A stretch of DNA of 64,000 nt from Planctomycetota bacterium (GCA_031423015.1 JANPER010000176.1:4759-68758); one strand, 5' to 3'. Positions 1 through 64,000 are shown, counted from the stretch's first letter. Notes: a model not told the origin generated them from the sequence alone. A program made the numbers and translations.

Positions 1-555
1 GATGGCTGACGTTGGGCGAATGCCGAGACTCACGAGCCCGGCCCACGCCGCGCGTTGGCCGTACTGCCCGTCGAGCCGTTGGCGCAAGAGAACAAGCCCG
101 CGCTTCACGCGCGTGCGCGCGGTCTCCAGCGGCACGCGCGTGCGCCGCGCGACCTCATCGGCGGACAGCCCGTGCAGGAAGCGCAACACGATCGCGGCGC
201 GGTACGGCTCGGACAGCGCCGACACCTCGGCGGCCAGGCGCTGATGCAGCTCGGCGGTCGCGGCGATCTCGTCGCTCCCCGGCACGGCCTCCGGGCGCGC
301 GGCGGCGCCCTCGACCTTCGCGCGCTGCGCCTGCCGTCGCCCAAGCCGGCGCACGCGATGGCGCAACACGGTGTCGACCCACGCGCGCACGTTCGCCAGC
401 CGCGACGGCCGCCGCGTCATCGCCATCAGCATCGCGTCCTGCACCGCGTCGTCAGCCAGCGCCGCATCGCTCACCAGACAATGCGCCAGTCGGCGCAGGC
501 GGCCGAGGTCGGTGCCGAGGTCATCGAGTGGGTCGTCGTGGGAGTCGGGCGGCAC
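1..555 (-). CDS. ECF RNA polymerase sigma factor, runs off left edge (probably with C-terminal extension)
   Basis: Manual translation from GTG at 555, not in the ORF track: LRRLAHCLVSDAALADDAVQDAML (region 2), LSEPYRAAIVLRFLHGLSADEVARRTRVPLETARTRVKRGL (region 4); no stop before position 1. Confidence 0.85.
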   Translation of the reverse strand, partial: MPPDSHDDPLDDLGTDLGRLRRLAHCLVSDAALADDAVQDAMLMAMTRRPSRLANVRAWVDTVLRHRVRRLGRRQAQRAKVEGAAARPEAVPGSDEIAATAELHQRLAAEVSALSEPYRAAIVLRFLHGLSADEVARRTRVPLETARTRVKRGLVLLRQRLDGQYGQRAAWAGLVSLGIRPTSAI

Positions 556-645
556 GGTGGGATTGGAGTCTGCCGACACGAGTCCCGAGGCGCGCGGGAT
601 GGTTCACGATCTTCGTCGGCAGCGCCGTGCGCGCGTGGGCTCGGC

Positions 646-3600
646 CTATCGCAGATCGAACCCGCGCTCGATCGACACACCACGTCCAACGACCACATCC
701 TCGGACCGCACCACGAGCTTGGTCCCGTCGGCGGCAATCTGCTCGACGTGGATCGTGTAGGTACCGGCCAGTAACCCGCCGAGCGAGAAGTGGCCGTCGC
801 GGTCGGTACGGACGCCGCCGAGGTTCGACTCGGTCTCCTCGCCGCCCGACGCGTCGACTCGCCGCAGGGTCAACGTCACCAGGCCGTCGGCCACCGGAGT
901 TCCACGATGAAAGGCAACGCCTTGGATGGTGGCCGGCGCAAGTTGGCTGACGTCGAGGTCGCCGAGCTCGCGGGTCGCACCGGCCTCGAGGTCGACGGCG
1001 GCCACGGGGGTCTCGATCAGCAACTCGGTCGAGGTCGATGCCTGCAGCGGTCGATCCCACTGCAACACCAACTCCCAGCGTCCGGGATCGAGGCCGGTGA
1101 TCGCGAAGCGGCCGTCGGCGGCGATCGGGTAGCCAGTGTCGCGCGCGCCAGGGGAGCGCGTGATCGGTTGGCCAGGACGACGGACCGCCAGCCGCACGCA
1201 GGTGGCGTGGGGCACGGCCGGGGAACGACTGAAGCGCGCGATCAGATCCGATGGCCGCAAGCGACCCCGGAGGCCGGCGCCATGTTCGACCACCACTTCG
1301 AAGGGCGCGTCGCTGAACGCTATCGCGCTGGCCCGGAACGGTCGATGGCTCGCGCCGGTGACGAGGATGCCGAGGTCGGTGGCGGGCAACGCGCAGCGGA
1401 GTTGAGCCTCGCCGTCCGCGTTCGTCGTCGCGGTGTCGACCACGAAGGCCGTGGGCCACCGTTTCGACGAGCGCAACTGCATCGCGTCCCAGGCGTCATC
1501 GCGCGACCGTGCGAACACGTTCTCCGCCATCTCCTCGCCATGGTTCATCTGCACCAGGCGCACGATGCTGCCCCGCACGCGCGCGCCGTTGGTTGCGACG
1601 ACGCGCACCGACACAGGCCGGCGCGGCGGGAGTCGCACGACCAACGGCTCGCCCGGCGGCCGGGGCAGGTCGAAGCTCAACTGCGGGCTCATCTCGTACT
1701 CGTCACCGTCGGGGGCGACGATCAGCGACAGGCGGCCCGTGGCTGGCAGCCCCGCGAGGTCGGTGCGGCCGTCGGCATGAGGTCCGAGCCGCCAGTGCTT
1801 CCCCAGATCGGAGCGCTGGAACATCGGATCCTCGGAGCCGCCGAAGTGCACCTTGAACCGAGTGACTGAGGTGCCGGTGTCGCTGGCCACGACGCGGAGC
1901 GGCAGCGTGTGTGCGTCGCGCTGCACGACGACCAGGTCCGCGGCGCCCCACACGGCGTGCAGGACGGCGACGCCGACCTTCGTGTCGGAACCGACAAAGC
2001 TCATGGTGAGGTGGTCGCCGTCCTCGGGCTTGCGGAACACCCGGAAGCTCCCTTCTGCCCGCGTGAACCCGCGATCGTCCGACCTTGCCAGCACCCGCAC
2101 GTTGGCGATGCCGACTCCGCGCTCGTCGACGACGCGCCCGGCGATCGCGCGATCGGCGCCGAGCTTGCGCACCACGATGGTCGGCGCCGCAACGTCGGCG
2201 TCGTCGGGCACGCGGAAGCGGGCCGATGCCAAGATCTCGTAGCCCTGCGGTGCCTCCAGGATCACTTCGCCCGGATGCACCCGACTGTCCTCACGCATGG
2301 CCAGCAGACCGTAGGCATCGGTGCCGATGCCGGTCCAAGCGACGCTGATTGCGCCGAGAGTCACGACGGGGTACTCGATCACGAACCACACGTCAGGCAC
2401 GGGAAGGCCCGCGTCATCCACGACGCGCGCGCCGATGCGGGCCCCACGCAGCACGCGGATGTCGCCCAAGTCGAGCAGCCCCGGCCCGTTCACCTCGATC
2501 GTGCCGGTGACCGCGACGAACTCCTTGCCGTAGATCTCGATGTCGTGCCGCACTCCTTGCGCGAAGGGGAACGACAGCTCAAAGCGCCCGTCGCTGCCGC
2601 TCGGCGCCTCGCAGAGTCTTTTGGAGGAGTTTCCCCCGCCTCGCTCCTGCGGCGTGGCTGTGACCCAGATCGCGTGCGCGGTCTGTGGCGCGTCGTTCCA
2701 CGCGGCGATCAAGCGGCCGCGCACGGTCGCGACATTCGCAGGTGCCACCGGTTGGGTGAGAAGTTCACGCCGCGCCTCGGTTTGATCGCTGGGGACCGCC
2801 ACCGCGCTGGCCACCGGCGCTGACAGCGTCGGACCGGTCGCTTCCTCGACCGTCGCAAGCGTCGGTGTCGGGGCTGGACGTGGAACGATCTCGAGCCAAA
2901 GCAAGACCCCAACGGCGAGGGCGAGCACGCCCAAGATGACGTGTTTCATGGCGAGGATGCCTCCAGCGGTTGCAGCAACGAGTGTCGCGCCCGAAGCGGC
3001 CGCGCCGCTCGCGGCTACCGCGCCTGTTCCTACGGTCGCTTGCTCGAGCACACTGGCGCGCACCGCGGCGAGGCCGCGCCCTTCGACGGCGAGCAAACCC
3101 ACCGGCACCACGAGTGCGCGCGGCAAGACCTCGCGCAGCAGCTCGAGCGCGCGCTTGATCTGCGTGCGCACGGTCGCCGGCGGCCGCCCGAGTGCTTGCG
3201 CGATCTGCACGCCGCCGAGGCCGTGCACCAGGTGCAGCAGCAGAACCTGGCGGTAGTGCGCCGGCAGCCCCTCGAGCCCGCGCGCGATGTGCTGCGCGGC
3301 CTCCTGTGCTTCAGCGGCGTCGACCGGGCTGGTGCTCGCGCCAGGCCCCGCCGCGTCGCCGAGCACCGGCGACGGCGCACGCCCTCGGCGCCGGATCACC
3401 ACCTTGGCGCGGTTGGCGAGCACGCCGACCATCCACGGCATCAGGGGTCGCGACGCGTCGTAGTCGTCGGCGCGCTCGATCATCGCCACAAACGTGCTCT
3501 GCACGAGATCCTCAGCCTCGGCCCGATCCCCCACCAGGTGCACCGCGATGAGCAACAGTTCCGACGCCGTGGCGTCGAAGATCGCCGCCAGGGAGCGCGG

Positions 3601-3654
3601 ATCCCGCGTGGCGCGGAACGTGGCAAAGAGGTCTTCGAGGCGCGGGGCGGCCAT
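646..3654 (-). CDS. ECF sigma factor fused to a TM segment and carboxypeptidase-regulatory-like beta repeats
   Basis: AEDLVQSTF, LPAHYRQVLLLHLVHG...TVRTQIKRALELLR; hydrophobic MKHVILGVLALAVGVLLWL; repeated GRVVDERG / DGRF motifs. Confidence 0.85.
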   Translation of the reverse strand: MAAPRLEDLFATFRATRDPRSLAAIFDATASELLLIAVHLVGDRAEAEDLVQSTFVAMIERADDYDASRPLMPWMVGVLANRAKVVIRRRGRAPSPVLGDAAGPGASTSPVDAAEAQEAAQHIARGLEGLPAHYRQVLLLHLVHGLGGVQIAQALGRPPATVRTQIKRALELLREVLPRALVVPVGLLAVEGRGLAAVRASVLEQATVGTGAVAASGAAASGATLVAATAGGILAMKHVILGVLALAVGVLLWLEIVPRPAPTPTLATVEEATGPTLSAPVASAVAVPSDQTEARRELLTQPVAPANVATVRGRLIAAWNDAPQTAHAIWVTATPQERGGGNSSKRLCEAPSGSDGRFELSFPFAQGVRHDIEIYGKEFVAVTGTIEVNGPGLLDLGDIRVLRGARIGARVVDDAGLPVPDVWFVIEYPVVTLGAISVAWTGIGTDAYGLLAMREDSRVHPGEVILEAPQGYEILASARFRVPDDADVAAPTIVVRKLGADRAIAGRVVDERGVGIANVRVLARSDDRGFTRAEGSFRVFRKPEDGDHLTMSFVGSDTKVGVAVLHAVWGAADLVVVQRDAHTLPLRVVASDTGTSVTRFKVHFGGSEDPMFQRSDLGKHWRLGPHADGRTDLAGLPATGRLSLIVAPDGDEYEMSPQLSFDLPRPPGEPLVVRLPPRRPVSVRVVATNGARVRGSIVRLVQMNHGEEMAENVFARSRDDAWDAMQLRSSKRWPTAFVVDTATTNADGEAQLRCALPATDLGILVTGASHRPFRASAIAFSDAPFEVVVEHGAGLRGRLRPSDLIARFSRSPAVPHATCVRLAVRRPGQPITRSPGARDTGYPIAADGRFAITGLDPGRWELVLQWDRPLQASTSTELLIETPVAAVDLEAGATRELGDLDVSQLAPATIQGVAFHRGTPVADGLVTLTLRRVDASGGEETESNLGGVRTDRDGHFSLGGLLAGTYTIHVEQIAADGTKLVVRSEDVVVGRGVSIERGFDLR

Positions 3655-3723
3655 GTGGTGATCTGTGCGCGAACGGCGCGAACGTTTCACCATTCTGCAC
3701 CGGCGCGTCGGTGCGGGCGGAAG

Positions 3724-4059
3724 CTACGCCAACACTTCCTCGTACATCGCCGGCGTGAACCCCACCACCACCGCATCGCCGACGAGCAGCGTCGGCGCGC
3801 GCAGGTTGCCGGTCGGACCGAGCACGAGCGTGTGCAACTCCTCCGCCGCGAGCGCGCCGAGCCGGTGCACGCTGTGCGTCTTGCCCTTGCCGACCAACAA
3901 CCGCTTCCGGCCGGCGAACAGCTTGGCCAGGTCGCGCGGGCCGGCGGGTGCCTTGCGCGCGTCGCGCAGCTCGGCGATCTCGGCGTCGGCGAGGAGACCC
4001 CTCGCGCGTTCGCACGACGTTCAATTCTTGCGCAGGTACGCGAGGTCGATGGTGGTCAC
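3724..4059 (-). CDS. ArsC/Spx-like thioredoxin-fold selenoprotein (UxxC)
   Basis: GTG 4059, VTTIDLAYLRKN-TGA(4021-4023)-TSCERAR...GPTGNLRAPTLLVGDAVVVGF, TAG 3724; 112 codons on readthrough. Confidence 0.85.
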
Positions 4060-4104
4060 GTGAGCTTTGTCGAGGCGGGCCAGGCAGACGTCAAGCACGT
4101 GGCG
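3897..4104. repeat. About 200 bp direct repeat, copy A (upstream region and 5' half of the ArsC-like gene)
   Basis: Near-identical to 5054-5261 at constant offset 1157. Confidence 0.9.
3989..4005 (-). promoter_or_regulatory. Candidate bacterial SECIS hairpin
   Basis: GCGAGG-GGTCT-CCTCGC starting 15 nt after the in-frame TGA; stem retained in the duplicate at 5146-5162. Confidence 0.6.
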
Positions 4105-4153
4105 ACACGCCGGCATGTGGATGCACCCCAAGGCAAGCGCCGCGAGCCACGCG

Positions 4154-4366
4154 CTACGACTCTCGATCGCTCGGCGGCCAAGGGCCCGGCTCCGACTCGG
4201 CCACGTGCTCGCCGACCGGACCGATGCGCTTGGCGGTGCGCAACAGCAGCCAGACATCGTAGAGCTGCGCCATGATCTCGAGTCGGTGCTCCATCGCCGC
4301 GGACGACATGTCGAACGACACGCCGCGGCTTCGTTCCTTCGGGTCCGGGTCGGTGGGGTCGGTCAT
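4154..4366 (-). CDS. Small hypothetical protein coupled to the nucleotidyltransferase
   Basis: 70 aa ORF with ATGA overlap with the upstream gene; FDMSSAAMEHRLEIMAQL. Confidence 0.65.
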   Translation of the reverse strand: MTDPTDPDPKERSRGVSFDMSSAAMEHRLEIMAQLYDVWLLLRTAKRIGPVGEHVAESEPGPWPPSDRES

Positions 4367-5031
4367 GGCCTCGCGTCCGGTGGTCTGGCATCGCCTTCTA
4401 GCCGCAGCTTCTCGATGTCATCGAGATCCTTGCGACGGCCGGCCGCGCGCTTCATCTTCAGCAGGCCGCTCCGCGACACGACCTGCACGCGGCGCTCGCC
4501 GAGCTGGAACACTTCGCGCGAGGCCCACACGTCCTCTAGGCTGCAAGTGCCGCGAATCCTCGCGAGGCGCGCGAAATCTGCGGCCCGTGTAATTCGCCAC
4601 GCCCTTTCAAATTCGCCACGCCCGAGCGGCACTGGAAGCCCCAGGAATAAAGCGGCCTTGGGCCCTTCTGGTCGGCGCTGCGCCGACATGCAACCTGTGG
4701 TTGCGGCCCAAGGCCGCGATAGGAACGGGCTCACCAGGAGCAGGTCGACCGTGATCAGGTCACCGCCTTCGGCACGCGACACGCGCCACAGCCCGTGCTC
4801 GGTGGTTTTACCGGCGGCAAACGTGATCGATCCCGAATCGAGCGTGTAGCCGAGCGCCGCGAGCGCCTGCCGCACCTGGTCGAGATCAGCCGGGCGTACC
4901 AGCAGGTCGATGTCGGAGGTTAACCGTGGGTAGCCGTGGAGACCGACCGCGAAGCCGCCACAGATGGCGTAGTCGAGCCGCGCCCGCGCGAGCGCGTCGA
5001 GGATCGCGAGGAACTCCTGCCGCAGGTTCAT
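4363..5031 (-). CDS. Pol-beta-like nucleotidyltransferase carrying a 61-codon in-frame insertion
   Basis: YAICGGFAVGLHGYPRLTSDIDLLV and C-terminal MKRAAGRRKDLDDIE; ATG at 5031. Confidence 0.85.
   Translation of the reverse strand: MNLRQEFLAILDALARARLDYAICGGFAVGLHGYPRLTSDIDLLVRPADLDQVRQALAALGYTLDSGSITFAAGKTTEHGLWRVSRAEGGDLITVDLLLVSPFLSRPWAATTGCMSAQRRPEGPKAALFLGLPVPLGRGEFERAWRITRAADFARLARIRGTCSLEDVWASREVFQLGERRVQVVSRSGLLKMKRAAGRRKDLDDIEKLRLEGDARPPDARP
4537..4723. mobile_element. MITE/REP-like palindromic element, copy 1, flanked by TAGG duplication
   Basis: TAGG at 4537-4540 and 4720-4723; removing 183 bp restores SPFLEDVW; hairpins GTCGGCG-CTG-CGCCGAC and GCGGCC-CAA-GGCCGC. Confidence 0.75.
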
Positions 5032-5216
5032 TGCGCGTCGCAGTCTAGTCTCGACAACCGCTTGCGACCGGCGAACAGCTTGGCCAGGTCGCGCGGGCCG
5101 GCGGGCGCCTTGCGCGCGTCGCGCAGCTCGGCGATCTCGGCGTCGGCGAGGCGACCCCTCGCGCGGTCGCACGACGTTCAATTCTTGCGTAGGTACGCGA
5201 GGTCGATGCTGATCAC
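5028..5216 (-). pseudogene. 3'-truncated duplicate of the ArsC-like selenoprotein gene
   Basis: VISIDLAYLRKN-TGA(5178-5180)-TSCDRAR...FAGRKRL then diverges; stop overlaps the nucleotidyltransferase ATG. Confidence 0.8.
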
Positions 5217-5261
5217 GTGCGCTTTGTCCCGGCGGGCCAGGCAAACGTCAAGCGGGTGGCG
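5054..5261. repeat. About 200 bp direct repeat, copy B
   Basis: Matches 3897-4104. Confidence 0.9.
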
Positions 5262-5358
5262 GTCGTCGATCGCCTGGACCCCACGGGTCCGACTCCGACT
5301 GCGGCCGGGGCCGCACGGCTGCTGCGCGAACGAGCACCCAACGGCACGTGATCCCGAC

Positions 5359-6595
5359 TCAGTCGACGAACACGCACGCGGTGTTGCTGAAGTAGGTCCT
5401 GCCCGTGGTCAGGTTCATGGCGATCGCCTGCGCACCGACCATCAGGCTCGGCGTTCCGCTCGGCACCGGAAGGGCGAGGTCGCCCACGCCGGCAAACGAC
5501 GCAATTCCGATCGTCGGCAGCACGTGCAACGTGCTCGGATCGAGGCCGAGCTTGCCAGCGAATCCCGGTACCGACAGCCCCGCGCCGCCGAGGTGACCGA
5601 GGGCGACGACGACCCTCCAGGTATCGCTGGACAGACCCGGGACGAACACCGACAAGCCGAGCGTGCCACCGGGGGCGGCAGCGGCAGAGTTCATCGCCAC
5701 CATGTCGAGACGGGAAGGATCCCCGCCTCCTTGCAGCAGACCGCTGGTCGTCGTGATCGTGCTCCCCCCGGCACCAGTCGTTTCGAGCGGCCCGAGCGGC
5801 CCCTGGGGAACCGGCCGCGGTGGATCGGCGCGCCGGATGTCGATGGACGCGAAGGTGAGCTGCGATGTCACCGCCGCGAGCGCGTCCTCACGAAAAACAT
5901 ACGACACGGCGTTGCCGCGGCTGTCGGTGAGGAGACTCGGAGCCTGAGCCGCCCCGACCGACGACCGCAGGAGCGTGCGTTGGCCGCTCACGACCGGCCG
6001 ACCGGTGCCGTACGCACCGCGGTCGAACGCTGCCACCCTGACTTCTTGGCTCTTCTTGGCCGAGGGAGAACGACAGCGTCTCGTTGCCGTCGTGACGGCC
6101 CAACGTCGCCTCGGTGTAGTTGCCAAGCGGCAGGATGGGCAAGAGCGCGGGGAACGGAACGTCGCGACGCGAACGCAGCGTGAAGAACGCCCGCTGTGAT
6201 CGCACCACGACACACACCAGCAGGTCGTTGCTGATCGAGATGTGGTTCTCGTCGAACGCCGAGTTGAGCGAGTCGACGTCGGTGTTCTTCGTGAAGCGCG
6301 GCGGGTTCTGCGTCGCGTCGAGCGTACCGGCGATGACATCCTTGCCGCCGGCACCCGCCGCGCGGTCGACGGTCAAGGCCGCGTAGAACAGGCCAGCGGT
6401 CGAAGGAATGCGCTTCAGATCGATCTGATGCACGGCGGTGACGCCATTGCGCACGCCGGACGGGCCGAGGGCGGGATACGTGGTGAGTTTGCCAACCGCG
6501 GTCGGCGGCTCGCCGATGTACTGGGCCGCGGCGGAGGTGAGCAAGCTCGCGCCGAGGATGCTTGCTGCGGTGATGACTGGCGTGATGTGGAACAT
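5359..6595 (-). pseudogene. Secreted protein frameshifted by a 10-bp tandem duplication
   Basis: Signal peptide MFHITPVITAASILGASLLTSAAAQ; CTTCTTGGC occurs twice at 10-bp spacing (6042-6060); removing one unit joins SFSLGQ to EVRVAAF. Confidence 0.75.
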
Positions 6596-6768
6596 TCTGG
6601 ATCCGTGATGAAGTGGTCTCGATAGCCGCCGCTGACGTGATGCCTCGCGGCGTGAGGGGCACGCACGATGCGTGACGCGAGGTCGCGACCGCGCAGCCTG
6701 GGAATGCGCGCACCGGCGTAGACCGCACACTGCATTAGGGCTGGGGAGTGGCGTCGACGCGGACGGGG

Positions 6769-7194
6769 CTATGCGCCGCGAGGCCCCTCGAACAAACCAA
6801 CCCCCTCCCGCTTCGCTGCATCGCGGAGCGCTCCGTCGAAGCTCGCAAGGATCGACTTCTGCCGAAGGACGAGCTCGAGGTATGAGGCGTCGTAGACCGA
6901 GAGGTTGTGCTTCCGAGCAAGCTGCAGCGTGTCGCTGAACGTCACCGACAGCCCCAAGGTGTCCACGGTTACGGGCATCGCCCTCCAGCGGGCGAGCAGC
7001 TCGTCGACCTCTTTCGTGGTGACCACTTTCCCGCGCTCCTTCTTCAGGAGACCATTCGCAAGCTCGAGGCTCCAGATGGCAGGGACCATCGCCGTTTCGG
7101 AGCCGAAGGCCGCCATGATGCGCCGAGCTTGATCACGGAACTCGGGTTCAGCCAGGCAATGAGAGAGAGCTACCGAGGCGTCCAGGATGAACAT
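6769..7194 (-). CDS. vapC: VapC-family PIN toxin
   Basis: MFILDASVAL...WSLELAN...LSVYDASYLEL...LASFD. Confidence 0.9.
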   Translation of the reverse strand: MFILDASVALSHCLAEPEFRDQARRIMAAFGSETAMVPAIWSLELANGLLKKERGKVVTTKEVDELLARWRAMPVTVDTLGLSVTFSDTLQLARKHNLSVYDASYLELVLRQKSILASFDGALRDAAKREGVGLFEGPRGA

Positions 7195-7487
7195 CAGGAG
7201 CGTCCGTCGTCGATGGCGTCCTTGATGTCCGACTGCGAGAGCTCCACACCGCGAGCCTGGATGCGGCCGGCGATGGCGTCGAGCGCCGAGAGATTCTCGG
7301 CGACTTGAGCACGGTTGAACTGGTCCTCGAAGGGCACGAGACGTGCCACGGGCGAGCCGTGCCGGGTGATGACGATGACCTCGCCGTGCTCCACGCGGTC
7401 GAGGAGCTGGCCGAGGTTGGTCTTGGCCTCGTGTGCGCCGACGGACGCAGAGTCCTTGGTGTTAGGGGACATGTTCGGGTCGAGCAT
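7194..7487 (-). CDS. Phd/YefM-family antitoxin
   Basis: VGAHEAKTNLGQLLDRVEHGEVIVITRHGSPVARLVP; GGAGG upstream of ATG 7487. Confidence 0.9.
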   Translation of the reverse strand: MLDPNMSPNTKDSASVGAHEAKTNLGQLLDRVEHGEVIVITRHGSPVARLVPFEDQFNRAQVAENLSALDAIAGRIQARGVELSQSDIKDAIDDGRS

Positions 7488-7507
7488 AGGCCTCCGTGTC
7501 CATTTCG

Positions 7508-7525
7508 ACCAGTCCGGACCAGTCC
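7508..7525. promoter_or_regulatory. Possible TA operator
   Basis: Direct repeat GACCAGTCC x2 just upstream of the antitoxin start. Confidence 0.35.
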
Positions 7526-7624
7526 AACACATGTTGCCATGGCATGGCAATCTGGACACGGACTTCGCGCTGGGTGGCTGAGTCGAGCGTCGAGCTGCGT
7601 CCCCGCGCGGGACCGCTCCGGGAT

Positions 7625-7900
7625 GTGACGCTGAGCGAAGCGCCGCGACCTCGCTATGAACCGACCAGGTGGGTCCAGGTCGACGTACTCGACGCCGCGG
7701 GGGTGCTCATCGACTGCGACTTCGTCGGCAGGCCACTCATTGACCGTGTTCCCATCGGCGCGGACCGCGAATACGCCTGGCGCCTGCGCATCACCACCCC
7801 ACCCGAAGGCGGCGGCACGTTGATCGTGAACGGCGAAAGCGGCGAACGCGTCCGGCTACCGCTCACCCCCGACGGCGCGATCGAAGCGACCCTGCGCTGA
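7625..7900 (+). CDS. Hypothetical protein or fragment
   Basis: Protein-like composition (WVQVDVLDAAGVLID...AWRLRITTP); start uncertain. Confidence 0.35.
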   Translation: MTLSEAPRPRYEPTRWVQVDVLDAAGVLIDCDFVGRPLIDRVPIGADREYAWRLRITTPPEGGGTLIVNGESGERVRLPLTPDGAIEATLR

Positions 7901-7959
7901 CGCGCCGCGCGCGGCAACCTCTGTGACGACATCGCCAAGCTTCCGTTCTTTCCAGTTGC

Positions 7960-9061
7960 TCACTGGCGAAGCTCCTGCTCGATCTGCTCGACGGTAGGCA
8001 AGCTCCCCTCCAGCTCCTTCGGCAACGACGCCACCAACCGCGTCTGCCACTCGGCGACGCCGATCGGCTTCCTCACGTCGCGCAGCGCGTACTCCACCAC
8101 CAACTGCTTCTTCGACCGGCACAACAACAGCCCGATGCTCGGCGCGTCCTGCGCATGCCGCATCTGGTCGTCGATCGCCGACAGGTAGAAGTTCATCTTG
8201 CCCGCGTACTCCGGCCGGAACGCGCCGGCCTTCAGGTCGACGACCACGAAGCAGCGCAGCTTCAGGTGGTAGAGCAGGAGGTCCAGGAAGTAGTCGTCGC
8301 CGTCGACCTCGACGCGCACCTGCCGACCGACGAACGCGAAGCCGACCCCCAGCTCGAGCAAAAACTGCTGCACGTGCTCGATCAACCCTTGCTCGACCTC
8401 GCGTTCGCGCGCGTCGTGGGCCAACGTCAGGAAGTCAAAGACGTACGGGTCCTTCAGACTCTCCTCGGCCAGCGCCGACTGCGGCGGCGGCAGCGTGCGC
8501 GCGAAGTTCGTGATCGCCTTGCCGCGCCGCTTGCTCAGCCCGGTCGCGACCTGCTGCGTCAGCGTCGCGCGCGACCAGCCCTGTTCCATCGCGAGCTTCG
8601 CGTAGATGGCCCGTTCGTCGGTGTCCTTGACCCGTTCGAGGAGCAGCACGTGGTGCGCCCAGGGCAACAGTGCCACAGCCTGCGGCAGTGTTGGCTCGGG
8701 AGGTTCTGCCACAAGTTGTGGCAGAACTGGATCAGGCGGGAAGGCGAGGAAGAAGGCGCGCATCCGCCAGAGGTTGGGGGCCGACAGGCCATGCACGCCG
8801 GGGAACGAAGTGTTGAGGTCTGTCGAGAGGCGCTCGACCACGCGGCTGCCGTACGCACTGCGACGCTGCTCACCGACCAGGTCGCGACCGATCGCCCACT
8901 ACAGCCGCAGCAGCTCCTGGTTGGCCGCCATCGCGGCGCGCGCTTGCGCCGTGAGGGCGAGTCTTGATCCGTTCGACGAGCTGCGCGTAGCCCTTCGGCA
9001 GTGCCACAGCACGACTCGGCGCGACGCGCTTCTTCTTCGGCACTCGGAGGTCAGACTTCAT
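7960..9061 (-). pseudogene. YhcG/DUF1016 PD-(D/E)xK nuclease with frameshift and premature stop
   Basis: KDPYVFDFL, LLELGVGFAFVGRQ, DLLLYHLKLRCFVVVDLK; N-terminus has a frameshift near 8955 and TAG at 8899-8901 in ELLRL*WAIG (family LYW). Confidence 0.85.
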
Positions 9062-9071
9062 AGCACCACCC

Positions 9072-10202
9072 TCAGTTGCCGAACAACTGCGTCCAGTGGT
9101 TCGCCGCGCGCCCCAACCCTACGCGCATCGCGTCGCGCAGCATGTTCTTGTGATGGCCGGGGCTGTACCACCAACCGCGGATCGCCTCGGCGCCGGTGGG
9201 GTGACCGGCGGCGATGTTCTCGGCCGAGGCGCTGGTGCCGGCCTTCTGCGCGCGTAAGCCGGGATTCTCTTTGCCCGCAACCGGTGAGTCGTGGCTGAAG
9301 AACCCGAGCTTCACCATGTCGGCCGAATGGTCGCGCGCGGCGGTGCAGAGCTGGACGTCGATCGTCAGCACTGACAGCCCGAGCAGCACACGGATGCGAT
9401 TCAGTTCGCGCACGCCTGCCTTCTCTTCGGCGTCGATGCCGTCTTGCAGCGCTTCGTTGGCCTGCAAGGTGCGCGCGTCGCGGTCGCTCATCGGCGTCGC
9501 GCGCTCGGCGAGAGACGCGAGGTCGGCGTCCAGATCAATGACCAGCTTGCGCGGGTCGGGGAAGGCGGGACGACGCATCAGCAGGTCCAAGCCGAAGGCC
9601 GTGCTTTGCAGCGCTGCATCGGCGCGCACGCGGCACTCCCACAGCTTGCCGAGCCACACGGCGTGGGCGCGCGCGCGTTCGAGCTGCGTCGAAAGCACCG
9701 GCGTCGCCGCCAGCACGACACTCGGCTCGAGCACCAAGAGCGTGCGCAGCTCGGCGACGCGGGGATCGACCTCGCTGACCACCGTTTCCTTGCTGAGATC
9801 AACGGCCTGCGAGCGCTGCAGGATCTCGAAGCGGAGCGTGCCCACGCGTCGGTCGCCGTCGCGTCCCATGCGCTTTTGCAAGACCGTGCGGGCCCGCCGC
9901 TCGAAGCCCGCACGCACGCGCGCGGCCTCGGCGCGAAACTCCTTGAGCGCCGGGTCGCCGGCAAACGTGACCGCTTCCAGCAAGGCGCCGGCGGCGCGAT
10001 CGCCGACCCCCAGCAACTTGTCGACGGCCGCGCTGCGCTCCTCATCGCTCGTTTGCGGGTTGCGCACGCGCCGCGCCAACGCCGAGACATCGACTTCGAC
10101 AGGTGCCTCCTGCGCCGGCAGATGCATCGCCGCCAGGACCAACCCCATCGACGCCCACCGCGCGAGTCGCGTCGGCACGTTGAGGTCAGCGGAAGAAGTC
10201 AC
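9072..10202 (-). CDS. CAP (SCP) domain protein
   Basis: LNRIRVLLGL...AARDHSADM...FFSHDS...AENIAAG...WWYSPGHHKNML. Confidence 0.9.
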   Translation of the reverse strand: MTSSADLNVPTRLARWASMGLVLAAMHLPAQEAPVEVDVSALARRVRNPQTSDEERSAAVDKLLGVGDRAAGALLEAVTFAGDPALKEFRAEAARVRAGFERRARTVLQKRMGRDGDRRVGTLRFEILQRSQAVDLSKETVVSEVDPRVAELRTLLVLEPSVVLAATPVLSTQLERARAHAVWLGKLWECRVRADAALQSTAFGLDLLMRRPAFPDPRKLVIDLDADLASLAERATPMSDRDARTLQANEALQDGIDAEEKAGVRELNRIRVLLGLSVLTIDVQLCTAARDHSADMVKLGFFSHDSPVAGKENPGLRAQKAGTSASAENIAAGHPTGAEAIRGWWYSPGHHKNMLRDAMRVGLGRAANHWTQLFGN

Positions 10203-10869
10203 AGCTCACGCGCACGACGATCTCGAGTTCTTTCGTGGTCCCGTTGAACGGGTGCCGCGCGCCAAACGAGTGCCCCGTCTTCTCCAGCATGATGAGCCGC
10301 CCGGTCTGCTTGGGCAGCCAGTGGTACAACAACTCGGCTTCGGACGGCGACACGACGTGGTCTTCTTCGCCGTGCACCAGCAGCACCGGGGCATCGAACG
10401 CGCGCGCGGCGCGTTCCACGAAGAACCGATGCGCGTGCTCGGCGAGGTCGGCGCGCGTGGCATCCGCCGCGGCGCGATTGAACGTCGACAGCGGAGCCAG
10501 GCCGACGATGCCTTGCACGCCGAGACCGAGGGCGCCCGCGAGCAGCGCGAGGCTCGCGCCCTTGCCGTGCCCGAGCAGACCGATGGCGCCGCGCACCGCG
10601 GCGAACCCCGGCGGCCGGTGACCCTGCGCCCAGGCACCGAGGATGCCTTCCAGCAAATCGAGTTCGGCCACCAGCGAGCCGGGCGAGGGCGTCGGCAACA
10701 TCCACACCGGACGCTGCTCCGCCAAGCGCGCCACCAAGTAGGGATAGAACGCCCAGTCGTCGGCCAGGTCCAGCCCGCGCAACAGCACTACGGGCGCGGT
10801 TGCGCGCGCGCTCGGCGCACAACTGAAGCTGAGGTCGCGGTCGAGCGCGTGCCACTCCACCTTCAGCAT
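10186..10869 (-). CDS. Alpha/beta hydrolase-fold protein
   Basis: IGLLGHGKGA, PVLLVHGEEDHVV, TGHSFGA; start uncertain. Confidence 0.75.
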   Translation of the reverse strand: MLKVEWHALDRDLSFSCAPSARATAPVVLLRGLDLADDWAFYPYLVARLAEQRPVWMLPTPSPGSLVAELDLLEGILGAWAQGHRPPGFAAVRGAIGLLGHGKGASLALLAGALGLGVQGIVGLAPLSTFNRAAADATRADLAEHAHRFFVERAARAFDAPVLLVHGEEDHVVSPSEAELLYHWLPKQTGRLIMLEKTGHSFGARHPFNGTTKELEIVVRVSCDFFR

Positions 10870-11017
10870 GGGCTCGCCATCCTTGACTACCACTGATTCG
10901 CCACTTCCGCCGAGACTCCTTGAAACGCTATGCGCCGACACCTTGTGCACGCGTCGTAGCCACGGTTGCGGCGCGCGCAGGGGCTTGATGCTACCCTTGT
11001 CGCCTCGTTCGCGCACC

Positions 11018-11770
11018 ATGTCGAACCAGGCCGAAGAACAAGACGCCGCCGTCGCGGCACGCACGCACGACCTGGCCAAGCTCGCCGAGCGCATCGGCCA
11101 CGTCTTCGCGGATCTCTCGCTCCTCGAGCGCGCGCTGTGCCACGCGTCGATGGGCAACGAGAAGAAGGACAACTACGAGCGCCTCGAATTCTTGGGGGAT
11201 GCGATCCTCAACTTCCTGGTAGGGGACTACCTTTTTCAACAACGGCCAGACGTCCCGGTCGGCCAGCTCACCGAGTTGCGCGCGCGCCTCGTCGCGCGCC
11301 CACCCTTGGCGCAAGTCGGACGCACGCTGTGCCTGGGCAACGCGCTCGAAGGCGGGCGCGGCTTGCGCGAGCAGGATCGCGCCTCGCCGCGGATCCTCGC
11401 CGACCTCACCGAAGCCGTGCTCGCCGCCGTCTACCTGGATGGGGGAATGCCGGCGGCGGTGGCCTTCGTCGGCCGCTGGATCGTGCCGCAGTTGACCGAC
11501 GTCGAGCACCATCCGGTGCCGCCGCGCGACGCCAAGAGCCGCATCCTGCACTTTGCGCAGACGCGCGGCTTGGGTCAGCCCACCTACGAAGTGCGCGGTG
11601 AGTCGGGTCCGCCGCACGACCGCACGTTCGAAGTCGGCTGCGTCGTGGACGGCAAGACGGTGTCGACCGCCTCCGGCAAGACGCGCCAGGAAGCCGAAAA
11701 GCAGGCCGCGGCCACGGCCCTGACCCTGCTGAGCGCCGACGCGGCGCCGCGCGGAGACGACCCGGAGTGA
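11018..11770 (+). CDS. rnc: Ribonuclease III
   Basis: NYERLEFLGDAIL signature; dsRBD GPPHDRTF...KTRQEAEKQAA. Confidence 0.95.
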   Translation: MSNQAEEQDAAVAARTHDLAKLAERIGHVFADLSLLERALCHASMGNEKKDNYERLEFLGDAILNFLVGDYLFQQRPDVPVGQLTELRARLVARPPLAQVGRTLCLGNALEGGRGLREQDRASPRILADLTEAVLAAVYLDGGMPAAVAFVGRWIVPQLTDVEHHPVPPRDAKSRILHFAQTRGLGQPTYEVRGESGPPHDRTFEVGCVVDGKTVSTASGKTRQEAEKQAAATALTLLSADAAPRGDDPE

Positions 11771-14700
11771 GTCTGTGCGCGCTGGTCGATGCGTTCTACG
11801 CATTGCCGCAGGTCGGCGCCGCACACGACGCCACGCGCGCGCGGCAGCAACGCGCGGCCGGCGGCCTGTGGGGCGCCAGCAGCGCGTTGTTGCTCGCGGC
11901 GCTGGCCGACGTGCGACGCAAGCCGCCGCCGTTGCTCGTGCTCACGGCACACGACGACGACAGCCACACCTTGCAGCGCGACCTTGCGACCTTTGGGGTC
12001 GAGCACGCGCACACCTTGGTGACGCTGACGTTCGACGTCGATGCTCAGCCCGAGGCGCACGGCCTGAGCGCGCGCGTGCGCACGTTGGTGGAACTCGGCA
12101 AGACGCGGCGCGGCGACCATCCGCTGGTCTTGCTGTGCGGCATCGAGGCGCTGCTGCAACCGGTGCCCGATCCGAGCCAACTCGGCCGGCAACGGCTCGA
12201 ACTGCGCGTCGGCGACAAGCTGAACCCGGCCGAGGTGCTGGCCAAGGCCAGCAGCGCCGGCCTGCGCCGGGTGCCCGTCGTGCTGGCGCCGGGCGAGATC
12301 AGCCACCGCGGCGACGTGCTCGATGTGTTCCCGGTGGGCGAACCGGCGGCACTGCGCGTCGAGCTGCTCGACGATGAGATCGAGTCGATCCGCACGCTCG
12401 ACACGCAGACCCAGCGCTCGCTCGAAGCCTTGCCGCACGTCTCGCTGTCGATGTCGGCCACACAAGCGCAAGCCTGCGCCGACGTGCTCGATCACGTGCT
12501 GACGCGCGACCTGGTGGTGATCGTGTACGAACCGCTGCGCGTCGAGGAAGAGCAGAAGGCCCTGCTGGCGCACGGCGGTCCCCTCGCCAAAGCCCTCGAT
12601 CGCTTCGAGCAGGCGACCGCGCCGCTGGCCCGCATCAGCATCGGCGCGCTGCCCAGAGGCGACCTCGACTTCAAGGTGCTGTCGGCGGGCAGTGCGATCG
12701 GCGCCGGCGAAATCGACCCGCATGGGCGTCTGCGCGCGCTGCGCGGCAACCGCGGCCGACTGACGATCGTGTGCCCGGGCGACGCCGAGCGCACGCGCCT
12801 GCTGGAGATCTTCGCGCACAAGCAGGTCGATACCCAAGTCGAGCAAGTCGACCTGGCCATCGGTGCGCTGAGCCGTGGCTTTCGCCTCAGCGACCTTTCG
12901 TGGACGGTGCTGTCGCACGCCGAGTTCGCCGGCGTGCCGGCCGCGGTGCGCGCGCCGTCGCGCATGCCGATGCCGAGTCGCGTGATCAGCAGCTTCTTCG
13001 AGCTTGGCCCCGGCGACACGGTGGTGCACGCGGCGCACGGCATCGCCGAGTTCGAGGGCATCGAGCGCGTCCAGCGCGGGCCCGACGCGGCCGAGGACCA
13101 CCTGCGCCTGCGCTTCCGCGACGACGTGCTGCTGCTGGTGCCCGCCTCCAAGGTGCACCTGGTGCAGAAGTATGTCGGCTCCGGCGACGCCTCGCCGCGC
13201 CTCGATCGCCTAGGCGGCAAGGGCTTCCATCGGCGCAAGGAGGAGGTGCAGAAGGCGCTGTTCGACATCGCCGCCGAGCTGCTCGAAGTGCAGGCGCAGC
13301 GCGAATCGGTCACCCGGCCGCCGTTTCCGCGCGACCAGCTGGAGACCGATCTGCTCGACGGCTTCCCGTTCGTCGACACCGAGGATCAGGTCACGTCGTG
13401 GAACGAGATCCGCAGCGACTTGGAGGCGCAACGACCGATGGACCGCCTGCTGTGCGGCGACGTCGGCTTCGGCAAAACCGAGGTCGCCCTGCGCGCGGCG
13501 TTCAAGGTGGCGATCACCGGTCGCCAGGTGGCGGTGCTGGTGCCGACGACAGTGCTCGCCGAGCAGCACGGCGACACCTTCACGCGGCGCTTTGCCGCGC
13601 ACGGCCTGCGCGTCGAAGTGCTGTCGCGCTTCACGCACGGCAAGTCGAAGAAGGCGGTGATCGACGCCATCGCAAAGGGCAAGGTCGATGTCGTCGTCGG
13701 TACGCATCGCCTGTTCGGCAGCGACGTCAGCTTTCCTGACCTCGGCATGCTGGTGATCGACGAGGAGCAGCGCTTTGGGGTGCGGCAGAAGGAGCAGTTC
13801 AAGAAGCTACGGGTCGCGGTCGACGTGCTGACGCTGTCGGCGACGCCGATCCCGCGCACGTTGCACGGCGCGCTCGTGGGCGTGCGCGCGATCAGCACGC
13901 TCAACACGCCGCCGCCCGGCCGACAAGACGTGGAGACGCGCGTGGCGTTTCGATCGCCCGAGATCATACAGCAGGCGATTCGGCGCGAGCTGCTGCGCGG
14001 CGGCCAGGTGTTCTTCTTGCACAACCGCATCGAGGCGCTCGAGCGCCTGGCGAACACCGTGCGTGCTCTCGTGCCCGACGCGCGCGTCACCATCGGCCAC
14101 GGCCAGATGTCAGAAGGCGACATGGAGCGCGCGATCCGCGGCTTCGTGCGCGGTGACTACGACGTGCTGATCTGCACCAGCATCGTGGAGAACGGGCTCG
14201 ACATCCCGCGCGCCAACACCATCCTGATCGACGACGCCACGCTGTTCGGCCTGGCGGAGCTACACCAGTTGCGCGGACGCGTCGGCCGCAGTGCGGTGCA
14301 AGCGCACTGCATCCTGTTCATGGATCCGTTGCAGCCGCCGCCGGAGGCTGCCCGCAAGCGGCTGCGCGCGATCGAAGAGCTGTCGCACCTCGGAGCGGGC
14401 TTTGCGATCGCGATGAAAGACCTCGAGATCCGCGGCGCCGGCAATCTGTTGGGGCCGCAGCAGTCGGGCCACATCGCCGCAGTCGGCTACGAGATGTACG
14501 CGCAGCTCCTGCACCACGCCGTCGAGCAGGCGAAGGCGCGCAAGGCGGGCAAGCCGGCGCTGGACATCAGCAGCATGGTCCTGCCCGCCGTGCTCGAGGT
14601 CGACGTCGACCTTCGCCTCAACGCGTTCCTGCCCGACGATTTCGTCACCGAGCCGCGGGCGCGCCTCGAGCTGCTGCGCGAGATGGACGGCGCCGTCGAC

Positions 14701-15093
14701 GTCGGAGCCGAGGCCGAGCTGCGCCGATCGCTCACCGACCGCTTCGGTAGGTTGCCCAAGCCGGTGGACAATCTGCTGCGCGTGTATCTGGTGAAGCACC
14801 TGCTGGCACCGCTTGGCCTGCGCTCGCTGCAACTGATCGACGATCGGCTGATCGTGCGGCATCCGATCGGCGAGCCGATTGCCGCCGGCGCCTGGCTCGA
14901 CGCGTTCGCCGATGTGCGGCCCCTCGAAGCCGGCAAGACGCACCTGATCCTGAAGCCGCGGCGCGGGCGCGACCAGGGCAAGCCGTGGCGCGGCGAAGAA
15001 GTGCTCGCCCTGTTGTTGCAGACCCTGACCGGCAGTCCGTCGGACGCTCCGGGCCGCAGCGCCCGCGAACCGGCCGGCGACCGGCGCGAGTGA
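11767..15093 (+). CDS. mfd: Transcription-repair coupling factor
   Basis: MDRLLCGDVGFGKTEV, DEEQRFGV, SATPIPRTL, KDLEIRGAGNLLG. Confidence 0.97.
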   Translation: MSLCALVDAFYALPQVGAAHDATRARQQRAAGGLWGASSALLLAALADVRRKPPPLLVLTAHDDDSHTLQRDLATFGVEHAHTLVTLTFDVDAQPEAHGLSARVRTLVELGKTRRGDHPLVLLCGIEALLQPVPDPSQLGRQRLELRVGDKLNPAEVLAKASSAGLRRVPVVLAPGEISHRGDVLDVFPVGEPAALRVELLDDEIESIRTLDTQTQRSLEALPHVSLSMSATQAQACADVLDHVLTRDLVVIVYEPLRVEEEQKALLAHGGPLAKALDRFEQATAPLARISIGALPRGDLDFKVLSAGSAIGAGEIDPHGRLRALRGNRGRLTIVCPGDAERTRLLEIFAHKQVDTQVEQVDLAIGALSRGFRLSDLSWTVLSHAEFAGVPAAVRAPSRMPMPSRVISSFFELGPGDTVVHAAHGIAEFEGIERVQRGPDAAEDHLRLRFRDDVLLLVPASKVHLVQKYVGSGDASPRLDRLGGKGFHRRKEEVQKALFDIAAELLEVQAQRESVTRPPFPRDQLETDLLDGFPFVDTEDQVTSWNEIRSDLEAQRPMDRLLCGDVGFGKTEVALRAAFKVAITGRQVAVLVPTTVLAEQHGDTFTRRFAAHGLRVEVLSRFTHGKSKKAVIDAIAKGKVDVVVGTHRLFGSDVSFPDLGMLVIDEEQRFGVRQKEQFKKLRVAVDVLTLSATPIPRTLHGALVGVRAISTLNTPPPGRQDVETRVAFRSPEIIQQAIRRELLRGGQVFFLHNRIEALERLANTVRALVPDARVTIGHGQMSEGDMERAIRGFVRGDYDVLICTSIVENGLDIPRANTILIDDATLFGLAELHQLRGRVGRSAVQAHCILFMDPLQPPPEAARKRLRAIEELSHLGAGFAIAMKDLEIRGAGNLLGPQQSGHIAAVGYEMYAQLLHHAVEQAKARKAGKPALDISSMVLPAVLEVDVDLRLNAFLPDDFVTEPRARLELLREMDGAVDVGAEAELRRSLTDRFGRLPKPVDNLLRVYLVKHLLAPLGLRSLQLIDDRLIVRHPIGEPIAAGAWLDAFADVRPLEAGKTHLILKPRRGRDQGKPWRGEEVLALLLQTLTGSPSDAPGRSAREPAGDRRE

Positions 15094-15102
15094 GAGCGTG
15101 TC

Positions 15103-16224
15103 TTGCGGCCCACCGACCACTATCTTGTCGCCGTGCGCTCGCTCTTCGTTTGTTGCCTCGTCATCTGGTCGGTCGCGTTGTGTGTAGGCGCGCAGGAACC
15201 GACGCCGCCGGCCGCCCCCACGCCCACGCAGGACACCCGCAGCTTCGACTTCGTGGCGGCGATGGTGGGCAACCGCGCGATCCTCGCCAGCCAGGTGACC
15301 GAGCGATGGCGCGACGAACTCAAGGACGACGCACAACGGCCGCGCGCCTTGCAGCAGTTCGTATCGCCGGCCAAACGCCACGCGCTGTGGGGCCACCTGC
15401 TGGAGGTTTTCGTCACCAACGAGATCACTGCCCAGAGTGCGCGCTTGATGGGGCGTTCACCCGACGAGGTCGAGGCGCAAGTGCAGCACCTGGTGCAAGA
15501 AGACATCGCGCACCAGGCCGAGCAGTCTGGCGGCTTGAACGAGTTTGCGCGCTCGCTGGGCGCCGTCGGCCACAGCATGGGGTCGGTCGCCGAGGAGTCG
15601 CGCGCCAAGATCATGAGCCAGATGGCCTACTACCAGGGCGTGCTGCGCGAGCTGCACGACCAGCAAGCCATGTTGGCGACACCCAAGGAGATGAAGGCGG
15701 CCTTCGACGCCGACCCGAGTCGCTTCGAGAGCCTCGGCTCGGTCAAGCTGGCAGTGCGGCGCTTTCCGCGCGCGCCCGACCGCGACGCCGCGCTCGGCCA
15801 GGCCACGACGGTAGCGACGGCGTGGCGCGCCCTGGCACGGCCGGTCACCGCGCCGGTGATGCGGTCGCAGGGAGCCGACACGCACATCATCGATGTGACA
15901 CTCGGCCAAGAGGGGACCACGGCCCTGAAGATCTTTGCGCCGACGTGCGCTGCCGGCGACAGCTCGGATCCCATCGAAGACGAGGGCTGGATCTGGGTGC
16001 TGCTTTGTCTGGAGCGGGTCGAGCCCAAGCGGGCGGACTTCAGCGACGCCGAGGTGCAGCGCAAGCTGCGCAAGGAGATCGCGGACCGTCACTGGCAGCA
16101 GATCGCTTCTCGCCTCTTCCCCGAGAACCGCGTCGGCGTGCGGCGCCTGCCTTGGGGTGAGCCGTCGAACATGGAGCGTCCGGCGCGGCCGGGCGCGACG
16201 CGCGGCGGCGAGCCGCCCCGCTGA
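15103..16224 (+). CDS. SurA/PpiC-like periplasmic chaperone
   Basis: Signal peptide, FVAAMVGNRAILASQV (SurA N-like), position downstream of mfd. Confidence 0.55.
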   Translation: MRPTDHYLVAVRSLFVCCLVIWSVALCVGAQEPTPPAAPTPTQDTRSFDFVAAMVGNRAILASQVTERWRDELKDDAQRPRALQQFVSPAKRHALWGHLLEVFVTNEITAQSARLMGRSPDEVEAQVQHLVQEDIAHQAEQSGGLNEFARSLGAVGHSMGSVAEESRAKIMSQMAYYQGVLRELHDQQAMLATPKEMKAAFDADPSRFESLGSVKLAVRRFPRAPDRDAALGQATTVATAWRALARPVTAPVMRSQGADTHIIDVTLGQEGTTALKIFAPTCAAGDSSDPIEDEGWIWVLLCLERVEPKRADFSDAEVQRKLRKEIADRHWQQIASRLFPENRVGVRRLPWGEPSNMERPARPGATRGGEPPR

Positions 16225-16374
16225 GCTTCTCTTGCCGCGGGTCTTCGTGTGGCGCGAAGATCCGGCTGATGGCAGCGGCAGGAGAAGCGACCCAGAGATA
16301 ACAGCGCGGCGGCCATACAAGTCGGCGCTGCGCCGACATCAGCCTCGTTGGCTGTGGCCGCCGGTCACGCTGAG
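16222..16374. mobile_element. MITE/REP-like palindromic element, copy 2, flanked by (CGC)TGAG duplication
   Basis: Shares exact 19-mer GTCGGCGCTGCGCCGACAT (16321-16339 = 4671-4689) and collinear blocks with copy 1. Confidence 0.65.
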
Positions 16375-16545
16375 TCCCTCGCCCAGGTTTTTGCGCAGCG
16401 GTCTTCTTCCCCCGTGGCACCGCCGCCGCTAACTTCTACCCTCCCCCTGAACCGTCCCCCAGGGCGTCCGTTGTTTCACTATCTTCGCCGTCCTGCTCAG
16501 GACGGTTCCCTGACCCTCGCGCCCTAAGCCGACAGGCTCGACTCT

Positions 16546-18096
16546 ATGGACCCAACCAAAATCCACCTCGAGCATCAGCATCGAAACCCGCTCTTGGACA
16601 ACGAACCGACGTTCCAGGAGGTCATGGCAGAGCAGCTGGCGCACGCGCCTTGGCTGCTCCTGTCGATCGTCATCCATCTCGTCGTCATTGGCCTGCTCTG
16701 GTTGATCCCCGGCGGGACGGGCGGCGAAGCCGAGAAGGTCGTGTCCATGCAGGTCCCGCAGAAGGAGGAGGAGATCGTCGAGGAGATCAAGCCGGAGGAG
16801 AAGCCGGTCGAGGAGAACCCGGAGGAAGAGCCCACCCTGCAGGACGCGGAGGTGATGGATAACCCAACCCAAGCCAACGAGTCCGAGAACTTCGGGGCCT
16901 CCGACAACAACTCCGACTCCGTCGAGTCGGCCTTCGACGGCAACGCGTGGAACACCGCGGTCGGTCTGGGCGGCGGCGCGGCCGGCAAATTCGGCGGGCG
17001 CGCTGGCGGCCGCGGCAAGCTCGGCGGCGGCCGGGGCGGCAAGCTCACAGCGCAGGCGATCGAAACCGGTCTGCAGTGGTTGAAGGACCACCAAGACGAG
17101 GACGGCAAGTGGGACGCCGACGAGTTCATGAAGCACGACGAGAACGGCGACCCGTGCACCGGCGCGGGCGACGCACTGCACGACGTCGGCGTCACGGGCC
17201 TGGCGTTGCTCGCCTTCTTGGGCGACGGCAGCACCATGAAGTCGGGGCCGTACAAGGACGTGATCAAGAACGGGATCCTGTGGCTGCGCGGCCAGCAGGA
17301 TGCCGACACCGGCCTGATCGGCACCGAGGCCTCGCACCACTTCATCTACGACCACGTCATCGCCACCCTGGCGCTGTGTGAGGCGTTCGGTCTGTCGAAG
17401 TACCGCTCGCTCAAGGGCGAGGCGCAGAAAGCGATCAACTACCTCGAAGCCCACCGCAACCCGTACGGTTGCTGGCGCTATCAGAAGCAGGCCGGCGACA
17501 ACGACATTTCGGTGACCGGTTGGGCGGTGCTGGCGTACGTGTCGGCCAAGGAGTTCGGCCTGCTGGTCGACAAGAAGGCGTTGGAGTATGCGGACGCCTA
17601 CATCGACGAGATGACCGACACCAACGGCCGCACCGGCTACATCGAGAAGGGTGGCCTCTCGTCGCGTCACAAGGGCCAGCACGAGATCGACTTCCCCGCC
17701 GGCAACACCGAGTGCATGACCGCGGTGGGCTTGCTCTGCAAGTACTTCCTCGGCCACGACCCCAAGAAGTCGCCCATGATGGAGAACCAGGCCAAGGTCC
17801 TGATGAAGAAGTTGCCGCAGTGGCAGGCGGACTCCAAGGGTTCTTGGGTCGACCACTACTACTGGTACTACGGCACGTACGCGATGTATCAGGTGGGCGG
17901 CACAGCGTGGGACCAGTGGTCGAAGGCGGTCAACGACGCGGTCATCAAGAAGCAACGCTCGGACGGCAACTCGAAGGGCTCATGGGACCCTGTGGATGCC
18001 TGGGGCTCCGACGGCGGCCGCGTCTACTCGACAGCGATCCTGGTGTTGACGCTCGAAGCGTACTACCGCTACTCGCGCGTGCTCGGCGGGCGCTGA
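16546..18096 (+). CDS. Membrane-anchored prenyltransferase/squalene oxidase repeat protein
   Basis: TM WLLLSIVIHLVVIGLLW, acidic linker, repeats GLQWLKDHQDEDGKW, TGLALLAFLG, YYWYYGTYAM, QRSDG..GSW. Confidence 0.85.
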   Translation: MDPTKIHLEHQHRNPLLDNEPTFQEVMAEQLAHAPWLLLSIVIHLVVIGLLWLIPGGTGGEAEKVVSMQVPQKEEEIVEEIKPEEKPVEENPEEEPTLQDAEVMDNPTQANESENFGASDNNSDSVESAFDGNAWNTAVGLGGGAAGKFGGRAGGRGKLGGGRGGKLTAQAIETGLQWLKDHQDEDGKWDADEFMKHDENGDPCTGAGDALHDVGVTGLALLAFLGDGSTMKSGPYKDVIKNGILWLRGQQDADTGLIGTEASHHFIYDHVIATLALCEAFGLSKYRSLKGEAQKAINYLEAHRNPYGCWRYQKQAGDNDISVTGWAVLAYVSAKEFGLLVDKKALEYADAYIDEMTDTNGRTGYIEKGGLSSRHKGQHEIDFPAGNTECMTAVGLLCKYFLGHDPKKSPMMENQAKVLMKKLPQWQADSKGSWVDHYYWYYGTYAMYQVGGTAWDQWSKAVNDAVIKKQRSDGNSKGSWDPVDAWGSDGGRVYSTAILVLTLEAYYRYSRVLGGR

Positions 18097-18127
18097 GCCG
18101 ACGCCAACGCTGGCCCGCGCCAGAACC

Positions 18128-18166
18128 CGACGCCCCGGTGTTGCAAGCCGCGACACCGGGGCGTCG
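18128..18166 (+). terminator. Strong hairpin, probable terminator
   Basis: CGACGCCCCGGTGT...ACACCGGGGCGTCG 30 nt after the stop; weak U tract. Confidence 0.55.
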
Positions 18167-18253
18167 TCGTTTCCGACGCTGCTCGCAGGGCGGGCGCGAA
18201 GACGTCGCTGGCAACGACGCGCGCCCGCCAGAGTCGCGGGGTGAGAATCGACG

Positions 18254-18281
18254 CAAGTGGCGCTCGAGCGGTGGTCGATGC
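18254..18281 (+). promoter_or_regulatory. Possible sigma-28 promoter
   Basis: CAAG-N16-GTCGATGC upstream of flagellin, partial match to TAAA-N15-GCCGATAA. Confidence 0.35.
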
Positions 18282-18325
18282 AGTCTCGGGACGCGTGCAG
18301 GTGCGCGCCGGGCAAAGGCGAGCGC

Positions 18326-19156
18326 ATGGGCCTCAGGGTCAACACGAACATCGCGTCCTTGAACGCGCAGCGCGCGCTGGCGCGCACCACCGAGCGATTG
18401 CAGTCCAACTTTCGCCGCCTGTCGACCGGGCTGCGCATCGCTACCGCCGCCGACGACGCGGCTGGCCTGGCGATCTCGGAACGCTTTCGCGCCCAGGTGC
18501 GATCGACGGAGCAGGCAGTGCGCAACGCACAAGACGGCATCTCGCTCACGCAGACCGGCGAGGGCGCCCTGAACGAAGTCAGCTCGATCCTCATCCGCCT
18601 GCGCGAGTTGGCGGTGCAGGCGAACAACGCGACCGTCAGCGGCCAGGACCGCAACACGCTGAATCAGGAGTTCCGCGACCTCATCAACGAGGTCGACCGC
18701 ATCGCCCGCTCGACGACGTTCAACAGTGTGAACCTGCTCGACGGCAGCGGCTCGACGTTGATCTTCCAAGTTGGCATCGGCACCACCACCGGCATCGACA
18801 CCATCCTGCTGACGCTGTCGAACACGCTGTCGTCGACCCTGGGGCTCAACTCCATCGACGTCGGCGCGACGGGTTCCCCGACCAGCGCGATCACCGCGAT
18901 CGACTCGGCCATCAACACCGTGGCCCGCGTGCGCGGCTCCTTCGGTGCGGTGCAGAATCGGTTGAACGCGACGGTCCAGAACCTGCGCATCCAGTCGGAG
19001 AATCTGAGCGCCGCCGAGAGCCGCGTGCGCGATGTCGACGTGGCCGCCGAGACGGCAGAACTGACGCGCAACTCGATCCTGCAACAGGCCGCCATCGCCG
19101 TGCTGTCGCAAGCCAACGTGCAACCGCAAATCGCGCTGCAGTTGCTGCAGAACTGA
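18326..19156 (+). CDS. fliC: Flagellin (short, 276 aa)
   Basis: RLSTGLRIATAADDAAGLAISE; GAVQNRL; AAESRVRDVDVAAE. Confidence 0.95.
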   Translation: MGLRVNTNIASLNAQRALARTTERLQSNFRRLSTGLRIATAADDAAGLAISERFRAQVRSTEQAVRNAQDGISLTQTGEGALNEVSSILIRLRELAVQANNATVSGQDRNTLNQEFRDLINEVDRIARSTTFNSVNLLDGSGSTLIFQVGIGTTTGIDTILLTLSNTLSSTLGLNSIDVGATGSPTSAITAIDSAINTVARVRGSFGAVQNRLNATVQNLRIQSENLSAAESRVRDVDVAAETAELTRNSILQQAAIAVLSQANVQPQIALQLLQN

Positions 19157-19222
19157 TCGGCCGCAGCGCGTCGTCGTCGTGACCCACCTTAGGGCGCGCC
19201 GACCGGCGATCGAAAACGACCG

Positions 19223-19486
19223 CTACTTCGTCGCTGCAACCAGGCGCGCAACCAGGCTCTTGCGGCGCGAGGCGGTGTTCTTGTGCAACACGTTCGCCTT
19301 GGCAGCCTTGTCGATTTTCTTGCACACGAGCGGCAGCATCGCCGTGGCGGCGGCCTTGTCGCCCTTGCTGACCACCTCTTGCAGGCGCTTGAGGATTGTC
19401 TTGACCTCAGAGGACTTCGCCTTGTTGCGCAGGCGGCGCTTGTCGTTCTGTCGGATGCGCTTGCGCGACTGTTTGCTGTGAGCCAT
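19223..19486 (-). CDS. rpsT: 30S ribosomal protein S20
   Basis: MAHSKQSRKRIRQNDKRRLRN...IDKAAKANVLHKNTASRRKS. Confidence 0.97.
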   Translation of the reverse strand: MAHSKQSRKRIRQNDKRRLRNKAKSSEVKTILKRLQEVVSKGDKAAATAMLPLVCKKIDKAAKANVLHKNTASRRKSLVARLVAATK

Positions 19487-19527
19487 TGGGTTCTACTGTT
19501 TGGTTTCGATTCGGTGAGTGCGGGAGG

Positions 19528-20868
19528 TCAGGCCTTGGACTTCAGTTCCTCGACGCGCCGAGCCGCGTCGCGGAAGCCGATGTCTTGTTCGAGGATGCGG
19601 GAGAAGTGCGTCATGGCCTGGTCGCGGCGACCCGCGTCCTGCGCCAACGCGCCCATCTCGTAGAGAATGTCCTTGCCCAGTTTGCCGGTGGGGCCCGCGA
19701 CGTCCAGCGCCTTCTGCAACTGACCCATCGCCAGGTCGTCCAGCCCCTTCTTGCGGAAGGCCTTGCCCAGCAGAAGCTGGGCCTCGACCTTGGTGCGGGG
19801 GTCTTTGATCGCCTGCTGCAGCTCGGCGATGCCTTCGTCGAGCTGGTCGAGCGCCAGGAGCGCGCTGCCCAGGTGGTAGCGCAGCCCCAAGTCGGTGGGA
19901 TTACGCTGCGCCCGGCGGCGGTACTCCGCGGCCTTCAGGTCGGCCAGGGCTCGCTCCGACATCTTGCCGGCGTGCTCGTCGCCTCGCTTGTGCGCTTCTT
20001 GGACGCGCTTTTCTTGCAGCGACAGACGAAGGTCGCCCACACGATCGGCAAGGTCGCCGTCGTTGGGGTCGATCCGCAAGGCGCGCTCCAGGCAGTCGAG
20101 CGCACCCTGGGTGTCGCCCTGCATGCGGTGCAGGTCGGCGATGCGCCGCAGCAGCTTGACGTCTTCGGGCCGCTCGGCGAGCCGCGGCTCCAGTTGGTCG
20201 AGTTCGCCAGCGATCTCCTCGGCCGATAACTGCAAGCGCGCGTCGCGTTCGATCTGCCGCTGTGCGTCGGTGTCCTTCAGGATGTCGCGCGTGTGCTTGG
20301 CATGCTCCAGGCCGGTCTTCTTGAGCGCACCCTCCGCCGCGAGATTCTTGCGCGACCGGAGCGCGTCTTGGTCGCGCGGGTCGATCTTGAGCACCTGCTC
20401 GAACATCGCGAGGGCTTCGTCCATTCGGCCTTCTCCTTGCAGCAGGGCGCCCGCGCGCTTGGCCGACGTCACCGCGTGTTGGTCGGCTTCAGCGACCGCG
20501 TGGTAGACCGCGAGCGCCGAGCGCTTGTGGCCGGCACGCTCCAGCGACTCACCCAGCTTGACGTTCACGGCCTCGTTGCGCGGATCGAGCACGAGGTAGC
20601 GCTCGAACGCCTTGGCGGCGCCGCCGTGCTTGCCGAGCATGCGACACACCGACGCGCTCAACAGGTGCACGCCGCCCCCGATCATCGCCACCATCTTGGA
20701 TGGCTTCTTGGCCTCGGTCTTCTTGAACAAAGCGCGTCGCAAGCCGGCGCGCGCCTCGCCGCTGTCGGGCTGCATCGCGAGCAGCTTGCCGTAGATGTCG
20801 ATCGCCAGCGCGTAGTTGCGCTTCTTGACGGCCTCGTCGGCTTTCTCGAGGTGCTTGCTAAGGTCCAT
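19528..20868 (-). CDS. Tetratricopeptide repeat protein
   Basis: Multiple TPR-like units (ALAMFEQVLKIDP, CLERALRIDP); ATG 20868. Confidence 0.85.
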   Translation of the reverse strand: MDLSKHLEKADEAVKKRNYALAIDIYGKLLAMQPDSGEARAGLRRALFKKTEAKKPSKMVAMIGGGVHLLSASVCRMLGKHGGAAKAFERYLVLDPRNEAVNVKLGESLERAGHKRSALAVYHAVAEADQHAVTSAKRAGALLQGEGRMDEALAMFEQVLKIDPRDQDALRSRKNLAAEGALKKTGLEHAKHTRDILKDTDAQRQIERDARLQLSAEEIAGELDQLEPRLAERPEDVKLLRRIADLHRMQGDTQGALDCLERALRIDPNDGDLADRVGDLRLSLQEKRVQEAHKRGDEHAGKMSERALADLKAAEYRRRAQRNPTDLGLRYHLGSALLALDQLDEGIAELQQAIKDPRTKVEAQLLLGKAFRKKGLDDLAMGQLQKALDVAGPTGKLGKDILYEMGALAQDAGRRDQAMTHFSRILEQDIGFRDAARRVEELKSKA

Positions 20869-21072
20869 GCAGCGGCGCGGCGGAGAACGGGCGAGGCGGG
20901 GAAAAGGGCGCGGGATGCTAGCCGTGAGCCAATGCCTCCGCAATCACCGGCTCCGTGACGAGGCGCGGACGGGGCCGCGCGAAGTAGATTTTTTGGCGAC
21001 CGATGGCCGACGCCGACGCGAGACCCTTTCCGCTGCCGAGTGCCCACCCTACGCTCCGGCGCGGCATCGAGC

Positions 21073-21585
21073 ATGCAAGTCCTGGTCTACCCAAACCCCC
21101 TGTTGCGCCGCGGTGGCGTGCCCGTCACCCAGTTCGACGCCGCACTGGGCGAGACCGCGCGCGGGCTGTTCACCGCGATGTACGCCGAGCGTGGCGTCGG
21201 GCTGGCAGCGCCCCAGGTCGGCCTGCACCTGAACCTGTTGGTGGTGAACCCGACCGGCGATCCCGCCCACCCCGAGGAGGAGAAGATCCTGGTGAACCCC
21301 ACGATCGAGACGCAGAAGGGGCGCGAGTACGGCGAGGAGGGCTGCCTGTCGTTCCCCGGCATCTACGGCGAGGTGGAGCGTGCCACCAGCATCGTGGTGA
21401 CCCACCTCGACGAGCGCGGCACAGCGCAGAAGGTCACCTACAAGGACTTCCTGGCGCGCATCGTGCAGCACGAGATGGACCACCTGCGCGGCGTGTTGTT
21501 CGTCGATCGCTTGTCGCCCACCGACAAGGTGCGCGTCCGGCCGCGCCTCGCAGAAATGGAGCGTCGTTTCGGCGCTTCGGCATGA
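21073..21585 (+). CDS. def: Peptide deformylase
   Basis: GVGLAAPQVG, EGCLSFPG, QHEMDHL. Confidence 0.97.
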   Translation: MQVLVYPNPLLRRGGVPVTQFDAALGETARGLFTAMYAERGVGLAAPQVGLHLNLLVVNPTGDPAHPEEEKILVNPTIETQKGREYGEEGCLSFPGIYGEVERATSIVVTHLDERGTAQKVTYKDFLARIVQHEMDHLRGVLFVDRLSPTDKVRVRPRLAEMERRFGASA

Positions 21586-22541
21586 GGGTCGTCGAAGGGC
21601 TCGACCATCTGCTGGCGCTCGACCTCGGGGCGCTGTACGGGGAGGCGCGCGAGTCACGCTCGGTGGTCACGGTCGGAGTCTTCGACGGCGTGCACCTGGG
21701 GCACCTGCGCTTGGTGCACGATCTCATGGAGATGGCCACCGCGCTCGACGCGGTGCCGACGGCGATCACGTTTCGCTCGCATCCCGACGCCTTGCTGCGC
21801 GGCCAGGCGCCGCCCGAGATCGTCAGCGTGGCGCATCGCTTGCGCTTGCTGCGCCGCGCCGGCGTGCAGCGCCTGGTCTTGCTGGACTTCGACGCGCGCC
21901 TGCGCGCGTTCACCGCGGCCGAGTTCGCCACGTCGGTGCTGGCGCGCGCGCTGCGCTGTCGCGGGCTGTTGCTGGGGTTCGATTCACGCCTGGGGCGCGA
22001 CCGCGAGGGAACGCCAGCGCGCTTCAGCGAACTCGGCAAAGACCTCGGCTTCGTCGTGCAAACCGCGCAGCCGTTGCAGGTCGACGGGCAGCCCGTGTCG
22101 TCGACGGCGATTCGCGCCGCGATCACCGCCGGCGATCTGCAGCGCAGCGTACGACTGCTCGGTCGGTATCCATCGGCGTTCGGCGAAGTGGTGCACGGCC
22201 AGGGCCGCGGCCGGGGGCTCGGCTTTCCCACGGCCAACGTCTTGCCGCAGAGCCCGGTGCTGCCACCGCACGGGGTGTACGCCGTGCACGTGATCCACGC
22301 CGGCAACACCTACGCGGGCGTGGCCAACCATGGTCGGCGACCGACCTTCGCACCGGCCAAGACGGACGCCGCCCTCGAAGTGCACCTGCTCGACTGGCAA
22401 GGTGACCTGTACGGCGCGACGCTGGAGGTCAGCTTCGTCGCCTTCTTGCGCGCCGAGCAACCATTTGCCAACGCCGACGCGCTGCGCCTGCAGATCGCCA
22501 AGGACGTCGCGCGGGCCCGCGCGTTGCTAGGCGAGGCGTGA
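21582..22541 (+). CDS. ribF: Riboflavin kinase/FAD synthetase
   Basis: GVFDGVHLGH, VSSTAIR, GRGLGFPTAN, LEVHLLD. Confidence 0.95.
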   Translation: MRVVEGLDHLLALDLGALYGEARESRSVVTVGVFDGVHLGHLRLVHDLMEMATALDAVPTAITFRSHPDALLRGQAPPEIVSVAHRLRLLRRAGVQRLVLLDFDARLRAFTAAEFATSVLARALRCRGLLLGFDSRLGRDREGTPARFSELGKDLGFVVQTAQPLQVDGQPVSSTAIRAAITAGDLQRSVRLLGRYPSAFGEVVHGQGRGRGLGFPTANVLPQSPVLPPHGVYAVHVIHAGNTYAGVANHGRRPTFAPAKTDAALEVHLLDWQGDLYGATLEVSFVAFLRAEQPFANADALRLQIAKDVARARALLGEA

Positions 22542-22653
22542 GATGGTCGGCGCTCCTCTTGGCAACGCCTTCGGAACTGAGGACCACCACGCGCGTCCGC
22601 GCCCGCTTTGCCGCCGGGCGGGTGCCCGTCGGCACCGACGGAAGATCCAACTC

Positions 22654-23859
22654 ATGCGCATTGCACGTCTTGTTCTGCCCCTCTCGCTGACCCTCATGTC
22701 GCTCCCCATCACCGCGCAACCCGCGCCCGACCTCTCGGCGTTTGCCTTCAAGCTGGTGGCCGAAGTCGGACGCACGCCGGGCAACACCTGCGTGTCGCCC
22801 TGGTCGATTGCGATCGCCTTGGGCATGGCGCGCGCCGGCGCCGAGGGCGCCACCGCGCACGAGATCGACGCGGCGCTCGGCCTGAAGGATGACGCCGTGG
22901 GGACACTGTCTCGGCTGGCCAGCGCTGCCAAGCCGCGCCAGATCCGACGCTGGGTCGACGGGGCGAGCACACGAGTCGACGCCTACGCGCTGCACGTCGC
23001 CAATGCGGCCTGGTTGGCGGTCAACGCCAAACTGTTGCCCGACTACACACGTGTCTTGGAGAACGACTTCAAGGCGCCGCCGCAGCGGATCGACTTCAGG
23101 CGGCCCCAGGCCCGCACCACGATCAACGACTGGGTGCTGCGGCAGACCAAGGACCGCATCCGCGACTTGCTGCCGGCTGGCAAGCCCGATGCCGACACCC
23201 GCCTCGTGCTGGTGAACTGCCTGTTCCTCAAGGCCGCGTGGGCTGACCAGTTCGAGCCGGACTCCACGCAGCCGTTGCCGTTCAGCCTGGCCGACGGCAA
23301 CAAGGTCGATGTGCCGACGATGCGACACACGCACAACTATGGCTACGCCGAGACCAAGCAGATGCAGATCGTCGAGTTGCCCTTCGAAGGTGGCGACCTG
23401 AGCATGCTGATCGCGGTGCCGCGCGACGGGGTGACGTTGGACGACGCCAGCGCCGAACTCGCGGCCAACTGGGGTGCCCTGTCGCAGACGGGCTCGCAGC
23501 TCGTGGCGCTCAACCTGCCACGCTTCACGTTCGAGACCGAGGCTGCGCTCAACCAGGTCTTGCGCGCGCTCGGCGTGCGGACCGCGTTCGACCGCGAGCA
23601 TGCCGACTTTTCACGCATGACGCAGAAGGACGACCCGGTCTTCATCAGCGACGTCCTGCACAAGACCTTCATCAAGGTCGACGAGAACGGCACCGAGGCT
23701 GCGGCGGCTACCGCGGTGATGCTGGCGGTCACCAGCGCGGCGCGCGAGTCGACACCGCCCACCCCCATCCCCGTGCGCGCTGACCGGCCGTTCCTGTTCG
23801 CCATCAAGCATGCGAACGCCGGGTTGTTGTTCGTGGGCCGGGTCAGCGATCCGCGTTGA
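22654..23859 (+). CDS. Secreted serpin
   Basis: Signal peptide, SPWSI, LVNCLFLKAAW, VDENGTEAAAAT hinge, ADRPFLF. Confidence 0.95.
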   Translation: MRIARLVLPLSLTLMSLPITAQPAPDLSAFAFKLVAEVGRTPGNTCVSPWSIAIALGMARAGAEGATAHEIDAALGLKDDAVGTLSRLASAAKPRQIRRWVDGASTRVDAYALHVANAAWLAVNAKLLPDYTRVLENDFKAPPQRIDFRRPQARTTINDWVLRQTKDRIRDLLPAGKPDADTRLVLVNCLFLKAAWADQFEPDSTQPLPFSLADGNKVDVPTMRHTHNYGYAETKQMQIVELPFEGGDLSMLIAVPRDGVTLDDASAELAANWGALSQTGSQLVALNLPRFTFETEAALNQVLRALGVRTAFDREHADFSRMTQKDDPVFISDVLHKTFIKVDENGTEAAAATAVMLAVTSAARESTPPTPIPVRADRPFLFAIKHANAGLLFVGRVSDPR

Positions 23860-23900
23860 AGAACTGGCCGTCGAGGCCACTGACCCTATGGTCACCGCGC

Positions 23901-24221
23901 GTGACCAATCCCGTCCCCGCTCTGCGTCGGATCGCATTCATCGAGGGCGTGTCCTTCCTCGTGCTGCTCGGCATCGCCATGCCGCTACGCCACTTTGCGG
24001 GCCTGCCGCGGGCGGTCACGGTGTTCGGCTGGCTACACGGCATCCTGTTCATTTGGCTCTGCCTGGCGCTGCTCCGCACGCGCAGCGTCGGCTGGTCGGT
24101 GCTGCGCATGGCCGCCGTCTTCGTGGCCGCGCTGGTGCCGTTCGGCACGTTCCTGATCGACCCTCGCATGCGAGCGTGGCAGGCCGAGGCCGATCGCGAC
24201 CCCGTCGCACGGGACGCTTGA
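23901..24221 (+). CDS. DUF3817-like membrane protein
   Basis: IAFIEGVSFLVLLGIAMPLR...GWLHGILF...VPFGTF. Confidence 0.8.
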   Translation: MTNPVPALRRIAFIEGVSFLVLLGIAMPLRHFAGLPRAVTVFGWLHGILFIWLCLALLRTRSVGWSVLRMAAVFVAALVPFGTFLIDPRMRAWQAEADRDPVARDA

Positions 24222-24262
24222 TCCCGCGACGTCGTGTCTCTATCTTCCGCGGCCCTCGACCA

Positions 24263-24338
24263 GGGCAGGTAGCTCAGCTGGTAGAGCACAGCATTGAAAA
24301 TGCTGGGGTCGCCGGTTCAACTCCGGCCCTGCCCACCA
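24263..24338 (+). tRNA. tRNA-Phe(GAA)
   Basis: GGGCAGG/CCTGCCC acceptor stem, CAGCA-TTGAAAA-TGCTG anticodon arm, GGTTCAA T-loop, encoded CCA, 76 nt. Confidence 0.95.
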
Positions 24339-24382
24339 TTTGACGTGATCGACGCGGTCGCAGGTTCTGGCGGTCGGCAACG

Positions 24383-24434
24383 ACGAGAAATCAGAGACGA
24401 GAAATCAGGGGCGACCACACCAGGGGCGACAACA
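24383..24434. repeat. Short tandem repeats downstream of the tRNA
   Basis: GACGAGAAATCAG x2 followed by CAGGGGCGAC(C/A)ACAC x2. Confidence 0.6.
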
Positions 24435-24608
24435 CGGCCAAGCCGCTGATCCGCCCGTGTTGGCGTCGTTTGGATGCCCCCCCTGCGCGCTGCGTCGGCG
24501 GGTAAGATCCGAAGGTCGTTTCTCGGGTTTTCCCGCGACCTTCGCAAGCACTCCCTTACTCTCGAATCGCTCCGCCCCGTTTCTCGGCCTCCGGCCACAC
24601 CACGCACG

Positions 24609-26198
24609 ATGAGAACACTCGCCTTCGTCTCTCTTCTTGGCTTCACCGCGGCTGTCGCTGCGCAGCCCAACATCCGCCCCGGCACCAACGTGACCAACAC
24701 GCTGGGCTCACTCGGCTCACCGGCGGGTGCGCACACGGGGACCTTCCCCACCGGCCAGCAGTCTTGGGGCGTGACCACCACGTCATGCAACATCGGCACG
24801 ATCAACGTCCCGTGGTTGCGCGACATGAACGTCGATCATCCGCAGATGGGCATGTGGATGTATCGCCTCTACAACGGCCGCCTGGAGCAGATCTCGCAGT
24901 TCATGGGCGTGAAGCACGGCTTCACCAGCACCAACTCGCCAGGTTGTGGCAGCTGTCCCGGCGGAGCCGGCACCTCACTGGTCATCGGCTGCACCGACAC
25001 CTATGGCGCTAGCCTCAACTACAGCCATACGTACATGGCGCCGCCGAGCGAAATCGACCCATGGACCGGCGTGTGGACCTCGCGCGGCTCGCATTTTGAT
25101 CGCGGCTTCCCGGTGGTGTCGCCGCCCGGAGACACCGACAACGTGCGCAGTGGCATCAACTTCGGCACCGCGCACGGCTATCGCAACCTGGTGTGGGACT
25201 CAGGGCTCAACGTGACCGGCGCGACCTTCTTCGTCAGCGCCTACTACGTCGTGATCGGTGAGCCTGACGCCAACCGCGAGAACAACTTCGCCACGCAGCA
25301 GTTCACCACGTCATGGAACGGCTCGAACTGGACATGGAACGGGACCAGTGGTCACGACCAACGGCCAGCCATCTACCGCTACACCGGCGCGACGGTAACC
25401 CACGCCAACAACAACAACGGCTCGGACGGCCGGTTCTACGTCGCCGTGCGCGTGACTGGCCCCAACGCCGGCATGTATCACTACGACTATGCGGTGATGA
25501 ACCGCGACAACAACCGCCAGGGTGGCGCGCTGCGCATCCCAGTGTGCACCACCGCGACCGTGTCGAACATTGCGTTCCGCGACGTCGACGAAGTGAGCGG
25601 CACGGACTGGGCCATCAGCCGCAGTCCACACGAGATCGTGTTCACCGCTCCCGCGGCCAACGCCAACAACCTCTCCTGGGGCAACATGTACAACTTCTCG
25701 TTCGACTGCGACATGGCGCCGTCGAACGGCACGGTATGCGTCGACCAGGCCCTGCCGGGCGCCGGCAACCCCGGGGTGCACGTCGTGACCTCCGTGCCGC
25801 TGAACGCGCGCAACGTGACCCTGGGCGCTGGCTGCGGCATTCCGGCCCCCGTGCTCGCCGGCACCGGTGCGGCGATCATCGGCAACAGTTCGTTCGTGGT
25901 GACCGCGAGCAACGTCGCCGCCAGCTCGACCAACATGTTCCTGTTGAGCGCTGGCGCAGTGAACCTGCCCGTTCCTCCCTGCGCGATCTACGTCGACCCG
26001 ACGCTGATCGTCGCGGTGCTGAGCGTCGCCGCCAACGGTTCCGGTGTCGCCACGCTGCCTTTGCCGGTGCCGAACAACGCGGCGCTGGACGGCGGCTCGA
26101 TCGTGCTGCAGAGCGCAGAAGTCCAAGTCGGCGGCGCCTACGGCGGGTTCGCTGACCTGTCGAACGGCCTGCGCGTCAAGCTGGGCAGCTGCAACTGA
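24609..26198 (+). CDS. Secreted hypothetical protein with shared C-terminal domain
   Basis: Signal peptide MRTLAFVSLLGFTAAVAAQ; N/G/T/S-rich beta composition. Confidence 0.85.
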   Translation: MRTLAFVSLLGFTAAVAAQPNIRPGTNVTNTLGSLGSPAGAHTGTFPTGQQSWGVTTTSCNIGTINVPWLRDMNVDHPQMGMWMYRLYNGRLEQISQFMGVKHGFTSTNSPGCGSCPGGAGTSLVIGCTDTYGASLNYSHTYMAPPSEIDPWTGVWTSRGSHFDRGFPVVSPPGDTDNVRSGINFGTAHGYRNLVWDSGLNVTGATFFVSAYYVVIGEPDANRENNFATQQFTTSWNGSNWTWNGTSGHDQRPAIYRYTGATVTHANNNNGSDGRFYVAVRVTGPNAGMYHYDYAVMNRDNNRQGGALRIPVCTTATVSNIAFRDVDEVSGTDWAISRSPHEIVFTAPAANANNLSWGNMYNFSFDCDMAPSNGTVCVDQALPGAGNPGVHVVTSVPLNARNVTLGAGCGIPAPVLAGTGAAIIGNSSFVVTASNVAASSTNMFLLSAGAVNLPVPPCAIYVDPTLIVAVLSVAANGSGVATLPLPVPNNAALDGGSIVLQSAEVQVGGAYGGFADLSNGLRVKLGSCN

Positions 26199-26299
26199 GC
26201 GGCTAGGCTGAAAGTGGCCGCGCTCGCGCGCGGCGATCACAGGGCGGTGCTTTGCACCGCCCTGTTTCATTCATACCCCGTGCGTCGAGGGGACGCGGT

Positions 26300-26671
26300 T
26301 CAGTCCGGGGACGCACGGCGACGGTTCCGCCCCATGCCAAACCACAAGCCAGCCGCGCCCACCAAGGCGTAGGTGAGCTTCGACTTGTTGCTCAGGCTGG
26401 CGATGTGCGTCACGAAGTAGGCGAGCGACTCATCGGAGCGGAATGGGTAGTGATGCCACTCGACGAACATGGTCACGAGCACCGCCAGGATGCCGATCAC
26501 GACGCCCCACATCAGTCGGCGGCCGGGCGCCGCGAGCCCGGCGCCGATGGCAAGGCAAGCGCCCACGATCGCCAGCGCGCGCACTTCCTGCGCTTCCGCC
26601 AAGAGGAACGCACCGTAGCCAATCGCGCCGCCGACAGCCGCGCCCAAGAGTCGTCGCATGGGATCTGACAC
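26300..26671 (-). CDS. Small membrane protein
   Basis: About four hydrophobic segments. Confidence 0.7.
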   Translation of the reverse strand: MSDPMRRLLGAAVGGAIGYGAFLLAEAQEVRALAIVGACLAIGAGLAAPGRRLMWGVVIGILAVLVTMFVEWHHYPFRSDESLAYFVTHIASLSNKSKLTYALVGAAGLWFGMGRNRRRASPD

Positions 26672-26731
26672 GACGAAAAGTCTACGCTGCGCACGCCCCG
26701 AACCCGAGCCTCGAGCGGCGCGACTCGCGTC

Positions 26732-27883
26732 TCACTCGCCGGCGTGCGCCGCCCTTAGGATCGCGCCGTACTCCGCCTCCCCCATCGGCCGCGGGTTGCT
26801 GGCGTTCGACCCGTTCGTCACCGCCGTGCGGGCGATGCGCGCGTGATCACCAGGCGCGATGCCGAGGCTGGCAAACGACGGGATAGACACCGCCCGGAGC
26901 AAGCCGCGCAGCGACGCGAGGAAGCGGCCAGCGCGCTCGGCGACCGCGCCGCCGGCCTCCGGATCCTCCGGATGCAGGAGCGCGTCGAGTTGCGCCAGGC
27001 GGTCGGCCACCGCCGCGCCGTGCGCCGCCAACGTCGGCACCAGCAAGACCGCATTGGCGAGGCCATGCGGCACATCGTAGAACCCGCCGAGGGTCTCCGA
27101 CAGGCAGTGCACCGCGCCGACGTCGGCGTTGCCGAACGCGAGACCAGCCAGTGTCGACGCGCGCATGATCGCTTCGCGCGCCTCGGCATCGCCGCGCAGG
27201 TTCTGGCTCGCGCGCGGGAGGAACGCAAACGCCAGCGCGATCGCCTTCTCGGCCAAGGCATCGCTCACCGGGTTGCGCGGCAAGCCCGTCGTCGCCTCGA
27301 GCGCGTGCGTGAGCGCGTCGACGGCGGTCGCGGCCAGGACGCCTTGCGGCAACGACGCGATCAGGTCAGCGTCGACGACGGCAGCGTCAGGGAACATGAG
27401 GTCACCCTTGATACTCACCTTGGTCTTGGTCGCCGGATCGGTGAGCACCGACACCCAGGTGACCTCCGAGCCGGTGCCACACGTGGTCGGGATGGCGATG
27501 CAGCGCAGCGGCCGCTGCGCGAATTTGTTGCGCCCGACATAGTCGAGCGCGCGGCCGCCGTTGGTCGCCAGCATCGCCGCCGCCTTGGCGGCATCGAGCA
27601 CGCTGCCACCCCCCAGGCCAATCACCCCGTCGAACCCCCGCGCCCTTGCCCCCAGCGCCTCGGCCGTTTGCAGGCGCGGATTGGCCTCGACCTCGGTCGC
27701 CACCTCGACCGCCACGCCCCGGGCGGCCAGACTGGCCGCTACCTTGGCCGGTGCGCCGGTGTTGCTCACCCCCACGTCGGTGACCAACAAGACCCGGCGG
27801 AGCCCATGCTCCGACACCAACACGGGAAGAGTCGAAAGAACGCCCGGGGCAAGGAGCAGTCGGGTCGGGGCGCGGAACGGCAT
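26732..27883 (-). CDS. Iron-containing alcohol dehydrogenase
   Basis: GLGGGSVLDAAK, IPTTCGTGSEVT, DALTHALE, VHCLSE, PHGLAN. Confidence 0.93.
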   Translation of the reverse strand: MPFRAPTRLLLAPGVLSTLPVLVSEHGLRRVLLVTDVGVSNTGAPAKVAASLAARGVAVEVATEVEANPRLQTAEALGARARGFDGVIGLGGGSVLDAAKAAAMLATNGGRALDYVGRNKFAQRPLRCIAIPTTCGTGSEVTWVSVLTDPATKTKVSIKGDLMFPDAAVVDADLIASLPQGVLAATAVDALTHALEATTGLPRNPVSDALAEKAIALAFAFLPRASQNLRGDAEAREAIMRASTLAGLAFGNADVGAVHCLSETLGGFYDVPHGLANAVLLVPTLAAHGAAVADRLAQLDALLHPEDPEAGGAVAERAGRFLASLRGLLRAVSIPSFASLGIAPGDHARIARTAVTNGSNASNPRPMGEAEYGAILRAAHAGE

Positions 27884-27992
27884 GGCCGGGCGCAATTGTG
27901 GAGACCCCATCGCAGGCCCCGCCAAGAAATCACGGCCCGAGACCCTAGTCTTCTTCGTAACTGCGACTGCAAGTTTTCTCTACGGAGGTCTC

Positions 27993-28781
27993 ATGACTCA
28001 ACCACTCTCCCTGGCCGTCTCCCTGGCCGTGCTGTTGGCGCTCGTTGCGCCGCTCACCGCCCAAGAAGCTACCGCGCCGGCCAAGCCGGCCGCGCCCGCG
28101 CAAGACACGGGCACCGACAAGAAGGCCGCGCCAGCGGCACTGACGGTCGGCACTGCTCTCCCCGCCGATCTCAAGCTGCTCGACGCCGACGGCAAGGAGT
28201 TCGCGTTCAAGGACCACCAGGGCAAGGTGGTCATGGTCCATTTCTGGTCGTTCACCTGCCCGACGGAGAAGGTCGCCGAGCCGAAGCTCAACCAGTTGGC
28301 GACCGATTTCAAGGGCAAGGACGTCGTGATGGTGGCGATCAACGCCAACCAGAACGAGATCGGCGCGCCGCCTGAGGCCGCCGCATTCAGCGCCAAGGAA
28401 GACAAGGACCGGCCGTACCACGGCTTCCGCAAGCACGTCGCCAAGGTGAACCACAAGGTGCTGTTCGATCACACGGGCGATGTCGGGCGTTTGTTCGGCG
28501 CCAAGACCACGCCGCACTGCTTCGTGATCGATCAGAAGGGCGTGCTCGCCTACGCCGGCGGCCTTGACAACGACGGCAAGTCAGACGAGGTGCCCGCCGA
28601 GAACCAGTACGTGCGCCTCGCAATCAACGCGCTGCTCGCCGGCAAGCCGGTCGAGACCAGCACGTCGAAGCCCTATGGTTGAAACGTCAAGCTCGGCGCG
28701 CCCCGTGTGGGCGGCCAAGACAACGACGGCAAGAAGAAGGACAAGAACAGCGGCAAGAACAAGGGAGACGGTCGGCCGTGA
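27993..28781 (+). CDS. Exported redoxin/thioredoxin-family protein with probable C-terminal Sec
   Basis: FWSFTCP, GAKTTPHCFVID, SKPYG-TGA(28680-28682)-NVK where the family has PYGCxVK; next stop 28779-28781 overlaps the next start. Confidence 0.85.
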
Positions 28782-29305
28782 GACCCCTGGCCAACTCCCT
28801 TGGCCTATGCGCTTTGATTGCTCTCGCTGCGTGTAGCAGCGAGAGCAAGCCTGCGCCTGCGGCGCCGGAGCCGCGCGTCGTCGACATGGCTCAACTCGAC
28901 GCGGCGGTAAGACAGAACCTGGGTCGCGGCACGCTGGTGAACGTGTGGGCGACTTGGTGAGTACCGTGCGTAGCTGAGCTACCCCACCTCGTGCAGGTGG
29001 CCCAAGAGTTCGAGGCCCAGGGCGGCCGCGTTCTCAGCATCTCGCAAGACTTGTTCATCCCCGACGCCACCGAGGCAACGGCCGTCGCTGCGGTGAAGAA
29101 GATGAGCGCCAAACTGGGCATCCGCTTCCCGGTGTTCATCTTGAACGACAAGACGTTGGACGCGGTGAATGCGCGCTTCAACCTGCCGGGTCCGATCCCG
29201 TGCACGATCGCGCTCGACGCCGACGGCAAGGAAGTGGATCGCGACGAGGGCGACGCCGACCTCGAACGCTTCCGCGCGATGATGCGCAAGGCGCTCGGCA
29301 AGTAG
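28778..29305 (+). CDS. TlpA-family lipoprotein, selenoprotein (UxxC)
   Basis: Lipobox LAAC; LVNVWATW-TGA(28958-28960)-VPCVAELP; both halves in one frame. Confidence 0.9.
28984..29000 (+). promoter_or_regulatory. Candidate SECIS hairpin
   Basis: CCACCT-CGTGC-AGGTGG 23 nt after the TGA. Confidence 0.45.
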
Positions 29306-29312
29306 CGCGCGA

Positions 29313-30158
29313 TCACCGGCGCGCGGCCAGCGCGGCGACGCGCTCGATCGTGGCCGGCGTTGGTTGGTCGCGGATGATCTGCACGTGCGCACCAACCGGC
29401 GCCCACACGCGCGGCTCGGTCGACACGAACAGCGCCAGCGTCGGCACTCGTAGCGCGGCCGCCAAGTGAGTGGGCCCCGAGTCGTGGCCGACGTAGGCGC
29501 GCGCGGCGGCGACCATGGCGGCGAGTGCCGCGACGTCAGAAGGCCTGCTCACCTCGACGCCTGACGGCCAGCCCGTCGCTTCGCCACGTTCGATCTCGGC
29601 GGGACCGAGCACCAAGCGTACCCGCACGACGGCGGCAAGCGCTGTCGCCAACGCCCGCAACGCGGCTCTCGGCCAGCACTTGGTCCGCGCGCCGCTGCCC
29701 GCGTGCAAGATCACAGGCGCGTCGGGCGATGGCGTGGCGCGCGCGTCAACCAACGCGACCTCGTCGCAGCCTGACAACCCGGCGCGCACCAGCAGCTGCG
29801 CCGCCGCAGGCTCGGTCGACGCGCTGCGCAACACCGGGTCGAACACATCGACGCGGCGGTCCCCATCGGCCAGCTCCGCCAAGGCTGCATCGTCGCCGAC
29901 GATCCAGTCGAACGCCGCAAGGCGCCCGCGCGCGCGCAACCGCGCCTCCCCGCCCGCCCGCAACCCCCACAGACCCAAGTCCTCCGACGAGCGCGCGACC
30001 TCGACCACGCCGTAGCGGGTGAGCAGGCCGGCAAACTCGGCGACGCCAGCGAACGTGAGCGCCGCCGCGGGCGCGCGCATTCGCATCGCGCGCAACACCG
30101 GGATCATCAGCAGCGTGTCACCGAGACCGCCGCGGCGCACGCAGAGCAGATTGCGCAT
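29313..30158 (-). CDS. Glycosyltransferase family 9 (heptosyltransferase-like)
   Basis: GGLGDTLL, HAGSGARTKCWP, YVGHDSGPTHLAAAL. Confidence 0.9.
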   Translation of the reverse strand: MRNLLCVRRGGLGDTLLMIPVLRAMRMRAPAAALTFAGVAEFAGLLTRYGVVEVARSSEDLGLWGLRAGGEARLRARGRLAAFDWIVGDDAALAELADGDRRVDVFDPVLRSASTEPAAAQLLVRAGLSGCDEVALVDARATPSPDAPVILHAGSGARTKCWPRAALRALATALAAVVRVRLVLGPAEIERGEATGWPSGVEVSRPSDVAALAAMVAAARAYVGHDSGPTHLAAALRVPTLALFVSTEPRVWAPVGAHVQIIRDQPTPATIERVAALAARR

Positions 30159-30240
30159 GTCGCCATTGAAGTCTCTCACCGCCCGGAAAACTGCGACCTA
30201 CGACAGGAACAGTCAGTCAGCCGCCGGCTACCCTTACCGC

Positions 30241-31488
30241 ATGCTCGCGCCCTTCCCCATCGACCGCGTTCGGGCTCGTTTTCCGGGCCTCGCCCGCACG
30301 GTGCACGGCACGCCCGCGGTGTTTCTCGATGGCCCGGCTGGCAGCCAAGTACCGCAGAGCGTGATCGACGCGGTCGCCGAGACGCTCACGCACCGGAACG
30401 CCAACACCGGCGGCAGTTTCGTCACCTCACGCGAAGTCGAGGTCATGCTGCGAGAAGCGCGGGCGGCGGCGGCGGACTTCATCGGCGCCGCCGACCCCGA
30501 CGAGATCGTGTTCGGACCGAACATGACGACGCTCACGTTCCAGTTGAGCCGCGCGCTGAGCCAGACGTGGAAACCGGGCGACGAGATCGTGATCACGCGC
30601 CTCGATCACGACGCCAACGTCACGCCGTGGACCTCTGCGGCGACGAGCGCTGGCGCCACCGTGCGCTTCGTCGAGCTGACCCCGAGCGGCAACCTCGACC
30701 CCGAGTCACTCCGCCGCGTCTGCACCGCGCGCACGCGCTTGCTGGCCTTCACCGCGGCCTCGAACCTGATCGGCACGCTACCCGAGGTGCGCGCCATCGT
30801 GGCGCAGGCGCGCGCCGTCGGCGCGCTGACCTTCGTCGACGCCGTGCACTACGCCGCGCACCGACGCATCGACGTCGCCGCCTGGGGCTGCGACCTGCTG
30901 GCGTGCTCGGTCTACAAGTTCTTCGGCCCACACGTCGGCATCCTGTGGGGCCGCAGCAAGCTCCTGTCAGATCTGAGAGCCGAGAAGGTGCGGCCGGCGA
31001 AGGACGCGCTGCCCTATCGCTGGATGCAGGGCACCCCCAACCACGAGGGCATCGCCGGTGCGCGCGCCGCCATCGAGTACCTCGCCGCACTCGGCCGCGA
31101 AGTCGCGGGCGCAACCCTCGCGCGCGGAGCCGCGTTGACCGCGGCGTTCGACGCCATCGTCGCGCACGAGACGAGCCTCGGCGCACGCCTGCTGCAGGGC
31201 CTTGCCAACTTCAGCAAGGTGCGCGTGGTCGGCGACACCGATCCCGCGCGCGCCGGCACCCGCGCACCGACGGTGTCGTTCACGCACCAAGATCTCAAAC
31301 CACGCGAGATCAGCGCGCTGCTCGGCGAGCATGGCATCTTCACCTGGGCCGGCCACGCGTACGCCCTGGAGCTGAGCCGTGCGCTGCACCTCGAGCCGGA
31401 CGGCGTCGTGCGCGTCGGGTGCCTGCACTACAACACCGCCGCCGAGGTCGATCGCCTGCTCGCGGCGCTTGGTCAGATCGGGCGCTGA
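30241..31488 (+). CDS. Cysteine desulfurase-like class V PLP enzyme (VC1184-type)
   Basis: FLDGPAGSQVP, DHDANV, VDAVH, SVYKFFGPHVG. Confidence 0.9.
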   Translation: MLAPFPIDRVRARFPGLARTVHGTPAVFLDGPAGSQVPQSVIDAVAETLTHRNANTGGSFVTSREVEVMLREARAAAADFIGAADPDEIVFGPNMTTLTFQLSRALSQTWKPGDEIVITRLDHDANVTPWTSAATSAGATVRFVELTPSGNLDPESLRRVCTARTRLLAFTAASNLIGTLPEVRAIVAQARAVGALTFVDAVHYAAHRRIDVAAWGCDLLACSVYKFFGPHVGILWGRSKLLSDLRAEKVRPAKDALPYRWMQGTPNHEGIAGARAAIEYLAALGREVAGATLARGAALTAAFDAIVAHETSLGARLLQGLANFSKVRVVGDTDPARAGTRAPTVSFTHQDLKPREISALLGEHGIFTWAGHAYALELSRALHLEPDGVVRVGCLHYNTAAEVDRLLAALGQIGR

Positions 31489-31675
31489 CTCGCCAACGAC
31501 AGACCGGCTCTGCCCGCCGGTGAGCCATGTATTGGCGCCGGGACTGCTCCAAGTTCGACAGGCGCGGGTGCGCACCCGCGACCGGAATCGCCGGCGCGAC
31601 CCTGGTTCGGGTCCGCGCGCTTTTCGTCACGCCAGCCAGTCCTGCACGTCTCGCAGCAGCCGTGATCCAACTGTG

Positions 31676-32119
31676 TCAGGCGCGGCGCGGATACATCAAG
31701 ACCGGGACCGGCGAGTGGCGCAGCACGTGCTCCGCAACGCTACCCAAGACCAACCGCCGGAAGCCGGTGCGGCCGTGCGTCGACATCGCGATCAGGTCCA
31801 TTCCCTTCTCCTCGGCGTAGGAGCAGATGGCGGCGGCGACGTCCTGCGCGCTGATGACGTCGACCGCGACTTCGAGTCCGGTGAGCTTCTTGGCCAGCTC
31901 GCCTAGGGTCGCCCGCGCTTTCTTGACCTCGTTCGCGAGCTCGGCCGGCCGCACGACCGGGGCGTGTGGCCCGCCCGGTGGCGCCACGGCAATCACCGGC
32001 ACCACATGCAGGAGGGTCACCGCAAAGGCGCGGCCCTGGGCCACTTCGCGCACGCCGTCGAGCGCCCGCAGCGCTTCGTCGGACAGATCGGTCGTCAGCA
32101 GTAGCTTCTTGGTAGGCAT
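31676..32119 (-). CDS. Universal stress protein
   Basis: LLLTTDLSD...DLIAMSTHGRTGFRRLVLGSVAEHVLRHSPVPVL. Confidence 0.95.
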   Translation of the reverse strand: MPTKKLLLTTDLSDEALRALDGVREVAQGRAFAVTLLHVVPVIAVAPPGGPHAPVVRPAELANEVKKARATLGELAKKLTGLEVAVDVISAQDVAAAICSYAEEKGMDLIAMSTHGRTGFRRLVLGSVAEHVLRHSPVPVLMYPRRA

Positions 32120-32142
32120 GGCACGACTCGAACGCCCGTCGC

Positions 32143-32364
32143 TCAGTCCGGTTTGCACCTGCGCACCAAGTATCGAGAGTCGTCGACGCAACCCGCGCCG
32201 AGCGCGACCTCGATCCGCATGACGCGTTCCGGCGCAAGCCACGTGCCGCGCTCGAGACGCACTCGATCGTCTGCCGTGTAGGCGTGCGCGTTGAGCTGCG
32301 CGCGTGGCCCGCCGGCCAACGCGACGCACCAAACCAGGATCGAAAGGGAGGCGGGATTCATCAT
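32143..32364 (-). pseudogene. Short signal-peptide-bearing ORF, probably a truncated secreted protein
   Basis: MMNPASLSILVWCVALAGGPRAQ then only about 50 aa. Confidence 0.35.
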
Positions 32365-32416
32365 CGGTGTCGGCTCGGATCGGAAGACAGAGACGGACAG
32401 ACGCCGTGTTCGATCG

Positions 32417-33247
32417 CTAGCCCGGCCAGCCTTGGCTGGCCTCCGTGCCGCAGTCGGCATGCCATGGCAGATCGTGGGTCAAATCACCCCCTTGCCGGCG
32501 CAGGCGTACTACGACCCGGCCCTGGCTGACTTCAACGGCCAACCGCACCTCCTGCACGTGCAGGGCACCGGCATCGCGATGACGCCGATCAACCTCACCA
32601 ATGCGTCCTTGTCGGGGCCGTCGGTGATCGTCATCAACCAGGCCCGCGCCGGCAGCAAAGCGAACTCGCCGACGCCGGTGCTCGACACCACGGGACAACT
32701 GATCGGCTTCTCGCATCACGACGTGCTGAGCTCGGACAACGATCACTACATGTCGTTGGACTTCGACCCCACGACTCCTTCGGTGCTGATGCACGACAAC
32801 ACGACGTGGCGCAACAACGGTGGCTTCATCGGTGGTCGCTTCTGCGACGCCGAGTCGACGGCGCCCTACCACGTCCTCGCCCTCGACAACTACTGGTTCA
32901 CCGGCGGGCGCGGCCCCGTTGGCGGCGTGATCGACGTGTTCGCCTACGTGCCTCCGACCAGCAGCGCGACCGAGGCGTACTTCTCGTTCCTGCTGATCGG
33001 CGCCGCCCATTTGCCCGCTGCACTCCCGGTCCCGCCGATCCCCGGCTTGCTCGGCATCGACGTGTCGACGTTGGTGTCGCTGCCCTTCCCGCAACACACG
33101 AATGCCAACGGCGAAGCCCTGCTGCAGTTGGTCATCCCCAATGACAACTTCCTACGCGGCAGGAGCTTGGCGGCGCAGTCGGCAACATTCCGGCTGTCGA
33201 CCAGCCAGGTGACGCTCGGCAACACCGCGGGGCTGTTCTTCTACTAG
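32417..33247 (+). pseudogene. Probably 5'-truncated secreted protein, distant paralog of 5359-6595
   Basis: No signal peptide or credible start; ANSPTPVLDTTG resembles AQAPSLLTDSRG; ends LGNTAGLFFY versus FSNTACVFVD. Confidence 0.55.
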
Positions 33248-33393
33248 AGCCGCTCGCTCTTGCGAAGCTGTCGAGACGGCCGGTCGCTGTGCGTCAGGGA
33301 AGCGAACCCGCGACCATGATCTTGCGGGGGCGCGTAACGGATTGCAGACCAGAAGATGGGCTAGCGGCGAGCAAGAAAAGCTGGGATTGTGGC

Positions 33394-33428
33394 GGTGAGA
33401 CAGTTCACCGCACGGGACTGTCTTCACC
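33394..33428. promoter_or_regulatory. Inverted repeat upstream of the CotH operon
   Basis: GGTGAGACAGTTC...GGACTGTCTTCACC. Confidence 0.35.
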
Positions 33429-33530
33429 AGTTCTTCGCGCGACCTTCACTGTCGGGCTCGCGGCGACCAGACGCCTGCCACGTCAACCGCCCGAACCGAA
33501 CCCGTTCCTTCACGAACCCTCTTGCGTCCC

Positions 33531-35969
33531 ATGCTGAAGCGACCCCTGTGCGCAGTGCGCGCCGCTGCCCTGAGCGCCTGCCTGTCGATCGTCCCCGTGT
33601 CGATGGCCATGTCGGTGACGACGTCGTCGTCGCTGCCAGCGCAGACGCCCGACCTCTACAACATCGACACGGTTCGCGACATCTACCTCACGTTCACCCA
33701 GCCCAACTACTGGCAGCTGCTGTTGAACAACTACGCCCCGGAGATCAACCTCCCGGCGGACATGCGGGTCGATGGCATCACCTACCCCAACGTCGGGGTG
33801 CGCTTCCGCGGCAACACGTCCTACTTCCAGTTGCCGGCGAACTCGGAGAAGAAGAGCTTCAACATCGAGACTGACGCGTTCGTAGCCGGGCAAGACCTCT
33901 ACGGCTACGAGCACATCAACCTCAACAACGGCTTCCACGACCCGAGCTTCATCCGCGAGTTCCTCTTGTACTGGGTGATGCGGCAACACGGGCCGGCGCC
34001 GAAGTGCAACTTCGTCCGCGTCTACTTGAACAACGTGTATTGGGGCGTCTACATCAACGCCCAGCAACCGAACAAAGACATGATGCGCGACTGGTTCCCG
34101 TCGAACGACGGCAACCGCTACCGCGGCTTCCCGACCTCGGGGAGCTTCGGCAACGGCCGCACCGCGCTCGCGTGGCTGGGCGCCAACGTCATCGACTACC
34201 TGTCGGCGTATCAGGCCAAGCAAGGCGACGGCACCGACCTGATGCAGATGATCAACGTGCTGAACAACACGCCGGCCGCGCAGATCGAGGCGCTGCTGCC
34301 GGCGGAGTTCAGCTGCGACAATTTCTATCGTTACGCGGCGGTGATGAACGTCGGCGGCAACACCGACAGCTACATCGGTTCCGGCAAGGATCACTACCTG
34401 TACCACGATCCGGTGCACGGCACGTTCCATATGTTCCCGTTCGATATGAACGAGGGCATCACCGGCGCCACCTCGCTCGACCCCTGGTCGCAAACCACGG
34501 CCATCATCAAGCCGGCGTTCACCAAGACGTTCGTCGTGCCCGCCTGGCGGCAGCGCTACAAGGCGCACGTCCGCAGCATCGTCGAGCAGACGTTCAACAT
34601 CGCACGCCTCGACCCGATGATCCGCCGGTTCCACGCGCTGCTGACGCCGATGGTGACGGCGGACACCAAGAAGATCTACTCGACGCAGTTGTTCCTCGAC
34701 AACCTGACCCTGACGGTGAACCTCGGCGGGGTCGGCGGCAGCACGCAGCCAGGCCTGCTGCCCTGGGTCACGGGCCGTGAGACGTTTCTCCGCAACCACA
34801 TCGACCTGAGCCCGCCGCGCACCGCGCTGAGTGTTCTGGCCCACACGCCCACGAACCCGACGCCGCAACAGCCAGTGACCGTCACGGTGACCGCGTCGAA
34901 CCTCGCAGCCAGCCTGAAGCTGTGGTGGCGCAAGATCGGCCCGTTCGCGTCGACCCCGATGTTCGACGACGGCCTGCACGGCGACGGCGCCGCCAACGAT
35001 GGCGTCTGGGGCGCGGCCATCGCGGCACAGGCACCGGGCTCGCTCATCGACTACTACGTCGAAGCGGTGACCACGACGTTGCTCGCGACGTACATCCCGC
35101 ACGGCGCCGAGTTTCAAGCCAATCACTACATGGTGGCATGGCCGGTTGGCACTTCGCCGATCCGTCTCAACGAGTTCGTGGCGCAGAACGTCACCGGCAT
35201 CGTCGACGAGAACAACCAGCACGAGGATTGGCTCGAGCTTTACAACGACTCGGGTGCGGCCGTGAACGTCGGGGGCATGTGGCTCACCGATGACATCACC
35301 ACGCCCAAGTTCCAGATCCCGGCCAGCACGATGATCGCGGCCAACGGCACGCTGCTCATCTGGTGTGACGAGGACGGCACCCAGGGTCCGCTGCACGCCA
35401 ATTTCAAGTTGTCGTCGGGCGGCGAAGATCTGGCCCTGTTCGCCTCGGATGGGCAGACACTGCTCGACAACCACATGTTTGGCCTGCAGGTCGCCGACGT
35501 CGCCAACGGCCGCGTCTTCGACGGTCGCACGCCGTGGGTCAGCTTTGCGGTGCCGACGCCGCGCAGCCGCAACGAGCTGGCAACCTGTGGCAGCCGCACC
35601 TACGGCGCGGTCGATTCGCGGGCCCACGCGTCGCGCCTGTCGCTGACCGGCTCGACGCAGATCGGCGCGTCGCCGACGCTGAGTCTGCTCAACGGGCCGG
35701 CGTCGGGCCTGGGCGCGCTGTTCTTTTCAACCGCCCCCGCGCACCTCGACTTGACGCCGTTCGCGCTGCCCGGAGAAATCTTGCTGCTGAGCGCTGGATC
35801 GCTGTTCGGTCCGACCTATGTGCCGCTCAACGCTCAGGGCGGGATGAGCGTGCTGCTGCCCATCCCCGCAGCACCGAACCTGGCGAACCTCAAGCTCTAC
35901 CTGCAAATGATCTCGGCCGGCGCAACCGTCGACGGCAGCAATGCCATCGAGATGATCATCTGTCCGTAG
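33531..35969 (+). CDS. CotH kinase family protein with lamin-tail domain
   Basis: NVGVRFRGNTS, KKSFNI, NLNN..HDPSFIRE, FPFDMNE; LNEFVAQN...EDWLELYN. Confidence 0.9.
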   Translation: MLKRPLCAVRAAALSACLSIVPVSMAMSVTTSSSLPAQTPDLYNIDTVRDIYLTFTQPNYWQLLLNNYAPEINLPADMRVDGITYPNVGVRFRGNTSYFQLPANSEKKSFNIETDAFVAGQDLYGYEHINLNNGFHDPSFIREFLLYWVMRQHGPAPKCNFVRVYLNNVYWGVYINAQQPNKDMMRDWFPSNDGNRYRGFPTSGSFGNGRTALAWLGANVIDYLSAYQAKQGDGTDLMQMINVLNNTPAAQIEALLPAEFSCDNFYRYAAVMNVGGNTDSYIGSGKDHYLYHDPVHGTFHMFPFDMNEGITGATSLDPWSQTTAIIKPAFTKTFVVPAWRQRYKAHVRSIVEQTFNIARLDPMIRRFHALLTPMVTADTKKIYSTQLFLDNLTLTVNLGGVGGSTQPGLLPWVTGRETFLRNHIDLSPPRTALSVLAHTPTNPTPQQPVTVTVTASNLAASLKLWWRKIGPFASTPMFDDGLHGDGAANDGVWGAAIAAQAPGSLIDYYVEAVTTTLLATYIPHGAEFQANHYMVAWPVGTSPIRLNEFVAQNVTGIVDENNQHEDWLELYNDSGAAVNVGGMWLTDDITTPKFQIPASTMIAANGTLLIWCDEDGTQGPLHANFKLSSGGEDLALFASDGQTLLDNHMFGLQVADVANGRVFDGRTPWVSFAVPTPRSRNELATCGSRTYGAVDSRAHASRLSLTGSTQIGASPTLSLLNGPASGLGALFFSTAPAHLDLTPFALPGEILLLSAGSLFGPTYVPLNAQGGMSVLLPIPAAPNLANLKLYLQMISAGATVDGSNAIEMIICP

Positions 35970-36029
35970 GCACGACGCGGCCGCACTTTCTCACCACTTG
36001 CCCCCTTTCTGGAATGACCCGGCCATGAC

Positions 36030-36782
36030 ATGGTGACGCGGAACATCACTCCCCTGGTGATGCAGCGGTACGAGTGCAAGTACCTCGTGCCAGACTCGGT
36101 GGCCCGCCGTGTGTACACGGATCTGGCGCCGTTCCTGCAGTCAGACCCACACGCCGCGCGCTTCCCGAACAACACCTACGCGATCTGCAGTCTCTATCTC
36201 GACGGCCTCGACCTGGCGTTGTGCCGCGAGACGCTGGAAGGCAACGCGAATCGCTTCAAGCTGCGGGTCCGAAGCTACTCCGACGACCCGACCAAGCCGG
36301 TGTTCTTGGAGATCAAGCGACGGCGCACGGGCATCGTGCACAAGACGCGGAGCCCGGTCGCCAGACACTTGTTGCCGCGCATTCTCACCGGGCGCACCGT
36401 CGATCTGGGCCCCTGCGGCGCACTGCTGGGCAACGCACTCGCAGAGTTTACGCGCCTCCTGCTCGCGACCTCGGCGCAGCCGCGGGTGCTCGTGCGCTAC
36501 GACCGCGAGGCCTACGTCGGCGCCATCGACACTTCGGTGCGCGTCACCTTCGATCGCAACCTGCGCGCCTTGCGCACCGACCGCCCCGACGTCATCGTGA
36601 ACGCCGCCGGCCTGCAACGGCTGCCGGTGCGCGGCGTGGTGCTCGAACTCAAGTTCAACGACCGCTGCCCGGCTTGGCTGCTCAACGTGGTCAAGCGACA
36701 CAACCTGCGGCGCACCTCATTCTCCAAGTACTGCATCTCGATCGAAGGCACCGGCGCGCGCGCAATGCGCGCCGCTCCCTGA
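36030..36782 (+). CDS. VTC-domain (polyphosphate polymerase-like) protein
   Basis: RYECKY, ICSLYLD, KLRVRSY, FLEIK, RVTFD, LELKF, FSKYC. Confidence 0.9.
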   Translation: MVTRNITPLVMQRYECKYLVPDSVARRVYTDLAPFLQSDPHAARFPNNTYAICSLYLDGLDLALCRETLEGNANRFKLRVRSYSDDPTKPVFLEIKRRRTGIVHKTRSPVARHLLPRILTGRTVDLGPCGALLGNALAEFTRLLLATSAQPRVLVRYDREAYVGAIDTSVRVTFDRNLRALRTDRPDVIVNAAGLQRLPVRGVVLELKFNDRCPAWLLNVVKRHNLRRTSFSKYCISIEGTGARAMRAAP

Positions 36783-36791
36783 CCGCGACCG

Positions 36792-37484
36792 ATGGAAGAC
36801 GCAATCTTCGCACTGACGAACTCCTGGCAGTCCTCGCTGCCCTCGCTGCAGGCCATCCTGCTGTACCTGCTGCTCAGCTTCGTCCTCAGCATGCCGTTGG
36901 CTTGGGTCTACCTCCTCACGCACCAAGGCGTGAGCTACTCGCGATCCACGGTGCACGCGCTGGTGATGCTGAGCCTGATCGTGACGTTCGTCATGCTGGC
37001 GATCGGCGAGAGCCTGGCGCGCGCGTTCGGGCTGTTTGGAGCGTTGGCGCTGATCCGCTTTCGTACCCCGATCAAGGACACCAGAGACACGGTGTTCCTG
37101 TTCCTCGCCGTCGCAATCGGCATCGCCGTTGGCACGCAGAGCCTGCTGCTGGCGGTGAGCGGGACTACCTTGGCGCTCCTGGTCGCCTTCTACCTGCACT
37201 TCACCGGCTTCGGCGACCGCCAGGGCACCGACGGCGTCTTGCGCATCCAACTGCCGGAGAGTGAAGCACAGGGCGGCGCACTCGACCGCGTGCTACGGCG
37301 CCACTGCCGCAAGTCGACGCTGCTGCAACTGCGCGAAGGTGTTGCCGCAGGCGACATGGAACTTGCCTACCAGCTGCAGCTCAAGGACACGTTCGAGAGC
37401 GTCGACCTGATCGCGAGTGCGCGCGCGTTGCCCGGCGCGCGCGACGTGAGCCTGATGATGCAGACGGAGCACGAGGAACTGTGA
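36792..37484 (+). CDS. DUF4956 membrane protein
   Basis: SLARAFGLFGALALIRFRTPIKDTRD. Confidence 0.9.
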   Translation: MEDAIFALTNSWQSSLPSLQAILLYLLLSFVLSMPLAWVYLLTHQGVSYSRSTVHALVMLSLIVTFVMLAIGESLARAFGLFGALALIRFRTPIKDTRDTVFLFLAVAIGIAVGTQSLLLAVSGTTLALLVAFYLHFTGFGDRQGTDGVLRIQLPESEAQGGALDRVLRRHCRKSTLLQLREGVAAGDMELAYQLQLKDTFESVDLIASARALPGARDVSLMMQTEHEEL

Positions 37485-38635
37485 GCGAGCCCCAACGCTC
37501 GCGTCGTCGCCGGGCTGGCCGCCTGCTGCGCTACGTCACGCATTCCGCGCTCCCGGCGCTGATCTGGGTCGGTGCCGTGATCGCCGTCTTGCTCCTGCTG
37601 CCGTCGCGCAGCACGCGCCTGCCGGTGCCCGGGGTCGTCGAAACCCTGCGCTACGACATCGTTGCTTCCATGGACGGTAGGCTCTCCGCCGTCATGGTTG
37701 GCCGCCACGACAGCGTCGAGTCCGGACAAATCGTCGCCCGCCTGAGCGACGACGACTTGCGCCTACGGCTGACGCACGCGCGCTACGAGCTGGAGTTGCT
37801 GCGCGCCGATCTGCAGCGGCGCGAGACCGAGCTGACCCTCGAAGCCAAGGCCACGGACGCGCAGCACCAACTGGACGCGACCATCGAGGCGCGCCGTCGG
37901 ACCAGCGATGCCGAAGCGGCGCACCTCGACGAACTCTTGACCCGCGCCGAGGTCGAGGAGGCCAAGATCCGACTGCAGGGCGTCAGCATCGAGGTCGAGC
38001 GCTTGAAGGCGCTGGAGCAGCAGGCCATCGCCTCGGATGCCGCGCTGGTTCGCCTGCGCACCGAGAAGGACGCCCTGCAGAAGAGGATCGAAGAACTCGG
38101 AGCCGTGCAGGCGCAGCAGCAAGCGCGCGTCGCCGCGGCGCGCGAGCGGCTGGCCGTCTTCACGGTCACCGTCGGCGAGACCATCCCGCGCGACGCTCTG
38201 CTGGAGCCGATGCGCTGGCGCCTCAAGATGCAGGAAGCCGAGTTGGAGCGGATCGCGCTGCTGCGCCACGGCCTCGACGTCGTGGCGCCGTCGGCCGGCT
38301 TCGTCGAGTCGATCAACCTGCGCAGCGGCCAGTGGGTTGCCTCGGGGGACACCCTGCTGACGATCGTCGAGCCCACCGCGCGCAAGATCCTGGCCTACCT
38401 TCCCGAGGCAGCGCGCGGCCGAGTGGCCGTCGCCATGGCGGTGCAGGTCATGCGCGATGCAGTGCCAGGCGCGATGCGCTCAGCGACCGTCGTCAGCCTG
38501 TCGCCGGCATTGGTGCGCGTACCGCAGCGGCTCTGGCGCGATCCCCGCCTGGAGGAATGGGCGATCGAGGCCGTGCTGACCCCGCACGGCGACGAAGCCC
38601 CGGGCGAGCGGGTGAGCCTGTTGCTGCCGCAGTAG
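37481..38635 (+). CDS. HlyD-family membrane fusion protein
   Basis: TM segment, lipoyl half-motifs (HDSVESGQIVARL; VVAPSAGFV..GQWVASGDTL), coiled coil. Confidence 0.8.
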   Translation: MSEPQRSRRRRAGRLLRYVTHSALPALIWVGAVIAVLLLLPSRSTRLPVPGVVETLRYDIVASMDGRLSAVMVGRHDSVESGQIVARLSDDDLRLRLTHARYELELLRADLQRRETELTLEAKATDAQHQLDATIEARRRTSDAEAAHLDELLTRAEVEEAKIRLQGVSIEVERLKALEQQAIASDAALVRLRTEKDALQKRIEELGAVQAQQQARVAAARERLAVFTVTVGETIPRDALLEPMRWRLKMQEAELERIALLRHGLDVVAPSAGFVESINLRSGQWVASGDTLLTIVEPTARKILAYLPEAARGRVAVAMAVQVMRDAVPGAMRSATVVSLSPALVRVPQRLWRDPRLEEWAIEAVLTPHGDEAPGERVSLLLPQ

Positions 38636-38711
38636 CCGCTCGCTGGAACGTCCGGACATGGCGAATGGAACATCGTGGCGAATTGGCAATGGACCGTAGA
38701 GTTGGCGCGCG

Positions 38712-39620
38712 ATGGCTACGACCTCCTCGCTGAGTCCCGAGTCCCCCGCCACGGGCACGTTGTCCATGCCCGAGCGGGTGCAAGCCATCCAGCTCTTGTG
38801 GAAGGAACAGGCGAAGGAGCTTCTGCGCGCCACGCGCGCGGTGACGCCGCTCGCCAAGCCGGCCGTGTACGACGACCTCGAGAAACTCGCGGTGCTGATC
38901 GGCAAGATCGAGCACAAGCTCAGCGCTGGGGCGCCACCGCTGGCGGAAGCGACCGCGTTCCTCGCCAGCGTGACCGCCTGGCGCAACGAGCGCCAGGCAT
39001 CGCTGCGCGAGCGCCTCGGCCGTGAGCTCAAGCTCGCCTGCGATGCCGCCGGACTCAGCCTCAAGGTCATCTCGCGCGAGGATCCGCTCCAGCTGCGCAT
39101 CCCGCCGCTCGCGGTGAGCGTCGACCTGGCGCACGGCTACGCCGAGCTAGGCTTCGCCAAGGCGCCGCTCGGGCGCTGCGCCGCCGACGCCGCGGCAATC
39201 GTCGCGGCGCATGCACGCCTCAAGCAGCGCCTCGAGACCAAGTTCGATCCGCGCGCGTTCTTCGACCAGTGCCACGCCGCGTGGTGCGCGTCGCGCAGCG
39301 CGAACCCTGGCGCCGCGAACGAGCGCGTCGAGCTGCTCGAGTTCCTGCCCTACCTGGCATTGCGCATGCAGAAGCAGAAGTTCAGGAGCGACCCGACCAA
39401 GGCCAACTTCAGCGACTACGGGCGCGCGCAGTTCGCGTTCGATGTGCTGCGGCTGCAACAGCAGCTCGGCATGGTGAAGGACAAGCTGCGGCTCAATTTC
39501 GGCGTCGCGACCGGAACCACAGCTTCGCAGAAGTCGCGCGTCGTGCACCTCGAGGACGCCGACGGCAACGGCGAGTTCAAGCTCACGGTGTTCTTCACCC
39601 AGCACGGTGACGACGCGTGA
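38712..39620 (+). CDS. Hypothetical protein, first gene of ATPase-helicase operon
   Basis: 302 aa ORF whose stop overlaps the next start (GTGA). Confidence 0.8.
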   Translation: MATTSSLSPESPATGTLSMPERVQAIQLLWKEQAKELLRATRAVTPLAKPAVYDDLEKLAVLIGKIEHKLSAGAPPLAEATAFLASVTAWRNERQASLRERLGRELKLACDAAGLSLKVISREDPLQLRIPPLAVSVDLAHGYAELGFAKAPLGRCAADAAAIVAAHARLKQRLETKFDPRAFFDQCHAAWCASRSANPGAANERVELLEFLPYLALRMQKQKFRSDPTKANFSDYGRAQFAFDVLRLQQQLGMVKDKLRLNFGVATGTTASQKSRVVHLEDADGNGEFKLTVFFTQHGDDA

Positions 39621-40894
39621 ACCTCGACACCATGACCCCAAGCCAGGCGCGCCACATCGTCAACCGCATGGGCGAGACCGGGCAGCCGCCGGAGCGCGGC
39701 GCGCTCGCCGCCAACGTCGGCACCGGGGCGCTGCTCGACGTGCTGCGCGACGAGTACTTGCTGCCGATGAAAGAAAGCGGGCGCAACTCGTCGTTCAAGC
39801 TCGTGCAAGCGCCGTTCGGCGGCGGCAAGACGCACTTCCTGCACTGCCTGCGCGAGGTCGCTTGGCAACACGGCTTCGCCAGCTCGCTGGTCGGCGTGTC
39901 GCCGGACGCGTGTCCGTTCGATGCTCCGGCGCAGATCTACCAAGAGGTCGCGCGCAACCTCGAGCTGCCGCCAGCCAGCGACGACGAGGAATCGCAGCCG
40001 GGCATCGACGCGGTGCTGCGCTTGATCACCGAGCAACGCCGGCAGCAGCACGGCGCCGAAGCCGTGCGCGCGTGGCTGCGCCACGAGCTGCCGAGCATGC
40101 GCATCGACAGCAGCGCGGTGCGGCGCGCGGCGATGCTGCTCATGGAAGCCTTGCTCGACAGCGACTTCGAGCGCGTCGAGCTGCTCGGCGCCTTCCTGCG
40201 CGGCGAAGCGGTCGCAGCGTCGGATCTGCTGGCGTTGCAGATCCGCGAGGAGCTCGGTGCGGCGACGGCGTTCCGCTTCCTACGCAGCCTCGCGCAGCTC
40301 CTGCGCGCTTTGCAGGTGCCCGGCGTCGTGCTGCTGTTCGACGAGCTCGACCGCGTGATGTCGCTGACCGTGCGGCGGCGGCGGGCGATCGGCGACAACC
40401 TGCGGCAGATGATCGACCACTGTGGCCAGTCCACGCTGCCGTCGGTGCTCTGGGTCTACGCCGTGCCGCCCGAGTTCATGACCAACATCGTGCCCGAGTA
40501 CCCGGCGCTCGAGCAGCGGCTGCGCGGGCCGAGCACGTTCGCGACGACCAGCCCGCTGGCACCGATCATCGACCTCGACCGGCTAGCGCTCGACCCGGTG
40601 GCGCTCTACGAGCAGATCGGCGCTCGCCTATGCCTGCTCTACGACCGCGCGCACGGCATCAGCCTCACCGCCAAGACGCAGCAGCAGAACATGAAGCGCC
40701 TCGCGCGCGAACTCGGCGCCAACCAACTCGAGAGCGGCACGCGGCGCACCTTCGTCAAGGCCGCGGTGCAGATGCTGACGCGGCAACACCGAGGTGGCGA
40801 GAAGCTGCTCGACGAAACCGACGTGCGCGACCTCGGCAGCCGCGCCGTACGGCCCGAACCGGCGCCGCTCGACGGCGAAGAGGAAGCGTACTGA
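39617..40894 (+). CDS. BrxD/DUF2791-like P-loop ATPase 1
   Basis: FKLVQAPFGGGKTHFL, LLFDELD, EYPALEQRL. Confidence 0.85.
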   Translation: MNLDTMTPSQARHIVNRMGETGQPPERGALAANVGTGALLDVLRDEYLLPMKESGRNSSFKLVQAPFGGGKTHFLHCLREVAWQHGFASSLVGVSPDACPFDAPAQIYQEVARNLELPPASDDEESQPGIDAVLRLITEQRRQQHGAEAVRAWLRHELPSMRIDSSAVRRAAMLLMEALLDSDFERVELLGAFLRGEAVAASDLLALQIREELGAATAFRFLRSLAQLLRALQVPGVVLLFDELDRVMSLTVRRRRAIGDNLRQMIDHCGQSTLPSVLWVYAVPPEFMTNIVPEYPALEQRLRGPSTFATTSPLAPIIDLDRLALDPVALYEQIGARLCLLYDRAHGISLTAKTQQQNMKRLARELGANQLESGTRRTFVKAAVQMLTRQHRGGEKLLDETDVRDLGSRAVRPEPAPLDGEEEAY

Positions 40895-42336
40895 TGCAAC
40901 CGTGCGGGCTCGGCGAGCGCGTGCGGCATCCGACGTTCGGATCAGGCACCGTGCTGTCGCTGCGCCCGGCTGACCGCGCGCTCGTGCGCTTCGACCGTGC
41001 GGTCGAACTGCCGACGACCGTGTCGCGCGGCCATCTCTTGGCCCTCGACAAGACCCCTGGCCAGGCGCCGCACAAGACGCCTGAGAAGACGCCGAGCAAG
41101 ACAAGAGCAAGACCGCGCGCGCGCCCCGCGCCGCCGACAACCGCTGAGAAGGCGACCGCCCTGGTAGCCGCGCAGTCCGTGCCCGAGCTGATGATCAGCC
41201 GCGATCGTGTCGACGTGCGCCAAAGCCTGGAGGCGCTCCGCCTCGGCGTCGTGCCGCAACATGGCCTCAGCGAGTACACGGTCGGACGCCACGCCGAGCT
41301 TGCGAGTCTCAGCGCGCTGCTCGATCAGGGCCATGGCTTGCGCACGCTTTGGGGCGACTATGGCAGCGGCAAGACCCACCTACTCGAGGTCACCGAACAG
41401 CTCGCGCGTTCCCGCGGCTTCGCCACCGCGCGCATCGTGCTGGATCCACGCGAGGTGCCACCGACCAACCCCGCACGGCTCTACGCCGAAGTGGCGCGCT
41501 CCCTGCATCTGCCGGACGGCACCGCGCGGGGACTCGAAGCCCTGGCGCAGGCACTTGCGACCAGCGCCGCGCACCGCGAGCCGGATGGCAAGAGCTTCAG
41601 CCGCTTTCTCTCGCCGTACCTGCATGCGCTGCACACGCGCGCTGCCGAAGCGACCGAGCTCCTGCGCGACTACGTGCACGCCGAGCCGATCGACGCCGCG
41701 CAGGTGAACCGCCAACTGCAGGCCACCGGCTGGCGCGGCCCGCGCGTACTGACGATGTCGGACTACCGCACCTATGGGCGCATGTACCTGCACTTGCTGG
41801 GCACCATCGCCTGCTGGGCCAAAGATGCCGGGCACCGCGGCCTGGTGCTGCTGTGCGACGAGGTCGAGTACGTCGATTCGCTCGACTCGGCGGAAGCGCA
41901 GTTCGCGCTCGAGGTGCTGCGGCACTTCGCGGCGGTAACGCTGCCGCGCAGCCAGCTCGCGTTCGATCCCGACGGCCTGTATCGCGGCGGCCATGACGTG
42001 CATCGTCAGCTGCCGCTGCGCTATGCCGACGAGCAGCCGCTGGTGCTGGTGTTTGCGCTCACGCCGCTCGACGACGTGCGGAAGACCTTCGCGACGATCC
42101 TCGCGAGCGACGCGTGCGCACTCTGGCTCGCCCCGCTGACCAAGGCGAACCTCGATGAACTGTTCAGCAAGACGATCGCGCTGTACTGCCGCGGCTATCC
42201 CGAGAGCGACCCGGCGCTGTACGACGCGCAGCAGATCCGCAGCCGGGTCCTCAGCGCCGACGGCGCGGCGCAGAGCATCCGCGGCATCGTGCAGGGCACG
42301 GTGCTCGTGCTCGACGAGCTGCGGCTTTGCCGGTAG
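40894..42336 (+). CDS. BrxD/DUF2791-like P-loop ATPase 2 with N-terminal Tudor/SH3-like domain
   Basis: ATG 40894; GERVRHPTFGSGTV; LEALRLGVVP..VGR; GDYGSGKTHLL; LVLLCDEVE. Confidence 0.85.
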   Translation: MQPCGLGERVRHPTFGSGTVLSLRPADRALVRFDRAVELPTTVSRGHLLALDKTPGQAPHKTPEKTPSKTRARPRARPAPPTTAEKATALVAAQSVPELMISRDRVDVRQSLEALRLGVVPQHGLSEYTVGRHAELASLSALLDQGHGLRTLWGDYGSGKTHLLEVTEQLARSRGFATARIVLDPREVPPTNPARLYAEVARSLHLPDGTARGLEALAQALATSAAHREPDGKSFSRFLSPYLHALHTRAAEATELLRDYVHAEPIDAAQVNRQLQATGWRGPRVLTMSDYRTYGRMYLHLLGTIACWAKDAGHRGLVLLCDEVEYVDSLDSAEAQFALEVLRHFAAVTLPRSQLAFDPDGLYRGGHDVHRQLPLRYADEQPLVLVFALTPLDDVRKTFATILASDACALWLAPLTKANLDELFSKTIALYCRGYPESDPALYDAQQIRSRVLSADGAAQSIRGIVQGTVLVLDELRLCR

Positions 42337-42338
42337 CC

Positions 42339-44360
42339 ATGCCGGGCAACCCGCCGAGCGATCTCTCGAGCAACCCTTCGAGCGATCTGCGCCGTCTGCT
42401 GCCCCGCACCTACGGGGCATTCTTGGCGCGGTTTCCTGCGGCGACCGAAGTGCAGCGACAGGCGATCCCCGCGATCCTGCGCGGCGCCGACACGCTGCTC
42501 AGCGCGCCGACGGCTTCTGGCAAGACCGAGGCATTCGCCGCGCCGACCGCAGAACTCTTGCTGGCGGCGCAGGCCGCGCAGCCGCAGGCGCTGTTCGTGA
42601 GTCCGACGCGCGCCTTGGCCAACGACCTCAAGCGCCGGCTCGAAGGTCGCTTCGCCGACGTCGACCTCACCTTCGGTCGCTACACCGGCGAGCACAAGGA
42701 GCGCGTGGCGGGGCAGTTGCCTGCGGTGACCGTCACCACGCCCGAAGCGCTCGACGCCCTGCTGGCGCGTCGGCCCCACGTGCTGCGCCGGGTGCGGCTG
42801 ATCGTGCTCGACGAGGTACACGTGCTCGACGGCACGCCGCGCGGCGACCAAGTGCGCATCCTGTTGCATCGCCTCGAGCAGGTCACCGAGCTGCGGCCGC
42901 AGCGCATCGTCGCGAGCGCCACGCTGCCAGATCCCGCGGCGACGGCCGAGCGTTACCTGCGGGAACCGACCCTCGTCACCGCCGGCGGCGGCCGCAAGAT
43001 CACCGGCAAGCTGTTCGTTGGTCGCACCAGCCAGGCGCTGGCAAGTCACCTCGAAGAACTCGCGGCGCACGGCTTTCGCAAGGTGCTGGTGTTCTGCAAC
43101 CGCCGCGCCGACGTCGAGGACCACGCCTCGTGGCTGCGCGGGCGCACGCGCTTCGGCGCCGCGGTGTTCGCGCATCACGGGTCGCTCGGCCAAGCCGAAC
43201 GCGAGCGCGCCGAGCGGCAGTTCTTGACGGCTGAGGCCGCGGTGGCCATCGCGACGATGACCCTGGAGCTCGGCATCGACATCGGCAGCATCGACTACGT
43301 CCTGCTCGCGGGCCCGCCGCCGAGCGTGATGAACCTGATGCAGCGCATCGGCCGCGGCAACCGACGCACCAGCCGCACGCGTTGCGGCTACGCCGTCGAG
43401 TCGCCCACCGAAGAGCTGCTCTGCCGCACGTTGCTCGCCGCGGCGGCGCAGGGTGAGCTGCTCGCCAGCGGTTACGCGTTCCGGCCGAGTGTCATCGTGC
43501 AGCAAGCGATCGTGATCGCCGGCGCGCGCGGCTGGATCGATGCCGAAGTGCTGGAGCGCGCCCTGCCGCGCTGGGCGCACAAAGCCCTCTTGCCGGCCAC
43601 TGTGTCGGATCTGCTCGCCGCGATGGTCGACACCAAGCTGCTCGAGGCCAGCGGCGGCGGCCGCTTCGTGCTCCGCGAGGCGATCGACCAGCGCTACCAG
43701 ATCGGCGTATGCCACTCGAACCTGGCGGACGAGGCGACGCTCGATGTCGTCGACCGACTCACCGGCGACATCGTCGGCCATGTCGCGACGACCCTGAGCC
43801 CGCGTCTACGCCTCGCCGGCCGCGGCCGCACCATCGTCGCGCAGTCGGCGGGACGCATTCTGAGTGACCCCGGGCGACACGCGGAGCGCGCTCAGTTCGT
43901 GGCGCGAGGCATTCCGACCGTGTCTCTAGCGCTGGCGCGGCGCGTGGTCCAAACCCTCGATGTCGAACCCGACGCAATCCACCAGGTGCTGCACGCAGGC
44001 AGCGTCGTGCTGCTGCACGGGCTCGGCACGCTCGGGGCCCTGTTCCTCGAGAGCTTGCTCAGAACGACTGGCACCGTGCAGCGCATGACGCCCTACGTCG
44101 CGCACCTCGCGCGGCCGCTGCAAGCGCTCCCCACACCGACCCACGCGCTCGTGGTGCGCCATGTGCAAGAGCACGCAGCCAAGCTGGCACAGCTCTGCGC
44201 GATGGGACCCTGGCACCGCCATCTGCCGCAGGCCGTATGCGAGCGTGCGGTGGCGCAAGCGTCGGGACTGGACGCGGTCGCGCGGGTGCTCGTGGCGTGC
44301 CGGCTGGTGACCATGGAAACCACGACGGTGGCACAGGCGCGGTATCTCGGGTCGCTGTAG
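42339..44360 (+). CDS. Lhr-like DEAD/DEAH helicase
   Basis: APTASGKTEA, SPTRALAND, DEVH, SAT, HHGSL, TLELGIDIG, QRIGRGNR. Confidence 0.92.
   Translation: MPGNPPSDLSSNPSSDLRRLLPRTYGAFLARFPAATEVQRQAIPAILRGADTLLSAPTASGKTEAFAAPTAELLLAAQAAQPQALFVSPTRALANDLKRRLEGRFADVDLTFGRYTGEHKERVAGQLPAVTVTTPEALDALLARRPHVLRRVRLIVLDEVHVLDGTPRGDQVRILLHRLEQVTELRPQRIVASATLPDPAATAERYLREPTLVTAGGGRKITGKLFVGRTSQALASHLEELAAHGFRKVLVFCNRRADVEDHASWLRGRTRFGAAVFAHHGSLGQAERERAERQFLTAEAAVAIATMTLELGIDIGSIDYVLLAGPPPSVMNLMQRIGRGNRRTSRTRCGYAVESPTEELLCRTLLAAAAQGELLASGYAFRPSVIVQQAIVIAGARGWIDAEVLERALPRWAHKALLPATVSDLLAAMVDTKLLEASGGGRFVLREAIDQRYQIGVCHSNLADEATLDVVDRLTGDIVGHVATTLSPRLRLAGRGRTIVAQSAGRILSDPGRHAERAQFVARGIPTVSLALARRVVQTLDVEPDAIHQVLHAGSVVLLHGLGTLGALFLESLLRTTGTVQRMTPYVAHLARPLQALPTPTHALVVRHVQEHAAKLAQLCAMGPWHRHLPQAVCERAVAQASGLDAVARVLVACRLVTMETTTVAQARYLGSL
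44165..44257. repeat. 93 bp direct repeat, copy A (inside helicase 3' end)
   Basis: 7 mismatches against 45769-45861 by manual alignment. Confidence 0.9.
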
Positions 44361-44599
44361 CGGCTTCGGCCCCGGCGTCGACGATCCAAGGACTGCGAGC
44401 CGATGTGCAACTACGGCACAACGAACGGCTGTCCGAACCCGCCGCGCACGACGAACTCGGCGCTCGGCCGCGATGCAGGTCCGCGGGCAGGTTAGGTGCA
44501 GGAGACCGGCAAGATGCGCACGCCGTCGCGCGCGATCGTGCCGGCCCCAGGCTGACAACCGACGATTGCCGAAAGGATCCCCGGCGCTACCTTCCGCTC

Positions 44600-44884
44600 A
44601 TGCCTTCCGTCGCCGCCAAGGAGCTCAAGAACCGCCTCGGCCACTTCTTGCGGCTCGTTCGACGCGGCGCGTGTTTCTTGGTGACCGACCACGGCCGCCC
44701 AGTGGCTCAACTCGCGCCGCTCGCAGAGCAGCGCGCACACGACGCGCTCGAGGACGCGCTGCAGGAGGCAGCGGCGCGGGGCGCGGTCACGTTGGCAAAG
44801 AGGCGGAAGCTGTCACCCGTTCGCCCGGTGCGCGTGCGCAAAGGAGCTGAGCTCTCGACGGCGGTGATCGAGGACCGGCGGTGA
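44600..44884 (+). CDS. Phd/YefM-family antitoxin
   Basis: VAAKELKNRLGHFLRLVRRGACFLVTDHGRPVAQL. Confidence 0.9.
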   Translation: MPSVAAKELKNRLGHFLRLVRRGACFLVTDHGRPVAQLAPLAEQRAHDALEDALQEAAARGAVTLAKRRKLSPVRPVRVRKGAELSTAVIEDRR

Positions 44885-45228
44885 CCGCCTTTTTCGACAC
44901 GAGCGCGTTCGTGAAGCGGTACGTGCGCGAGATCGGAAGCGATCACGTGAAGGCAGTGCTGGCGGCCACACGCGATCGCTTGATCCGACGCGTTCGCCGC
45001 GACCTGGAGGAATTCGATCTCATCGAGCTGACACCGGAGATCGCGGCTGACGCCTGTGGACTCGCCCGCCGCCTGCCCTTGCGGGCGTACGACGCGGTCC
45101 AGCTCGGCAGCGTGCTCTGGGTGCGCACGCGCCTTGTCGAGAGCGTCCGCTTCGTTTGCGCCGACCTTCATCTCGCGCAGTTGGCTCGAGACGCAGGCGT
45201 CGATGTCGTGGTACCGGGTGCAGCATGA
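44881..45228 (+). CDS. vapC: VapC PIN toxin, apparently internally deleted
   Basis: FFDTSAFVKRY, LRAYDAVQL, FVCAD; only 115 aa. Confidence 0.75.
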   Translation: MTAFFDTSAFVKRYVREIGSDHVKAVLAATRDRLIRRVRRDLEEFDLIELTPEIAADACGLARRLPLRAYDAVQLGSVLWVRTRLVESVRFVCADLHLAQLARDAGVDVVVPGAA

Positions 45229-45740
45229 CCTACGTGATGGTCGACATCGAGGCCGACGGCCCGATCCCCGGCGACTACTCGATGATCAGCTTCGGCGCCA
45301 TCGCCGTCGAGCCGGCGCTCGATCGAGTGTTCTCAGCGCGCCTGCGTCCGATCTCGGAGCGGTTCGTGCCCGAGGCGCTGGCGGTGAGCGGCTTCTCGCG
45401 CGCGCAGACGCTCGCATTCGAGCCGGCGCTGCCGGTCATGCAGCGGTTCGCGGCGTGGGTGGTCGGTCTGCGCGAACGTCCGATCTTCATCTCGGACAAC
45501 AACGGCTTCGACTGGATGTTCGTGTGCTGGTACTTCCACCACTTCCTCGGCACCAACCCGTTCGGGCACAGCTCCCAGAACCTGGGATCGCTCTACAAGG
45601 GATTGGTCAAGGACGTCACCAAGTCGTTCAAGCACCTGCGGCAGACCAGGCACACGCACGATCCTGTCGACGATGCCCGCGGCAACGCCGAGGCGCTGTT
45701 GCACATGCGCGATCCGATGGGGTTGAACATCAGTTGGTGA
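45225..45740 (+). CDS. DEDDh 3'-5' exonuclease
   Basis: VMVDIEADGP, NNGFDW, HTHDPVDDA. Confidence 0.85.
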   Translation: MTYVMVDIEADGPIPGDYSMISFGAIAVEPALDRVFSARLRPISERFVPEALAVSGFSRAQTLAFEPALPVMQRFAAWVVGLRERPIFISDNNGFDWMFVCWYFHHFLGTNPFGHSSQNLGSLYKGLVKDVTKSFKHLRQTRHTHDPVDDARGNAEALLHMRDPMGLNISW

Positions 45741-45768
45741 CGGGACAGGCGCACGAGGGTCAGTGAAC

Positions 45769-45861
45769 GCAAGAGCACGAAGCCAGGCTGGCGCAGCTCT
45801 GCGCGATGGGACCCTGGCATCGCCACCTGCCGCAGGCCGTGCGCGAGCGTGCGGTGGCGCA
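45769..45861. repeat. 93 bp direct repeat, copy B (helicase fragment)
   Basis: Matches 44165-44257. Confidence 0.9.
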
Positions 45862-46291
45862 GGACCCACCGCGGCGAGGTGGCATCAGCCAAGACGGCAA
45901 CGCCTGGCTCTACCTGACCGATGGGCAGTACACCAGGGAATCGCGCTACCTGGTGCAGGAGAACCAGCAGTGGCCGACATCGCCGCCTGCGCTACCCGAG
46001 TCGTACCACGTATTGGTCGCGGGCAATGGCGACTTGGTGCATCTGGCACGAGTGCCACTCCATTCATCGACGAGGTGTTCGCGCTCACGCCGCGCGGTGA
46101 CTTCCTCGTGATATGGCAGGAGGATGGCGCGTTGCGGGCGCAAGTGCTGCGTTGAGAGGCATGGCATCACCGTGGCGTGCCCGTCGTGTAGGCGGCGAGC
46201 AGCGCGGCGTGATCACGTAGACTCATGCCAGGATGCGATCACGCGGGGGTGCTCCCCTACTCTCGCTCGCGCCAATCCGAGGACAGTCTCG

Positions 46292-47450
46292 ATGCACAAC
46301 CTGTCAGCCGTTGCCCTGTTCGCGAGCGCTGGGCTCGTATCCCCCCTGTCGTCACAGCCGTTCAGCACTTTGGTAGGCAACCACTGGCCGCTCAGCCGCG
46401 GCGATGCGGCGTTGCCAGAGTTGGAAGATCTGCTGGCCGGTGACATCGATGGCGATGGCGCCGCAGACATCGTTGCCCTCGGCACATCCACCAGCGTCGT
46501 GTACTTGAACGATCGGGTCGGCGGGCTCCGTCTGGGCCAGACGTTGCCAAGCAGTTTCATCAAAACGACCGAGTCGGGGCCTGATGTTGCTCGACAACTC
46601 GGGCGCCGGCACCTTCGCGGTGTCGACCGCCGCGCGCCTGCCAGCTGCACTGCCGGTGTTCGGCGCGATGCTGCTCGCTGCGACGGACCTCGACCGCGAC
46701 GGCGACGATGACCTGCTGCGCACAACCACCTGGCTGCGCAATGACGGGAACGGCCCCACCTTCACTGCCGTCGCGACCGGTGTGAGGATCGACGCCGAGG
46801 ACCTGCGTGTAGCCGACCTGACCGGCGATGGCCGCCTCGACTTGATCGGGACGCCTCGGTCCAGGGGCAGCGTCCCGAGTGTCTACGTTGAACTCGACGG
46901 CGGCTGGACCACGGTAGCTGGCAGCCAAGGTCGGTCGATATCGGCGGCGTAGGATGTTTCTGGTCGTGGAGTCAGCCGCACCGCATGACGTTGCCCGTCG
47001 ATGTCGACGGCGACGGCGACGTGGACGTCGTCGTCGGTTCGACGCTGGAGTTCAGGCCGTCACTTCGGCCGGGTCACCGGCGTGCTGTTCAACTTGAGCC
47101 GCCAACTCACGGCACTACGCCTGGCGCGCGTGGGCTTGTCGTGGCCGCTCGCGGTGCAGGCCGTGGCGCCCGGGTCCTTGGCCCTGTTGATGCTGGCCGC
47201 CAGCGAACTGAGTCCGCGGCTGAGCCTCGGCCCCTTGGGTCAGCTCGGCATCGATCCCAGCACAACGGTGACTCTTCCTGTGGTCTTGGCCGGTGTGGCA
47301 CCGAACCCACAAGAGATCCCGCTGCTGGTGCCCGCAAACTCAGCCTTGGTTGATGTGACGATCTTTGCCCAGGCGCTCGTCGTGCCGCCAGGTGGCACGT
47401 TGCTGGTTGCACACCTGAGCGGCGTGGTACGTGAGAACATCACCTGGTGA
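46292..47450 (+). pseudogene. Fragmented FG-GAP/VCBS repeat protein
   Basis: GDIDGDGAADIV, DLDRDGDDDL, DLTGDGRLDL, DVDGDGDVDVV distributed over four ORFs with frameshifts and a stop. Confidence 0.8.
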
Positions 47451-47508
47451 ACGAGCGCGAGTCCCGCGCCAGCGCGCGCAAGAGCGCCCGTGGGTGCGCG
47501 CAGAACGG

Positions 47509-47775
47509 TCACCAGGCGTCCGCTGCGCGACTCTGCACGCGGATCACTTGGTCGAGCCCGACGGGCCGGCAATGTTTCTGCCGACAGGACCGGCGACATC
47601 TGCGCCGGGGTTCGACGCCGCCATAGGCGCCGAACAGGATCGCGTCGCGCGCCGGATCGAAGGCCATCGCCGCGCTCTGGCGTGAAAGAGGCCTGTTCGT
47701 TGGGATCACCATGGTGCGCGACATCGAGCCGAGAAAACCCAGGTTGCGGTGTAACCAAATCAGTTTGCGAGGCAC
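47509..47775 (-). pseudogene. Possible Kelch-repeat remnant
   Basis: PLSRQSAAMAFDPARDAILFG resembles one Kelch blade. Confidence 0.3.
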
Positions 47776-47907
47776 TCGTGGGTGAAAGACTCAGCCGCCG
47801 TGATCGGCGCCTGACTTGCGGGGCCTCGTCAGTTTCTGTTTGCCCCTCATCACGCGTCCGCGACGACGAGACGGACGTCTGTTCTCTGTCTCTTGGAGGT
47901 TGGCATC

Positions 47908-48366
47908 ATGTTTGCTTTGTCCACTGGGCGCTGGCAGTTGCCAGCAGCCCTTCTCGCAACCGTCCTCGCCGTCGCAGCATGCGGCACGATCGGCGCATCC
48001 GGATTCAGCTCAGCCTGCTACCGCATCTCGGCTGGCTCTGTGAGTCTGTCCTGCACCGAACCGAGCATCAGTTTCGAGGGTGGAGGCTTGTGCGTCATGA
48101 AGAAGCACGCCGCCTGCCCAGACATTACGCGGATCGTGTTTCGGGCCGGCGCCGACCACGGCGGCGACGGTACGGTCGATCAGTCGGTGATCAACATCGA
48201 TGAATCAGCACCTGCGCTCCCGTGGTACGGGGGCACCGTGCGGGGAAGCATCTCGCGTCCAAACGGTGGCTGGCCACCTGGCACCGTCGGGACCCTGCGT
48301 TGGGAAGTCTACAAGGCCGGTCAGGACGGGCCGGTGGCATCTGGTGGCGACGAGAAACCCCTGTGA
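47908..48366 (+). CDS. Hypothetical Cys-rich lipoprotein
   Basis: Lipobox-like VAAC after a hydrophobic stretch. Confidence 0.55.
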   Translation: MFALSTGRWQLPAALLATVLAVAACGTIGASGFSSACYRISAGSVSLSCTEPSISFEGGGLCVMKKHAACPDITRIVFRAGADHGGDGTVDQSVINIDESAPALPWYGGTVRGSISRPNGGWPPGTVGTLRWEVYKAGQDGPVASGGDEKPL

Positions 48367-48374
48367 GAACAACC

Positions 48375-48983
48375 ATGAAGAAGCTCATCACCCTTTCGTG
48401 CGCAACGCTACTTGTCGTGCTTCCCTTGTCCGCAGCGGCCTGGGGTGCGATGCACGTGGCGGCTACGCGTCAGACCGCGGTCAGTGTGGCTGAGATGACG
48501 CGGATCATGACGCCGTTGCTGGCCGACAAGCAACCGCGCCCTGGCTACGGCGTCGCAGGCCTCGCGCCGCTGCCGCGGCGAACCCCGCCCCTTCTTCCCC
48601 TCCCCTACCTGTACGGCGTCTACGAAGACGTCGCTGGTCGAATCGCCCGCGCCTACACTCTCGACCGGTGGACGATCTTGCTCACCCTCGAGCCGTGGAT
48701 AGGAGCTGGCGGTCGTGCGACCTACCGCGATCCGACCTTAATACCGAGCTTCGTCGAGCTCGAGATCGAGTCGCCGCGACAAGGTCATCAGACGCTCCCT
48801 CTTGTGCCTTTCAGCCACGGGATGGACACCGTTTGGGCGACGACGATCAGCGCTTTGGCAGGCGGGTTCGTTGGCCCGATCACATACAAAGTTCGGGCAT
48901 GGGACGCCTCGGTACCGCCGCCTAACCGCACCCCGGACAACGCGTACTTCAACCGCGATCTCCAAGTGAGTCGGCTCGACTGA
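48375..48983 (+). CDS. Hypothetical secreted protein
   Basis: Signal peptide MKKLITLSCATLLVVLPLSAAA; GAGA before the ATG. Confidence 0.65.
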   Translation: MKKLITLSCATLLVVLPLSAAAWGAMHVAATRQTAVSVAEMTRIMTPLLADKQPRPGYGVAGLAPLPRRTPPLLPLPYLYGVYEDVAGRIARAYTLDRWTILLTLEPWIGAGGRATYRDPTLIPSFVELEIESPRQGHQTLPLVPFSHGMDTVWATTISALAGGFVGPITYKVRAWDASVPPPNRTPDNAYFNRDLQVSRLD

Positions 48984-49096
48984 CGGGCTCGGTGCTGAGC
49001 CTTGTGGGCTGTGGCCGCCATCCCGGTTCGCCAAGAGCAACATGCCGAGCCGGCGCGCTGTTCCGCCTGCCGCAGCAGTGGCAAGATGCTGGTCTC

Positions 49097-51175
49097 GTGG
49101 CAGACCGTCGGCGCCCCCTCGATGAGTATGAGAAGAAGCGCGACTTCGGGCGCACGCCGGAGCCGGCAGCCGCACCGCCGGCGCCGACGCGCGTCGGCAA
49201 CAACTTCGTCGTGCATCGACACGACGCGCGGCGTCTGCACTATGACCTGCGCATCGAGATGAACGGCGCGCTGCGGTCGTGGGCGGTGCCCAAGGGCTTC
49301 GCGTACGACCGGCAAGAGAAGCGCTTGGCCGTGCAGACCGAGGACCACCCGCTGGCCTACGAGGAGTTCGAGGGCACCATCCCCAAGGGCGAGTATGGCG
49401 CCGGGCCGATGGCGATCTTCGACCGTGGCACGTATGCGCTGGCGCGCGGCACCGACCCCCTCGCCGAGTGCGACAAGGGCGAACTCAAGATCGTGCTGTT
49501 TGGTCGACGGCTGCGTGGCGAGTGGCATCTGGTGCGCACCAAGGGCGAACGGAGCAAGACCTGGTTGCTGTTCAAGTCGAAGGACTGCTACGAGGGCGGC
49601 GAGCTCGACGTGCTGCTGCGCTTGGACCTCGCCGCCGCTCGGGTCCGCGACGCGACGCCGCCGCAAGCCATGCGCCCCGGCGGCGAGCGCGCGGCGTTCT
49701 CGGCGCCGGACTTTGCGTTCGAGATCGCCTTCGACGGCCGCCGCGTGTTCGCGCGCAAGGATGGCAGCCGGGTCACGATCTTCGACCGCGAGCACGACCT
49801 CACCGCCGTGCTGCCCGAACTCGCGCGCGCCATGCTCGCCCTGCGCGCGACGCACGCCGTGCTCGATGCGGTGCTGGTTGCGACCGACGCACACGATCGG
49901 CCCGACCGCGCCCGTCTCGACGCCCTGCTCGCGACCGACCACGCGCGCGGCGCCACCTGTTACGCGTTCGATCTGTTGGCCTTCGACGACCTCGACGTGC
50001 GCGCGCTGCCGCTCGTCGACCGCAAGGCGATCCTGCGCGCCATCCTCCCGGTCTCGGCGCATGTCTTGTATGTCGACCACGTCTTGGGCGAAGGCGAACG
50101 GTTGTGTGCGGCGGCGGCCGCTGGCGGCCTGCGCGCGGTGATCGCCAAGCGGACCACGGCACCGTACGTGGGCGGCGCCTCACCCGACTGGCAGGTGCTG
50201 GCCGTGCAGCCCGACCAACGTGCCGGCGAGGTCGCCCTCACTACCGCGCTGAACGCGCGCCCCAAGCGTCGGGCCCGTTCGGCGCGCGTCAAGCTCAGCA
50301 ATCTCGACAAGGTCTTCTGGCCCGCCGACGGCACCACCAAGGGCCAACTGCTCGACTACTACGAAGCGATCGCCGAGACGCTGCTGCCCTATCTGATGGA
50401 TCGACCGGTGCACATGAACCGGCACCCCGACGGCATCGACGGCAAGTCCTTCTATCAACGCGAGGCGCCCGAACACCACCCCGAGTGGTTTCCCACCGCC
50501 GACATCGCCAGCGAAAGCAAGGGCCGACCGGTGCGCTACATGCTGTGCCAAGATCGCGACTGCCTGCTGTGCCTCATCAACCTGGGAACGATCGATCTGC
50601 ACCCGTGGCTGTCGCGGCAGCAATCGCCTGACCAGCCGGATTGGGCCGTGCTCGACCTCGATCCCAAGGGCGCGCCGTTTTCGGACGTGCTGCGCGTGGC
50701 GCGCGCGATCGGCAAGGTGCTGCAGTCGATCGGCGTGCGCTCGGGCGTGAAGACGTCGGGCAAGACCGGCATGCACATCCACATTCCGCTGCGCCCAGGC
50801 TACACCTACGACCACAGCCGCATGTTCTGCGAGGGCATCGCGCGCGTCGTGCTGCGCGAGCACAAGGACATTGCCACCATCGAACGCAACCCTGCCAAGC
50901 GCGACGGCAAGCTGTACATCGACTTCTTGCAGAACCGACGCGGCCAAACCGTGGTGCCCCCCTACGCCGTGCGCCCTGTCGCGGGCGCCACGGTGTCGAC
51001 GCCGCTCGCGTGGGACGAACTCAGCTCGGACCTGCACCCCTCGATGTTCACGCTGCACAACGTGCCGGCGCGCGTGTTGGCAATTGGCGACCTGTTTCGC
51101 ATCACTCTGACCGACGGCCAGGACTTGCTGCCGGCGATCGACCGACTGCAGGGACTGCTGGACAAGAAGGCATGA
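49097..51175 (+). CDS. ligD: LigD-like protein: phosphoesterase, degenerate ligase, primase-polymerase
   Basis: HDARRLHYDLRIE, SWAVPKG, TEDHP; LSNLDKVFWP, LDLDP, KTSGKTGMHI, DFLQN. Confidence 0.9.
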   Translation: MADRRRPLDEYEKKRDFGRTPEPAAAPPAPTRVGNNFVVHRHDARRLHYDLRIEMNGALRSWAVPKGFAYDRQEKRLAVQTEDHPLAYEEFEGTIPKGEYGAGPMAIFDRGTYALARGTDPLAECDKGELKIVLFGRRLRGEWHLVRTKGERSKTWLLFKSKDCYEGGELDVLLRLDLAAARVRDATPPQAMRPGGERAAFSAPDFAFEIAFDGRRVFARKDGSRVTIFDREHDLTAVLPELARAMLALRATHAVLDAVLVATDAHDRPDRARLDALLATDHARGATCYAFDLLAFDDLDVRALPLVDRKAILRAILPVSAHVLYVDHVLGEGERLCAAAAAGGLRAVIAKRTTAPYVGGASPDWQVLAVQPDQRAGEVALTTALNARPKRRARSARVKLSNLDKVFWPADGTTKGQLLDYYEAIAETLLPYLMDRPVHMNRHPDGIDGKSFYQREAPEHHPEWFPTADIASESKGRPVRYMLCQDRDCLLCLINLGTIDLHPWLSRQQSPDQPDWAVLDLDPKGAPFSDVLRVARAIGKVLQSIGVRSGVKTSGKTGMHIHIPLRPGYTYDHSRMFCEGIARVVLREHKDIATIERNPAKRDGKLYIDFLQNRRGQTVVPPYAVRPVAGATVSTPLAWDELSSDLHPSMFTLHNVPARVLAIGDLFRITLTDGQDLLPAIDRLQGLLDKKA

Positions 51176-52341
51176 AGGGTTCCGCCGCCGACGATCGTTC
51201 ATGGTTGCGTCGACACGGACTGGCGGTGGCATGCGCCAGCGTGCTCGTCGGTTTGCTGCTCGCTTCCCTGTCCGAGACCTTCGTCGAGAAGATCTACGCG
51301 CGCGCCATCTCGCCCGCGCTGTGTCGACTGCTGTCCTCGATCACCGGCCTCTTGCCATTCAGCGTGGCCGAACTCTTCGTCGTGGGGTTGACGCTCGCGG
51401 GCGTGTTCCTTTGCGCGCGCGGCGCCTGGCGCATCGCGCGACGGCCAGCTACTTGGTTAGCCACGCTGCGCGCCGGCGGCGCGCGTGTCCTGCGTCTCGG
51501 CCTGCTGATCGGCGCGGTCTTCTACCTCACCTGGGGCGTGAACTACCAGCGGCGACCGCTGGCGCAACGCCTGTCGCTCGTCGAGTTGGCACGCGCCACC
51601 GACCGCGCGGCGCAGGCGCAAGAACTCGAAGGTCTGTGCCGCGCCTTGGTCGAAGCCACCAATGCCGCCTATCGGCAAGCGCACGGCTGCGACGACTCCG
51701 GCGTGCCCAGCACCTGGCCCGACTCGCGCGCCGGGCTCGAAGCCAGCCTCGATGCTGGCCTCGACGCAGCCGGCTACGAACTCGGCACCGAGGCCACGTT
51801 CTCAGGCGCACGCGGCCGCAGCAAGAGCCTGCTGTTGTCCGCGCTGATGTGTCACCTGCGGCTCAGCGGCTTCTTCTTTCCATGGACTGGCGAGGCCAAC
51901 GTCAACGCCGCGCAGCCTGGATGGAACATGCCGCAGGTGATCGCGCACGAGAAGGCGCACCAGCGCGGCATCGCCCGCGAGGACGAGGCCGAGTTCCTCG
52001 GCTACCTCGCGTGCGCCCTATCGCAGCACGCCTACGCCCGCTACAGCGCCAGCCTGTTTGCGCTGGAGATCCTGCGCCGCGACCTGCGCCGCTTCGACGT
52101 CAGGCGCGTGGAGAGCATCGAGACCGATCTCTTGCCAGGCGTGCGGCGCGATGAGGCGGCGAACATCGCGTTCTGGGCGCGCTACGACGGCCCGGTCGGC
52201 CGCGTGGCAACGCAGGTGAACCACACCTACCTGATCACGCACGGGATCGCCGAGGGTGTCGCCAACTACAGCGCGGTGAGCAAGCTGCTGATCGCCTACG
52301 CGCGCACGCGCGGCAGCGTGGTGCCGCAGCGCGCGAAGTAG
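51172..52341 (+). CDS. DUF3810 zincin-like membrane protein
   Basis: WGVNYQR, FPWTGEANVN, AHEKAHQRGIAREDEA. Confidence 0.85.
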   Translation: MKGSAADDRSWLRRHGLAVACASVLVGLLLASLSETFVEKIYARAISPALCRLLSSITGLLPFSVAELFVVGLTLAGVFLCARGAWRIARRPATWLATLRAGGARVLRLGLLIGAVFYLTWGVNYQRRPLAQRLSLVELARATDRAAQAQELEGLCRALVEATNAAYRQAHGCDDSGVPSTWPDSRAGLEASLDAGLDAAGYELGTEATFSGARGRSKSLLLSALMCHLRLSGFFFPWTGEANVNAAQPGWNMPQVIAHEKAHQRGIAREDEAEFLGYLACALSQHAYARYSASLFALEILRRDLRRFDVRRVESIETDLLPGVRRDEAANIAFWARYDGPVGRVATQVNHTYLITHGIAEGVANYSAVSKLLIAYARTRGSVVPQRAK

Positions 52342-52342
52342 C

Positions 52343-52975
52343 CTAGGCGGGGTCCGGCACCAAGGCTTGCGTCGCGGGGTCGGACGCCAGGCGCAGCGCG
52401 AGCTGGTTTGGCGACACAGCGCGCATCTCGATCCCCGTCGCCTTGCTCACCAGCCAGCCGGCGCGATTCGCCTTCGCGACGCGGAACGCCTTGGCTCCGC
52501 GCACGAAGATCTCCGGCACCTTGGTGTCCCGGTGAATGACCCACACCTCTTCCACGCCGATGTCGAAGTAGAACGGCAGCTTGTCGTAGCTCTCGTCGCC
52601 GGGCGAGTAGACCTCGACCACGACGCTCGGGCCGCCCGCAAAGTGCGTGTCGAGGTCGCGCGCGGCGCAGCCGGGCTCGAGGAGCGCAAGGTCTGGGATG
52701 CGGTAGTCGTCGAGCCACTTCGGAATCCCGGGTCGCGCGACGTTGCACTGCACGAAGACCTTGCCGTGTCCGCGCCGGGCCCAGTGGGTCTTCAACCAGA
52801 ATGCCAACTCGCCGCTGAGGCCCTGGTGCCTATTCGACGGCGAGGGGCTCATGTGGATCACTCCCTCCCACACCTCGTCGAAGCGGTCCGCGCCCGTCCG
52901 CTTGCGCCACTCCAGGATGTGTGGCGGCACCTCCAACATCACGGCACGGCGCGGGGTCTGTGTCATCGCAGCCAT
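52343..52975 (-). CDS. Uma2-family endonuclease
   Basis: EVWEGVIHMSPSPSNRHQ, RIPDL, VVEVYSPGD, KLPFY..GVEEVWVI. Confidence 0.9.
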   Translation of the reverse strand: MAAMTQTPRRAVMLEVPPHILEWRKRTGADRFDEVWEGVIHMSPSPSNRHQGLSGELAFWLKTHWARRGHGKVFVQCNVARPGIPKWLDDYRIPDLALLEPGCAARDLDTHFAGGPSVVVEVYSPGDESYDKLPFYFDIGVEEVWVIHRDTKVPEIFVRGAKAFRVAKANRAGWLVSKATGIEMRAVSPNQLALRLASDPATQALVPDPA

Positions 52976-53088
52976 AGTCTACTCCCTGGTCAGAAGCCGA
53001 GTGGTCACCTTGTCGCATGCCAACGAGTGGCAACAAACAGGCGATTGGTTACAGCCAAACTCGCGATTCCAGAACCAACGCACCCGGC

Positions 53089-56000
53089 TCACTTCGTCCG
53101 GTACACCTCGACCCCCTTCTGCTGCTTGTTCATCACCTCGTTCTGCAACCACTGCACCTGCTGCGCGCGGTTGACCTCGTTGAACCGGATGTTGTTGTCG
53201 AGGGCGTCGAACTTCTTGTAGGCCTTGTCCTTGCTGTCGCCGGGCTTGCCCTCGAGCTGCACCTGCACCTGTTGCGCCGGTTGCACGCGCGCCGGCTGAT
53301 GCACGCCCGTGCCGCGATGGAACGCGTAGCTGTCGCCCTTCTTCACGATCACCGTCGCCTGCCCCACCAAGTCCTCGGCGATGAACACGCCGCGTAGATC
53401 CGACTCGCCGCTGCGGAAGCGCTGGTCGCCGGCGCCGATCACCTTCACGTGCGCGTCCGACACCACGCCGTCGTTGGCCTTCACGTTGACACGGATGCGC
53501 CCAACGTCGAGCGCTTCCTGCACCTCGATGCGTAGGTCGGAGCGTAGCAACATGCCGGTGGCCAGCAGGTCGCCGCCGCGCAGCACCACCAGGTAGGCGC
53601 CGGGATCCTTGAGGTCCAGCGGCAAGCTCTTGGTCTGCTGCTTGTAGTCGCGGCCGTCGCCGAGCTCGAGCGTCAGCTCGGCGTACGGGCGGATGCCGTG
53701 CAGTTGCACACCGCGAATATCGTTGAGCGACTTCTCCAACAGATAGAGCCGCATCAAGTCGACGCGGTACACCGTCACCGCCACCTTGTCGATGTTGCGG
53801 AACTGCACCTCCATCTTCACCGGATCGGCCAGCGACACCGTGGTGACCTCGGGCAGCGACAGCCGCTTGCGGACGAAGTAGTCAGTCGCCTCGACGGCGT
53901 CGCTGAACTTGTCCTTCACCTTGTCGTACGCCGCCAACGCCAGCTCGGGTTGCCCGAGCGCGTGATGGATCTGCCCTTGCAGATAGACCGCGTGGTCGCG
54001 GTTCTCACTCGGCCCGCGCGCGCCGCTTGGCTGCGGGAAGGTCTCTTCGGCCACGCGCTTCAGGATCGCGAAGGCGGCCTCGGGCTTGCCCAGCGCGAAC
54101 TGCGCGTAGCCCGCCGTGTAGAGGAACTCGTCGGTGAGCACCGAGCCCGGGTAGCAGGCGAGCGCCTGCTCCGCCACCGCAAGCGCCGCCGCCAGGTCCT
54201 TGGCCTCGAGGAACGTCGTCGCCCACGCGAACGCCACTTCCTCGGCCAGCGGATCATCGGGGTAGAGCACGAGGAACTCGCGCAGCGCGCTGAGCGCCGC
54301 CGCGCGCAGATCACGCGCCGAGCCGACGCGCGGATCGATGACGGCGCCTGGCTGCAGCTTGGCGGCGAGGTCGGCTTGCCGCTGCGCCACGCTGTAGAGG
54401 CCGGTGCGGATCAGGTTCAGGTCGGGATACGCGCCCAGCAAACGCTGCAGGAAGCGCACCGACGCGTTGACCTCGCCGAGGCCTTCGAGCGTGGTGGCTA
54501 CGGCTGCGTCCTTCAAGAACGACGACTCGGCCGCAGCGCGGAACACCATGAGCGCGCGCTCGAACTCGCCGAGGTCGACGTACGCCTGGCCCACCGCCAC
54601 GATCTTGTCGAACGGGATGACCAGGTCGGCGTAGCGATCCTTCAGCTCCTCGAAGAAGCGCACGGTGTTGGTCGCGTCTTTGCTGGCGATGGCGACGAAC
54701 AGCAGCATGCGCGCCACGTCTTTGCGCACGTCGTCGCGCAGTTGCACCTTCTCCTTCTGCCACTCGTCGAGCAGCGCGCGCAGCCGCAAGCCCGCGGCCG
54801 GCAGCTCGCCCTGGTCGAACAGGGCCTTGCCGATGTGGTACAGCTCGTCGGGCGTCTCGCGATACGCCTGCGCCTTGCCTTCGCCGCGGCGGTCGACGGT
54901 GAGCTGCTGCGGCTGGCCGAGCGCCATGAGGTCGGGGCGCAGCGCGCCGTACACCTGTGTCGGCAGCACGCCAAAGTCGCCGACGAAGCGCGCTTCGAGG
55001 TCATAGGTCACGCTGTCGCCGGTGTTGCCCTCGCGGTAGTAGAACGTCAAGCGATCCGGCTCCACCTCGACGTGATCGAAGCTGCCCCGGATCGACTCGC
55101 GACTCACCGAGCACCCTGCCGGGATGGGTTCCTCGACCACCAGCGGCGAGATCAGCGCGCGGTTGCTCTCGTGCGGCACCCAGAACCGCGTGCGCACGCG
55201 GATCGCTTGGCCGAGTTCGGTGCGGCTGACCTTGTTCTCGAAGCTCTGGTAGGTGCCGTTCACCACGCCGAAGCCGGGCGAGACGATCTTGCCGTCGAAG
55301 CGGCGGAACGGCGCCAGGTACTGACGCTCGATGCGCACCAATTCGCTGCTGCGGGCGACCTCGGGGAAGCCCTTGGCAAAGCCGGTGAGCGTCACTTGGT
55401 AGTGCACGAGCGCGCGCCCGGCGACCTTGATCTCCACCTCGTTGCTCGCGGCGAGCCACTCGGCCGGCACGTTGAAGGTCGAGCGGTCGGTGCGCGCCGT
55501 GGCCGGCACCTTGGCCAGCTCACGGCCGTTCACCAGCACGCTGATCTCACCCTCGCTCGCCGCCGAAGCCGCGCGACCGCCCGACGCAGTGCTCGCCCAC
55601 AGCGCGGCGACCGTGGCCTCGGCGCTGCCGAAGGTGACGCCGACGCGTTGCGCGTCGAGCCACGTCAAGCTGGCGGCGGCGACGCGATCCTTGGCGTCGA
55701 TCGCCAGCAACGCCACGGCGCCGAGCGCGATCGACTCGACGGTCGCGGCATCGTTCGCGCCAGGCAGCGGCGACAACTTGCCGCGCAACGCGTCGCCGAG
55801 TTCTTGCGCCAGCGTCTGCCGCCCGGCCAAGTGCCAGGCGAGCGCCAGGCGCGCCAGCGCGTCGAGCGACAGCGCCGCGCGTTCGCGGTGCAGCGCGTTC
55901 AGATCCTCGAAGCGCGCGCGCCCGGCCGCAGCGAGCGCGAGCAGCGTGCGCGGGCGCTCGCGCGTGGTGCGCAGCTGCGCCAGCAACCACTCGCTCGCCT

Positions 56001-59000
56001 TGTCGGCCAACTCGCCGGCGCCGACCAAGCCGCGCTTGCGCGCGTGGCTGGCGAACAGCAACGCCTGACTCGTGGTGCGCACGTCGGCCTCGGCCTGCTT
56101 CACCCAGCCGTAGGCGCCGTCCTTGCGTTGCAGCGCCAGCAGGCGCGCGAGGTTGGCGCTGGCCTGGCCACGCAGGCGCGCGATGTCGTTCGGCGTCGCG
56201 CCGCCCGACTTCTCCAGCCAGTCGAGAACGAGCAGCGCTGACAGGCCGCGGCTCGCCAGCGCCAGGTTGGTGAGGTCGACGCGCCGGCACGACAGCGGCT
56301 CGTAGCCGAGCCCGAGCGCCGCCGCCACCAGATCGCGCCCGAGGTCGGGACCGATCGCGAGGGTCAACGCGCGCTGCACGTAGTCATCGCCGGTGGGCAG
56401 AGCGAGCTTGAAGCGCGTGGCTTCGCTCGTGCTGCCCGACTTGCCAGTGCGGACCTCGCGGCCATACGGCAGCACCACGAGCGGTTGCACCATCTCGTCG
56501 CGCAGCTCGCCCGCTTCCACGAGCGCGCGCAGGTCGAAGGCCGCGGCCACCGCCGCGTCGAACGACACCGCGACCTCGGCCTCGGCGTGCGCCGGCAACG
56601 GGACGGCCTGGGTGTCCCCAGGTTGATCCGCACCGGTGGCGAGCGTCACGCGCGCGTCGCGCGCGGTGTCGCCGAGGTTGTGCACGCGCACGCGCAGCTC
56701 GATCTTGTCGCCCTGCGTCAGCGATAGCGGCGCCAGCACGCTTGCTTGCAGCTCCTTGCTGGTCTTGACCGCGCCGCGCGCCTCACCCACGTCGGTGGCA
56801 ACGGTGACCGCGCGCGCGACGAGGCGCCACGCGGTCGTGCTGTCGGGGAGCGGCACGTCGACCTTGGCCTTGCCGTCGCTGCCGGTGACGATCGCCGATA
56901 GCCACGCGCCGGTTTCTGAGAAGTCGGTGCGTGGACGGTCGGGAGCGACGCCACCCCCCTGGTAGAGGAGGTTGTCGTCCCAACCGCCGGCGCCGAGATC
57001 GAAGGTCAGCCTCTTCTTGTCGAAGAGCTGCCCGCCAACGTAGAAGTCGTCGGACCCCGTGATCTGACCCGCGGCATCCTTGCGACCGAGCTTCGCGCGC
57101 CCACCCTGCCGGCCGCCGAACTTCTCGCCCGCGCTGCCACCCAGACCCACCGCAGTGTTCCAAGTGGTCGACTGGAACGCCGACTCGACCCCATCCAGCA
57201 CTTCCAGATCGGCCAACATCGGCAGCGCCGCGCTTCGATCGAGTTCGCGCAGCACCCGCCGTTCCTCGGCCGCCAGCTCGGCGCTCACCGCCTGCGCCTG
57301 GCCGCGGTAGCTCCACTCGCACGACGACACGGTGCGGAACGCGGTCTCGCGTCGCTTGCCAAAGAACACCTGTGCCATCGCCGGGGTCTGATCGGCGTGG
57401 ATCGCGAGCAACGCTTCATCGACCACCGCCAGCGCCACCTCGCCCACCACCGGCTGCCCCTCGGCGTCGCGCACTTCGACCTGCACCGACACGCTGCTGC
57501 CGGGCTTGGCCGCCGCGGGCACACTCAGCGTGACCTGCAGATCACGCTCGACCTTGAACTCGCGCTCGGCGCCGAGCAGCTTCTGATCAGCGATCACCGC
57601 CAGCGCCAGCGCGAAGTTGGGCGCATGCATGGCGCCAAGCTTCAGGGTCAGCGTCGACTCACCCGCCGGCAACGACAGCGCGCGGTACGCCAGGATGCCG
57701 TCGCCCTGCACCGTCTCCAGCGCCAGGCGCGCGCCGGCGCGGTTCATCACCTTCACCGTCACCGTCTCGCCCACCTTGTAGGTCTCGCGGTCGCTCAGCA
57801 AGCGCAGCTTCACGGCGTCTTCTTCGCCCGAGATCACCAGGCCCAGCTGCCCAGTCACCAACACGCCGAAGCGATCCTGCGCCTCGACGCGCACCACGTG
57901 ATCGCCGCCCTTCTGCGCCACGAACTGCACCTCGGCGCGCCCACTCTTGGCCTCGGTGGTGAACGCTTGCCGCAAAAGCTCGACCTCCGCGACGGTGCCA
58001 CCCTTGCGCTCGCGGCGCAGGAGCACCGCCGTGCCTTGTTTGCCGAGCGGCTTGCCGGCCCGATCCAGCAGCTCGATCGCCGCCTGGAAGGTCTCGCCGG
58101 CGAGGTACACGCCGCGCATCGTCGTCAGCGTGGGCACGAACTCGGTCGTGGCGATCGGCACCGCGCACACCGCCTGCACGTTCTCTTCGGCTACCGACGC
58201 GGTGATCACCGCCATCGCCTCCTCGGCGAAGTCCTTGGTGTCGAACGCGAACTCGACCTCGCCCAGCGCGTTGGTCGTGCCCTCGCGCTCGACGGTGACG
58301 CCGCCCGGCATCTGCAACGCGTAGCGCACCACCTTGCCGCGCGCCGGCTCGCCGAAGAAGTGACTCACCACAAAGCGGCCCTTCAGCAACTCGCCGCGAT
58401 ACACCACCGCCGCCGCAGGCTCGCCCACCATCTGCAGCTTGGGCCGCTCGTAGCGCGCGACGGTGAAGGTCGCGGCGAACGCGTCGCCAGCGCCGCGGTC
58501 GATCGCCACGCGCCACTCGCCGAGTTCGGCCTCGGGCGGCAGCGGCACGTCGATCGCAAAGCTGCCGAAGGGCGTGAACGCGATGTCGCGCTGCAGCACC
58601 AAGCGGCCACCAGCACTGAACGCCTGCACGCGATAGCTGTCGGCCGGCAGCGCATAGAGGCCGTCTTTCACCTCGCGCACGATGCCCTTGACGTGCGCGA
58701 CTTGGCCGGGCTGATACGCCGGTCGATCGGTGAACAGATAACCCACGGGCTGCAGGCCCGTCGAGTAACCGAGCCCATTCAGAGCCAGAAGCCCGGCCCC
58801 CGAGCCGCCAGCGCTCACGGCGAACACGCGTAGCTGCGCAGTGTCCTTGAGCGCCTCGCCGCGGAAGCGGTACACACCATCTTTGCCGGTGACGCCCTCG
58901 GTCACCACCTTGGTGCCATCCGACACCACCACCTTCACACCGCCCTCGACCCGGTTCTCCTTGAGGTTCTGCGTGAACACGAACAGCTCGTGCCGCGACG

Positions 59001-60834
59001 TCTTGGCGATCAACGCCACGTCGGTCACCAGCAGCATCGTGGTTGCTTCGAGTTCGCCTTCGTCGACCTTCACCACGTAGGCGCCGGCTTCCTTGAAGCC
59101 GATGTCGACCTCGCGCTCGCTCTGCCGGTGCTGCTTGTAGTCGGGGGTGACCGACTCGAAGGTCTTGTCGGCCTCGATCACCTCGATGTCGAGCCCTTCG
59201 ACGTTGCCCGCACCGTGCGTGGCGCGGAAGTAGGTCTCCATGTCGAGGCGGAATACGCGCACGCGCAGCTTCTCGATGTTGCGCGTCACCGCCTTGAAGG
59301 TCGCGGTCTCGCCGGTGCGATACGTGCGCGTCGTGGCCAGCTCGAGGTGCTTGCGCTCGAGGCGCGCGATGCGCTCCTGCGCCCGCGCCGCGTGGCTGCC
59401 CCACGTGACCTTGCGGTACGCGGTGAGCGCTTCGAGGTAGTTGAACAGCTCGCCCTCGAAGATCTCGCCGACGCGGAACTGCGCGTGCGCCGACGCCTCC
59501 TTGCCCGGGTACTTGCGCACGCAGCGCTCGAACGCGGTGACAGCGTCGGTCAACTTCTTCTCGCGCGCCAGCATCTCGCCGAACAGCCGCAGCGCCTCGG
59601 GGTTGCGCTCGTCGAGCGGATAGGCGCGCATGAACTCGTCGAGCCGGGCGCGCGCGTCGTCGAACTTCTGGTCGTCGGCGGCGCGCAAGAACGCCGCCAT
59701 CGCCATCCCCCACTCGGTGTCCACGATCGCGCGCTGCACGCGTTCCCAGTCCTGATGCGCCGGATGCGCCCCGAGATAGTCCTGCCAGGCGACCAGCGCC
59801 TCGCTCAGCTTGCCCTGCGCCGCCAAGACGTCGCCGATGGTGGCGCGCGCGCTGGCGAGTTCGGGCAGGTCATCGTCGGCGTGCTCGGCGACGAAGCGGC
59901 GATACTCGACGAGTGCTGCATCGCTGCGACCGGCGTGTTGCAGACACTGCGCCACCAGGTAGCGCGCGACCTTGGCTTTGCTGTGCGCGGGGTAGGCGCT
60001 GGCGAACGCGGTCAGCGCCGCGACCGCGCGATCGACCTCGGCGGCGTTGGGCTGCGGCACACCGAACGCGAGCGCGGTCTGGTAGGCCGCTTCGCTGGCC
60101 TCGTCGCTGGCCTTGGCCATGACGATCAGGTCGGCGAACACGGCGCGGGCGCCGGCGCGATCGCCGGCCGAGGCCTTGGCCCGCCCGAGCAAGAGCAGCG
60201 CCTTCAGCTTGCCGCTTGGGACGTCGAGTTCGGCCACCAACGGTTGCAGGCGCTCGATCGCGTTGCCCACGTTGCCCTCCAGCAGCCTCGCCTCGGCCGC
60301 GGCGAGGCGGGTCGCGCGCGCCTTCTGCGCCGACAAGCCGAGGTCGAGTGCCAGGTCGTAGAAGGTGACCGCCCGCCCCCACTCCGGCTTCTCGCCGTGC
60401 GACGCCTTCTCCGCCAACCCCAAGTAGGTCTCCGCCACCTCTTCTTTGCGCTGATCGCTGATCAGGCGCTCGACCTCGTCGCGGTAGATCGCCGCCGCGT
60501 CGCGCTGGTTGCCACTGCTCGACAGCGCGTCCGCTAGCTGAAAGCGCGCCTTGGCGCGCAGGTGCGAGGCCGGATGCTCTTCGAGCAAGCGGCGGTAGGT
60601 CGCCACCGCCGCCGGCCCGTCGCCCGCGAGCTGCTGCGCCCGCGCCAGCAGGAGGAGCACGCGTTCCTTTTCCTGTGGCTGGGCCTCGCCGACCGCCTGG
60701 CGCAGCTCGACGACGGCGTCTTGGTAGCGGCGCTGGATCAGCGCATCTTCACCGCGGCGCAGCGCATCGCCGATGACAGCGGCGATCAGAGACAAACAGA
60801 GGACGACGACAATCGACTTGGTGACACGCTGCAT
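53089..60834 (-). CDS. Giant TPR / alpha-2-macroglobulin (MG2) family protein
   Basis: YLFTDRPAYQPGQ, LAVVDEALL, PRTDFSETGAW, LPDSTTAWR, VVEEPIPAG; TPR arrays at both ends. Confidence 0.9.
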   Translation of the reverse strand: MQRVTKSIVVVLCLSLIAAVIGDALRRGEDALIQRRYQDAVVELRQAVGEAQPQEKERVLLLLARAQQLAGDGPAAVATYRRLLEEHPASHLRAKARFQLADALSSSGNQRDAAAIYRDEVERLISDQRKEEVAETYLGLAEKASHGEKPEWGRAVTFYDLALDLGLSAQKARATRLAAAEARLLEGNVGNAIERLQPLVAELDVPSGKLKALLLLGRAKASAGDRAGARAVFADLIVMAKASDEASEAAYQTALAFGVPQPNAAEVDRAVAALTAFASAYPAHSKAKVARYLVAQCLQHAGRSDAALVEYRRFVAEHADDDLPELASARATIGDVLAAQGKLSEALVAWQDYLGAHPAHQDWERVQRAIVDTEWGMAMAAFLRAADDQKFDDARARLDEFMRAYPLDERNPEALRLFGEMLAREKKLTDAVTAFERCVRKYPGKEASAHAQFRVGEIFEGELFNYLEALTAYRKVTWGSHAARAQERIARLERKHLELATTRTYRTGETATFKAVTRNIEKLRVRVFRLDMETYFRATHGAGNVEGLDIEVIEADKTFESVTPDYKQHRQSEREVDIGFKEAGAYVVKVDEGELEATTMLLVTDVALIAKTSRHELFVFTQNLKENRVEGGVKVVVSDGTKVVTEGVTGKDGVYRFRGEALKDTAQLRVFAVSAGGSGAGLLALNGLGYSTGLQPVGYLFTDRPAYQPGQVAHVKGIVREVKDGLYALPADSYRVQAFSAGGRLVLQRDIAFTPFGSFAIDVPLPPEAELGEWRVAIDRGAGDAFAATFTVARYERPKLQMVGEPAAAVVYRGELLKGRFVVSHFFGEPARGKVVRYALQMPGGVTVEREGTTNALGEVEFAFDTKDFAEEAMAVITASVAEENVQAVCAVPIATTEFVPTLTTMRGVYLAGETFQAAIELLDRAGKPLGKQGTAVLLRRERKGGTVAEVELLRQAFTTEAKSGRAEVQFVAQKGGDHVVRVEAQDRFGVLVTGQLGLVISGEEDAVKLRLLSDRETYKVGETVTVKVMNRAGARLALETVQGDGILAYRALSLPAGESTLTLKLGAMHAPNFALALAVIADQKLLGAEREFKVERDLQVTLSVPAAAKPGSSVSVQVEVRDAEGQPVVGEVALAVVDEALLAIHADQTPAMAQVFFGKRRETAFRTVSSCEWSYRGQAQAVSAELAAEERRVLRELDRSAALPMLADLEVLDGVESAFQSTTWNTAVGLGGSAGEKFGGRQGGRAKLGRKDAAGQITGSDDFYVGGQLFDKKRLTFDLGAGGWDDNLLYQGGGVAPDRPRTDFSETGAWLSAIVTGSDGKAKVDVPLPDSTTAWRLVARAVTVATDVGEARGAVKTSKELQASVLAPLSLTQGDKIELRVRVHNLGDTARDARVTLATGADQPGDTQAVPLPAHAEAEVAVSFDAAVAAAFDLRALVEAGELRDEMVQPLVVLPYGREVRTGKSGSTSEATRFKLALPTGDDYVQRALTLAIGPDLGRDLVAAALGLGYEPLSCRRVDLTNLALASRGLSALLVLDWLEKSGGATPNDIARLRGQASANLARLLALQRKDGAYGWVKQAEADVRTTSQALLFASHARKRGLVGAGELADKASEWLLAQLRTTRERPRTLLALAAAGRARFEDLNALHRERAALSLDALARLALAWHLAGRQTLAQELGDALRGKLSPLPGANDAATVESIALGAVALLAIDAKDRVAAASLTWLDAQRVGVTFGSAEATVAALWASTASGGRAASAASEGEISVLVNGRELAKVPATARTDRSTFNVPAEWLAASNEVEIKVAGRALVHYQVTLTGFAKGFPEVARSSELVRIERQYLAPFRRFDGKIVSPGFGVVNGTYQSFENKVSRTELGQAIRVRTRFWVPHESNRALISPLVVEEPIPAGCSVSRESIRGSFDHVEVEPDRLTFYYREGNTGDSVTYDLEARFVGDFGVLPTQVYGALRPDLMALGQPQQLTVDRRGEGKAQAYRETPDELYHIGKALFDQGELPAAGLRLRALLDEWQKEKVQLRDDVRKDVARMLLFVAIASKDATNTVRFFEELKDRYADLVIPFDKIVAVGQAYVDLGEFERALMVFRAAAESSFLKDAAVATTLEGLGEVNASVRFLQRLLGAYPDLNLIRTGLYSVAQRQADLAAKLQPGAVIDPRVGSARDLRAAALSALREFLVLYPDDPLAEEVAFAWATTFLEAKDLAAALAVAEQALACYPGSVLTDEFLYTAGYAQFALGKPEAAFAILKRVAEETFPQPSGARGPSENRDHAVYLQGQIHHALGQPELALAAYDKVKDKFSDAVEATDYFVRKRLSLPEVTTVSLADPVKMEVQFRNIDKVAVTVYRVDLMRLYLLEKSLNDIRGVQLHGIRPYAELTLELGDGRDYKQQTKSLPLDLKDPGAYLVVLRGGDLLATGMLLRSDLRIEVQEALDVGRIRVNVKANDGVVSDAHVKVIGAGDQRFRSGESDLRGVFIAEDLVGQATVIVKKGDSYAFHRGTGVHQPARVQPAQQVQVQLEGKPGDSKDKAYKKFDALDNNIRFNEVNRAQQVQWLQNEVMNKQQKGVEVYRTK

Positions 60835-61359
60835 TGCAATCTCGCTCGACAGTGAACCTATCGACATGCCAGGGGGCCGGGGCGAACGGTCCTAACACGT
60901 CAAGGGTTCCATGCGGAGTGAGAAAGAGCGGTCACGAGCCCGTCACGCGCCAGCGCCCCCGGCACCCGTTCGAGGTAGGAGAGGAGCAGCCTATAGAGTG
61001 CTGCCCGACTCATCGGTCGCTCGGACCGCTTGTCGCCTCGTGCTGCAGCTCGCGCTCGGAAGAGCGGCCCTCCCGTGAGCCCAGCGACCTTCAAGTCGGC
61101 GCGGATGGCTTCTGCAGCGACGAAGTTCATGCCAATGGGCCGGTTCGCGTTCCCGCGGCCCTTCTCTTGAATCGCACCTTCCCCGACAGCGCCAAGATCA
61201 AAACGCAGCTGACACCGCTTCGTGGCCAACCCGGCCCGCTGCACGGAACAGCCTCAGTACGAGACCGCCGTCACGTCAGCCCGAGCCCCCAACGAGCCGA
61301 TGTAGGGAGCAACTCGCCGCGCCGTCGGCGTTCCGTCCACCGCAGTCAGGACCCTACAG

Positions 61360-62733
61360 GTGAAGGTTCTCGTCGCCGATCCCGACCCCAGCACCGCCGA
61401 CGCTCTGCGCTCGGTGCTTGGCGATCACCTCGCGGTGCTGAGGAGTGTCGACGGCCCGCGTGCGCTGCAGGCCATCCACGACGACGACGAGATCGGCGTG
61501 CTGCTGGCGGAGACCCGGCTGGCCGGCCTGTCCGGCATCGAGCTGCTGCGGCGCAGCCGCGCGTTGCGGCCCGACTTGCAGGTCGTGCTGCTGACCGCGT
61601 TCGGCACCGTCGAAGACGCGGTCGAAGCGATGCGGGAGGGCGCCGCCGACTTCAAGAGCAAGCCGTTCGAGCCGGACGAGATCTGCCTCAGCATCGAGCG
61701 CGCGCTCGAACGCCGACAGCTGGTGCGCGAGAATCACGACCTGCGCGCCGCCCTCGACGACCGCCTGCGCATCGACAATATGGTCGCCACCGACGCGCGC
61801 ATGCAGGAGATCTTCAAGGTGGTCAAGACGGTGTCGCAGGCGCGCACCACCGTGCTCATCACCGGTGAGTCGGGCACCGGCAAGACGCTGCTGGCGCGCG
61901 CGATCCACAACCTGTCAGACCGGCGCGGCGCACCGTTCGTCGAGGTCAACTGCGGCGCACTGCCGGAAGGCCTGATCGAGTCCGAGCTGTTCGGCCACGT
62001 CAAAGGCGCGTTCACCGGCGCGGTGAAGGATCGGCCGGGCAAGTTCGAAGCCGCGCACGGCGGCACGATCTTTCTGGACGAGATCGGCACCTCGTCGCCG
62101 GGGTTCCAGGTGCGCCTGCTGCGCGTCCTGCAGGACCGCACGTTGGAGCGCGTCGGCGACAGCACCACGCTGCCGGTCGACGTGCGCGTGATCCTCGCCA
62201 CCAACATCGACCTCGAGCGCGCCGTGCGCGAGCGCACCTTCCGCGAGGACCTCTACTACCGCATCCACGTGGTCACGCTCGAGATGCCGCCGCTGCGCGC
62301 GCGCAAGGCCGATGTCCCGTTCCTGGTCGAACATTTCTTGCAGCGCTTCGGCGCCGACGCCGGCAAGCCGGCCAAGTCGGTGGATCGAGCCGCGATGGAT
62401 GTCCTGGTGCACTATCCGTGGCCGGGCAACGTGCGCCAGCTCGAGAACGTGATCGAGCGGGCCGTCGTGCTGGGTGCCGGCGAAGTGATTTCCGTGGCCG
62501 ACTTGCCAACCACTTTGCAGACGGCGTCGAAGAGCGCCGTCGCGCACGACGACGACCTCGTGCCAGCCGATGTGCATCTGCAACCCTTGCGCAAGGCTCT
62601 GGAGGCCCCGGAACGTCGCATCCTCGAACGTGCCCTGCAGCACCACGGCGGCAACCGCGAGGCCACCGCCCGCGCGCTCGAGATCAACCGCAGCACGTTG
62701 TTCAACAAGCTGCGCAAGTTCGGTATCAAGTGA
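61360..62733 (+). CDS. Sigma-54-dependent NtrC-family regulator
   Basis: GESGTGKT, ESELFGH, GAFTGA, FREDLYYR, WPGNVRQLEN, Fis HTH. Confidence 0.95.
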   Translation: MKVLVADPDPSTADALRSVLGDHLAVLRSVDGPRALQAIHDDDEIGVLLAETRLAGLSGIELLRRSRALRPDLQVVLLTAFGTVEDAVEAMREGAADFKSKPFEPDEICLSIERALERRQLVRENHDLRAALDDRLRIDNMVATDARMQEIFKVVKTVSQARTTVLITGESGTGKTLLARAIHNLSDRRGAPFVEVNCGALPEGLIESELFGHVKGAFTGAVKDRPGKFEAAHGGTIFLDEIGTSSPGFQVRLLRVLQDRTLERVGDSTTLPVDVRVILATNIDLERAVRERTFREDLYYRIHVVTLEMPPLRARKADVPFLVEHFLQRFGADAGKPAKSVDRAAMDVLVHYPWPGNVRQLENVIERAVVLGAGEVISVADLPTTLQTASKSAVAHDDDLVPADVHLQPLRKALEAPERRILERALQHHGGNREATARALEINRSTLFNKLRKFGIK

Positions 62734-62880
62734 ACACGCGCGTTGCCGGCGTGAGCCACACACTCGCTGCGCTTGCGCGGCACCTCGAGCCCGCACACTC
62801 GAGGGCCGACCAGGCTGCGCGCCAGTGAAAGCCACGGCATACGAACGCGCCCCTCCTTCAGCTATAACGACAACATCTCG

Positions 62881-64000
62881 ATGCTGCGCCGTACGCTGAT
62901 CCTGTTCATCGGCTTTGTGCTGTTGGTGCTGGCCGTGACAGTCGGCTACGCCATGTTGGGCCTGTCCGGCCCACGCACGGCCGTGGCTGACGCCGATCGC
63001 GCGATCGGTGTCGACAAGCTGGCCGAGGCGGTGCGCCTGTTGGACATCGCCGAGCGCACGCTGACCGCCAAAGAACAAAACGAGTTGCTGCCAGAGATCC
63101 TGCGCCGGCGCTACGTGGCGCACCGGAAACTCGGCAACGTGCCGGCGGCGCGCCGCGACGTCGAGACGCTCATGCAACTGACGCGCGGCGCGGATGACAA
63201 GACGCTCGCCGTCGATCACCTGGAGATCTTGCTCGAAGCCGACGAACCGGAGTCAGCTCTGGCCGGTGCCACGACTGCACTCGACACCGCCGGTGATGCG
63301 GAGCGGCCACGCCTGCAAGAGATCGCCGGGCTAGCCCACCAGGCGATGTACCAGCGCGCCATCAAGCAGATGAGGCTGACCCTGGAGCAGGCGCTGGCGC
63401 CGCAGGCACAAAGCCGTGCGGTCGCGGCACTCAAGACCCTGCTCTACCGGCCGCGCGACGACCAGGTAGCGCAGCGCGCCGAGATTCATCTGCGCGAGAT
63501 TCTGCGCCACGAAGCCGCGGCGCCGGTGAGCTTCGACGCGTTTCTAACCAAGATCGGCGACGTGCGTTCGGGCATCGAGCAGGCCATGGCCCTGTTTCGG
63601 CAGTGCCTCGAGAGTGAGTACGCCGAACCTGAGGCGGCATTCCGCGGTCTGACGTTCGCGCTCGAGCAGGGCGGCTACGTCGACGAAAAGCGCGCGATCG
63701 AGGACCTGTTCTTGCGGCGCTTCGATCACGGCGCCACCGTGCTCGCCGCGATCTCGACCACCGAGGCCCACTTTGCTGCGGGCCGCTTCGCTGAGGCTAC
63801 ACAAGTCGCGCAGCGCTTCATGCCGCTCGGCAGCGCGCTGGAGCGTGCCGAGCAAGGGCGCTTGCTGCCAGAAGCCAAGCGCCTCATGGTCACGCACGCG
63901 CGCGCCCTCGATGCGTTGGGTGACCAGGCGAGCCTGTCTCGTCTGCTGGCTGATGCGCAGGCCGTGCAGGGCTCCGGGTTGCTCTCGATGGCTCCGGAGC
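62881..64000 (+). CDS. Membrane-anchored helical/TPR-like protein, runs off right edge
   Basis: Manual translation from ATG 62881: MLRRTLILFIGFVLLVLAVTVGY, open to the window end. Confidence 0.7.
   Translation, partial: MLRRTLILFIGFVLLVLAVTVGYAMLGLSGPRTAVADADRAIGVDKLAEAVRLLDIAERTLTAKEQNELLPEILRRRYVAHRKLGNVPAARRDVETLMQLTRGADDKTLAVDHLEILLEADEPESALAGATTALDTAGDAERPRLQEIAGLAHQAMYQRAIKQMRLTLEQALAPQAQSRAVAALKTLLYRPRDDQVAQRAEIHLREILRHEAAAPVSFDAFLTKIGDVRSGIEQAMALFRQCLESEYAEPEAAFRGLTFALEQGGYVDEKRAIEDLFLRRFDHGATVLAAISTTEAHFAAGRFAEATQVAQRFMPLGSALERAEQGRLLPEAKRLMVTHARALDALGDQASLSRLLADAQAVQGSGLLSMAPE

Follow-up and report, generated by a model that had tools for sequence, protein, structure and literature searches.

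Shango, for which anti-phage activity has been demonstrated (PMC10250203), is described as a three-component system of the TerB protein SngA, the DUF2791 ATPase SngB and the DEAD/DEAH helicase SngC (Millman et al. 2022 preprint; Johnson et al. 2023, PMC10250203). In BREX type 2, BrxD and BrxHI are reported to form a tightly linked dyad that acts as an add-on within the system, with BrxD classed as an ORC/Cdc6-type AAA+ protein and considered a possible helicase loader (PMC12839542). Tudor domains of the UvrD/PcrA type, in turn, bind the helicase interaction motif, a short hairpin in RpoB and UvrB (PMC5397179; PMC8318588), for which the consensus [VIL]-D-x-x-T-G-E-[VIL]-[VILT] has been given (PMC8318588).

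Here, we describe a cassette of four genes from a planctomycetotal genome (7.19 Mb, 91.55% complete, 279 contigs), found in a stretch of 64,000 nucleotides that is referred to as the window. The cassette is widespread, unnamed and related to known anti-phage modules; it is not listed in PADLOC 2.0, and no description of it was found in the literature.

Gene content of the cassette

The cassette occupies positions 38712-44360 of the window, where the genes g1, g2, g3 and g4 are co-oriented and overlap or abut, in agreement with the initial annotation. The features are as follows:

38712..39620, + strand: g1, ATG start, 302 aa, family unassigned
39617..40894, + strand: g2, GTG start, 425 aa, BrxD/DUF2791-type AAA+ ATPase
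40894..42336, + strand: g3, ATG start, TAG stop, 480 aa, paralogue of g2
40900..41067, + strand: putative Tudor domain of the UvrD/PcrA C-terminal type, g3 residues 3-58, profile match
42339..44360, + strand: g4, 673 aa from the ATG at 42339, Lhr/BrxHI/SngC-like SF2 DExH helicase
43746..43778, + strand: helicase interaction motif-like stretch of g4, residues 474-484 in 677-aa numbering

The GTG of g2 overlaps the TGA of g1 by 4 nt, and the ATG of g3 overlaps the TGA of g2 by 1 nt. The ATG at 42339, 2 nt past the TAG of g3, is the most likely start of g4; an alternative in-frame TTG at 42327 would extend the protein to 677 aa. GC3 is 0.87-0.91 in g1, g2 and g4, and g3 has no separate score because it sits within a longer open frame.

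Both g2 (1.4e-31, 110.3 bits) and g3 (1e-21, 77.8 bits, residues 109-344) pass the gathering threshold of 22.2 bits for PF10923 (BrxC_BrxD/DUF2791), and they are the only PF10923 genes in the source genome. In PADLOC, BrxD is the best match of both (1.7e-27 for g2) and SngB the second (2.6e-9, 34.7 bits for g2; 2.1e-12, 44.9 bits for g3). The Walker motifs, described as intact in the initial annotation, are invariant across relatives except for one gap: Walker A (G-x-G-K) and Walker B (D-E) of g2 are found in 43/43 relatives, and those of g3 in 39/39 and 38/39, respectively, the gap being the lone exception. In hhalign, the two proteins align as paralogues along 334 columns with a probability of 99.6, which bears out the second ATPase noted in that first reading. 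Since they are paralogous and both retain Walker A and B, it is plausible that g2 and g3 form a heteromeric ATPase. The best-conserved gene of the cassette is g2, with a mean column identity of 62%, and no solved relative of it was found by sequence at E<=1.

For g4, Pfam returned DEAD (3.7e-35) and Helicase_C (3.9e-18), and the full set of helicase motifs claimed earlier is in place, with motifs I, II (DExH), III (SAT) and VI invariant in 35/35 relatives. The PADLOC matches to BrxHI (1e-64) and SngC (2.8e-63, aligned over residues 40-452) cover the core only, residues 36-452. The closest solved relatives by sequence are structures of Lhr (5v9x_A, 1.2e-28; 7lhl_A, 7.5e-28), likewise a DExH helicase, but the match to these is limited to the N-terminal core, and g4 scores 161 bits against the NCBIfam ligase-associated Lhr family, which has a cut-off of 850. 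The C-terminal ~230 aa of g4 are divergent and have no match in Pfam, which found neither WH_Lhr nor DEAD_assoc; the protein Atlas gave a mere lead to WHD_Lhr/DEAD_assoc (score 0.87-0.90).

The first protein, g1, remains as unrecognised as it was in the initial annotation. The PADLOC comparison upheld the kinship of g2 and g3 with BrxD/SngB and of g4 with BrxHI/SngC, and left g1 without a match, as did Pfam and NCBIfam; in Pfam nothing was found even at E<=1, whether the whole protein or its halves were used. We found 86 homologues of g1, and the family comprises 737 representative clusters (E<=1e-3). In the AF2 model (pLDDT 92.5 for the whole protein, 94.4 for residues 113-302), a long-helix bundle at the N-terminus (residues ~19-112) is followed by a five-stranded sheet with a helix (residues 113-176) and by a C-terminal domain (178-300) that carries an invariant hairpin, G-x-G-E-[YF]-K-L, and appears weakly winged-helix-like. 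A Foldseek search gave no match in the PDB at E<=1e-3. The winged-helix call comes from VIA-align Z scores of 5-5.8 only, the best of which (5.8, weak) is to the winged helices of ORC1/Cdc6, among other proteins, and TerB is not among the fold-search matches listed.

A putative Tudor domain in g3 and a matching motif in g4

The g3 protein consists of an N-terminal domain, a Pro/Lys/Thr-rich linker (~59-104) and the ATPase (105-480). A profile of 34 g3 N-termini, searched against PDB sequences, matched the C-terminal domain of UvrD (7egt_B, 2.9e-6; 6yi2_A, 4.1e-5; 7egs_B, 4.6e-5) and PcrA (5dma_A, 1.5e-3). In Pfam, PF21196 is the top entry for the g3 N-terminus but is sub-threshold (E 0.057, 13.7 vs 23.9 bits), and it reaches E<=0.01 in 2/34 of the N-termini. 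By the matches in the PDB, g3 opens with a putative Tudor domain of the UvrD/PcrA type. Its signature is G-D-R-V-x-H-x-x-x-G-x-G-x-V ... V-R-F-D ... L-P-R-T-V, in which H12, G16 and G18 are invariant; the histidine of the PcrA Tudor domain that is equivalent to His12 of g3 is reported to be needed for partner binding (PMC5397179).

The C-terminal region of g4 carries a motif with the consensus V-[VI]-D-R-[LMI]-T-G-[DE]-[VI]-[VIL]-G, conserved across 35 sequences at D (34), R (35), T (34) and G (35). It fits the consensus known from the pairing of PcrA/UvrD with RpoB/UvrB, with D in place of E in 25/35 sequences (the acidic position being E in nine and Q in one). When E or D is allowed, the motif is rare, occurring genome-wide in only seven open frames of at least 150 aa, g4 included. 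It was not found in the source genome's own RpoB or UvrB, so a direct UvrD-like link to these proteins is not indicated, and it is absent from two canonical helicases of the same phylum. Tudor signature and g4 motif are both present in 31/35 loci that have both genes; a distant cassette variant retains the Tudor-like N-terminus, yet has the motif in none of its four proteins.

Because g3 has a putative Tudor domain and g4 a matching motif, we predict that the former docks on the latter and tethers the two proteins. Compared with PcrA, the roles would be reversed, with the Tudor domain borne by an AAA+ ATPase and the motif by an SF2 helicase from the same operon. Such a pairing on the ATPase and helicase of this cassette appears to be new here.

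Conservation, distribution and neighbourhood

The order g1-g2-g3-g4 is kept in 38/45 related loci, the other seven being cut by contig ends, and the arrangement is therefore far beyond chance. Median intergenic gaps are -4, 1 and -4 nt, pairwise identities across 31 loci are correlated between the four genes (0.66-0.75), and the layout of the four genes recurs in the distant variant (g1 E 1e-29 and 1e-20). Inherited together, the four genes form a unit, as the initial annotation had proposed. In the 45 loci there is no further gene that is conserved alongside these four, and under four phylum labels the cassette is found on its own.

Among 401 sampled genomes of the phylum, g1 occurs in 20, and in 0/5 from the family of the source organism; a PF10923 gene lies directly downstream of g1 in 19 of these 20 genomes, and two such genes in 18. 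The tree of g2 has a Gemmatimonadota clade nested in Planctomycetota, and the Myxococcota account for at least three changes. This patchy, cross-phylum spread fits an accessory character. In five genera both sampled species are positive, which points to stable vertical retention.

Downstream of the cassette in the window lie a Phd-type antitoxin (~44606-44884; PF02604 1.8e-5, TIGR01552 3.2e-7), a 115-aa ORF (44881-45228) and an exonuclease-like ORF (45156-45740; PADLOC PDLC00753 'Effector/Exonuclease', 3.1e-36). The toxin-antitoxin (TA) pair and exonuclease are thus present as described initially, though the PIN match of the putative toxin is weak (E 0.017), and they are not conserved at other related loci. 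The 165 flank ORFs of 40 related loci are mostly housekeeping or metabolic, and TA/Abi/Fic-type neighbours were found at 4/40 loci (L021, L023, L029, L036), in addition to this window. The anti-phage role proposed from the sequence has no independent support from these flanks. Searches for g1 in 72,556 plasmid records, in 50,697 phage records and in IMG/VR gave no match.

Comparison with Shango and BREX type 2

As in Shango, the operon opens with a small gene, after which come an ATPase of the DUF2791 type and an Lhr-like helicase, and the cassette has no recognisable nuclease. In contrast to Shango, TerB is absent from g1 in a Pfam scan that included its halves and that, as a control, finds TerB_N (5.2e-20), TerB (3.8e-11) and TerB_C (2.2e-16) in L051, a canonical triad from this phylum; the cassette has two paralogous ATPases instead of one, and one copy carries the putative Tudor domain for which the helicase has a matching motif. 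Identity to the canonical triad of the phylum is 23-34%, with 31% over 391 aa between g4 and the canonical helicase. On PF10923, g2 and g3 reach 110 and 78 bits, whereas canonical genes of the phylum score 404-576 bits at full length, and those of L050 and L051 score 491-520 bits. A canonical DUF2791 gene and the cassette occur together in four sampled genomes.

The likeness to BREX type 2 lies in the tight gene linkage and in the best PADLOC matches, BrxD for both ATPases and BrxHI for the helicase core. However, on the NCBIfam BrxD model (NF033438) g2 and g3 score 92.2 and 71.9 bits, below the cut-off of 350, g4 leaves the C-terminal third of the BrxHI profile unmatched, and BrxD is described as a stand-alone ATPase without extra domains (PMC12839542), whereas g3 has a predicted Tudor domain. 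PglZ (PF08665) has no match in the source genome, at its 91.55% completeness, or in the window flanks; PglX, PglW and BrxC were not found in the window flanks, and a methyltransferase or kinase-nuclease gene is neither present there nor conserved at related loci. The distinction from both systems drawn at first reading, on the lack of TerB and PglZ, is upheld by these scans.

Proposed function and alternatives

We propose, with a probability of about 0.5, that the cassette encodes a self-contained ATP-driven nucleic-acid machine, a sister to SngB-SngC and BrxD-BrxHI, whose most likely role would be defence against phages or mobile DNA. The defence part of this proposal draws on the homology of the cassette's ATPases and helicase to those two pairs, as there is no independent sign of defence. 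In such a machine, g2 and g3 would form a hetero-oligomeric loader or switch resembling ORC/Cdc6, and this loader would be tethered to the helicase by g3, whose Tudor domain, joined through a flexible linker, would dock on the motif of g4. DNA binding or scaffolding may be supplied by g1, with its helical bundle and winged-helix-like domain. Binding and hydrolysis of ATP by the ATPase pair would then place the 3'-5' helicase on, or release it from, a DNA or DNA-RNA target. As Pfam and PADLOC recognise no nuclease or other effector domain in g1-g4, the output of the machine would be its helicase activity.

Possible, though on the unlikely side, is an accessory genome-maintenance module in which the ORC-like ATPase pair directs the Lhr-type helicase to stalled transcription or replication, R-loops or lesions, with a Tudor domain and motif that were borrowed from the UvrD-RNAP/UvrB network and may compete with it. 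The mostly housekeeping flanks would suit such a role, as would the repair genes that adjoin or lie near several copies: an Ogt-like gene directly downstream of the cassette in four loci of one clade (L013, L017, L025, L045), Mfd directly upstream in L034, RecG near the cassette of L048 and LigD 4.6 kb downstream in this window. These repair neighbours are few, however, and the four Ogt loci count about once because the g2 tree shows them to be close kin. Lhr, the nearest relative of g4 among solved proteins, is a repair-associated helicase, and helicases of repair and transcription make use of Tudor domains of this kind (PMC5397179; PMC8318588), but all the characterised systems that combine a DUF2791 ATPase with an Lhr-like helicase are, in the accounts of PMC12839542 and PMC10250203, defence systems. 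The lack of a recognisable effector and of copies found on mobile elements also agrees with maintenance; the patchy cross-phylum spread suits accessory defence at least equally.

The effector may instead be encoded elsewhere, with the cassette as the helper module of an incomplete system whose sensor, modification enzyme or effector lies at another site in the genome, like BrxD-BrxHI in BREX type 2. No cassette protein has a recognisable effector domain, and the homologous dyad is described as an add-on (PMC12839542), but we consider this improbable given that no fifth gene is conserved in the 45 loci, that the genome has neither PglZ nor a further PF10923 gene, and that the cassette stands alone in four phylum labels. 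Still less probable is that the cassette serves the replication or maintenance of an integrated mobile element, with initiators of the ORC/Cdc6 kind, a DNA-binding winged-helix protein and a helicase: although BrxD is classed as an ORC/Cdc6-type AAA+ protein (PMC12839542), g1 has a C-terminal part with a weak likeness to the winged helices of ORC1/Cdc6 and the cassette has moved between phyla, integrase, transposase and conjugation genes are absent from the 165 flank ORFs, plasmids, phages and IMG/VR gave no match, and the housekeeping flanks are conserved within lineages (e.g., L003, L006, L012, L044). A plain Shango member or BREX type 2 remnant, as the PADLOC matches to SngB, SngC, BrxD and BrxHI might suggest, is hardly credible, being contradicted by the absence of TerB from g1 and of a PglZ match from the 91.55% complete genome, the doubled ATPase, the low PF10923 scores, the missed NCBIfam BrxD cut-off and the coexistence with a canonical DUF2791 gene in four genomes.

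A more specific and still doubtful reading is that the cassette represents a new family of machines for helicase loading, ORC-like and with the helicase as their output. In these, a heteromeric BrxD-type ATPase would clip an Lhr-type helicase through a Tudor-hairpin contact of the kind that UvrD/PcrA makes with RNA polymerase and UvrB, and load it on, or release it from, foreign or aberrant DNA. If true, this would be the first mechanistic handle on the whole ATPase-helicase group of Shango and BREX type 2, for which the sequence search gave no solved structure. Both the putative Tudor domain on g3 and the cognate motif of g4 had been missed in the first reading of the sequence.

A compact cassette of four co-oriented genes

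The cassette comprises four genes, g1 to g4, at the following positions in the window:

g1: 38712-39620, forward strand, 302 aa, protein of no recognised family
g2: 39617-40894, forward strand, 425 aa, BrxD/DUF2791-type ATPase; GTG start with a 4-nt overlap with the g1 stop
g3: 40894-42336, forward strand, 480 aa, ATPase of the same type; ATG start with a 1-nt overlap with the g2 stop
g4: from ATG at 42339 (or TTG at 42327) to 44360, forward strand, Lhr/BrxHI/SngC-like helicase; the ATG lies 2 bases past the g3 stop

Both ATPases matched PF10923 (BrxC_BrxD, formerly DUF2791) in a Pfam scan (E-values of 1.4e-31 for g2 and 1e-21 for g3), and for both the best PADLOC model was BrxD and the second best SngB. 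They are paralogous across the whole ATPase (hhalign probability 99.6 over 334 columns, 23% identity), and sequence searches found no solved relative of g2. Both Walker motifs are strictly conserved in all 43 relatives of g2, and among 39 relatives of g3 Walker A is always present and Walker B is kept in 38, the lone exception being a gap; judged from these motifs, g2 and g3 are catalytically intact paralogous AAA+ ATPases. A family scan identified DEAD and Helicase_C domains in g4, the core of which matched the PADLOC models for BrxHI (1e-64) and SngC (2.8e-63) and has Lhr (5v9x_A, 1.2e-28) as its nearest solved chain. Helicase motifs I, II, III, and VI show no variation among all 35 g4 relatives. 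No family in Pfam, PADLOC 2.0, or NCBIfam matched g1. The initial annotation, made from the window's sequence alone, had described closely packed genes, an unrecognised 302-aa first protein, a second ATPase, intact Walker motifs, and a full helicase motif set, and the gene coordinates, overlaps, and comparisons with relatives agree with it on each point. The GC content of the window is 0.65-0.71, and a promoter and terminator scan of 38300-45400 yielded nothing beyond shuffle expectation.

A probable Tudor domain and a candidate docking motif on adjacent genes

The N-terminal ~58 residues of g3 show the conserved signature G-D-R-V-x-H-x-x-x-G-x-G-x-V ... V-R-F-D ... L-P-R-T-V and are joined to the ATPase by a Pro/Lys/Thr-rich linker. 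A profile of 34 g3 N-termini searched against all PDB sequences matched the Tudor domains at the C-termini of UvrD and PcrA (7egt_B, 2.9e-6; 6yi2_A, 4.1e-5; 7egs_B, 4.6e-5; 5dma_A, 1.5e-3). The assignment of this region as a UvrD/PcrA-type Tudor domain is good but not formal, because the Pfam PcrA_UvrD_tudor model, although the top match for g3 of the window, stays under its cut-off (E 0.057) and reaches E<=0.01 in only 2 of the 34 members. In PcrA and UvrD the Tudor domain is an RNA-polymerase interaction domain with a conserved His among the residues needed for binding (Sanders et al., PMC5397179). It binds the “helicase interaction motif” [VIL]-D-x-x-T-G-E-[VIL]-[VILT], which partners such as RpoB and UvrB present on a beta-hairpin tip (Urrutia-Irazabal et al., PMC8318588).

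A motif search located V-[VI]-D-R-[LMI]-T-G-[DE]-[VI]-[VIL]-G at residues 474-484 of g4, within the C-terminal part of the protein. R and G are conserved in all 35 sequences compared, and D and T in 34 each; the acidic position is filled by D in 25, by E in nine, and by Q in one. Six-frame translation of the whole genome gave three open frames 150 aa or longer with the strict motif and seven, g4 among them, when either E or D was allowed. RpoB (1307-aa frame) and UvrB (724-aa frame) of the same genome contain neither the strict nor the relaxed form, which makes RNA polymerase and UvrB less likely as partners of the g3 Tudor domain. The Tudor signature and the g4 motif occur together in 31 of the 35 loci in which g3 and g4 are both present; in the other four (L012, L015, L033, and L044) the signature is absent and the g3 starts are uncertain. 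On this sequence evidence, the products of the adjacent genes g3 and g4 carry a probable Tudor domain and the motif that matches it. Two canonical Shango-type helicases of the phylum showed no such motif. The distant variant of the cassette (L048 and L049) has a Tudor-like N-terminus yet carries the motif in none of its four proteins, which counts against a Tudor-motif tether. The g1 hairpin G-x-G-E-[YF]-K-L was also considered as a docking site, but its likeness to the motif is loose (0 of 42 strict matches) and the g4 motif is preferred.

Predicted fold of g1

The initial annotation had proposed structure prediction and a Foldseek search for 38712-39620. The first gave a confident AlphaFold2 (AF2) model (pLDDT 92.5 for the whole protein, 94.4 for residues 113-302 alone); in the second, neither the whole protein nor its C-terminal domain had a match in the PDB at E<=1e-3. 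In the model, a bundle of long helices is followed by a five-stranded sheet with one helix and then by a C-terminal domain built from helix and hairpin. With VIA-align, the last ~120 residues reached best Z scores of 4.7-5.8 against winged-helix domains of ORC1, Cdc6, Stn1, TubR, and others, while the top score for g1 (7.6) concerned the helical N-terminus only. The C-terminal domain may thus be winged-helix-like in the model, a weak reading since Z scores of 4.7-5.8 are common for chance arrangements. The g1 profile retrieved nothing under E 0.047 from PDB sequences, and an Atlas search returned unnamed clusters only. A PD-(D/E)xK nuclease, suggested by the conserved E-D...G-E-x-K, was rejected: in the model, the invariant G-x-G-E-[YF]-K-L forms the wing hairpin of the winged-helix-like domain, and no nuclease was prominent among the fold-search results.

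Conservation and spread

Homologues of g1 comprised 86 sequences at 38-54% identity and one at 98%. Scanning one genome per species found 45 loci with g1, by record title 34 from Planctomycetota, four from Myxococcota or Myxococcales, three from Gemmatimonadota, one from a Glaciecola-labelled bin, and three unlabelled. Neighbourhood conservation, named in the initial annotation as a check, was borne out, as the order g1-g2-g3-g4 is complete in 38 of the 45 loci and the other seven (L002, L009, L011, L016, L019, L030, and L036) stop at a contig edge within the cassette. No other gene of the window recurs across these loci. Median intergenic gaps are -4, 1, and -4 nt, and gaps of more than 100 nt are confined to the g3-g4 junction (L028, L032, L040, and L041). 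Extra co-oriented ORFs lie between g3 and g4 in L041 (11646-12812, 388 aa) and L040 (11641-12039, 132 aa), neither with a Pfam match at E<=1. Pairwise identities of the four genes covary over 31 loci (Spearman 0.66-0.75, figures inflated by shared ancestry).

Among 1.84 billion representative proteins, the g1 profile matched 737 clusters at E<=1e-3, 477 at 1e-10, and 143 at 1e-30. In the sample of 401 genomes of the phylum, g1 was present in 20, with a PF10923 gene directly downstream in 19 and two such genes in 18; the exception, G290, holds a weak fragment at a contig end. Two distant members in this sample (g1 E-values of 1e-29 and 1e-20) likewise encode g1, two BrxD-like proteins, and a DEAD helicase, the latter shorter. 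The distribution is patchy, with the cassette in 0 of five genomes of the same family, and in five genera both sampled species carry it. In the g2 tree, Gemmatimonadota are nested within Planctomycetota and Myxococcota are scattered. Distribution and tree fit horizontal spread followed by stable retention, with the proviso that bin labels may err: g2 of L013, from the record labelled Glaciecola sp., is nearly identical in the tree to those of the Planctomycetota-labelled L016 and L025, and its label is probably wrong.

Three representative proteins join g1 to other sequences. P0145 and P0207 consist of a complete phosphoglucomutase/phosphomannomutase-type enzyme joined to the g1 domain at residue ~457, and P0121 of the g1 C-terminus joined to a piece of BrxD-like ATPase. 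Whether genuine fusions or products of read-through in gene calling, they were set aside as functional hints.

Comparison with Shango and BREX type 2

Two Shango-type loci of the same phylum served for comparison:

L051: 5404-11310, reverse strand, canonical triad of a 752-aa TerB protein, a 471-aa DUF2791 ATPase (491 bits), and a 741-aa DEAD helicase
L050: 6888-11396, Shango-type arrangement in which a DUF2791 ATPase and a helicase with Lhr winged helix were the only genes identified

The cassette is neither Shango nor BREX type 2. The earlier observation that TerB and PglZ are lacking was upheld, as the Pfam scan that detected TerB_N, TerB, and TerB_C in L051, from the same phylum, found no TerB domain in g1, and PglZ had no match in the window's genome (7.19 Mb, 91.55% complete). 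In that genome g2 and g3 are the sole PF10923 genes. Their PF10923 scores of 110 and 78 bits compare with 404-576 bits for full-length canonical DUF2791 genes of the phylum, and with 92 and 72 bits they fall below the NCBIfam BrxD cut-off of 350 bits. PADLOC 2.0, suggested earlier as a check on novelty, has no model for g1, the nearest models to the cassette being BrxD, SngB, BrxHI, and SngC. Both types of locus can coexist: 27 of the 401 genomes have a full-length PF10923 match above 400 bits, and four of these (G053, G199, G210, and G262) also carry the cassette. Compared with both known systems, the cassette adds a duplicated ATPase, a Tudor domain on one gene, and a docking motif on the next.

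Shango is reported to protect against phages (PMC10250203; Millman preprint), and its authors guess at membrane surveillance. In BREX type 2, BrxD and BrxHI are described as a tightly linked dyad in which BrxD, it is proposed, may load or activate BrxHI (PMC12839542). The available portions of the Shango papers and of this BREX survey give no mechanism for the pair of DUF2791 ATPase and Lhr-like helicase. The literature searched contained no description of the four-gene unit; the BrxD-BrxHI neighbourhoods listed in the supplements of PMC12839542 could bear on novelty. The cassette represents a third, widespread arrangement of the ATPase-helicase pair (737 g1 clusters; 20 of 401 phylum genomes), to which our analysis adds the pairing of Tudor domain and motif, a weakly supported winged-helix interpretation of g1, co-occurrence with canonical Shango triads in some genomes, and the absence of defence-island surroundings. 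A Tudor domain and a known docking motif on adjacent genes form a readable protein-protein code, which opens ATPase-helicase communication to mutagenesis at named residues.

Genomic surroundings and proposed role

The flank scan covered 165 ORFs, at most three per side, from 40 loci; L006 and L044 (near-copies of L003 and L012) and one 2112-aa ORF were left out, and L011, L019, and L038 had no flank ORFs. Metabolism and housekeeping account for most flank ORFs (haem synthesis, ribose-5-phosphate isomerase, UbiA, aminotransferases, sulfatases, and dehydrogenases). Of the initial proposal of a distinct defence module, the distinctness from Shango and BREX type 2 stood, but the surroundings gave the defence claim little help, with toxin-antitoxin, Abi, or Fic-type neighbours at four of 40 loci: L021 (HigB-like, HTH, and weak AbiEii), L023 (AbiEi and AbiEii), L029 (PIN), and L036 (Fic). 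A PADLOC scan of 143 flank ORFs and seven window ORFs, which omitted the 14 longest and all above 1000 aa, gave specific defence matches only for AbiE in L023, a SoFic-like protein in L036, and the exonuclease-like ORF of the window; other flank matches were generic (kinase, MerR, cysteine desulfurase, sigma-54 AAA, cold-shock, and methyltransferase). We regard the cassette as tied to defence by homology only.

On this homology, we favour an anti-mobile-DNA role, at a probability of about 0.5. The two ATPases would form a hetero-oligomer of the ORC/Cdc6 kind, the type to which BrxD is assigned in PMC12839542; g3 would hold g4 through a Tudor-hairpin clip on the flexible linker, and g1 would add DNA binding or scaffolding. 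ATP turnover would then load the helicase on a target or release it there. Since Pfam and PADLOC scans revealed no nuclease or other effector domain in g1-g4, unwinding or displacement by g4 would itself be the output of the machine.

A role in genome maintenance is the next candidate, though a less probable one. The housekeeping surroundings raise the possibility that this ATPase-helicase group is not purely immune, and repair genes occur at some loci: Ogt lies directly downstream of the cassette in L013, L017, L025, and L045, four loci that group as a single clade in the g2 tree, Mfd immediately upstream in L034, RecG near L048, and LigD 4.6 kb from the cassette of the window. On the other side stands the homology to Shango, a system reported to be protective. 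A helper module that needs unlinked parts, compatible with four proteins free of a visible effector domain, is an unlikely reading. Also minor is a mobile-element replication module, as g1 was not found on plasmids or phages by single-sequence tblastn or in IMG/VR by a pattern-limited scan, searches that diverged copies may escape.

Other features of the flanks

The toxin-antitoxin pair and exonuclease reported earlier downstream of the cassette were confirmed as a Phd-type antitoxin, a weakly PIN-like ORF, and an exonuclease-like ORF. The interval 44606-45228 holds a Phd/YefM-type antitoxin (PF02604, 1.8e-5; TIGR01552, 3.2e-7) and, downstream of it and overlapping it, a 115-aa ORF with a weak PIN match (E 0.017), probably a VapBC-like pair by these matches; it is not conserved beside the cassette in other loci. 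The 194-aa ORF at 45156-45740 lacks a Pfam match. PADLOC model PDLC00753 'Effector / Exonuclease' matched it at 3.1e-36, and an NCBIfam model for 3'-5' exonucleases matched it weakly (E 0.0067); it probably starts later, given its 73-nt overlap with the preceding ORF.

Upstream of the cassette, a co-oriented run at 33522-38635 encodes a CotH kinase plus lamin-tail protein (815 aa) and VTC-domain, DUF4956, and HlyD-type membrane-fusion proteins; it may be one operon, and its genes are unrelated to the cassette in other loci. In L027, co-oriented ORFs of similar size (221, 160, 174, 158, and 174 aa) lie upstream of the cassette at about 4900-7300; the three nearest to it lack a Pfam match, and the series may be tandem paralogues. 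Between the cassette region of the window and LigD, FG-GAP repeat fragments on several short ORFs in different frames (46124-47353) look like a decayed or frameshifted gene. The region 48992-60867 holds LigD (727 aa, with phosphoesterase, ligase, and primase-polymerase domains) and, on the reverse strand, a Uma2 restriction-endonuclease-like gene and a 2592-aa alpha-2-macroglobulin/TPR giant.
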